A model generated the notes under the pieces. It was not told where the DNA came from and made no database searches. It was given only the letters and a program-made list of their open reading frames with translations. Source: Vibrio vulnificus CMCP6 (lineage in GTDB: Bacteria; Pseudomonadota; Gammaproteobacteria; Enterobacterales; Vibrionaceae). From it: DNA of 32,000 nt. Made by a program: the position numbers and the translations under genes. Each line of letters opens with the position of its first letter. The stretch's first letter is position 1. The stretch spans positions 1,050,001-1,082,000 of the forward strand of contig NC_004460.2 of assembly GCF_000039765.1 (NCBI RefSeq), read 5' to 3'. Below are positions 1-32,000 of this stretch, in pieces.

Positions 1-225
1 TCAGACAAGTTCGCGGCCATCGACGTCTATCATCATGAACCCGCGACAATGGCGCAAGAACCGATTCTGACCTTGCCCAACGTATTGTGCACGCCGCACA
101 TCGGCTACGTAGAACAAAACAGTTATGAACTATACTTCCGCTATGCGTTCGACAATATTGTGGCGTTTGCTCATGGCCAAGCGCAAAATATCGTCAATCC
201 AGAAGTGTTGTCCCGCACGGAGTGA
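1..225 (+). CDS. D-isomer-specific 2-hydroxyacid dehydrogenase family protein, C-terminal fragment (5' end outside window)
   Basis: Frame 1 is open from base 1 to TGA at 223-225. The translation SDKFAAIDVYHHEP...LPNVLCTPHIGYVEQNSYELYF... carries the catalytic-His region (TPHIG) and the C-terminal layout of this family. Confidence 0.7.
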   Translation, partial: SDKFAAIDVYHHEPATMAQEPILTLPNVLCTPHIGYVEQNSYELYFRYAFDNIVAFAHGQAQNIVNPEVLSRTE

Positions 226-328
226 CGTTACCACTAACGTCTGTTGGCCATGTGTAAGGTCTGTTGGCCATATGGCAGACAGAGCTCGATCACCTGCAAG
301 CACAGACCAACCCTTTAGAGGAAACTCA

Positions 329-577
329 ATGATCAGTTGCAATCAATATGACTATTTGGAAATCGCTTGTCTCTACCGTATCGGGGTTTGCCTCACGTTA
401 AAAGACGGCAGCGAGATCTCTGGCGTGCCAGTCAACACTGGTTTTAATGAACATAAGCAGGAGTGCTTGGAAGTCGAGACGGGAGGAGATGCACTGTGGG
501 TACCGACCGACATGATTTTAACCATGCAAGCGCTAACAGAAAATCCTCATTTTACTAAGATTGAGTTTGAGCAATAG
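329..577 (+). CDS. rof: Rof (YaeO)-like Rho-binding antiterminator family protein, 82 aa
   Basis: Internal ATG at 329 of track ORF 125..577, preceded by AGAGGA (317-322). The product MISCNQYDYLEIACLYRIGVCLTLKDGSEISG... fits the Rof pattern (C-x2-YD-x-LE-x-AC ... L-x-LKDG) and the size of E. coli Rof (84 aa). The upstream 68 codons overlap the previous gene end and look non-coding. Confidence 0.7.
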   Translation: MISCNQYDYLEIACLYRIGVCLTLKDGSEISGVPVNTGFNEHKQECLEVETGGDALWVPTDMILTMQALTENPHFTKIEFEQ

Positions 578-668
578 CGGTCATTGATGTCACTTTGAAA
601 TTCGCCCTCTTACGCACGAGGAGCAACAAAACTTTTTTCTAGACCCGCCCATAGAAAAACAAAAAAAC

Positions 669-704
669 AAAGGGGTTAGAGTCGCTTCTAGACCCCTTAT
701 TTTG
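669..704 (+). terminator. Rho-independent terminator-like hairpin after the rof-like gene
   Basis: AAGGGGT-TAGA / TCTA-g-ACCCCTT stem (669-698) followed by ATTTTGG. Confidence 0.5.
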
Positions 705-803
705 GCGATTTAAGCCACTTGTAAGTCTTTGTTTTTAAACAAGCTATTTTTGTGGATTTTCAATAACTTAAGATGATAGCCTTGGCTCAACTAAGGAGTT
801 GAT

Positions 804-1460
804 ATGAAGTACCAAGGGCAACACTTCCATCGCGAAGATTTCTCAAACCAAGATTTGCAGCAAGCCATTTTTGACCACTGCCATTTCATTGAGTGCAACT
901 TTGATCGAGCCGATCTCACCGACAGCCAGTTTATCCATTGTCGTTTTATCGAAGCGTCATCCATAGAAGGATGCAGTTTCCGCTACACCAAACTGCGAGA
1001 GGCCAGTTTTAAGCACTGTATGATGGCAATGGCTCAATTTACTGGCGCAGACTGTTTCGGCATTGAGTTTCGCGAATGCGATTTAAAGGGCTCCAATTTC
1101 AGCCAAGCCAACTTCTCGAATCGCATTAGTCATAAAGCCTATTTTTGCTCCGCCTACATCACTGGCTGCAACTTGAATTACAGTAATTTTGAACGCGCCA
1201 TGTTAGAAAAGTGTGATCTGTTTGAAAATCGCTGGCGAGGCGCCAATCTTTCGGGTGCCAGTCTCAAAGGCTCTGATTTATCACGAGGCGAATTTTCCCC
1301 AGAGCAATGGGGCAGCTTCATTGTTGAAGAGTGTGACTTAACCCATATCGAACTCGATGGGCTGGATGTTCGCCGCGTGTCACTGCACGGTGCGAAGATA
1401 TGTGACTGGCAACAAGCTCAGCTGTTGGAGTCGTTTGGCCTGATTGTGGTACCTGGCTGA
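804..1460 (+). CDS. qnr: Qnr family pentapeptide-repeat protein (DNA-gyrase protection, quinolone resistance determinant), 218 aa
   Basis: Same length as QnrA/QnrS/QnrVC (218 aa). Long conserved blocks match recalled Qnr sequences: GIEFRECDLKG-NFS, YFCSAYITGCNL-Y-N, LEKC-LFENRW, ANLSGASLKGSDLSRG-FS, DGLD-RRV and WQQ near the C-terminus. AAGGAG lies 6 nt before the ATG. Confidence 0.9.
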   Translation: MKYQGQHFHREDFSNQDLQQAIFDHCHFIECNFDRADLTDSQFIHCRFIEASSIEGCSFRYTKLREASFKHCMMAMAQFTGADCFGIEFRECDLKGSNFSQANFSNRISHKAYFCSAYITGCNLNYSNFERAMLEKCDLFENRWRGANLSGASLKGSDLSRGEFSPEQWGSFIVEECDLTHIELDGLDVRRVSLHGAKICDWQQAQLLESFGLIVVPG

Positions 1461-1488
1461 TTATCCCTTGACAATGAAGGAGCAACCG

Positions 1489-1806
1489 ATGATACAAAAT
1501 CTCTTCGACAACTTACCGAGCTCGTTAGACCAAGAACAATTTGATGACATACTCAAGCTGGATAATGTGCGTATTGAACGCATTGTGTCCCACGGACATC
1601 ATTCCCCAGAAACCGGCTGGTATGATCAAGAGGAACATGAATGGGTCGTGATTTTACAAGGTGAAGGGGAGATTGAGTTCGAAGCTGGGAATATCGTGCA
1701 CTTAACCAAAGGGGAGCATCTTTTTATTCCGGCCCATCAAAAACACAAAGTTCGCTGGACAACGCCCAGCGAACAAACCATTTGGTTGGCGGTGTTTTTT
1801 TCATAA
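1489..1806 (+). CDS. Small cupin-domain protein (~105 aa), function unknown
   Basis: ATG at 1489 follows AAGGAG (1477-1482). The product has a cupin-like core (VSHGHHSPETGWYDQEEHEWVVILQGEGEIEF...GEHLFIPAHQKHKV). It starts 28 nt after the qnr stop, so it is probably co-transcribed. Confidence 0.7.
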   Translation: MIQNLFDNLPSSLDQEQFDDILKLDNVRIERIVSHGHHSPETGWYDQEEHEWVVILQGEGEIEFEAGNIVHLTKGEHLFIPAHQKHKVRWTTPSEQTIWLAVFFS

Positions 1807-1856
1807 ACGGGCTTTCTTATAAACGGGCTTTCTTATAAACGGGCTTTCTCATAAAC
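1803..1856. repeat. Tandem 16-bp repeat ATAAACGGGCTTTCTT, 3.4 copies
   Basis: Read directly. Copies lie at 1803-1818, 1819-1834 and 1835-1850 (one mismatch), with a partial copy at 1851-1856. The first copy contains the cupin stop codon (1804-1806). Confidence 0.9.
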
Positions 1857-1875
1857 AGAATGCCTCCACGAACAG

Positions 1876-1924
1876 CCCCCTTTTGCCAGCTCGGTTCACT
1901 CGCCGCACCACTGGCAAAAGGGGG
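1876..1924. terminator. 14-bp inverted repeat between convergent cupin and MCP genes (possible bidirectional terminator)
   Basis: CCCCCTTTTGCCAG (1876-1889) pairs with CTGGCAAAAGGGGG (1911-1924) across a 21-nt loop. There is no clear U-tract on either strand. Confidence 0.4.
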
Positions 1925-1930
1925 ATTCGG

Positions 1931-3667
1931 TTAGGTACGAATATGTTTAATAACACCGTTGAGATCGTCAACGTTACGTTGCAGATCGACGACAATTGGA
2001 CCAAGTTGATTGATCGCCTCGTTCATTTCTGAAGAGAGGTTTTTGATATTGGCCAAGTTACTGGAGATTTCATCACTGACCGCCAATTGCTCTTCGGTTG
2101 CTGCGGCAATCGACGTGTTCAGTTTATGAATTTCAACCGCAGAACCTTGAATGGTGCCTAAGGCCTCGTTAGCAACCCCCATATTGGATCGCGTTGATTG
2201 CATCTTATCGGCACTGCTTTGAATGGTCGACGTTGACTGTTTCGCTTTCTCTTGCAATGTCATGATGATGCTTTCAATCTCACCGGTGGAATCTTGAGTA
2301 CGTTGTGCCAATGAACGCACTTCATCTGCCACCACCGCAAAACCACGGCCTTGTTCCCCTGCCCGCGCCGCTTCTATCGCCGCATTCAGTGCCAGTAAGT
2401 TGGTTTGTTCGGCAATCGCTTTGATCACATCCAACACATTACCGACGTTATTGGACTCTTCCGCCAATTGCTGGATGATCTGCGAGGTGTTGGTGAACTC
2501 CCCTTCAAGCACCGAGAATTCTCGCGTGGTTTTATCAAAGACCGACTTACTGGTGGAAGCCTCTTTTTCTGCACTGCCCGCATACTGCTCAGCCATGTTG
2601 GTGCTTTGTGCCACATTCGAAAGTGCCGCTGTCATCTCTTCCATCGCGGTAGCCGCCATCTCCATCTCTTGGTTCTGCTGACCCGCCATAGAAATGTTTC
2701 TATGCGTAATGCTTTGAATCGCTTCAGAAATGTTGGAAATGGTGTCGTTCACCTGATTGATCTTATTGATGGTTTTCGCATAGCTGATCAACACTTTGTT
2801 AATGGTGGTGCCGATAACGCCAAGCTCGTTATTGCTCTTGTCATCCACACGTAAAGTTAGATCCGAATTGACGTCGACTTCTTTTAAAATATTGGCCATT
2901 TGGTCGATGGGTTTTACCACTTTGCGGTTAACCAACACATAACCGATGATCGCAATGACAAACACCACAATCAGCGATACATTGCCGATCATCACGGTCG
3001 TCGTGACATCATGCGCTGCTGCATCAAATTGACGATTGGTTCGCGCTTCTAGCTCTTTAAAGAACTCATCAATCGGCGCCATGATTTTGGCTTTTTCTTG
3101 GTGATATTCTTTACTGTGTAAGAGTTTCGCCGCCATTGCCATATCTGGCTCTGCTCGACGAGTGTAGTTGCCAGAACTATCCGGATAGAGCCCCTTCACC
3201 GCATTCATCGCTTTGACTTCCATATTCACCAAAGCATCGGAATTTTGTTGGGCTTGTTTAAGAAGTTGAAACTCAGATTGGGTGAAGCCCAGATTTTCCA
3301 TCATTTTTTGTAGTGAGATTCTTGCACCATCGGCTTTGGGTTTTTGCCCATAGTTCAACACCAAATCCCAGTAGATGGTGTGATAGTTTTGCGGTCTCGG
3401 TTTGTCACCATTTCGAATGGCAAGGATGTCCATGTACATTTTTTCGTAGGTTTCATCACCTGTCAGCACATAAGTACGCCCTAAACGTGTCAAATCGTCA
3501 GAGCTTTGGCGTAGCTCATCTGCCGCTTGATACGATTGATAACGGACCTGCGACATCTGATTCACTTTTTGCAGTAATCCGTTGAGCTGCAACACCGTTA
3601 CCACACTGATTACGATGCCAAGGCCAATGACCCCAAACACCAGTTTCATCGTGCTATTGATATTCAT
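1931..3667 (-). CDS. Methyl-accepting chemotaxis protein with a periplasmic helical (CHASE3-like) sensor, HAMP and MCP signalling domains
   Basis: Track ORF 1931..3676. It shows an N-terminal TM, a ~190-aa periplasmic region, a second TM, HAMP, and the conserved signalling hairpin [36 protein letters not shown] place the start at the second ATG (3667) because AAGGA abuts the first ATG (3676) but sits 9 nt from the second. Either start is possible. Confidence 0.88.
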
Positions 3668-3787
3668 ACTGTTCATTCCTTGTTAATTTAACTTTGCCAA
3701 CTACGTTGTTGTTATAGGGAATTGGGGAACAGCATCCCTCCAGTTATCATTAACGCTTCGCTCTTCGTCGTTGCGCTTTTTCTCCGT

Positions 3788-6700
3788 TTACTCAGGTTTT
3801 GGAAATGCCGCCAGCATCTCTTTAGCCTGCTCAAACTCAAAACTTTCAATGGCATTGATAAGCTGCTGCTTTTGCTCATCCGTCCACACATCGCAATCTT
3901 TGGCTTGCTTAATCACATCCACCGCCGCCACATCGTATTGCTCGACAAGCTCGACCAGCCGTTTGTAGAGCTCTGCCGCTTCTTCGCATTCTTGCTCACT
4001 CACATTGACATGCCGTTTTTGCCATTCCGATAATTGTGCGTGCAGCTTATCGAGCGCGACACCCGCTAATTCCAACTCACCGATCACGGTTTTACTGCGA
4101 TGATCGATGCTCTTCTCCATTTTTATTGCCAGCTGAGCAAGAGGAGTGACGCCAAGATTGGCTGCAGCGCCTTTGAGGGTATGAGCCATACGCGCCGCCA
4201 TATCCCAATCTTCTTTTTCCACTACCTCTTTAAACATAGGCAACTCTTCCAATTGCATCTCTAAAAAACGACTTAAAATCGACAAATAACTTTCCTTATT
4301 CCCGCCAGTGTTAAAAATCGCTTCTTTTAGATTAATACCGGATAAAGTGGGCAAATCGTCTTCATCGGCAGAGGCTGTCCGATCCGGGGTACTCTGTGAA
4401 CTCGAGGTCGAATGTGATGACGAGGTGTGACTCGCTGCGTTGCTTGCCGACAAGTACTGAGAAAGCACTTGGTAAAGATTATGCACATTGATGGGTTTTG
4501 CGACGTGGTCATTCATGCCCGCTTCATGGCATCGTTCTACATCGCTTTGCATCGCGTTGGCCGTCATGGCGACGATCGGCAATGTTGCCCACTCAGCTCG
4601 CTCGCGGATCGCTTTGGTGGCGGTAATGCCATCCATCACCGGCATTTGCATGTCCATCAAAACCAGATCGATCGGATGATGCTCGAGTGCTTCTATGGCT
4701 AACTTGCCGTTATCTGCGGTGATAATGTTGAGATTTGTACCATTAAGAAGACCAATCGCCACTTCTTGGTTCACTTCATTATCTTCCACCAGTAACAAGG
4801 TTTGTCCATCAAACACCGGTTTCTCAAACGTCACGGTTGTGCTGCTTCGCGTCACGTGTTCAATGCCATAGCTGTCCATAATGGCATCTAGCAAATTGGA
4901 CGGATTCACTGGTTTGACGATTAAAGAATCCACCAGCTTACTGCTGTTTTCATCCATGGAAATTTCGCGTCCATAGGCGGTCACCAAGAAGTTTTTCGTT
5001 TCTGCAAGCAATCGCTCTTGATGGGCTGTTTGCAACAGCTCTAACCCGTTCATGCCCGGCATGTTCCAGTCAACAAACACCATATCAAAGGCGCCTTGGC
5101 GGAGCTCGTCTAAGGCTTCGAAGCCATTGCTCACCGCTTTGGCATCAAATTGCATCGCGCTCAGTAGCGTCATTAAAATGTTTCGTGCGGAATCGTTATC
5201 ATCGACAATCAAGGCGCGTTTGCCTGCCAAACCACTAATTGGTTTCGCTATGTCGCGCATTTTCGCCTCTTGCAAGCCGCAGTGAATGGTAAAGGTAAAC
5301 GTCGACCCCATACCGACGGCGCTGCTGACCGACAATTGCCCGCCCATCAGTTCCACCAACTGCTTACTGATGCTAAGCCCTAATCCTGTGCCGCCAAACT
5401 CGCGAGTAATGCTGGTGTCCGCTTGTGAGAAAGCGTTAAAGAGATCGGCTATTTTCTCTTTATCGATACCGATGCCGGTGTCTTTCACCGAGAAGCGGAG
5501 CGTCACATCATCACTGGATTGCGACTCCGGCATGACCGACACCAAGATCTCGCCTTTTTCGGTAAATTTCACCGCATTTCCGCACAAATTCACCAACACT
5601 TGGCCAAGACGAAGGGGATCACCCACCAAGCCAACTGGCACTCTTGGATCGATATCCAACAAGAACTCAATGCCTTTTTCCTGTGCTTTAAACGAGATCA
5701 CGTTGGTCAAATTTTCAAACACTTCATCCAAGCTGAAATCAATCGACTCGACACTCAGTTTGCCCGCTTCAATTTTGGAGAAATCGAGAATGTCATTGAT
5801 GATGCCCAGTAAGTTCTTCGCGGACTCATTAATGCGTGTGAGGTACTTGCGTTGGGAAGGGTCCAGTTCGGTATTGAGCGCAAGATGCGCCATGCCTAAG
5901 ATGGCATTCATCGGGGTGCGGATTTCATGACTCATATTGGCGAGGAAATCCCCTTTCGCTCGACTCATCGCATCGGCGGTGTCTTTCGCATCTCGCAGCT
6001 CTGACTCCATCTGCTTGCGCTCGGTGAGATCCAACAAGATCCCCACGATCCCAGAAACACGACCTTGGCTATTATTGAACGACGCTTCGCAGACCAACAT
6101 ATCGCGGCATCCACCTTGGCTATCGAGCAGCGACAGCTCATAGTTCTTACTGCACTGCTCTTGGCTAAGCTCTTGATGTACCTGGGTAAAATGATGCGAA
6201 GCGTCTTGCTGGCTGAACACTTCTATCGGGGTGCGTCCGACAATTTCGTGCATCGCCAAGCCCGTCAACTCACTGAATTTGGCATTGACGGTTAAATACT
6301 TGCCTTGCGCTGAGAGGCAGTACATCGGATTGGGGGTCGCGTTGAGGATTTCTTGATTGAGCTGCGACTGTTCCAGTACTTTCTGCTCCGCTTTTCTTTG
6401 CAGCTCCACATTCTGGCTCAGTTGAATACTCACAGAAAGATCATCCAGCATCTGTGATAGCCATTGATACTGTAACGGGGTAAGCGTATCGACCGTACCG
6501 AGTTCCAATAGCGCCACCGGCTGTTTGTTCACGCACAATGGGAAATAGTAAATTTCATTCAGTTCCAGCACGCCTCCGTTGACGTGCGTGGTGTATTTTC
6601 CCTGCAACGATTTCATGCTGTAGGGTTTATCGGACAGCAACACGCTGAGCTGCGTTGAGCTCTGATCGCTGATTTCACGGCTGATGGTATCGTCATAACC

Positions 6701-7774
6701 CGCCCCGGCAATACGAATCAGTTTGTCATCGCGGTAGATCGCAATACTGACTTGCTGCACAGGAAATTGATGAAGCAGAAACTGCGTGACTTCATGGCAC
6801 AAAGACTGCGTCGATTGGCTGGTTCGCAGCACGATGTTGAAATCTTTCACTAAGGTGTTTTGGCTCAGCTGCTCGGAAATATGGTGGAAGACCACATTCA
6901 AACTGTCGATGAATTTTTGCAGCTCGGCATACGCGGTTTGCGTAATCGTAAAAGCGTAATCTTGCGCTTTTACTTGATTCACCACCGTACGTAGTAGCTT
7001 ACTCAATGGGCTGATGTACAAACGCCACAACAGCGTGAACGAAACAACGATCGATGCAAGTAAAATGGCCACCAACACTCGGTATACATACTGGTATTGC
7101 AGCTCCTGAGTGTCGGTTTGCTCTATGTTGCCTTCAATACGGTGAACGATCGCTTGATGCGCCGAGCCGATCGCTTTCATGATCTTGGCTTTTTCTTCAA
7201 AGTAGACTTTGCCGTACAGCAACGATTGCGCATAAGGCAGATCCGGTTTGCCCGTATAAAACTCCTTACCATCAGGCTCCAACTTAAATCCCTTTACGGC
7301 TAAAAATGCTTCACGCTCCAGATTCACCAAGTTATCCGACAGCATTAAGGCGCTTTTCAGCTCAAGAAACTCGGTGGCGCTGATGCCAGAATCACGTAGC
7401 CTTTGCAGTAGCGGGACGCCTGTCTCGCTGGTAAACGGTGGAACATATTCGGCAGAGCTGGCAGCGAGATCCCAATACTCGTATTCATTTCCCGCAGGCA
7501 AAGGCAATTTGCCGTCACGAATATCCAGCACCTTGTTGAACAGCGCTTCCCAGTAATCATCTCCGGTCACCACGTAAGCTCGTGCAAACTTAGTCAAATG
7601 ATCTGAGCTTTGTTTGAGCTCTTGAGAAAGACGGTAAAACCGATAGAGATCTTGCTGATAATCTCGACTTTGGGTTCGAAGCTCCGCCACCTTTTGCGTG
7701 ACAGACAACATGGCAATAGAACAGATCCCCATCGCCAAAAACAGCAGCATAAATAAAGTTCTAATTGAGCGCAT
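3788..7774 (-). CDS. Hybrid sensor histidine kinase, 1328 aa: periplasmic helical sensor, GAF-like, PAS, HisKA/HATPase, two REC domains, Hpt
   Basis: H-box FLANMSHEIRTPMNAILG. ATPase G-boxes DTGIGI and GGTGLGLSIS. REC1 is ALIVDDNDSARN...DWNMPGMNG and REC2 is LLLVEDNEVNQE...LMDMQMPVMDG. The Hpt motif is HTLKGAAANLG. GAAGG lies 8 nt before the ATG at 7774. Confidence 0.9.
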   Translation of the reverse strand: MRSIRTLFMLLFLAMGICSIAMLSVTQKVAELRTQSRDYQQDLYRFYRLSQELKQSSDHLTKFARAYVVTGDDYWEALFNKVLDIRDGKLPLPAGNEYEYWDLAASSAEYVPPFTSETGVPLLQRLRDSGISATEFLELKSALMLSDNLVNLEREAFLAVKGFKLEPDGKEFYTGKPDLPYAQSLLYGKVYFEEKAKIMKAIGSAHQAIVHRIEGNIEQTDTQELQYQYVYRVLVAILLASIVVSFTLLWRLYISPLSKLLRTVVNQVKAQDYAFTITQTAYAELQKFIDSLNVVFHHISEQLSQNTLVKDFNIVLRTSQSTQSLCHEVTQFLLHQFPVQQVSIAIYRDDKLIRIAGAGYDDTISREISDQSSTQLSVLLSDKPYSMKSLQGKYTTHVNGGVLELNEIYYFPLCVNKQPVALLELGTVDTLTPLQYQWLSQMLDDLSVSIQLSQNVELQRKAEQKVLEQSQLNQEILNATPNPMYCLSAQGKYLTVNAKFSELTGLAMHEIVGRTPIEVFSQQDASHHFTQVHQELSQEQCSKNYELSLLDSQGGCRDMLVCEASFNNSQGRVSGIVGILLDLTERKQMESELRDAKDTADAMSRAKGDFLANMSHEIRTPMNAILGMAHLALNTELDPSQRKYLTRINESAKNLLGIINDILDFSKIEAGKLSVESIDFSLDEVFENLTNVISFKAQEKGIEFLLDIDPRVPVGLVGDPLRLGQVLVNLCGNAVKFTEKGEILVSVMPESQSSDDVTLRFSVKDTGIGIDKEKIADLFNAFSQADTSITREFGGTGLGLSISKQLVELMGGQLSVSSAVGMGSTFTFTIHCGLQEAKMRDIAKPISGLAGKRALIVDDNDSARNILMTLLSAMQFDAKAVSNGFEALDELRQGAFDMVFVDWNMPGMNGLELLQTAHQERLLAETKNFLVTAYGREISMDENSSKLVDSLIVKPVNPSNLLDAIMDSYGIEHVTRSSTTVTFEKPVFDGQTLLLVEDNEVNQEVAIGLLNGTNLNIITADNGKLAIEALEHHPIDLVLMDMQMPVMDGITATKAIRERAEWATLPIVAMTANAMQSDVERCHEAGMNDHVAKPINVHNLYQVLSQYLSASNAASHTSSSHSTSSSQSTPDRTASADEDDLPTLSGINLKEAIFNTGGNKESYLSILSRFLEMQLEELPMFKEVVEKEDWDMAARMAHTLKGAAANLGVTPLAQLAIKMEKSIDHRSKTVIGELELAGVALDKLHAQLSEWQKRHVNVSEQECEEAAELYKRLVELVEQYDVAAVDVIKQAKDCDVWTDEQKQQLINAIESFEFEQAKEMLAAFPKPE

Positions 7775-7887
7775 TCGCTGGGCCTTCTTGCAAGATAACA
7801 GTGCAATAAATCGATGCTTGTCTATAGTTACTGATAAGTTTAGTTATTGTTCAGCAAGTTGCAGGAAAACTTTTTCAGGATTGATAT

Positions 7888-8982
7888 ATGCCCATTGAAA
7901 ATCTGGATGATTGTACCGTTTTGATTGTCGACGACTCCGCAGACAATCTGGCGTTTATGGCTCAAGGACTCTCCAATCGCTACCACGTGAAAGCGGCCAA
8001 ATCTGGGGAGATGGCGTTGCATATCTTAGAGCAGTTTGAGATTGATTTAGTGCTGCTCGATATCGTGATGCCCGAGCTATCGGGTTATGACGTGATCAGA
8101 AAAATTCGAGCCAATCACAAAACTCAAGATATTCCTGTGGTCTTTTTGACGGGTAAAGACTCGCCCGAAGATGAAAAACTCGGTTTCGAGCTCGGGGCGG
8201 CCGACTATATTCACAAACCCGTCAGTATTCCTTTGCTGCGCTCGCGCGTGAAAACCCATCTGCAAAATAAACGCTCGAAAGATTTTCTACGCGATCAAAA
8301 TGGCTACCTAGAGAAAGAGGTACTCAAACGTTCACACGAGCTTGACCGCATGCAAGATGCGGTGGTGTTTGCCTTAGCCAGTTTGGCGGAAACACGCGAT
8401 CCGGAAACAGGCAACCATATTTTGCGAACTCAGCATTATGTGCGTTTACTGGCGGAACAGTTGGCGTTGCTTCCCAAATACCAAACGGTTCTCACCCCCA
8501 AAATTGTGGATACCTACTTTAAAGCCGCACCACTGCATGACATTGGCAAGGTGGGCATTGTTGACTCTATTTTGCTCAAACCTGGCAAGCTCACAGCAGA
8601 AGAATTTGAAGAGATGAAATCTCACACCACACTGGGATTATTGGCTCTAGAGAAAGCAGAGAAACTCTCCGGCGCGCAAAATGATCTCATCTCTGCGGCA
8701 AAAGAGATTGCTTATGGGCACCATGAAAAGTGGGATGGCTCTGGTTACCCCAATGGCTATGCGGGTGAGCGTATCCCGCTCAGTGCTCGGCTCATGGCCA
8801 TTGCCGATGTGTATGACGCGCTGCGCTGCAAACGTGTGTATAAAGATCCGATGAGCCATGAAGAGACACGCTCAATCATTCTCGAAGGTAATGGGACACA
8901 TTTTGATCCCGAGGTGATCGATGCCTTCCTTGCTCAAGAGGATATGTTCATCAAGATCGCCAGCGAATTTGCGGATGAATGA
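7888..8982 (+). CDS. Response regulator with HD-GYP output domain (c-di-GMP phosphodiesterase, RpfG family)
   Basis: N-terminal REC (VLIVDDSADN...LLDIVMPELSGYD...KP). C-terminal HD-GYP motifs are HDIGKVGI and HHEKWDGSGYP. It is divergent from the hybrid kinase across a 113-bp intergenic region. Confidence 0.9.
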   Translation: MPIENLDDCTVLIVDDSADNLAFMAQGLSNRYHVKAAKSGEMALHILEQFEIDLVLLDIVMPELSGYDVIRKIRANHKTQDIPVVFLTGKDSPEDEKLGFELGAADYIHKPVSIPLLRSRVKTHLQNKRSKDFLRDQNGYLEKEVLKRSHELDRMQDAVVFALASLAETRDPETGNHILRTQHYVRLLAEQLALLPKYQTVLTPKIVDTYFKAAPLHDIGKVGIVDSILLKPGKLTAEEFEEMKSHTTLGLLALEKAEKLSGAQNDLISAAKEIAYGHHEKWDGSGYPNGYAGERIPLSARLMAIADVYDALRCKRVYKDPMSHEETRSIILEGNGTHFDPEVIDAFLAQEDMFIKIASEFADE

Positions 8983-9167
8983 TTCATCAGGAAAAACATA
9001 GATCACTTAAATAATTGACAACATCAATGCCATGACGCGCTTTTGACGTCCTGACAAATATTTTGCACCAGCTAGACAGCTCTTTACGTAGCTTGACGGA
9101 TTCTTTACATACAAATCTCTACTATGGATCAGGTAATCACAACCAAGCCCATATAGAGGTGAACATC

Positions 9168-9515
9168 ATGAAAAAAATGATTCTGCTTGCTACAGCGTTA
9201 ACACTAAGCTCTACTGTCTTTGCATCCGTTGAAACTCAAATTGGCGAAACGTCTCTTCACACGGATACGTTCGCAAACAAACAAGCTGCCTATGATGCAG
9301 GTTTGATGAAAGCACAAGAGCTGCGTGCCATGACACCCACTGAACTGACGCACGAGCTTTCCGTATTTAGCCAACGCCCTGTTTACGATTCACTGAAAAT
9401 CTCAGACATTGAAGTGAAAGTGGAAGAGTTTGCGAAAGAAAGCGGCAAAGTGGCTTACCGCGCGATTGTCGATGTTGACTACCAATACCAATATCGCGAA
9501 AGCGGCAATAGCTAG
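9168..9515 (+). CDS. Small secreted protein of unknown function, 115 aa (paralogue of 21062..21442; I recall this Vibrio family as DUF3316, unverified)
   Basis: ATG at 9168 follows AGAGGTGA. The signal peptide is MKKMILLATALTLSSTVFA. It shares QAAYDAG, (S/T)P-x-EL and a V-x-V-x-YQY-x2-R-x3-NS C-terminus with the 21062 gene. The longer track ORF (9063) starts at TTG with no RBS. Confidence 0.7.
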   Translation: MKKMILLATALTLSSTVFASVETQIGETSLHTDTFANKQAAYDAGLMKAQELRAMTPTELTHELSVFSQRPVYDSLKISDIEVKVEEFAKESGKVAYRAIVDVDYQYQYRESGNS

Positions 9516-9676
9516 GTTCTAGGTTCTAGGTTCTAGGTTCTAGGTTCTAGGTTCTAGGTTCTAGGTTCTAGGTTCTAGGTTCTAGGTTCTAGGTTCTAGG
9601 TTCTAGGTTCTAGGTTCTAGGTTCTAGGTTCTAGGTTCTAGGTTCTAGGTTCTAGGTTCTAGGTTCTAGGTTCTAG
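9513..9676. repeat. Perfect heptanucleotide tandem array (TAGGTTC), 23 copies plus a partial copy
   Basis: Read directly and the phase was checked across line breaks. The first TAG is the stop codon of the 9168..9515 gene. Every unit contains CTAG and gives stop codons in all frames on both strands. Confidence 0.95.
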
Positions 9677-9780
9677 CAGCTAGTCTCTACTTCCTAGTTG
9701 CTAATTTCTAGTCCCTCGTACCTAATTTCTAGTCCCTCGTACCTCGCTTCCTAGTTCCTAGTTCCTAGGTTCCTAATTCC
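9677..9780. repeat. Degenerate 7-nt-periodic tail of the array, including a 21-bp (3-unit) duplication
   Basis: The units tagcagc, tagtctc, tacttcc, tagttgc, taatttc, tagtccc and tcgtacc keep the 7-nt register. TAATTTCTAGTCCCTCGTACC occurs twice in tandem (9702-9722 and 9723-9743). Confidence 0.75.
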
Positions 9781-9786
9781 AACAAA

Positions 9787-9816
9787 GGGGCACTCATTTG
9801 AGTGCCCCTTTCTTTT
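9787..9816. terminator. Bidirectional Rho-independent terminator between the small secreted protein gene and lhgO
   Basis: GGGGCACTC (attt) GAGTGCCCC is followed by TTTCTTTT on the + strand and by TTTGTT on the - strand. Confidence 0.75.
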
Positions 9817-9839
9817 AAGCTTGATGTTGAATTTCCGCC

Positions 9840-11042
9840 TTAAAGCTTCGCTTCAACTTTATTGCAGATGTACTCTCCAATTGGCATCGCCGATGTCGCC
9901 GCAGGTGAAGGCGCATTGCACACATGTAAGCTGCGTGGACTTTCGGCAAAGAGAAAATCGTGCACCAATGAACCGTCTGAGAGCACTGCTTGGGCGCGAA
10001 TCCCAGCGGGATAAGGCTGCAAGTCTTCAACTTGGATCATCGGACAATACTTGTTCACCAATTTGAGATACCCCGCCTTCCACCAAGAGTTAATAAACTC
10101 TTTCACCCCAGTGGCAAAGTGCTGTTTGGTCACCTTCCAAAACCCAGCAAAGCGCATCATTTGCCAAGTGTCTTGAATGCTGAAATTGACTCGGCCATAG
10201 CCTTCGCGTTTCCAGCCTTGCACCGCATTCGGCCCCACCGTCACAGAGCCATCAATCATGCGCGTTAAATGCACGCCCAAAAATGGCAAATCCGGATCAG
10301 GGATCGGGTAAATCAGATGTTTCACCACTTGGTTGTGCTTGCTAGGTAACTGGTAGTATTCACCGCGATAGGGGATGATCTGAAAGTCCGTCTCAATACC
10401 CAGCATCTTGGTCAATCGGTCCGCCATCAGCCCGCCGCAGGAAATCAAAAAGCGCCCGTTAAGCTGCAACGTCTCTCCCGCGCACTCGCAGGTAACTTGC
10501 ACTTCATCCGCATGCTCTTCAAGCGCGATCACCTTAGCGTTGAGGCGCACCTCTCCTCCTAAATCCACCAGCTCCTGCGCCATTTTTTCCGTCACCAAAC
10601 GGTAGTCGACAATACTGGTGGACTTCACGTAAATGGCCCCTAAACCGACAATATTGGGCTCCGCCAGTTTCAATTGCGCAGCGTCGAGCAGCTCGACCTC
10701 GATGCCATTCACATGGCAGCGCTCATAAAGCGCATTCATTCTTTCCACTTCTGCGGCCGTCGTCGCCACCAGCAACTTGCCACAGTTTTCAACCGGAATC
10801 TGATGCTTGGCGCAAAATGCCTTGGTGGCTTCCACGCCGCGTTTACAGAAATCCGCTTTTAGACTGCCCGGCGCATAATAAACCCCGGCGTGAATCACGC
10901 CGCTGTTATGCCCCGTTTGGTGACGAGCAAAGCCCGATTCCTTTTCGACCAACAACACCGATTTTTCTGGATAACGCTGCTGCAATTGCCAAGCCGTTGA
11001 GACCCCAACAATCCCGCCACCCACAACAATAAAATCGTACAC
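9840..11042 (-). CDS. lhgO: L-2-hydroxyglutarate oxidase/dehydrogenase (FAD-dependent), 400 aa
   Basis: Near-colinear similarity to recalled E. coli LhgO/YgaF: MYDF--(V/I)[68 protein letters not shown], PAG(I/V)RAQAV and [11 protein letters not shown]. The start is GTG, with GGGAG 7 nt upstream. Confidence 0.9.
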   Translation of the reverse strand: [400 protein letters not shown]

Positions 11043-11079
11043 TTCACTACTCCCTTTTCATTCAGGATGCGTATTTGCA

Positions 11080-11102
11080 CTGCGCTCAAACGATGAGCGC
11101 AG
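11080..11102 (-). other. Perfect 9-bp stem-loop between the TRAP permease stop and lhgO
   Basis: CTGCGCTCA (aacga) TGAGCGCAG with no U-tract. It is more likely an intercistronic stability or processing hairpin than a full terminator. Confidence 0.45.
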
Positions 11103-11107
11103 GAAAA

Positions 11108-13228
11108 TTAAGAAACCGCTGCCGCTTGTTGCGCCTGATATTGGCGACCACTGTACACGAAAATGACGGCGAATATGATGAGTGATGCCACACGTAACCA
11201 AAGTGGTACATCATGCCACACCATCAACGCGCCAGAAGCAGCAAGCGCGAGGCGCAGCAGCCAATTGATTTGACCTTCTAAATAGCCTTCCAGTGCGCCA
11301 ATCAAGGCATAGGTGCCAAAAATGGCGAAGAATCCCGTCATCAGCACCGTGGTCACGTCCCAACTTACCAAGCCGGTATAGGCGATGAGTAGCGGCACAA
11401 GATAGAGCCCTTTGGCGATTTTCCACGCGGTAAGCCCGGTGCGCATCGGCGGTGTTTTGGCGATGGTAGCAGCAGCAAACGCGGTTAAGCACACAGGTGG
11501 GGTAACGTTGCTGTCTTGTGAAAGCCAGAAAATAATCAAATGTGCGGCTAAAAGTGCCAAACCTACGGCTTCTATACCCAAACTTTGCTGAAGCAAGGTT
11601 TCTTTGAAATCGACGGGCACCAAAGCCAGCATCTCTTTCGCGGTCTCGATGGCCATAGGGGCATTGAGCAAATCGAGCTTATCGGGCGCAGCGAGCATGA
11701 AAATCGCTTTCGCTTGTTCCGGCAATTGCCCCGCAGACATCAAGCTCAACAGCTGGTTTTCCGCAATCAATTGATACAACGCAGGAGCAGAAAGGGTACC
11801 CAGCACAATGTAAGCCGCGGTAACCGGTAGGCCCATGCCCAACACCAGTGAAGCCAATGCAATCAGCACTAGCATGATCAACAAATCTCCCTGCGACCAA
11901 CCGTTGATCATCAATGAGAAGGTATTGCCAATCCCGGTGGTGCTGATCACGTTGATCACCAAGCCAATGCCCACCAGCAAGACCGCGGTGGTCGCCATGT
12001 TTTTTGCCCCTTGGGCAAGTGCTTCGATGATCTCTTTGGGGCCCATTTTGTGATCTTTTGAGAACCAAGACGCCACCACCACCGAAAGGATAGACAAACC
12101 CGCCGCGTAGGTCGGAGTAAAGCCCTGCACCAGGAGCGTAACCAGTACCACCAGTGGGATCAGATTATGCCAACCCGACAGCAGTACCTTGCCCAATGAC
12201 TCATCACTGGTGGTGATCTTCTGCACGCCGCTGCGTTTGGCTTCGATGCGCACGAAAAATGCCACCGACAAAAAGTAAATCAGTGCCGGAACAAACGACA
12301 CCGCGACAATATCGACATAAGGAATTTGTGTGTAAGAGGCCATAATGAATGCCCCCGCCCCCATCACCGGAGGCATCAACTGCCCACCCGTTGACGCCGC
12401 GGCTTCTACCCCTGCGGCAAAGCGCGATGGAAAGCCCGCTTTTTGCATCAGCGGAATGCTGATCACGCCTGTCGAAACGGTATTGGCGACACTAGATCCC
12501 GACACCGAGCCCATCAACCCAGAACCCAGAACCGCAATAAAACCGGGGCCACCGATGATTTTGCCCGCCGCCGCACGTGAAACGTTGATGATGTAATCCC
12601 CCACGCCTGATTTCACCAAAAACGCGCCAAAGAGGATGAACATGAATACGAAGGTCCAACTGATGCGTGAAATAGAACCAAACATCCCTTCTGAGGAGAA
12701 GAAACTACGGTAGAGCAGGGTTTCCATGCTCAAACCGGGGAAATGGAAAATGCCACCCGCCCATTTGCCCCACCACACCACGTAGCTCAAACAGATGACG
12801 ATCAAAACCGGGATAAACCAGCCCATGGTGCGACGAATGATCTCAATCGCAATCAAAATCGCGGTAATAGAAACCACCCAATCCGAGGCGACAAATTTCA
12901 CGCCACGCTGGTATAAGGCATCTTCCGCAAAGGGGATATAAATCAAACACGCCAGTGCGGCGATGCCAATCAGCACATCCACCGCTAACGCAATACGGCT
13001 GCGCTTCAAACTGGCGTGCGCTGGGTACCACAGCAAGCATATCAGCGCAAAGCCGGCGAAATGGGTCGCGGAGATCCACAGTTCCGGCAAGGTCGATAAA
13101 GTATTGAACCAAATATGCAGCAGAGAAAGCACCACACCAATGCCGGTGATGGCGGCGGTTACCCACGGAAAATCCGTTCGTGTCGGTAACTCAAACTGCT
13201 GCAACTGTTGTTGTAAAGAATCACTCAT
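11108..13228 (-). CDS. TRAP transporter fused small/large permease (TAXI-associated 4TM/12TM fusion), ~706 aa
   Basis: Very hydrophobic polytopic protein of the size typical for fused DctQM-like permeases found next to TAXI receptors. I chose the ATG at 13228 (MSDSLQQQLQQF...) because GGAG lies 8 nt upstream. The track ORF extends to 13285. Confidence 0.85.
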   Translation of the reverse strand: MSDSLQQQLQQFELPTRTDFPWVTAAITGIGVVLSLLHIWFNTLSTLPELWISATHFAGFALICLLWYPAHASLKRSRIALAVDVLIGIAALACLIYIPFAEDALYQRGVKFVASDWVVSITAILIAIEIIRRTMGWFIPVLIVICLSYVVWWGKWAGGIFHFPGLSMETLLYRSFFSSEGMFGSISRISWTFVFMFILFGAFLVKSGVGDYIINVSRAAAGKIIGGPGFIAVLGSGLMGSVSGSSVANTVSTGVISIPLMQKAGFPSRFAAGVEAAASTGGQLMPPVMGAGAFIMASYTQIPYVDIVAVSFVPALIYFLSVAFFVRIEAKRSGVQKITTSDESLGKVLLSGWHNLIPLVVLVTLLVQGFTPTYAAGLSILSVVVASWFSKDHKMGPKEIIEALAQGAKNMATTAVLLVGIGLVINVISTTGIGNTFSLMINGWSQGDLLIMLVLIALASLVLGMGLPVTAAYIVLGTLSAPALYQLIAENQLLSLMSAGQLPEQAKAIFMLAAPDKLDLLNAPMAIETAKEMLALVPVDFKETLLQQSLGIEAVGLALLAAHLIIFWLSQDSNVTPPVCLTAFAAATIAKTPPMRTGLTAWKIAKGLYLVPLLIAYTGLVSWDVTTVLMTGFFAIFGTYALIGALEGYLEGQINWLLRLALAASGALMVWHDVPLWLRVASLIIFAVIFVYSGRQYQAQQAAAVS

Positions 13229-13269
13229 GGTCAGACTCCGAGGGAACAAGAAACAATAACAAGCCTTAC

Positions 13270-13293
13270 GCCCACCAATGTTCATTGGTGGGC
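13270..13293 (-). other. Intercistronic 10-bp stem-loop between the receptor and permease genes
   Basis: GCCCACCAAT (gttc) ATTGGTGGGC, a perfect stem with no U-tract. This is a position where hairpins commonly raise receptor:permease expression ratios. Confidence 0.55.
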
Positions 13294-13301
13294 AAAGTCG
13301 G

Positions 13302-14312
13302 TTACTTGCTCATCAGAGCATCAGGAATGGTGATGCCCACTTCTTTGTAGTAACGCGCCGCGCCTGGGTGCAGCGGCAGCGGAAGACCCGCAATCGCTTT
13401 TTCTATCGCCATCGCTTTGGTTGCTTTATGGATGCCTTGTAGGAAGGTCAGGTTTTCGTAGATCGCTTTGGTGAGCTGGTAAACGTCTTCATCGGAAATG
13501 TCATCGCGTACCGCAAGGAAGTTGGGCTGAGCGATGGTCGTCACTGGTTTATCCACACCTGGGTAAGTGTTGGCTGGGATGACGTACTTAGTCCAAAGCT
13601 GATATTTGCCATTGGCTTGTTTGATTTGCTCATCGGTAAACGAAAGGAGCTGGATATCGTTCCCCAATGCAGCAAATGCTTGTGTTACCGCGCCCACTGG
13701 CACGCCAGCCGGGGTATTCATACCATCGATGGTGCCATTTTGCATCGCACTCGCACTCGCGCCATAGCCCATGTATGCCAGATTGAACTCATCCGGGTTC
13801 ACACCTAAACCCGACATAATTTGGCGACCCGAGTTTTCTGTCCCGGAGTTTTTGGTACCAATAGAAAACTTCTTATCTTTCATATTGTTCAGATCGGCCA
13901 CTGTGCCAGAGCTGGTCAGGTCGCTGCGTACAATAAAGTGTTCGACGTTTTGCCACAGCATGGAGACTGAACGCAGTTTGGTTTGCGGGCCGCTTTGCGC
14001 GTATGGGCCATCACCTGTTGAAGCCCAAGCGCCATAAAGACCTTGTAGGATGGCAAACTGCGCTTCGTTGTCGTTCATTAGCTTGATGTTTTCGCCTGAT
14101 CCCGCCGAGCTGATCGCAGAGAGAGAAAACTTGTATTGTGGCTCAAGCTTCACTTTGCTTAGCGTTGCCAGTGCCACCCCTACCGGATAATACGTCCCGC
14201 CCGTCGAGGCTGTGGCCAAAATATAGCTGCGGTTATCTGCGGCAGCGACATTGCTGGCCGAGAAACAGACCATGGCGACAGCGAGAGATTTCATCAATAG
14301 GTTCTTTTTCAT
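13302..14312 (-). CDS. TAXI-family TRAP transporter solute receptor (periplasmic binding protein), ~336 aa
   Basis: ATG at 14312 with GGAG upstream. The signal peptide is MKKNLLMKSLAVAMVCFSASNVAA. The mature start ...YILATASTGGTYYPVGVALA... is the TAXI hallmark (TGGTYYP), and the ending PLHPGAARYYKE is also typical of TAXI. Confidence 0.85.
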   Translation of the reverse strand: MKKNLLMKSLAVAMVCFSASNVAAADNRSYILATASTGGTYYPVGVALATLSKVKLEPQYKFSLSAISSAGSGENIKLMNDNEAQFAILQGLYGAWASTGDGPYAQSGPQTKLRSVSMLWQNVEHFIVRSDLTSSGTVADLNNMKDKKFSIGTKNSGTENSGRQIMSGLGVNPDEFNLAYMGYGASASAMQNGTIDGMNTPAGVPVGAVTQAFAALGNDIQLLSFTDEQIKQANGKYQLWTKYVIPANTYPGVDKPVTTIAQPNFLAVRDDISDEDVYQLTKAIYENLTFLQGIHKATKAMAIEKAIAGLPLPLHPGAARYYKEVGITIPDALMSK

Positions 14313-14366
14313 GGTTACACTCCGTTGTAGGGTAGTTGTTATGGTTTTGTTACCTACAGCCTTAGA

Positions 14367-14381
14367 GCAAACAAGATGCCA
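14367..14381 (-). promoter_or_regulatory. Sigma-54 (-24/-12) promoter for the TAXI / permease / lhgO genes
   Basis: The minus strand reads TGGCAT-cttgt-TTGCT, which matches TGGCAC-N5-TTGCW at all but one position. It lies ~55 nt upstream of the ATG at 14312 and immediately downstream of a sigma-54 activator gene. Confidence 0.7.
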
Positions 14382-14464
14382 GTTTTTAAGTGATTGATAT
14401 ATAAACGACACATGATAATAAATCAGTAAAATGAGCAACATTTGGCTGATTTACTCTGCTGAAG

Positions 14465-14484
14465 ATGAGCAAGATCTTGCTTAT
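14465..14484. promoter_or_regulatory. Candidate enhancer (UAS) site 1 for the adjacent sigma-54 activator
   Basis: ATGAGCAA-gatc-TTGCTTAT is a near-perfect palindrome ~90-100 bp upstream of the -24 element. It has the same half-sites as site 2. Confidence 0.55.
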
Positions 14485-14608
14485 TGGTGATGAGAACCAG
14501 AAACCATAAAGTAACATTAAATCAAATGGTTAACCAAAATAGAGAGTAAGCCGTTCGCTTGTGAATTCGTACTTCGTGATCAAGGTTATAAAATTGTTAA
14601 CAATGGCA

Positions 14609-14628
14609 ATGAGCAAAATCTTGCTCAT
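14609..14628. promoter_or_regulatory. Candidate enhancer (UAS) site 2
   Basis: ATGAGCAA-aatc-TTGCTCAT is a perfect 8+4+8 palindrome ~235 bp upstream of the -24 element. Extra half-sites are ATGAGCAA at 14431-14438 and TGCTCAT at 14647-14653. Confidence 0.55.
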
Positions 14629-14747
14629 TGCTTGCCTCTGATTATCTGCTCATTTGATCGTCAGCTTATCGATTGTCTACGCATCTCTTTGTCTGATCAT
14701 CTCTTTGTTTGATCAAGAACAGACGCGATCGACTCGTTCGGCAGAAA

Positions 14748-16124
14748 TCAGCTGTCGGTGTAATCGGCGCGATTCAGACCGAGCTTCTGCATTTTTTGGT
14801 TGAGGGTGCGACGAGGAAGATCAAGCTCGTTCATCACCTCCAAAATGCTGCCTTGGTGGCGCACTAAAGCATCGTGAATCACCTTGCGCTCAAAATTGTG
14901 CAGTTGGATGGCCAGCGGCACACCGACGGGCAAGCTCTCTTGCACCATCGCCGCGCGGCTCGAAAGGATCTCCATCACCGACAAGCTCTCATCCAGCGCA
15001 AAACGCACCGCGACATTGCGCAGCTCACGCACATTGCCCGGCCACGCATAGCTTAACAACGCGCGCGAATCGGCAGCGCTGAGCCGACGCTTATTCGGGT
15101 TCGCTTGCGCAGCAAAATGCTCAAACAGCAGCAATGCGTCTTCCTCTCGCTCACGCAATGGCGGCAAGTGCAACTGCGCCACATTGAGACGATAAAACAG
15201 ATCCTGACGAAAAGCGGGATGGTTAAACAAGTTCTCCTTCGCTGCCGCCACCACGCGTAAATCCACATTTACTGGCCGGTTGGCACCCACACGCTCCACC
15301 TGATTTTCTTGCAAACTGCGCAGCACTTTGACTTGCATCGCCATCGGCATGCTTTCAATTTCGTCCATAAACAGGGTGCCTTTATCGGCATACTCAAGCT
15401 TGCCAATGCGGCGCTTACTGGCGCCCGTAAACGCGCCAGCCTCATGACCAAACAGCTCGCTTTCAAAGAGATTTTCCGGAATCGCGCCACAGTTGATGGC
15501 AACAAACGGATTGGCTCGTCGTGCGCTTTCAGTATGTAAGCTGCGCGCCACCAACTCCTTTCCGGTTCCCGTTTCGCCATAGATGATCACATTGGTGTCC
15601 ATGCTGGCTACGCGGGCGACTTGCTCACGTAACTGGCGCATGATCGCGCTTTGACCAATCAAGACCTGCTCAATGCCACTGAGCTGCTGCAGATAGTGGC
15701 TGCGGTTGCCATAGTCTGCTTGCTGCTGATATTCGCTCACCGCGCGCTGCAGTGTCGACGCGAGGCGATCAGGATTAAACGGTTTCTCAATGAAATCGTA
15801 CGCGCCATTTTGCAACGCCTTCACCGCCATATCGACATCGCCATGCCCAGTGACCAAGATGATTGGGCAGCCTACTTGTTCTCGCTGCAACTCGGCCAGC
15901 AGCGTGATGCCATCCAAATCCGGCAAACGCACATCGCTGACGATACCGTCAAAATCGCCGGTTTTGATCGCCGCAAGGGCTGGGAGGCCATGACTAAATG
16001 CCTCAACGTGGAAGCCGGCCAGTTGCAACCATTGGGCGGTTGCTTGGCGGACGATTTCATCGTCTTCAATCAGGGCGATATGGGGGAAAGAAACTGCATC
16101 CATCGAGAAATACCACTTGTCCAT
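14748..16124 (-). CDS. Sigma-54-dependent response regulator (NtrC/DctD family): REC, AAA+, HTH
   Basis: REC (IALIEDDEIVRQ...VSDVRLPDLDG). AAA+ Walker A GETGTGKE. Sigma-54 contact loop GAFTGA and ESELFGHE. C-terminal HTH. The start is uncertain, either ATG 16124 (AGGA 12 nt upstream) or ATG 16103. The track ORF start at 16250 would run into the divergent kinase promoter region. Confidence 0.85.
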   Translation of the reverse strand: MDKWYFSMDAVSFPHIALIEDDEIVRQATAQWLQLAGFHVEAFSHGLPALAAIKTGDFDGIVSDVRLPDLDGITLLAELQREQVGCPIILVTGHGDVDMAVKALQNGAYDFIEKPFNPDRLASTLQRAVSEYQQQADYGNRSHYLQQLSGIEQVLIGQSAIMRQLREQVARVASMDTNVIIYGETGTGKELVARSLHTESARRANPFVAINCGAIPENLFESELFGHEAGAFTGASKRRIGKLEYADKGTLFMDEIESMPMAMQVKVLRSLQENQVERVGANRPVNVDLRVVAAAKENLFNHPAFRQDLFYRLNVAQLHLPPLREREEDALLLFEHFAAQANPNKRRLSAADSRALLSYAWPGNVRELRNVAVRFALDESLSVMEILSSRAAMVQESLPVGVPLAIQLHNFERKVIHDALVRHQGSILEVMNELDLPRRTLNQKMQKLGLNRADYTDS

Positions 16125-16262
16125 CGTGTCAAATTTTCCTGCTGCTACGTTAGCAAAAAGCGCCGAAGGGAAAAGGAGCTGGATCTCACTTCTCAACAAC
16201 AAAGCTTTAACAAACCCAACAAGCAGAGCAATCTTGGGCCAAACAAGCAAGGAGGCAACGCG

Positions 16263-18323
16263 ATGAAAAAACGAGTGGTAGTGCTCATCGCTATCGTCAT
16301 GTGGTTATTTGTCAGCCAATGGGCGGGGAAAGAGCTGGTGCGCCAGTGGCAAACCTCGCGCTCAGTGGTTGACGCGCAGCAACATTTTCTCGATTACATC
16401 GGCGATGTGCGTCGCGCCTTGCAGCGTTTTTATCACTTGCCCTATCTGCTCACCAGCAACAATCACAGCGAACGGTTTCTCAATGGTGAGCGCTCACTCT
16501 ATTCTGAACTCAGACGCGAGTTGACTCTGCTGGATAAAGCGGCCAATACCAAAGGCTGGTATCTGCTCTCTGCCAGTGGCGATGTGCTGGTGTCCAGCTT
16601 GGAAAACGAAGCATTGAGCGAGCAAGATCTCGATGCCATTGTGGAACAAATTCACGCACAAGGGGAAGGGGTCGCTCTGGTCAGCAAAGCCAAGGGGGCG
16701 TCACCATTTTTCTATCTGGCGGCGCCGGTGTACCTCGATTTTGGCATCGCAGGCATTGCCGTGGTGCAAATCAATTTGCGCCTACTCACCGAACAATGGC
16801 TGCTCAGTAGCGATGCCATTTTGTTTCAAAACCAACGTGGTCACTATTTTCTTTCCAGCCACCCGACGCTCACCGCCGATGAGCTGAATGACCGCCTCAG
16901 TGAGATCCAGCAAAGCGAGGCGACATTGCGCGATGGCACGCGTTTGCAATTCTGGCAACTGGAACAACGCCGCTTTCTTGCTCAAACCATTGTTTTGGAC
17001 GATCTCAAATGGCAACTCACCTACCTCACGGATTACCAGCCGATACAGCAAGCGAGCAGCCGCGCAGGTTGGGCGATCCTGTTGGCCAACTTTGTGCTGC
17101 TGTTGGTGGGCGTGATCGCCTATCAACGCCATCAAAAATCGCTCAGCAACCAACGCATCCAACGTTTATTGGATGAGTCGCGCCAGCGGATGAGTCAGAT
17201 GATCAACAAAACCCATGTCGGGCTGTTGCTGCTGAATGGTCATGGTGAGATTGAAGACCTCAACCCGATGGCCAAACGCTATTTCAGCCTCTCCGATTCG
17301 ATGAGTAAACGCGCCCCTGCATGGCAACTGTTTGATACCGGCAATGCCGCCTCCACCACCTTGCAACTGCTGAGAAACTTACCCAAGCATCGCGATCTTG
17401 CGGAGGTGAGTGCAGTGGAAACCATGGGCAGGCGCAGCGATGGCAGCCAATTTCCGTTGCTGTTTTCTCTCACCGCTTTTCCCTGGCATGGCGAGCTTTA
17501 CTATCTCGCCACAGTGCTCGACATCAGCAAACGCAAAAAAGCCGAACAAGCTCTGCAAAAGGCCAACCAAGAGCTGGCGGAACGGGTGGAAGAACGCACC
17601 GCGGCGCTGCGTTCAGCGCAACAAGAATTAATCGAAAGCAGCAAATTAGCGGCGCTGGGTAGGATGTCGAGCGCGATCACTCACGAGCTCAATCAACCGC
17701 TGACAGGGCTAAAAACCCTGCTCACCAGTAACGAGATACTGCTTGAGCGGGGTGAAATGGCGATGTTGCAAGCCAACAATCGACTTATCCATCGCCTGAT
17801 TGATCGCATGGGCAAAATGACCAGCCAGCTTAAATCCTTCGCCTATCAAAAGCCGGACCAGCTTTGCCCAGTCTCCCTGCCGGATGCGTTACAAGAAACC
17901 TTGCGCATTTACCAAGCCGAGCTCGCCCCCATTGATGTACGGGTGCGTTTACCGCATCCACTGGCCGATGTGTTGGGAGAAGAACAACGCTTACGACAAG
18001 TGCTGGGCAACCTGATCTCCAACGCTGTGGACGCAATGAAACACACCGTGCAGCCACAATTGATGATCTCAGCCACCACCTCAGCAACAGCGCTGACGCT
18101 CACCTTGAGTGACAACGGCTGCGGCGTCAGCGAGGAGCAACTGAGCCAGATGTTTGAACCCTTTGCGACAAGCAAAAAAATTGGCGAAGGGCTGGGCTTG
18201 GGCCTGTCGATTACCGCCAACAACATGCGCGATATGCAAGGGCGGATTGCGGTCAACAAAAACGCCAGTGCCGGACTCACCTTTACATTGACGTTTTTAC
18301 TCGCAGAGCCTTCCATATCCTAA
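16263..18323 (+). CDS. DctB-like sensor histidine kinase: double-PDC/dCache-like periplasmic domain, PAS, HisKA, HATPase; 686 aa
   Basis: ATG at 16263 follows AAGGAGG (16249-16255). An N-terminal TM (VVVLIAIVMWLFV) is followed by a ~270-aa periplasmic region, a second TM, PAS, the H-box SSAITHELNQPLTG, and ATPase motifs DNGCGV and GEGLGLGLSI. The 204 upstream codons of track ORF 15651.. are antisense to the regulator gene. Confidence 0.85.
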   Translation: MKKRVVVLIAIVMWLFVSQWAGKELVRQWQTSRSVVDAQQHFLDYIGDVRRALQRFYHLPYLLTSNNHSERFLNGERSLYSELRRELTLLDKAANTKGWYLLSASGDVLVSSLENEALSEQDLDAIVEQIHAQGEGVALVSKAKGASPFFYLAAPVYLDFGIAGIAVVQINLRLLTEQWLLSSDAILFQNQRGHYFLSSHPTLTADELNDRLSEIQQSEATLRDGTRLQFWQLEQRRFLAQTIVLDDLKWQLTYLTDYQPIQQASSRAGWAILLANFVLLLVGVIAYQRHQKSLSNQRIQRLLDESRQRMSQMINKTHVGLLLLNGHGEIEDLNPMAKRYFSLSDSMSKRAPAWQLFDTGNAASTTLQLLRNLPKHRDLAEVSAVETMGRRSDGSQFPLLFSLTAFPWHGELYYLATVLDISKRKKAEQALQKANQELAERVEERTAALRSAQQELIESSKLAALGRMSSAITHELNQPLTGLKTLLTSNEILLERGEMAMLQANNRLIHRLIDRMGKMTSQLKSFAYQKPDQLCPVSLPDALQETLRIYQAELAPIDVRVRLPHPLADVLGEEQRLRQVLGNLISNAVDAMKHTVQPQLMISATTSATALTLTLSDNGCGVSEEQLSQMFEPFATSKKIGEGLGLGLSITANNMRDMQGRIAVNKNASAGLTFTLTFLLAEPSIS

Positions 18324-18376
18324 ATAGACTTCTAGGCTGCATGGCCGTTAAGCGACTGCGCGAACGACTGTGCAAA

Positions 18377-18841
18377 TTACTGCGTCACAGCCTGCACAAT
18401 CTGCAGCTCATAGGCCTGCTCGTAGCTAAGCTCATTATTGATTAAGGCGCCAAGGGCCGCCTCACTTAACAGCATCACCTGTTGCGCATTTTCAGGCGGA
18501 GGCACATGAATGGTGAGCCCATCCATTTGCCGCTTTGACCACAATTGACTGTCCACCAAATAGATGTAGCTTTCCGCTGCGACCGCATCCGGCCATTGCT
18601 TGTTGAGCAAGGTTAACCACCACTGCGCACGCGCCAGTCCTTTGCTGCCCGCCAATCTCTGCGGTTTGGTAATGTGTTGCGCATCAATCGCTTCGCGAGT
18701 GGCTATCGCGATGTCTAACGCGCCGGGATAACTCTCCGCAAACGGGTTATTAAATTGCCCATCATAAGAGCAAGCCAGCACAGGCTGGCTTGCCATTAAG
18801 GACAACAAACCCAAGAGAGGTAAGTGCCTACTTCGCACCAT
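18377..18841 (-). CDS. Hypothetical exported protein, 154 aa, no recognisable family
   Basis: ATG with GAGGG 7 nt upstream. The RBS overlaps the end of the alkylsulfatase gene (13-nt gap). The N-terminus MVRSRHLPLLGLLSLMASQPVLAC looks like a signal peptide, possibly a lipoprotein. Confidence 0.6.
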   Translation of the reverse strand: MVRSRHLPLLGLLSLMASQPVLACSYDGQFNNPFAESYPGALDIAIATREAIDAQHITKPQRLAGSKGLARAQWWLTLLNKQWPDAVAAESYIYLVDSQLWSKRQMDGLTIHVPPPENAQQVMLLSEAALGALINNELSYEQAYELQIVQAVTQ

Positions 18842-18854
18842 AACTATGCCCTCT

Positions 18855-20816
18855 CTATGGCGTCACAATGTTGAACCAGAAATCAAACTTATCCAGCATG
18901 CCAACAAAGTCTTTAAACACCTGCGTATTGCCTTTTAGTTGCACATCACCATCAGCAATTGCTTTCTCCAAGGTAATGTTGCCAAGCTGAACATCGTCTA
19001 AAGTCGCCTTGGTCAAATTCAACGTCACGTCGGCTTTTTTCGCTTGCTTACGCGTGTGGTTGAGCACCGAGTTTTCCACATACAAGGTGTACTGCTCATC
19101 TAAATCGGTGAAATTGATGTTGATGGCGAAGGTTTTACCCGCGGCTTTTTCTGGCAAAATGCGCACCGCTAGGTAATCAAACAACATCTCTGGCGGCATG
19201 TTTTTGATGATGTCGGGCGAGGCCGTATTGGTGCCTCCCGCTTTGGGCGTCCCGTTTCTTAGCTCATAAGCCCCTTGCAAGTAGACCGAGCGCCAAGGGC
19301 CAGATTCCGCTTGATACCCCAACTGCTCGTAAGTATCGGCGAGCAACGCTTTGCCACGCTTACTTTGTGGGTTAGCAAAAACAACATGTTTGAGCACTTC
19401 CGCCACCCAGCGGTAGTTGCCTTTATCGAAATCCGCTTGCGCCTTGTCGATGGTTGCGCTTTCGCCGCCCATGTACTCAACGTATTTCACCGCTGCGTTG
19501 GTTGGCGGTAAGTTGTTGAGATCGGAAGGATTACCAGAATACCAACCCATGTAGCGCTGATAAACCGCTCGGCTGTTGTGGCGCAAGGTGCCGTAGTAAC
19601 CGCGTGTACTCCAGTTCTTCTCCAACTCCTCTGGGAATTGAATCACTTCCGAGATTTCAGAGCCGATGTACCCTTGGTTCATCAAGCGTACGGTTTGGTC
19701 GTGCGTGTACTTGTACATATCACGCTGGCCTTTAAAGTAAGCAACAATCTCTTTGCTGCCCCACATTGGCCAGTGGTGACTTTGGAATTTCACTTCCACC
19801 TCATCACCCCACATTTCAATGGTTTCGTTGAGGTAAGAGGACCACTTGAGCGCATCACGCACCTGCGCTCCGCGCAACGTGAGGATGTTGTGCATGGTGT
19901 TGGTGGAGTTCTCTGCCATCCACAACGCTTTTTTGTCTGGGAACCAAGTATTGATTTCGGTTGGTGCTTCCGTGCCTGGGGTGTATTGGAACACCATGCG
20001 CACGCCATCCACCGTCAGCTCTTCACCGGTTTTTTCAATAATACGGGTGGGGACAATCAAGGTTGGTAAGCCCGTTGACGTGGTTTGGCCTAAGCCACCG
20101 TTGACCCCGCCACGTTCATTGCGCGGCAGCAAAGCACCATACATATAGATCGCGCGTCGGCCCATCGCATTGCCTGCAATCACGTTTTCTGACACTGCAT
20201 GTTCCGTGAAGCCGTGTGAGGCAATGATCTCCACCTTGCCCGCTTTCACATCTTCTTCATTCACGATGCCGCGAACCCCACCAAAGTGGTCAATGTGACT
20301 GTGCGAGTAGATCACCGCCGTCACTGGGCGCTCACCAAGCTGAGCGTTAACAAACTCCAGCGCCGCTTTAGCGGTTTCTTGGGAAATCAACGGGTCGAAG
20401 ACGATCCACCCTTTATCCCCTTTAATAAAGGTGATGTTGGAAAGATCGTAAGCGCGCACCTGATAAATGCCCTCAGTCACCTCAAACAGACCATTGATCA
20501 TATTGAGCTGCGCGTTACGCCATAAACTGGGGTTCACGCTATCTGGCGCTTTATTTTCTAGCGAGATGAACTGCTTGTACGCTTCCAGATCCCACACCAC
20601 ATCGCCATTGGCGTTTTTGATGATGACCACATCTTGTTTGGCGATCAAACCTCGTTGGGCATTCTTAAAATCGGTTTCATCCTTAAAATTTAACGCTTGA
20701 TACACCGCCTGATTGGCTTCAATCGTGGCTTGTGTCGCCGGTTTAGATGGGATGGGTTCGGCCAGAACGGCCCCTGACGTGAGCGCGAGCGCGATATACA
20801 AAGAGAGTGGTTTCAT
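18855..20816 (-). CDS. Alkyl/aryl-sulfatase of the metallo-beta-lactamase fold (SdsA1/YjcS/BDS1 family), secreted
   Basis: MBL motif YSHSHIDHFGG, length of ~650 aa, and a C-terminal SCP2-like region as in SdsA1/YjcS. The signal peptide is MKPLSLYIALALTSGAVLA. I place the start at the second ATG (20816), which is 6 nt after AAAGGA. The track start 20822 abuts the RBS. Confidence 0.85.
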   Translation of the reverse strand: MKPLSLYIALALTSGAVLAEPIPSKPATQATIEANQAVYQALNFKDETDFKNAQRGLIAKQDVVIIKNANGDVVWDLEAYKQFISLENKAPDSVNPSLWRNAQLNMINGLFEVTEGIYQVRAYDLSNITFIKGDKGWIVFDPLISQETAKAALEFVNAQLGERPVTAVIYSHSHIDHFGGVRGIVNEEDVKAGKVEIIASHGFTEHAVSENVIAGNAMGRRAIYMYGALLPRNERGGVNGGLGQTTSTGLPTLIVPTRIIEKTGEELTVDGVRMVFQYTPGTEAPTEINTWFPDKKALWMAENSTNTMHNILTLRGAQVRDALKWSSYLNETIEMWGDEVEVKFQSHHWPMWGSKEIVAYFKGQRDMYKYTHDQTVRLMNQGYIGSEISEVIQFPEELEKNWSTRGYYGTLRHNSRAVYQRYMGWYSGNPSDLNNLPPTNAAVKYVEYMGGESATIDKAQADFDKGNYRWVAEVLKHVVFANPQSKRGKALLADTYEQLGYQAESGPWRSVYLQGAYELRNGTPKAGGTNTASPDIIKNMPPEMLFDYLAVRILPEKAAGKTFAININFTDLDEQYTLYVENSVLNHTRKQAKKADVTLNLTKATLDDVQLGNITLEKAIADGDVQLKGNTQVFKDFVGMLDKFDFWFNIVTP

Positions 20817-20968
20817 TGTCATTCCTTTTATGAACCTAACTGCACTCCAACAACGTAGACCACGCTCATCGCGTTCGCCATTTTCTACTGTTTTTTCATT
20901 GAGATATCGGGCACAGAATCAAACTTATCTTGCGAATGAGAGCCGTTGCATCCACGCAACAAAACAAC

Positions 20969-20984
20969 ATGACAAATTTGTCAT
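20969..20984. promoter_or_regulatory. CusR/HprR-type box (perfect palindrome ATGACAA-AT-TTGTCAT)
   Basis: It matches the core of the recalled E. coli CusR box AAAATGACAAnnTTGTCATTTT. It lies 78 bp upstream of the 21062 gene and ~150 bp upstream of the divergent sulfatase start. Confidence 0.6.
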
Positions 20985-21061
20985 CTCAACGACCCTTTCT
21001 CGTCAGCGCCGATCGATACACTTTGCTTAACCCCTAGATAACTAGAGTTAAGGAAGCAACA

Positions 21062-21442
21062 ATGAAAAAAGTAACCACCACTCTTCTTGCTTCTGCTGGC
21101 TTAATTTTCGCGTCAACCAGTTGGGCGGCGCTGCAAACGCCACCGCCAAACTACACGTTTACCACTAAGCACTACAGCAAAACCACCGAGTTGTATGGCA
21201 GCCAGCAAGCAGCTTACGATGCTGGTGTGGTGCTGCTGGCCAACTTGCAAGCCGCATCGCCACAAGAACTAAAGGCCAAATTCAATGTCATAGCCTATGA
21301 CCCAACGGAAACCAACAGCATTGAGCTCAAAGATGGCGCAGAAATCAGCACCAAAGTGATCATCGATGAGCAAGGTGACACCCGCTACCAAGGTGTGGTC
21401 AACGTGGGTTATCAATATTTGAAACGAGATGAGAACAGCTAA
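21062..21442 (+). CDS. Small secreted protein of unknown function, 126 aa (paralogue of 9168..9515)
   Basis: AAGGAAG RBS. Signal peptide MKKVTTTLLASAGLIFASTSWA. It shares QAAYDAG, SPQEL and VVNVGYQYLKRDENS with the other copy. The mature protein has no Cys or Met and a single His. Confidence 0.7.
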   Translation: MKKVTTTLLASAGLIFASTSWAALQTPPPNYTFTTKHYSKTTELYGSQQAAYDAGVVLLANLQAASPQELKAKFNVIAYDPTETNSIELKDGAEISTKVIIDEQGDTRYQGVVNVGYQYLKRDENS

Positions 21443-21528
21443 TCTCCATCAAACCGCGTTTGGTAGGGCTCACCCCTAGCCCTGCCACGCTTTAGCTGGC
21501 CTCATTGTGACACTCGGTTAAGGCAGTT

Positions 21529-22224
21529 ATGAAACTTCTGATCATTGAAGACGAAAAGAAAACCGGGACGTATTTAAGAAAAGGACTTTCAGAAGCAGGC
21601 TATCTCGTCAATCTTGCCTGCGATGGGGTTGATGGCCTCTATCAAGCCACCAGCCAACGCTATGATTTAATTGTATTGGACGTGATGTTGCCCCACCTCA
21701 ATGGTTGGCAAGTGTTGCGCGCTCTGCGCAGTAACCAAGTCGACACCCCGGTGATTCTGCTCACCGCACGCGATCAAGTCGAAGATCGAGTCAAAGGACT
21801 GGAACTGGGCGCTGATGATTACATCGTTAAACCCTTCGCCTTTGTCGAACTGTTGGCGCGCATTCGCACCGTGCTCAAACGCCAACAACCCACCACCCAA
21901 AGCACCACCCGGCTTTCCATCGCCAATCTCCATCTGGATCTGTTGCGACGCAAAGTGTTTCGCGACAAAGAACCCATTGCCCTCACCGCCAAAGAGTTTG
22001 CCTTGTTGGAGCTGTTTATGCGCAAAACGGGGGAAGTGATGTCGCGCAGCCAAATCGCCTCTTCCGTTTGGGACATGAATTTCGACAGTGACACCAATGT
22101 CATCGACGTGGCCGTGCGGCGGCTGCGCAATAAAGTCGACAAACCGTTTGAGCCGAAATTGATTCACACTGAACGTGGCATGGGCTACGTGCTTGAGGAG
22201 CGAGAGCCTTGTTATGGGATTTAG
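21529..22224 (+). CDS. OmpR-family response regulator of the CusR/CopR/HprR (heavy-metal) subfamily
   Basis: Strong colinear similarity to recalled E. coli CusR: MKLLI(V/I)[60 protein letters not shown] and FEPKLI-T-RG-GY-LE. Confidence 0.9.
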
Positions 22225-23566
22225 ATCGATCACCACTCGGCTGACTTTTTCCTACTTTTTTGCCTCTCTGTTGGTACTTGTGTCACTGAGTGCCGCGGTA
22301 CTGTGGGCGGTCAAACATCATCTTTACGAGCAAGATCGCTACAACTTACAGCAAAAGTTCAACACGATTAACGAACTGAGAGTGCGAGGCGATTTCATCA
22401 GCCAATATGGCCCTTTCTTTGAAAAAGGCGACACCAAACTCTGGCTGCTCAATGGCAATCAGGTGGAATACCAGTCTCAATCGCTCGCTTTGCCGCAAAG
22501 GTTCATCAACAAAGCCAGCATGGAACGCATAGATTGGCAGGAAAATGGCCACCATTACCGAGCCATCCGTTTCCCGCTGAGTAGCTCGCCAGAGTGGTAC
22601 GCGGTGTTGGGGCTGAACATCGACCTGCACATTACCTTTCTGTCCAACTTCAAACAGGTGCTGCTGTGGATCACCTTTTTCGCCAGCATCGTCAGTGGCT
22701 TTCTCAGTTGGTTCATTGCGCGCAAAGGGCTCAAACCTTTGGCCAAACTTGAACAATACGTGGATGCCATTTCTACGGAAGAGCTCAGTGTCCGCGTCCC
22801 ACAGCAGCCCTTTCCGGAGGAATTATTGCCATTGGTGGCACGTTTCAACCGCATGCTTTCTCGCCTTCAGGGCGATTTTGAACGCCTATCGGAATTTTCA
22901 TCCGACATCGCCCACGAGCTGCGCACCCCCATCGGCAATATGATGACGCAAACCCAAGTGATGCTGGCCAAACCGCGCAGTGAGCAAGAATATCGCGATA
23001 TTTTGGAATCCAACGCCGAAGAGCTCAGTCGTCTCACCAAAACCATCTCCGATATGCTCTATTTGGCCAAATCGGAGCACAACTTGTTGATGAAAAACAA
23101 CGAGCCGATCGACCTCAAATTGCTGCTGGAGGATCTGGCGGAATACTACGAGTTAGCGGGGGATGAAAAGTCCCTCACCATTACTTGTTTTGGTGAAGGG
23201 CAAGTGGTCGGGGACAGAACCATGCTAAAGCGTGCGTTCGCCAACTTGCTCTCCAACGCGGTGCGCCACAGTTACCCAGAGAGCAATATCACCGTCGAGA
23301 TTTTCCCGCATTTGATCGGCTACCAAATTGCCGTGACCAATCACGGAGAGACCATCGAATCCACGCAAATCCCACGCTTATTCGAGCGTTTCTATCGCGC
23401 CGACAAATCGCGCACTCACCAACAAAGTGGTGGCGCGGGCTTGGGCTTACCCATTTCTCGTTCCATAGCCAAATTGCATGGCGGCGATATTTACGCCCAG
23501 TCCAAGCACGACTTAACCACCTTTACGCTCACCTTGAGTGATGTAGTTATCCATCCGGCTCACTGA
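22214..23566 (+). CDS. CusS-like (heavy-metal-type) sensor histidine kinase, 450 aa
   Basis: The ATG at 22214 overlaps the regulator stop by 11 nt. Two TMs flank a ~150-aa periplasmic loop. HAMP is followed by the H-box [13 protein letters not shown] and ATPase motifs [10 protein letters not shown] and [19 protein letters not shown]. Confidence 0.85.
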
Positions 23567-24420
23567 AATTTTTCGCGAAACAGCTCAATCAGCACTTTCA
23601 CTTTCTCCGGAAGGTAAAGTGCTGACGGGTAGATTAAGGTCAAGTGTTGTTTCGCATGGGTGAGGTGGGGCAACACTTCCACTAAGTTGCCCTCTTCCAA
23701 CGCGGGTTTGGAATGTACTTGCGGAATAAACGCAATCCCTTGCCCTGCCATCGCCATGGAACGCAGCAAATGCAAATCGTCCGATTTCAGTGCCAGCGGC
23801 AAACTGGGATCCAGCAAGTCAGCATTGTAGCGGTTGGTCAGCAAGCGGTGCTGGCGCAAATCTTCTAAGCAATGAATCGCAGGATGCGTTGCTAAGTAAG
23901 CTTGCGAGGCCACCAAATGCGAGCGATAGGGAAGCAAGCTAAACTGCACATAGCTGTCGTCACTGACCTTCGCCCCATCAGGCAAGAGCTGAAGATCGAA
24001 CGCCTGACGGCGCAGATCGACACTTTGCTGATGGTTTTCAATCTCCAAGGAGACCGAGGGAAAACGCAGGCTAAATTGGCTGATGATGGCGTTAAACGCC
24101 GCCGAGGTCATCAAAGCCGAAGGGATCGCCAAACGTACTTTACCCCCCGATGGCTGATTGTGCTCAGACATCACCGCCAACCCTTGTTGCAAATGCGTCA
24201 TCGGCTGACCCACCAGTTCAATCAAGCGTTGACCTTGCTCGGTCAATTCAATTGAGCGCGTGGTGCGAATCAACAACTGACACCCCAGCGCCTTTTCCAG
24301 CTCTTGCAAACGGCGGCTGACTTTAGAGCGTTGCATTTTCTGCACGTTGGCTGCGGCACTGATGCCGCCATGCATCACCGTTTGGGTAAACAGATAGAGA
24401 TCATCGAGACTGACGTTCAT
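23560..24420 (-). CDS. LysR-family transcriptional regulator (AaeR-like position)
   Basis: N-terminal wHTH (GGISAAANVQKMQRSKVSRRLQELEKALGCQLLIRTTR) and a LysR substrate-binding fold. It is divergent from the HlyD gene. Its 3' end overlaps the kinase stop by 7 bp (convergent). Confidence 0.85.
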   Translation of the reverse strand: MNVSLDDLYLFTQTVMHGGISAAANVQKMQRSKVSRRLQELEKALGCQLLIRTTRSIELTEQGQRLIELVGQPMTHLQQGLAVMSEHNQPSGGKVRLAIPSALMTSAAFNAIISQFSLRFPSVSLEIENHQQSVDLRRQAFDLQLLPDGAKVSDDSYVQFSLLPYRSHLVASQAYLATHPAIHCLEDLRQHRLLTNRYNADLLDPSLPLALKSDDLHLLRSMAMAGQGIAFIPQVHSKPALEEGNLVEVLPHLTHAKQHLTLIYPSALYLPEKVKVLIELFREKFQ

Positions 24421-24519
24421 TGTCCTACTTTTAGCTCATTAATGTCTTTTTTCACATTCTACTGCACAACGTCTCCCTTCTCTATAATCGCACTCTTTCT
24501 TTTTAAACTGATAGATTCT

Positions 24520-25584
24520 ATGACTGCAGAACATAAATTTCGCGTTTGGATGAGAAGCCTGATTGTCCTATTCATCGCACTATTTTTCTACATCATCCTG
24601 GCTGACCAACACGCTCCCATCACCACCGAAGGTCGCGTTCAAGGTTATGTTGTGCAAGTCGCCCCTGAAGTGTCGGGCAAAGTGACCCAAGTGCAGATCC
24701 ACAATAACCAACATGTTCAACAAGGGGATGTGCTGTTTAGCATTGATGCACGTAAATACCGCATTGCCTTAGAGCAAGCCAAGCTCTCGCTGCAATCTGC
24801 CTTAGAAAAAGAAGCGACGCTCTATTCTCAACGCGAAGCGGCACTGGCGAATATTGCGCGAGCACAAGCGACTTATGACAACGCCCATCGAGAGTATCTG
24901 CGCCTGCAAAAGCTCTCGACGCAGCAAGTAATTTCCCGCTCAAGCCTCGATAACTCCTTTGCGCAAAACCAAGTGGCCAACGCCAACTTAAAAGCCGAGC
25001 AGCAAAGCCTCAACGTGATTGAAGCGCAACTAGGCCAAGGTGAAGGACAAAGCACCGCAGTGCGCGTGGCGCAAAACGGCATTGAAAAAGCGCAGTTGGA
25101 TTTAGCCAATACTCAGGTGCTTGCCCCCAGCGATGGTGTGGTGACCAACTTGCAATTGGAAGTGGGCAGCATGGCCAACGCCAACCAGCCCCTGCTGACT
25201 TTCATTCCAACCGGTTCACTGTGGGTAACGGGGGATTTTCGCGAAAAATCCGTCGCCAAGGTAGATGATCGCTATCATGCCATGGTGGCGTTTGATGCCT
25301 ATCCGGGCCAAGTGTTTGATTTCTCGCTCTCTAGCCGAGATTACGGTGTTGCTGCCGCGCAGCAAAAACCTAACGGCTCATTAACCAGCGTAGAAATCAA
25401 CAACCGCTGGGTACGCGATGCGCAGAGAACACGCGTCAATCTCGCCACTGACGATGCCATGCCTGCGGCACTGTTTGTTGGCTCTCGCGCCACTATCGTG
25501 CTCTACCCACCAGAGGAGACCTTATGGCGTTGGATGGCCACTTGGCAAATCAAGCTCGCCAGCCTGTTCCACTACGTGTACTAG
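24520..25584 (+). CDS. HlyD-family membrane fusion / efflux adaptor protein (AaeA-like)
   Basis: It has one N-terminal TM (MRSLIVLFIALFFYIILA), then V-VAPEVSGKVTQVQIHNNQHVQQGDVLFSID and coiled-coil and beta-barrel segments colinear with recalled AaeA. TATAAT lies at 24483-24488. The RBS is weak and the track ORF start at 24304 is antisense to lysR. Confidence 0.8.
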   Translation: MTAEHKFRVWMRSLIVLFIALFFYIILADQHAPITTEGRVQGYVVQVAPEVSGKVTQVQIHNNQHVQQGDVLFSIDARKYRIALEQAKLSLQSALEKEATLYSQREAALANIARAQATYDNAHREYLRLQKLSTQQVISRSSLDNSFAQNQVANANLKAEQQSLNVIEAQLGQGEGQSTAVRVAQNGIEKAQLDLANTQVLAPSDGVVTNLQLEVGSMANANQPLLTFIPTGSLWVTGDFREKSVAKVDDRYHAMVAFDAYPGQVFDFSLSSRDYGVAAAQQKPNGSLTSVEINNRWVRDAQRTRVNLATDDAMPAALFVGSRATIVLYPPEETLWRWMATWQIKLASLFHYVY

Positions 25585-25593
25585 AGGGGCAAG

Positions 25594-26601
25594 ATGAAAA
25601 CTCAGCGAATTTGGTTTGGCTGCGCCAGCGGCCTTGCCCTGAGCATGCTCTTTGGCTGGTCTTACGGTTTTTTCGCCATCATGCTGCCACTGTTTATTCT
25701 CAGCAGAACCGATAGCTTTCAGCTCTCACGGCTACTGATGGTGGTTTTTTCCGCCGTCTGGACCACAGTACAAGCAACCTTTTTGTTGGAATATCTGCAG
25801 TTCCACCCCGTGCTCATGACGGTGGCGGTGGGGCTGTTTTTCCTCATCAAATGCATTGCGATGATGAATCCCAACACCTACTTGTTTGGCTATATGGGGC
25901 TGTTGGTTGGGTCGATCGTACTGAACTTTGCCAGCTATGATTTCATCGATATCGAAGATTTTAACCTCAACTTGTGGGTCATTTCCCTTGCGAACATTGC
26001 CATTTGTGCGCTGGCTTTTTGGCTCTTTCCCGAGCCTAAACGCGACGAGTTTCAGGATGCCATGACCACACCCGTCAAAAGCGATATGGACTACATCAGC
26101 CAAGTAGCGATGGGTTGGGTGGTCGCCATGGCCGCTTTTCTGCTGTTTCAATTTGCCGATCTTTACGACTCGCTCTCAGCGCAAGCGTCAATCATCATCA
26201 TTCTTACACCAATGACCTTGGCTGGCTCCATGGCGATGGCAAAAATCCGCGTCATTGGCACCGCGCTGGGTTGCTTAGCTGGTTTGGCAGTTCAACTGGT
26301 GTTAGGCGGTTGGTATAGCAATGGCTTGCTGTTTTGGCTCGCGCTGACCATCGCCATGGGGCCATTTTGTTATTTGCTCACCAAGGGGCCAATCAAAGGT
26401 GCGATCGCATTTTCGGCGATGTCGGCACTGGCCGTGCCGCTGACGGCGATTGTCCCCGAAGGCAAAGACGCGTTCTTTTCGATTTTGTACCGCTTTAGCT
26501 CCATCTTTGTCGCCGTGACCGCCACAGCGATGTTGATGTGGGTAGTGCATCATGGCATTCGCGCGTTGTTATTGAAGCATCCTGAAATTCAGAATGTATA
26601 G
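25594..26601 (+). CDS. Polytopic inner-membrane protein, FUSC/AaeB-like but half-length, 335 aa (I recall such partners being labelled DUF2955, unverified)
   Basis: GAGGGG RBS 9 nt after the HlyD stop. It has about 9-10 hydrophobic segments. The call rests on the position downstream of an AaeA-like gene under a divergent LysR regulator. Confidence 0.6.
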   Translation: MKTQRIWFGCASGLALSMLFGWSYGFFAIMLPLFILSRTDSFQLSRLLMVVFSAVWTTVQATFLLEYLQFHPVLMTVAVGLFFLIKCIAMMNPNTYLFGYMGLLVGSIVLNFASYDFIDIEDFNLNLWVISLANIAICALAFWLFPEPKRDEFQDAMTTPVKSDMDYISQVAMGWVVAMAAFLLFQFADLYDSLSAQASIIIILTPMTLAGSMAMAKIRVIGTALGCLAGLAVQLVLGGWYSNGLLFWLALTIAMGPFCYLLTKGPIKGAIAFSAMSALAVPLTAIVPEGKDAFFSILYRFSSIFVAVTATAMLMWVVHHGIRALLLKHPEIQNV

Positions 26602-26659
26602 AGAAGTTGGGAAAAAAGAACCTTGCGGAGATTCCCACTCTGGCGAGTGACATGCTGAT

Positions 26660-26697
26660 AAAACAAAAGCCAAGCGCTGATCACTTGGCTTTGTTTT
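26660..26697. terminator. Bidirectional Rho-independent terminator between convergent FUSC-like and mesD genes
   Basis: AAAACAAAAGCCAAG (cgctgatca) CTTGGCTTTGTTTT, with A/T tracts on both sides. Confidence 0.7.
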
Positions 26698-26725
26698 ATC
26701 TAAGGAGTGGGGAAAATGCCCCGTG

Positions 26726-27754
26726 TTATTTCGCCAGCTCTTTTCGCACAATCGCAGCGCCGGCGGCTAAAGCATTGAGCTTGGCGGCGGAAACATCACG
26801 AGCAAGTGGTGCCATGCCGCAGTTGGTGCATGGGTAGAGCTTGTCTGCATCGACGTATTTCAACGCTTCACGCAGGGTGTTGGCCACTTCTTCTGGCGTT
26901 TCAATCTCGTTGGTGGCGACGTCAATTGCGCCGACCATCACTTTCTTGCCGCGGATCAACTCAAGCAGCTCAATCGGCACGCGCGAGTTGTGGCATTCCA
27001 GCGAGATAATATCGATGTTGGATTTCTGCAGTTTCGGGAACACTTCTTCGTATTGTCGCCACTCAGAGCCAAGCGTTTTCTTCCAATCGGTGTTGGCTTT
27101 GATGCCGTAGCCATAACAGATATGCACCGCCGTTTCGCATTTCAGCCCTTCGATAGCGCGCTCCAAACAAGCAATGCCCCAATCGTTGACATCATCAAAA
27201 AAGACGTTAAACGCGGGTTCATCAAATTGGATGATGTCGACGCCCGCCGCTTCAAGCTCTTTCGCTTCTTGGTTAAGGATCTTAGCGAACTCCCACGCCA
27301 GTTTTTCGCGGCTGCCGTAGTAATCATCATAGAGTGTGTCGATCATCGTCATTGGCCCCGGCAGCGCCCACTTAATCGGCTGCTTGGTTTGCTGGCGCAA
27401 GTATTTGGCATCGTCCACAAACACTGGCTTAGTGCGGCTCACCGGCCCCACGACCGTCGGCACGCTCGCCTCATAACGGTTACGAATGGTCACCGTTTTG
27501 CGGTTTTCAAAATCCACCCCGCTCAGGTGCTCAATAAAAGTCGTCACAAAGTGTTGGCGAGTCTGTTCGCCGTCACTGACAATATCCACACCCGCTCGTT
27601 CTTGCTCGTGCAAAGAGAGGCGCAGCGCATCGCGTTTGCCGTCCGTCAGTTCATCGCCTTGCAGTTTCCATGGCGACCAAAGTGTTTCCGGCTCAGCCAG
27701 CCATGAAGGTTTCGGTAAGCTGCCCGCGGTTGAAGTGGGTAATAGTGTTTTCAT
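26726..27754 (-). CDS. mesD: Core (single-domain) cobalamin-independent methionine synthase homologue, MesD-type
   Basis: ~342 aa, homologous only to the C-terminal catalytic barrel of MetE (LPTSTAGSLPKP..., VDIIQFDEPA, AVHICYGYG, YPCTNCGMAP). It lies immediately downstream of a DUF1852-like gene. I place the start at the second ATG (27754), 6 nt after AAGGGA; the track start is 27760. Confidence 0.8.
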   Translation of the reverse strand: MKTLLPTSTAGSLPKPSWLAEPETLWSPWKLQGDELTDGKRDALRLSLHEQERAGVDIVSDGEQTRQHFVTTFIEHLSGVDFENRKTVTIRNRYEASVPTVVGPVSRTKPVFVDDAKYLRQQTKQPIKWALPGPMTMIDTLYDDYYGSREKLAWEFAKILNQEAKELEAAGVDIIQFDEPAFNVFFDDVNDWGIACLERAIEGLKCETAVHICYGYGIKANTDWKKTLGSEWRQYEEVFPKLQKSNIDIISLECHNSRVPIELLELIRGKKVMVGAIDVATNEIETPEEVANTLREALKYVDADKLYPCTNCGMAPLARDVSAAKLNALAAGAAIVRKELAK

Positions 27755-27784
27755 CGTCATTCCCTTCTCGATTCTACTGATTGC

Positions 27785-28759
27785 TTACGCGTAATTGGCC
27801 GACCATTGCTCAAGGAGCGATTGGTACGGTTTGATGAAATGCGCTTCGGCAAAGCGACCTTGTTCAATAGCCAATTGGCTGCGCTCTTCTCGGTCGTAGA
27901 CGATTTGAGTTAACGAGTGGTCAAGGTTCTTCAAGTTGGGTTGGTAGCGTTGCCCTGCTACGGCATTGGCGTTGTAAATCTCCGGGCGGTAAATCTTTTG
28001 GAACGTCTCCATGGTGCTGATGGTACTGATGAGCTCAAGGTTCGAGTAATCGTTCAGCAAGTCACCAAAGAAATAAAACGCCAGCGGCGCAACGCTGTTT
28101 GGCGGCATAAAGTAGCGCACCTGCAAGCCCATTTTCTGGAAGTATTGCTCGGTCAGCGAGGAGTCGTTGGGCAGATACTCATACCCCAACACCGGATGCT
28201 GGTTTTCCGTGCGGCGGTAGATCTTGTTGTCCGACACGCTCAGGCAGATCACGGGTAGCTTTTTGAAATGCTGTTGATACTCAGCCGAGCTGACAAACGC
28301 CTTAAACAGCTTGCCGTGCAGCTCACCAAAATTCGCTGGAATGCTGAACTGAGGCTGATTTTTGTTGTGATCCAGCAACAGCACGCTGAAGTCGTAATCA
28401 CGCACATAAGACGAGAAGTTGTTGCCGACAATGCCTTCAATGCGCTCATTGGTTTTTCGGTCAAGAATGTTGGTTTTGAGCACTTCAATCGAGGGAAAAG
28501 CGTCGCCACTGCCGTGAATATCGATATCCACGGAGATGATGTCCAACTCCACCGAGTAACGATCGCCGGCTGGGTTATCCCAACTCGCCATGGCGTTAAA
28601 ACGGTTGTTGATCATGCGAAGCGCATTGCGCAGGTTCTCTTGACGGCGCTGACCACGAGCCAAGTTGGCAAAGTTGGTGGTGATGCGCGTGTTGTCCGAG
28701 GGCTGGTAGTTCTCGTCAAAGCGAATGCGTTTGATCGCAAACGTGAAATCGTTGTTCAT
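27785..28759 (-). CDS. mesX: DUF1852-family protein (MesX, the required partner of MesD), ~325 aa
   Basis: ATG at 28759 (MNNDFTFAIKRIRFDENYQPSDNTRITTNFANLARG...) with AGGAG upstream. I recognise the family from memory of this conserved N-terminus and from the invariant pairing with a short MetE-like gene. There are 24 nt to mesD. The track ORF start at 28885 adds 42 unlikely codons. Confidence 0.72.
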   Translation of the reverse strand: MNNDFTFAIKRIRFDENYQPSDNTRITTNFANLARGQRRQENLRNALRMINNRFNAMASWDNPAGDRYSVELDIISVDIDIHGSGDAFPSIEVLKTNILDRKTNERIEGIVGNNFSSYVRDYDFSVLLLDHNKNQPQFSIPANFGELHGKLFKAFVSSAEYQQHFKKLPVICLSVSDNKIYRRTENQHPVLGYEYLPNDSSLTEQYFQKMGLQVRYFMPPNSVAPLAFYFFGDLLNDYSNLELISTISTMETFQKIYRPEIYNANAVAGQRYQPNLKNLDHSLTQIVYDREERSQLAIEQGRFAEAHFIKPYQSLLEQWSANYA

Positions 28760-29678
28760 GGTGAGTGGGTCTCCTATTTCCTTAGATAACGCTGACTTTT
28801 CCTCTCTGGGCATGGGGTGGTTGTGTTTTTTGGTTTTCCCAATCGCCAGTTTGCGCTGCGTTTCGTCTTTGACACAAAAACGCACTCACCTTGGCAAGCA
28901 CCAGAGCAGTCCGGTTTTTATACTTGCTTCGCGACTTGAAGAATATTGGTATTGTTTCACATTGAACATGAAGGAAATTCATGGTTTAGGAATGAGCGGC
29001 GGCAGGAAAAGCACCCACCAGCCGCCAACAACATGAACGATGAAGGTTTTGTTTGCAATGACAGTCCGTAGCGAGCTCAATGTGCACGCTACCCAATCAT
29101 TCAAAAATTAAGATCATGCAACATTGCCAATAACGATAGCGATAAAAAACAGTTGTCGTACATTGAGAAGATTTACCCCCAACATCCACAAAAATTGTTA
29201 TCTCATCTTCATCAATGAGTTTACGCACGAAAAGCCTGACTTAATGAAAATAATTTTGGAAGTCATTAGTAAAAATCGAGGTGAGGTGTTCGAAAGCAAT
29301 ATCAATAAATATTCAGCAAAAAAGAAATAGATTTTCCGACTCAATTTTCACTCGCTATTTAGGCAATACCAATCAATGCAATAAAAATTGCTTCTCTAGA
29401 GATAAACGATAATAGGAAATAGGAAATAGGAAAAAAACATCGAATAAAATACTAATTTACTAATGTCTAATTTTTAAATCGTATACAAAATCTTTACTCT
29501 GACATACCTACGAACACTTTTACTTAAATCATGCAGATTTTTCACAAAATTATTCATGTTTTCTATCAATAAAATATTGCACACTGTTCATCAGTTATCT
29601 TGATCATTAAGGAAATGGTTCAGACTAGGAAGTAACTGGATAACAAAGTGTTGTATTAATTTAAAGATAGGAACAAAC

Positions 29679-30293
29679 ATGACAAACAAATCCATTCTTA
29701 CTCTAGTTATCGCAGGAACAATCTCTTTTGGAGCGCAGTCAGAGCCGTACTTAGGTGCTTCACTAGGCTTAGCATCGTTTAAAAATGCGGTGGGGAATGC
29801 TAACACGAGTTTTGGTTCTGGTTCGATGGACTTGGCACTAGACGATGATCAAAGCGTTGCGGGCAGTATCTATGGCGGTTATAAGTTCAATTCATTTCTC
29901 GCTCTTGAAGGTGCTATTGGTGGGTACGATGCTTTAGAAGACACTTATGTAACTGTCGGTAATATGTACTTTTTATCCGTTCAACCCAAATTATCATTTT
30001 CATTAACCGACACTTTTGAATTGTATGCGAAGGCAGGGGTAGCCTATTTCAACGCAGAGTTTAAAGTGTCGAATGCTCTGGTAAATGCACCGGGCTACTC
30101 TACCCTTTCTGATAGCACTTTAACGGGTATGTATGGTTTAGGTGCTGAACTTAAATTATCACCAACGTTTCATATTCGAGCATCTTGGGACTTCATGCGC
30201 CCAGAATTGGATGTCGTGAAAGTTGGCACGGAAAATATCAGTATTGAATCAGACATTAGCGTATTCTCTTTAGGCGCTAGCTATCATTTTTAA
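29679..30293 (+). CDS. Outer-membrane beta-barrel protein (OmpA-like transmembrane / OMP_b-brl family), 204 aa
   Basis: Signal peptide MTNKSILTLVIAGTISFGAQS. Alternating amphipathic beta-strands with aromatic girdles (YGGYKF, YAKAGVAYF). The C-terminus ...SLGASYHF ends in the terminal Phe typical of BAM substrates. AGGA RBS. Confidence 0.75.
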   Translation: MTNKSILTLVIAGTISFGAQSEPYLGASLGLASFKNAVGNANTSFGSGSMDLALDDDQSVAGSIYGGYKFNSFLALEGAIGGYDALEDTYVTVGNMYFLSVQPKLSFSLTDTFELYAKAGVAYFNAEFKVSNALVNAPGYSTLSDSTLTGMYGLGAELKLSPTFHIRASWDFMRPELDVVKVGTENISIESDISVFSLGASYHF

Positions 30294-30310
30294 AATTTTC
30301 CGGAAAATTT
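30293..30310. other. Perfect 18-bp AT-rich palindrome at the OMP stop codon
   Basis: AAATTTTCC|GGAAAATTT read directly. It could be a weak terminator hairpin or a protein-binding site. Confidence 0.4.
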
Positions 30311-30616
30311 CTTGGTGGTAATATCTACCGGTTAAAACGAAAAATTTGGTAGCGTTAATCTGTCAAGTTAAATGTATCTGTGTGTTGGCCTCATCTTTTG
30401 GTAAGAAAAATGTGGCCAACATCAGAACGATTATCACTCGTTTTTCTTTTGAGCCTTAGATTAGAATTTTCTATCAGGCTATTCGAACTAAGTCTCTAAT
30501 TTACAACCAGATAGCGATAATCTCTTTTCGAGGAACCAAAGCTCGCCCACCATGACAAAACCCAGAGCATTCATTTTTCGCCACAGCTCAACTAACAGCA
30601 GGCAATTTACAAGGCG

Positions 30617-31630
30617 TTACGCAACCACTCTATTGCGTCCTTGGGATTTAGCATCATAAAGATTGGCATCGGCTTGACGATTAATTTCATCGACGCAACT
30701 CGATGCATGCGCCTCAGCCAAGCCAATGCTGACCGTCACTGAGATCGCCCCCTCTCGATAGTGAATGGGAGTATCACCAATGTTTTGACGGATGGTTTCC
30801 GCAGTCTTTAGGGCATGCTGGTGAGAAACACCCGCTAACAGAATACAGAACTCCTCTCCCCCTTGACGGAACACATTCTCCTCTCCCACCACATGAGCCA
30901 TCGTTTTCACCACGGACCGAAGCACGCAGTCTCCTCCGTCGTGGCCGTATTCATCATTGATGGCTTTAAAGTGATCGATATCCAATACCAATAAGAAGAA
31001 GGCTGTTCCTTGAGTTTTCAGCGCTTGGTAGCGATGTTTCAGAGCAAGGCGGTTATTGGTGCCAGTCAGCGGATCGAGCGTGGCCAACTTACTTAACTTG
31101 TTTTCCGTTGACACACGATTGAACTCATACACGTGCGCGATAGCCGCAATACTGAAATAACAAAAGGCGAAGTTGATCATCATCGTCAACATGTCAAAGT
31201 ACTGTTCTAAGTAAAATTGATAGGTGATGTTGACGATTTGAATTAAGAACAAACATGCGGTCGCCGCAAAACCCACTTTGTAGCCCAGCAACAAATAGTA
31301 AACGATTGGCAAAACCAGCGACCAAAAGAACACGCCATTGACCGTTGGCTTGAGGAAGGTGCCAAGAATAACGAGCAACGTAATACACAATGACATAATG
31401 TACTTGTGACCGTTGAATACACTACCCCTATCGATTTGGCGATAAACGTGCCAAGAGTAAAGCGCGTATAAGCCTTCCAACGTACCGTAGATGTAGCTCT
31501 GGCTAATAACAAAGTTACCGATAGCCATCAAGGCAGCCAAGCTTCCGATCCCAAGACTCATGCCTTTGAGCACTTTGAGGCGTAGCGTCAAGCTGCCATC
31601 AAGCTCGTTTATGTCCATATTTCCTTCCAT
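30617..31630 (-). CDS. Membrane-anchored diguanylate cyclase (GGDEF domain), 337 aa
   Basis: An N-terminal ~170 aa with about 5-6 TM segments is followed by GGDEF hallmarks DPLTGTNNR, LDIDHFKAINDEYGH, RQGGEEF and ADANLYDAKSQGRNRV. No RxxD I-site lies 5 residues before GGEEF. Confidence 0.85.
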   Translation of the reverse strand: MEGNMDINELDGSLTLRLKVLKGMSLGIGSLAALMAIGNFVISQSYIYGTLEGLYALYSWHVYRQIDRGSVFNGHKYIMSLCITLLVILGTFLKPTVNGVFFWSLVLPIVYYLLLGYKVGFAATACLFLIQIVNITYQFYLEQYFDMLTMMINFAFCYFSIAAIAHVYEFNRVSTENKLSKLATLDPLTGTNNRLALKHRYQALKTQGTAFFLLVLDIDHFKAINDEYGHDGGDCVLRSVVKTMAHVVGEENVFRQGGEEFCILLAGVSHQHALKTAETIRQNIGDTPIHYREGAISVTVSIGLAEAHASSCVDEINRQADANLYDAKSQGRNRVVA

Positions 31631-31694
31631 GGGCTCAATGCTTTAAAACATCACGTATGATAACCTGATTAACTTATTGATAACAAGGACATCA

Positions 31695-31898
31695 ATGCAT
31701 ATGTGCACACGTATATTCAACAACTTAAACGATAAATTTCCAGTGACAGCACGTAATATGGACTGGTATTGGCCCGTCAATACTTACTTCTACGCGTTTC
31801 CCAGAGGTACCGTAAACCGTGGTCTGAGCGCCGAGTCAACGGCCGAATTTTACATCGCACTTTCCGATGCCGAAGGCAACTCAACGGTGATTTGGTGA
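31695..31898 (+). pseudogene. Choloylglycine hydrolase / linear amide C-N hydrolase (Ntn, Cys-nucleophile) family remnant, ~68 codons
   Basis: The N-terminus M-H-MCTRIFNNLNDKFPVTARNMDWYWP...FPRG matches the family signature (MCTR...RxMDW...FPRG). The ORF stops after 68 codons (full-length members are ~330-350 aa). The segment FYIALSDAEGNSTVI resembles a motif normally ~100 residues further in, which suggests an internal deletion. Confidence 0.45.
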
Positions 31899-32000
31899 CG
31901 CTGTTTGTCGACGCCCAAGTTTATCTGGTGATCAAAAACAAACCGTACAAAAACACCTGCTCGGAATGCGGCAACTTCTATCACCATGTCTGTGATTTTG

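Follow-up and report, generated by a model that had tools for sequence, protein, structure and literature searches.

Two neighbouring genes on the minus strand of a 32,000-nucleotide stretch of Vibrio vulnificus CMCP6 DNA (contig NC_004460.2, positions 1,050,001 to 1,082,000; the window) raise the question of which type of methionine synthase they encode and from where its methyl group is drawn. The core enzyme MesD makes methionine from homocysteine only with MesX (DUF1852) and oxygen, and requires neither MetF (5-methyl-THF) nor cobalamin (PMC7857596). The need for MesX and the oxygen dependence derive from genetics in Sphingomonas koreensis, Acinetobacter baylyi and Escherichia coli; E. coli delta-metE and delta-metF mutants are rescued only when they receive both mesD and mesX, and only aerobically, while A. 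baylyi and S. koreensis need both genes when B12 is withheld (PMC7857596). MesD is restricted to aerobes, and many MesD-only genomes carry no metF (PMC7857596), while the N2O resistance of MesD-only strains points to cobalamin independence (PMC13059711). A first-pass annotation of this DNA had described the system as dependent on MesX and O2, free of MetF and cobalamin, confined to aerobes and with the donor unassigned, which agrees with the text of the paper. The V. vulnificus locus is read here, with a probability of roughly 0.88, as a two-gene mesX-mesD operon encoding the MesD/MesX methionine synthase of Price, Deutschbauer and Arkin 2021.

Both open reading frames are present and co-directional, as the first-pass annotation had stated. 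The first gene of the operon, mesX (27785-28759, minus strand; 324 aa), lies within a mechanically called ORF of 366 aa with a GTG start (27785-28885). The ATG at 28759, already chosen as the start in that annotation, is backed by the homologues, 80/80 of which begin there, after a conserved GGATACCAGATCACCATGAA, and by the full-length Pfam alignment. The second gene, mesD (26726-27754, minus strand; 342 aa), encodes a core methionine synthase consisting of the catalytic barrel only, and has an alternative ATG at 27760, from which the mechanical ORF (26726-27760) yields 344 aa. The ATG at 27754, the third codon of this longer ORF, is the likelier start judging from the sequence, since the NF006589 model aligns residues 3-343 to its positions 1-341 of 342, and since a Shine-Dalgarno sequence, GAGAAGGGA, precedes it by 6-7 nt. 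This motif is carried by the 30-nt spacer between the genes (27755-27784, minus strand). The gap of 24 nt given earlier runs to the ATG at 27760, whereas from 27754, the start used in the same annotation, it amounts to 30 nt. The spacer is identical in length to that of the V. campbellii orthologues, and is consistent with a single mesX-mesD transcript.

Pfam comparison of the MesD protein identified the Meth_synt_2 domain over residues 7-331, while Meth_synt_1 reached only 16.8 bits against a cut-off of 27, over a 64-residue stretch within the same barrel. The protein thus represents the MetE catalytic barrel alone (342-344 aa), without the folate-binding N-terminal barrel, and the earlier claim that the second gene matches only the C-terminal half of MetE holds. 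Among the NCBIfam equivalogs, MesD passes NF006589 (704 bits; cut-off 392) and falls short of those for canonical MetE, TIGR01371 (107.6 bits; cut-off 929.95) and NF003556 (116.1 bits; cut-off 541), matching only the C-terminal half of each model, as well as of the YxjG/YxjH-type NF004875 (49.7 bits; cut-off 576). It likewise scores 32 bits against the YxjG/YxjH-type structure 1YPX and about 85 bits against canonical MetE structures (E. coli, Arabidopsis and T. maritima; 1U1J, 1T7L and others), and it stands apart from both groups, as had been anticipated. Three other short 'methionine synthase' equivalogs, which are not equated with MesA-C, also score below their cut-offs, namely NF003317 (233.8 bits; cut-off 406), NF002119 (129.8 bits; cut-off 258) and NF002272 (94.1 bits; cut-off 399).

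The nearest structure is PDB 3RPD, a Shewanella sp. W3-18-1 protein designated 'methionine synthase (B12-independent)', to which MesD scores 675 bits and is about 88% identical over residues 4-342. 3RPD comprises the MesD subunit alone, is named as a MesD by Price et al., and according to the same authors its crystal contains zinc and selenomethionine bound in the site (PMC7857596). Their threshold for MesD is a BLASTp score of at least 390 bits (about 55% identity) to ACIAD3523 (PMC7857596), and the V. vulnificus protein exceeds it with 3RPD, not ACIAD3523 itself, as the reference. The active-site residues are identical between 3RPD and V. vulnificus MesD. In the numbering of the 344-aa ORF, alignment to 3RPD places intact zinc ligands at H213, C215, E255 and C314 and intact homocysteine/methionine ligands at S14, E65 and D180, together with the MesD-specific Y218 (Ser22, Glu73, Asp188 and Tyr226 in 3RPD). 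MesD is, by these residues, a zinc enzyme. V. vulnificus is a facultative anaerobe, and so falls among the aerobic or facultatively aerobic hosts in which MesD is expected.

The MesX protein matches Pfam PF08908 ('MesX, putative oxygenase') with 612.4 bits (cut-off 25; E = 2e-184), residues 1-321 of 324 covering positions 1-323 of 323 in the model. The DUF1852 identity proposed for the product of 27785-28759 thus withstood the HMM search at full length, and with both families confirmed the postulated MesD/MesX system in a Vibrio-like host can be assigned to V. vulnificus, MesX being 99% identical to a V. vulnificus 'DUF1852 domain-containing protein'. At E <= 1, eighteen members of the family matched PF08908 and no other Pfam family. 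The AlphaFold (AF2) model is confident (pLDDT 92.3) and predicts long antiparallel strands (68-81, 87-100 and 105-117) and no (beta-alpha)8 barrel. A Foldseek search of the PDB returned no fold relative (best E = 0.13; TM <= 0.2) and a profile search against PDB sequences returned nothing at E <= 10, so that no MesX structure was found there by either route. The protein has a single near-invariant histidine (H148), conserved methionines at M210 and M250, no conserved cysteine and no recognisable metal or flavin motif, and a literature search located no later paper in which MesX is solved. Neither the long nor the two-stretch representatives included a natural MesX-MesD fusion. Some divergent members of PF08908 lie in unrelated gene contexts that lack mesD, and the basic activity of the family need therefore not be tied to MesD.

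The order mesX then mesD on the same strand is retained in 80/80 related loci, all from marine Gammaproteobacteria (e.g. Vibrio, Shewanella, Colwellia and Pseudoalteromonas), with a spacing of 12-222 nt; mesD is truncated in one of these loci and cut by a contig end in another. The pairing is thus not due to chance. A TauE/SafE-type permease is linked to the operon in 37/80 loci (it adjoins the operon in Grimontia and Pseudoalteromonas, for example) and a MetR-like paralogue is adjacent in 15/80, while neither lies beside the operon in the window. The window likewise holds no dedicated flavin reductase, and a Fre-like NAD_binding_1 gene adjoins the operon in only four of the eighty loci. The genes flanking the operon in the window, encoding an OmpA-like protein, a GGDEF protein and an efflux pair, are unrelated to methionine.

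A conserved promoter module of the MetR/LysR type was detected with nhmmer upstream of mesX in 73/81 loci (28917-28982 in the window), with just three matches elsewhere in approximately 1 Mb. Its promoter-distal element is a predicted LysR/MetR-type box, ATGAATTTCCTTCAT (TGAA-N5-TTCA; 28968-28982, minus strand). Across the 81 aligned upstream regions this box is conserved as ATGA-N7-TCAT, and its exact form occurs in 24 of them, against an expectation of 0.034 per 500 nt. The promoter-proximal LysR-type site (TGAAACAATACCAATATTCTTCA; 28935-28961, minus strand), with the family consensus aTGAAaTaAaa.CatTTTTaTTCAtg, forms part of the same 73/81 module and overlaps the -35 region. The -10 hexamer TATAAA (28917-28922, minus strand) corresponds to a near-invariant gTATAAA in the aligned loci. 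The distal box is centred some 65 nt upstream of a putative transcription start near 28910, which would leave the transcript with a leader of about 150 nt. Binding of MetR to the module is predicted from these motifs, and activation by a MetR-type LysR regulator would place the operon in a homocysteine-responsive, B12-repressible methionine regulon.

Expression data from other species concern the same gene pair. In V. campbellii, whose proteins are among the approximately 90%-identical MesX matches, RNA-seq placed a 975-bp PF08908 gene and an adjacent 1029-bp PF01717 'metE' above all other genes in their induction when B12 was absent (+7.5 and +7.3 log2), with metR, metF, metA, metB, metL and metNIQ rising alongside (PMC11837498 Data S2). 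This locus (Ga0226122_01_2155185_2156213 and the PF08908 gene 2156244_2157218) has the same gene lengths, order and 30-nt spacer as that of V. vulnificus, but differs in its neighbours, with downstream isochorismatase-family and GNAT genes co-induced by about 3.7 log2 (PMC11837498). The mesD-sized gene is labelled 'metE' and treated as canonical MetE in that study, while mesX is labelled 'hypothetical protein' (PMC11837498). B12 represses the corresponding genes in A. baumannii, with values of -8.3 for DUF1852, -6.6 for the adjacent methionine synthase and -2.5 for a flavin reductase (PMC12892962). The MesD/MesX pairs of S. koreensis (Ga0059261_2929/2928) and A. baylyi (ACIAD3523/3524) comprise the same two Pfam families in adjacent genes (PMC7857596). 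They share with V. vulnificus the core MetE barrel, the HCEC zinc ligands, the S/E/D substrate ligands and the family-specific tyrosine, a likeness drawn from families and residues, and a host that grows with oxygen. By contrast, a flavin reductase adjoins the operon in A. baylyi (ACIAD3522) and S. koreensis (Ga0059261_2931), which Price et al. cite as a hint, and none lies beside the V. vulnificus operon (PMC7857596). Canonical MetE has in common with MesD the catalytic C-terminal barrel, the zinc-thiolate activation of homocysteine and the predicted MetR-type control, but MesD lacks the N-terminal Meth_synt_1 barrel and its methyl source is not methyl-folate (PMC7857596).

For the origin of the methyl group, a tentative proposal, held at well short of even odds, is that MesX is a structurally new, O2-dependent enzyme converting a central metabolite into an electrophilic donor of methyl groups; that its partner in many marine Gammaproteobacteria is a TauE/SafE-type permease under shared regulation, which would handle an anionic substrate or by-product; and that in vibrios MesX/MesD, not canonical MetE, is the reported 'B12-independent methionine synthase'. 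Within the operon reading itself, MesX would use O2 to turn a central metabolite into the electrophilic donor, probably also taking reduced flavin from a general reductase, since the locus has no dedicated one. Such a donor may be a small molecule or a methylated residue of MesX itself, and would be attacked by the zinc-activated homocysteine thiolate of MesD. The operon would serve aerobic methionine synthesis when B12, and with it MetH activity, is lacking.

This mechanism must be weighed against the view that MesX generates no methyl group and is an accessory factor for MesD (in zinc or redox maintenance, or as an activase or scaffold), with MesD using an existing cellular donor and oxygen acting indirectly, through respiration, quinone or H2O2. 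The lack of a recognisable cofactor motif or fold relative in MesX, its divergent homologues without mesD and the absence of a dedicated flavin reductase at this locus fit such a role, and Price et al. concede that the oxygen requirement might be indirect (PMC7857596). However, SAM and S-methylmethionine are themselves made from methionine and so permit no net synthesis, while the other known donors need MetF or cobalamin and are excluded by genetics (PMC7857596). Furthermore, mesD alone is inactive in E. coli, which has all common donors (PMC7857596), and the invariant gene order, the close spacing and an induction of almost equal strength for both genes fit stoichiometric catalytic partners. 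An accessory role for MesX is therefore considered unlikely.

Far less probable are two readings that question the reaction itself. The placement of the accessory gene before that for the catalytic barrel resembles the domain order of MetE, and metF is co-induced with the pair in V. campbellii (PMC11837498), as might be expected if the pair were a split conventional MetE in which MesX replaces the folate-binding barrel and 5-methyl-tetrahydropteroyl-polyglutamate is still used. This is already contradicted, and is given almost no weight: Meth_synt_1 is missing from the eighteen MesX family members searched, the predicted structure is of antiparallel strands instead of a (beta-alpha)8 barrel, no MetE structure is matched despite the many in the PDB, and both the rescue of E. 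coli delta-metF by mesD and mesX and the MesD-only genomes without metF speak against folate use (PMC7857596). The methionine-unrelated neighbours in the window could suggest that the V. vulnificus pair, instead of making methionine, has a catabolic role or transfers methyl groups to a different thiol or selenol. Against this stand the close identity of MesD to 3RPD with its bound zinc and selenomethionine (PMC7857596), the full set of substrate ligands, the apparently MetR-type promoter and the tracking of the methionine regulon and B12 status by the V. campbellii orthologues (PMC11837498), which leave a different substrate highly improbable.

The MesD/MesX assignment constitutes the re-identification of a known system and not a discovery, since a 2021 publication already covers the family, the pairing and the oxygen need, the name is in Pfam and both genes are annotated in V. 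vulnificus genomes. Should V. vulnificus and related species depend on MesD/MesX rather than true MetE under B12 scarcity, the supply of methionine would fail in anoxic, B12-poor niches, a concern for a facultatively anaerobic pathogen and also for surveys in which KEGG K00549 or PF01717 is the sole basis for counting 'MetE'. If MesX/MesD is the 'B12-independent methionine synthase' of vibrios, these would need oxygen for methionine prototrophy without B12. One such survey case is the V. campbellii study, its top-induced 'metE' having the size and architecture of mesD and mesX as its neighbour (PMC11837498). Testable leads to the methyl donor come from the promoter module, from the TauE-type permeases linked to the operon and from the MetR-like paralogue.

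Several further regulatory candidates were considered. The LysR gene at 23560-24420 is YafC-like, not MetR-like, faces the efflux genes and is probably unrelated to the operon. A riboswitch or attenuator in the mesX leader, suggested by a terminator-like hairpin (28901-28882), was rejected, as Rfam gave nothing at the gathering score or at E <= 10, the 168-nt leader is no more stable than shuffled sequences (z = -0.46), the hairpin contains four G-U pairs, and the distance from the -10 to the ATG ranges from 35 to 242 nt among relatives. A MetJ operator was similarly discarded, since two tandem AGACGTCT boxes are matched upstream of mesX at no more than 9/16 positions, a background level; Rheinheimera loci do have AGTCTAGACGTCTAGATG past the -10. 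At the other end of the operon, the terminator scan identified an intrinsic terminator after mesD (26656-26692, minus strand), with an 11-bp stem and a T run, at which the operon transcript would end. The same stretch also reads as a plus-strand terminator for the convergent DUF2955 gene.

The paired genes constitute a correctly identified mesX-mesD locus, a known and named system, in a sequenced pathogen; the locus is ordinary as a discovery, yet bears on the real biochemical question of MesX chemistry. The ORF listing of the window includes two consecutive minus-strand ORFs, the upstream of which was called mechanically from a GTG start (27785..28885). When translated from the ATG at 28759, residues 1-321 of its product align with positions 1-323 of the PF08908 (DUF1852) MesX model (Pfam, 612 bits, E = 2e-184), and alignment of the upstream regions of 81 loci revealed the same start methionine in all mesX relatives, preceded by a conserved ribosome-binding stretch. 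Both the DUF1852 assignment and the mesX coordinates (27785-28759) of the first-pass annotation are thus upheld. The downstream ORF (26726..27760, minus strand) has a second ATG at 27754, which is favoured as the mesD start because the NF006589 alignment begins at residue 3 and on account of the Shine-Dalgarno spacing. The mesX-mesD spacer is then 30 nt, while the 24 nt initially proposed applies only if mesD starts at the ATG at 27760. A strong terminator was predicted 3' of mesD.

The MesD product incorporates only the Meth_synt_2 barrel (residues 7-331), with the MetE N-terminal-domain model matching below threshold to a short stretch within this same barrel, which bears out the earlier claim of homology to the catalytic half of MetE alone. 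Comparison with the folate-using MetE and YxjG types, as suggested in that annotation, also placed it outside both. Among NCBIfam models, the product scores above cut-off with the equivalog NF006589 (704 bits; cut-off 392) and below it with those for canonical MetE (108 and 116 bits; cut-offs 930 and 541, respectively), YxjG/YxjH-type enzymes (50 bits; cut-off 576) and three further short "methionine synthases". The closest solved relative is 3RPD of Shewanella (675 bits; ~88 % identity over 339 residues), with MetE structures scoring ~85 bits and 1YPX 32 bits. In the retrieved text of Price et al. 2021 (PMC7857596), 3RPD is named as a MesD, with Ser22, Glu73, Asp188, a MesD-specific Tyr226 and an H-C-E-C zinc site as ligands. 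All are retained in the window MesD (S14, E65, D180, Y218; H213, C215, E255, C314), and the two proteins thus share the substrate ligands, family-specific tyrosine and zinc site.

The nearest MesX proteins are V. vulnificus entries annotated as "DUF1852 domain-containing protein" (98-99 % identity), followed by those of the V. harveyi clade (~90 %). PF08908 is a narrow family, with only 335 representatives (50 % clustering) at E <= 0.001, most of which are fragments, while full-length outliers share 35-42 % identity. Alignment of eighteen sequences distinguished twenty invariant residues (G112, D121, D123, F124, F144, G145, L147, S174, Y181, Y206, M210, M250, I256, Y257, I261, Y262, L276, Y288, D289 and Q300) and six near-invariant residues (R120, H148, R258, E260, E292 and R293). 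No cysteine is conserved in this alignment, the sole cysteine of the window protein (C172) being alanine in other members. An AlphaFold2 model built on the alignment is confident (pLDDT 92.3; pTM 0.91) and comprises three antiparallel strands of ~14 residues, further strands and long helices, with no (beta-alpha)8 barrel. Foldseek comparison against 350,542 PDB chains revealed no fold relatives (best E = 0.13, TM <= 0.2), no PDB entry was matched by sequence or by profile, and no Pfam family other than PF08908 was detected even at E <= 1. On the basis of the predicted fold and these empty searches, the reading of MesX-MesD as a split MetE was rejected.

The published genetics, as given in the retrieved text of Price et al. 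(PMC7857596), agree with the account given in the first-pass annotation. MesD is confined to aerobic or facultative genera, with MesX in 395/399 MesD proteomes, and growth of A. baylyi and S. koreensis without B12 requires mesD and mesX, but not metF. The two genes jointly, and neither singly, rescue E. coli delta-metE and delta-metF mutants, and do so aerobically, not anaerobically. Those authors predict that MesX provides the methyl group via an oxidative reaction, while conceding that the O2 requirement could be indirect. Literature searches returned no later paper resolving MesX chemistry. MesD-dependent strains are resistant to N2O (PMC13059711), which fits cobalamin independence, and in A. 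baumannii B12 represses the DUF1852 gene (-8.3 log2), the methionine synthase gene adjoining it (-6.6) and that of a flavin reductase (-2.5) (PMC12892962). In the retrieved part of Data S2 of PMC11837498, the gene most strongly induced in B12-free V. campbellii cultures is a 975-bp "hypothetical protein" with PF08908 (Ga0226122_01_2156244_2157218; +7.47 log2), followed by the adjoining 1029-bp, PF01717-only gene annotated as metE/K00549 (_2155185_2156213; +7.31 log2), 30 nt apart. Gene lengths and spacing equal those of the window pair. Co-induced were btuB, metF, metR, metA, metB, metL and metNIQ, as well as isochorismatase-family and GNAT genes just 3' of the pair (~3.7 log2). The retrieved text of that study discusses the 1029-bp gene as MetE, with mesX unremarked; by size and domain content, this "metE" is a predicted mesD. 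No PF08267 (MetE N-terminal domain) gene occurs among the table rows listed, which is only suggestive of the absence of a canonical MetE from V. campbellii.

Scanning of one genome per species yielded 586 relatives, and synteny was compared for the best 80 of these (MesX 78-89 % identical to that of the window), whose hosts include Vibrio, Photobacterium, Grimontia, Rheinheimera, Pseudoalteromonas, Colwellia, Shewanella, Marinomonas and Cellvibrio. In 80/80, mesX precedes mesD on the same strand, 12-222 nt apart, with one mesD truncated and one interrupted by a contig end. Divergent PF08908 proteins (35-42 % identity to the window MesX) occur without mesD in five contexts (loci L081, L082, L083, L086 and L088/L089): 5' of a LuxR/GerE-type regulator gene, 5' of a small-protein gene with a signal-peptide-like N-terminus, 5' of two small convergent ORFs without family match, on a 10-kb contig with SDR, phosphopantetheinyl transferase and AhpC genes, and 45 nt 3' of a PEP carboxylase gene. 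The basic activity of the family may therefore extend beyond support of MesD.

When the 300 nt 5' of mesX were aligned for 81 loci, a conserved module emerged, made up of ATGA-N7-TCAT, aTGAAaTaAaa.CatTTTTaTTCAtg and gTATAAA, in that order, the window copy of which (28982-28917, minus strand) reads ATGAATTTCCTTCAT...TGAAACAATACCAATATTCTTCA...TATAAA. The first module element agrees with the MetR consensus (TGAA-N5-TTCA), as well as with the T-N11-A rule for LysR sites, both known from MetR of E. coli and Salmonella; the exact TGAA-N5-TTCA is present in 24/81 upstream regions, the expected number being 0.034 per 500 nt. A profile search for the module (nhmmer) gave matches upstream of mesX in 73/81 loci, with three further matches in ~1 Mb, two of them between a TauE-like gene and a divergent MetR-like LysR gene (L047 and L049). 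Such MetR-like paralogues (54-92 % identical to one another; best NCBIfam match MetR, 195 bits, below the cut-off of 382) adjoin mesX-mesD in fifteen of the 80 loci (L017, L018, L024, L025, L031, L033, L044, L047-L049, L053, L059, L065, L077 and L079) and could be dedicated regulators of the module. Relative to the inferred transcription start, the predicted sites are centred ~65 and ~37 nt upstream, a spacing which, for putative binding sites, is the classic LysR activator layout. A conserved RNA in the ~150-nt mesX leader was discounted, as the leader folds no better than shuffles, varies from 35 to 242 nt across loci and has no Rfam match (none in the whole window; none at E <= 10 in 28650-29700). 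No MetJ box was found upstream of the window mesX (best 9/16). In three Rheinheimera loci (L012, L013 and L019), AGTCTAGACGTCTAGATG, a good tandem MetJ-box match, lies ~10-30 nt after the -10 hexamer. Between the module and the divergent OmpA-like gene (29679-30293) lie ~700 AT-rich nt (28983-29678; GC 0.357 over 29001-30000 versus 0.49 for the window), in which no ORF stands out.

While a flavin reductase gene is often adjacent according to the retrieved text of PMC7857596, this link is weak in these marine Gammaproteobacteria, with a Fre-like gene in 4/80 loci and none in the window. TauE/SafE-family (PF01925) permease genes adjoin mesX-mesD in 37/80 loci, and comprise two subfamilies (33-38 % identical to each other), each in a fixed position: one is invariably divergent and 5' of mesX (24 loci), the other 3' of mesD (co-directional in 10 and convergent in 3). 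Upstream, divergent permease genes were recorded in L006-L010, L014, L016, L029-L032, L036-L043, L046, L050, L056-L061, L066, L069 and L075, and downstream ones in L022-L025, L033, L044, L047-L049, L054, L059, L065, L068 and L076. A further copy of the MetR-type module flanks the permease gene in L047 and L049. The independent recruitment of two lineages, one with its own module copy nearby, argues for a functional tie, of which the retrieved text of PMC7857596 makes no mention. No PF01925 gene adjoins the window operon, and those of V. campbellii hardly respond to B12 in the retrieved part of Data S2 (PMC11837498); the tie is therefore not universal. The module, permease and MetR-paralogue observations are leads, not proofs.

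Convergent with mesD (23560-26601) is a YafC-like LysR gene, divergent from an HlyD-type membrane-fusion and DUF2955/FUSC-like pair in an AaeAB-like efflux layout; the terminator at 26656-26692 is common to this pair and mesD. Elsewhere, a 500-aa ORF (14748-16250, minus strand, TTG) and the start of a PAS/HATPase_c ORF of 890 aa (15651-18323, plus strand, TTG) overlap by ~600 nt, and at least one of these start calls is probably wrong. Clustered on the minus strand at 9840-14441 are genes for a TAXI-type (NMT1_3) binding protein, a fused DctM-type TRAP permease of 725 aa and an FAD oxidoreductase of the DAO family, while an alkyl sulfatase gene (18855-20822; metallo-beta-lactamase, Alkyl_sulf_dimr and Alkyl_sulf_C domains) is located 5' of a gene pair for an OmpR-type response regulator and a CusS-like sensor kinase (21529-23566).
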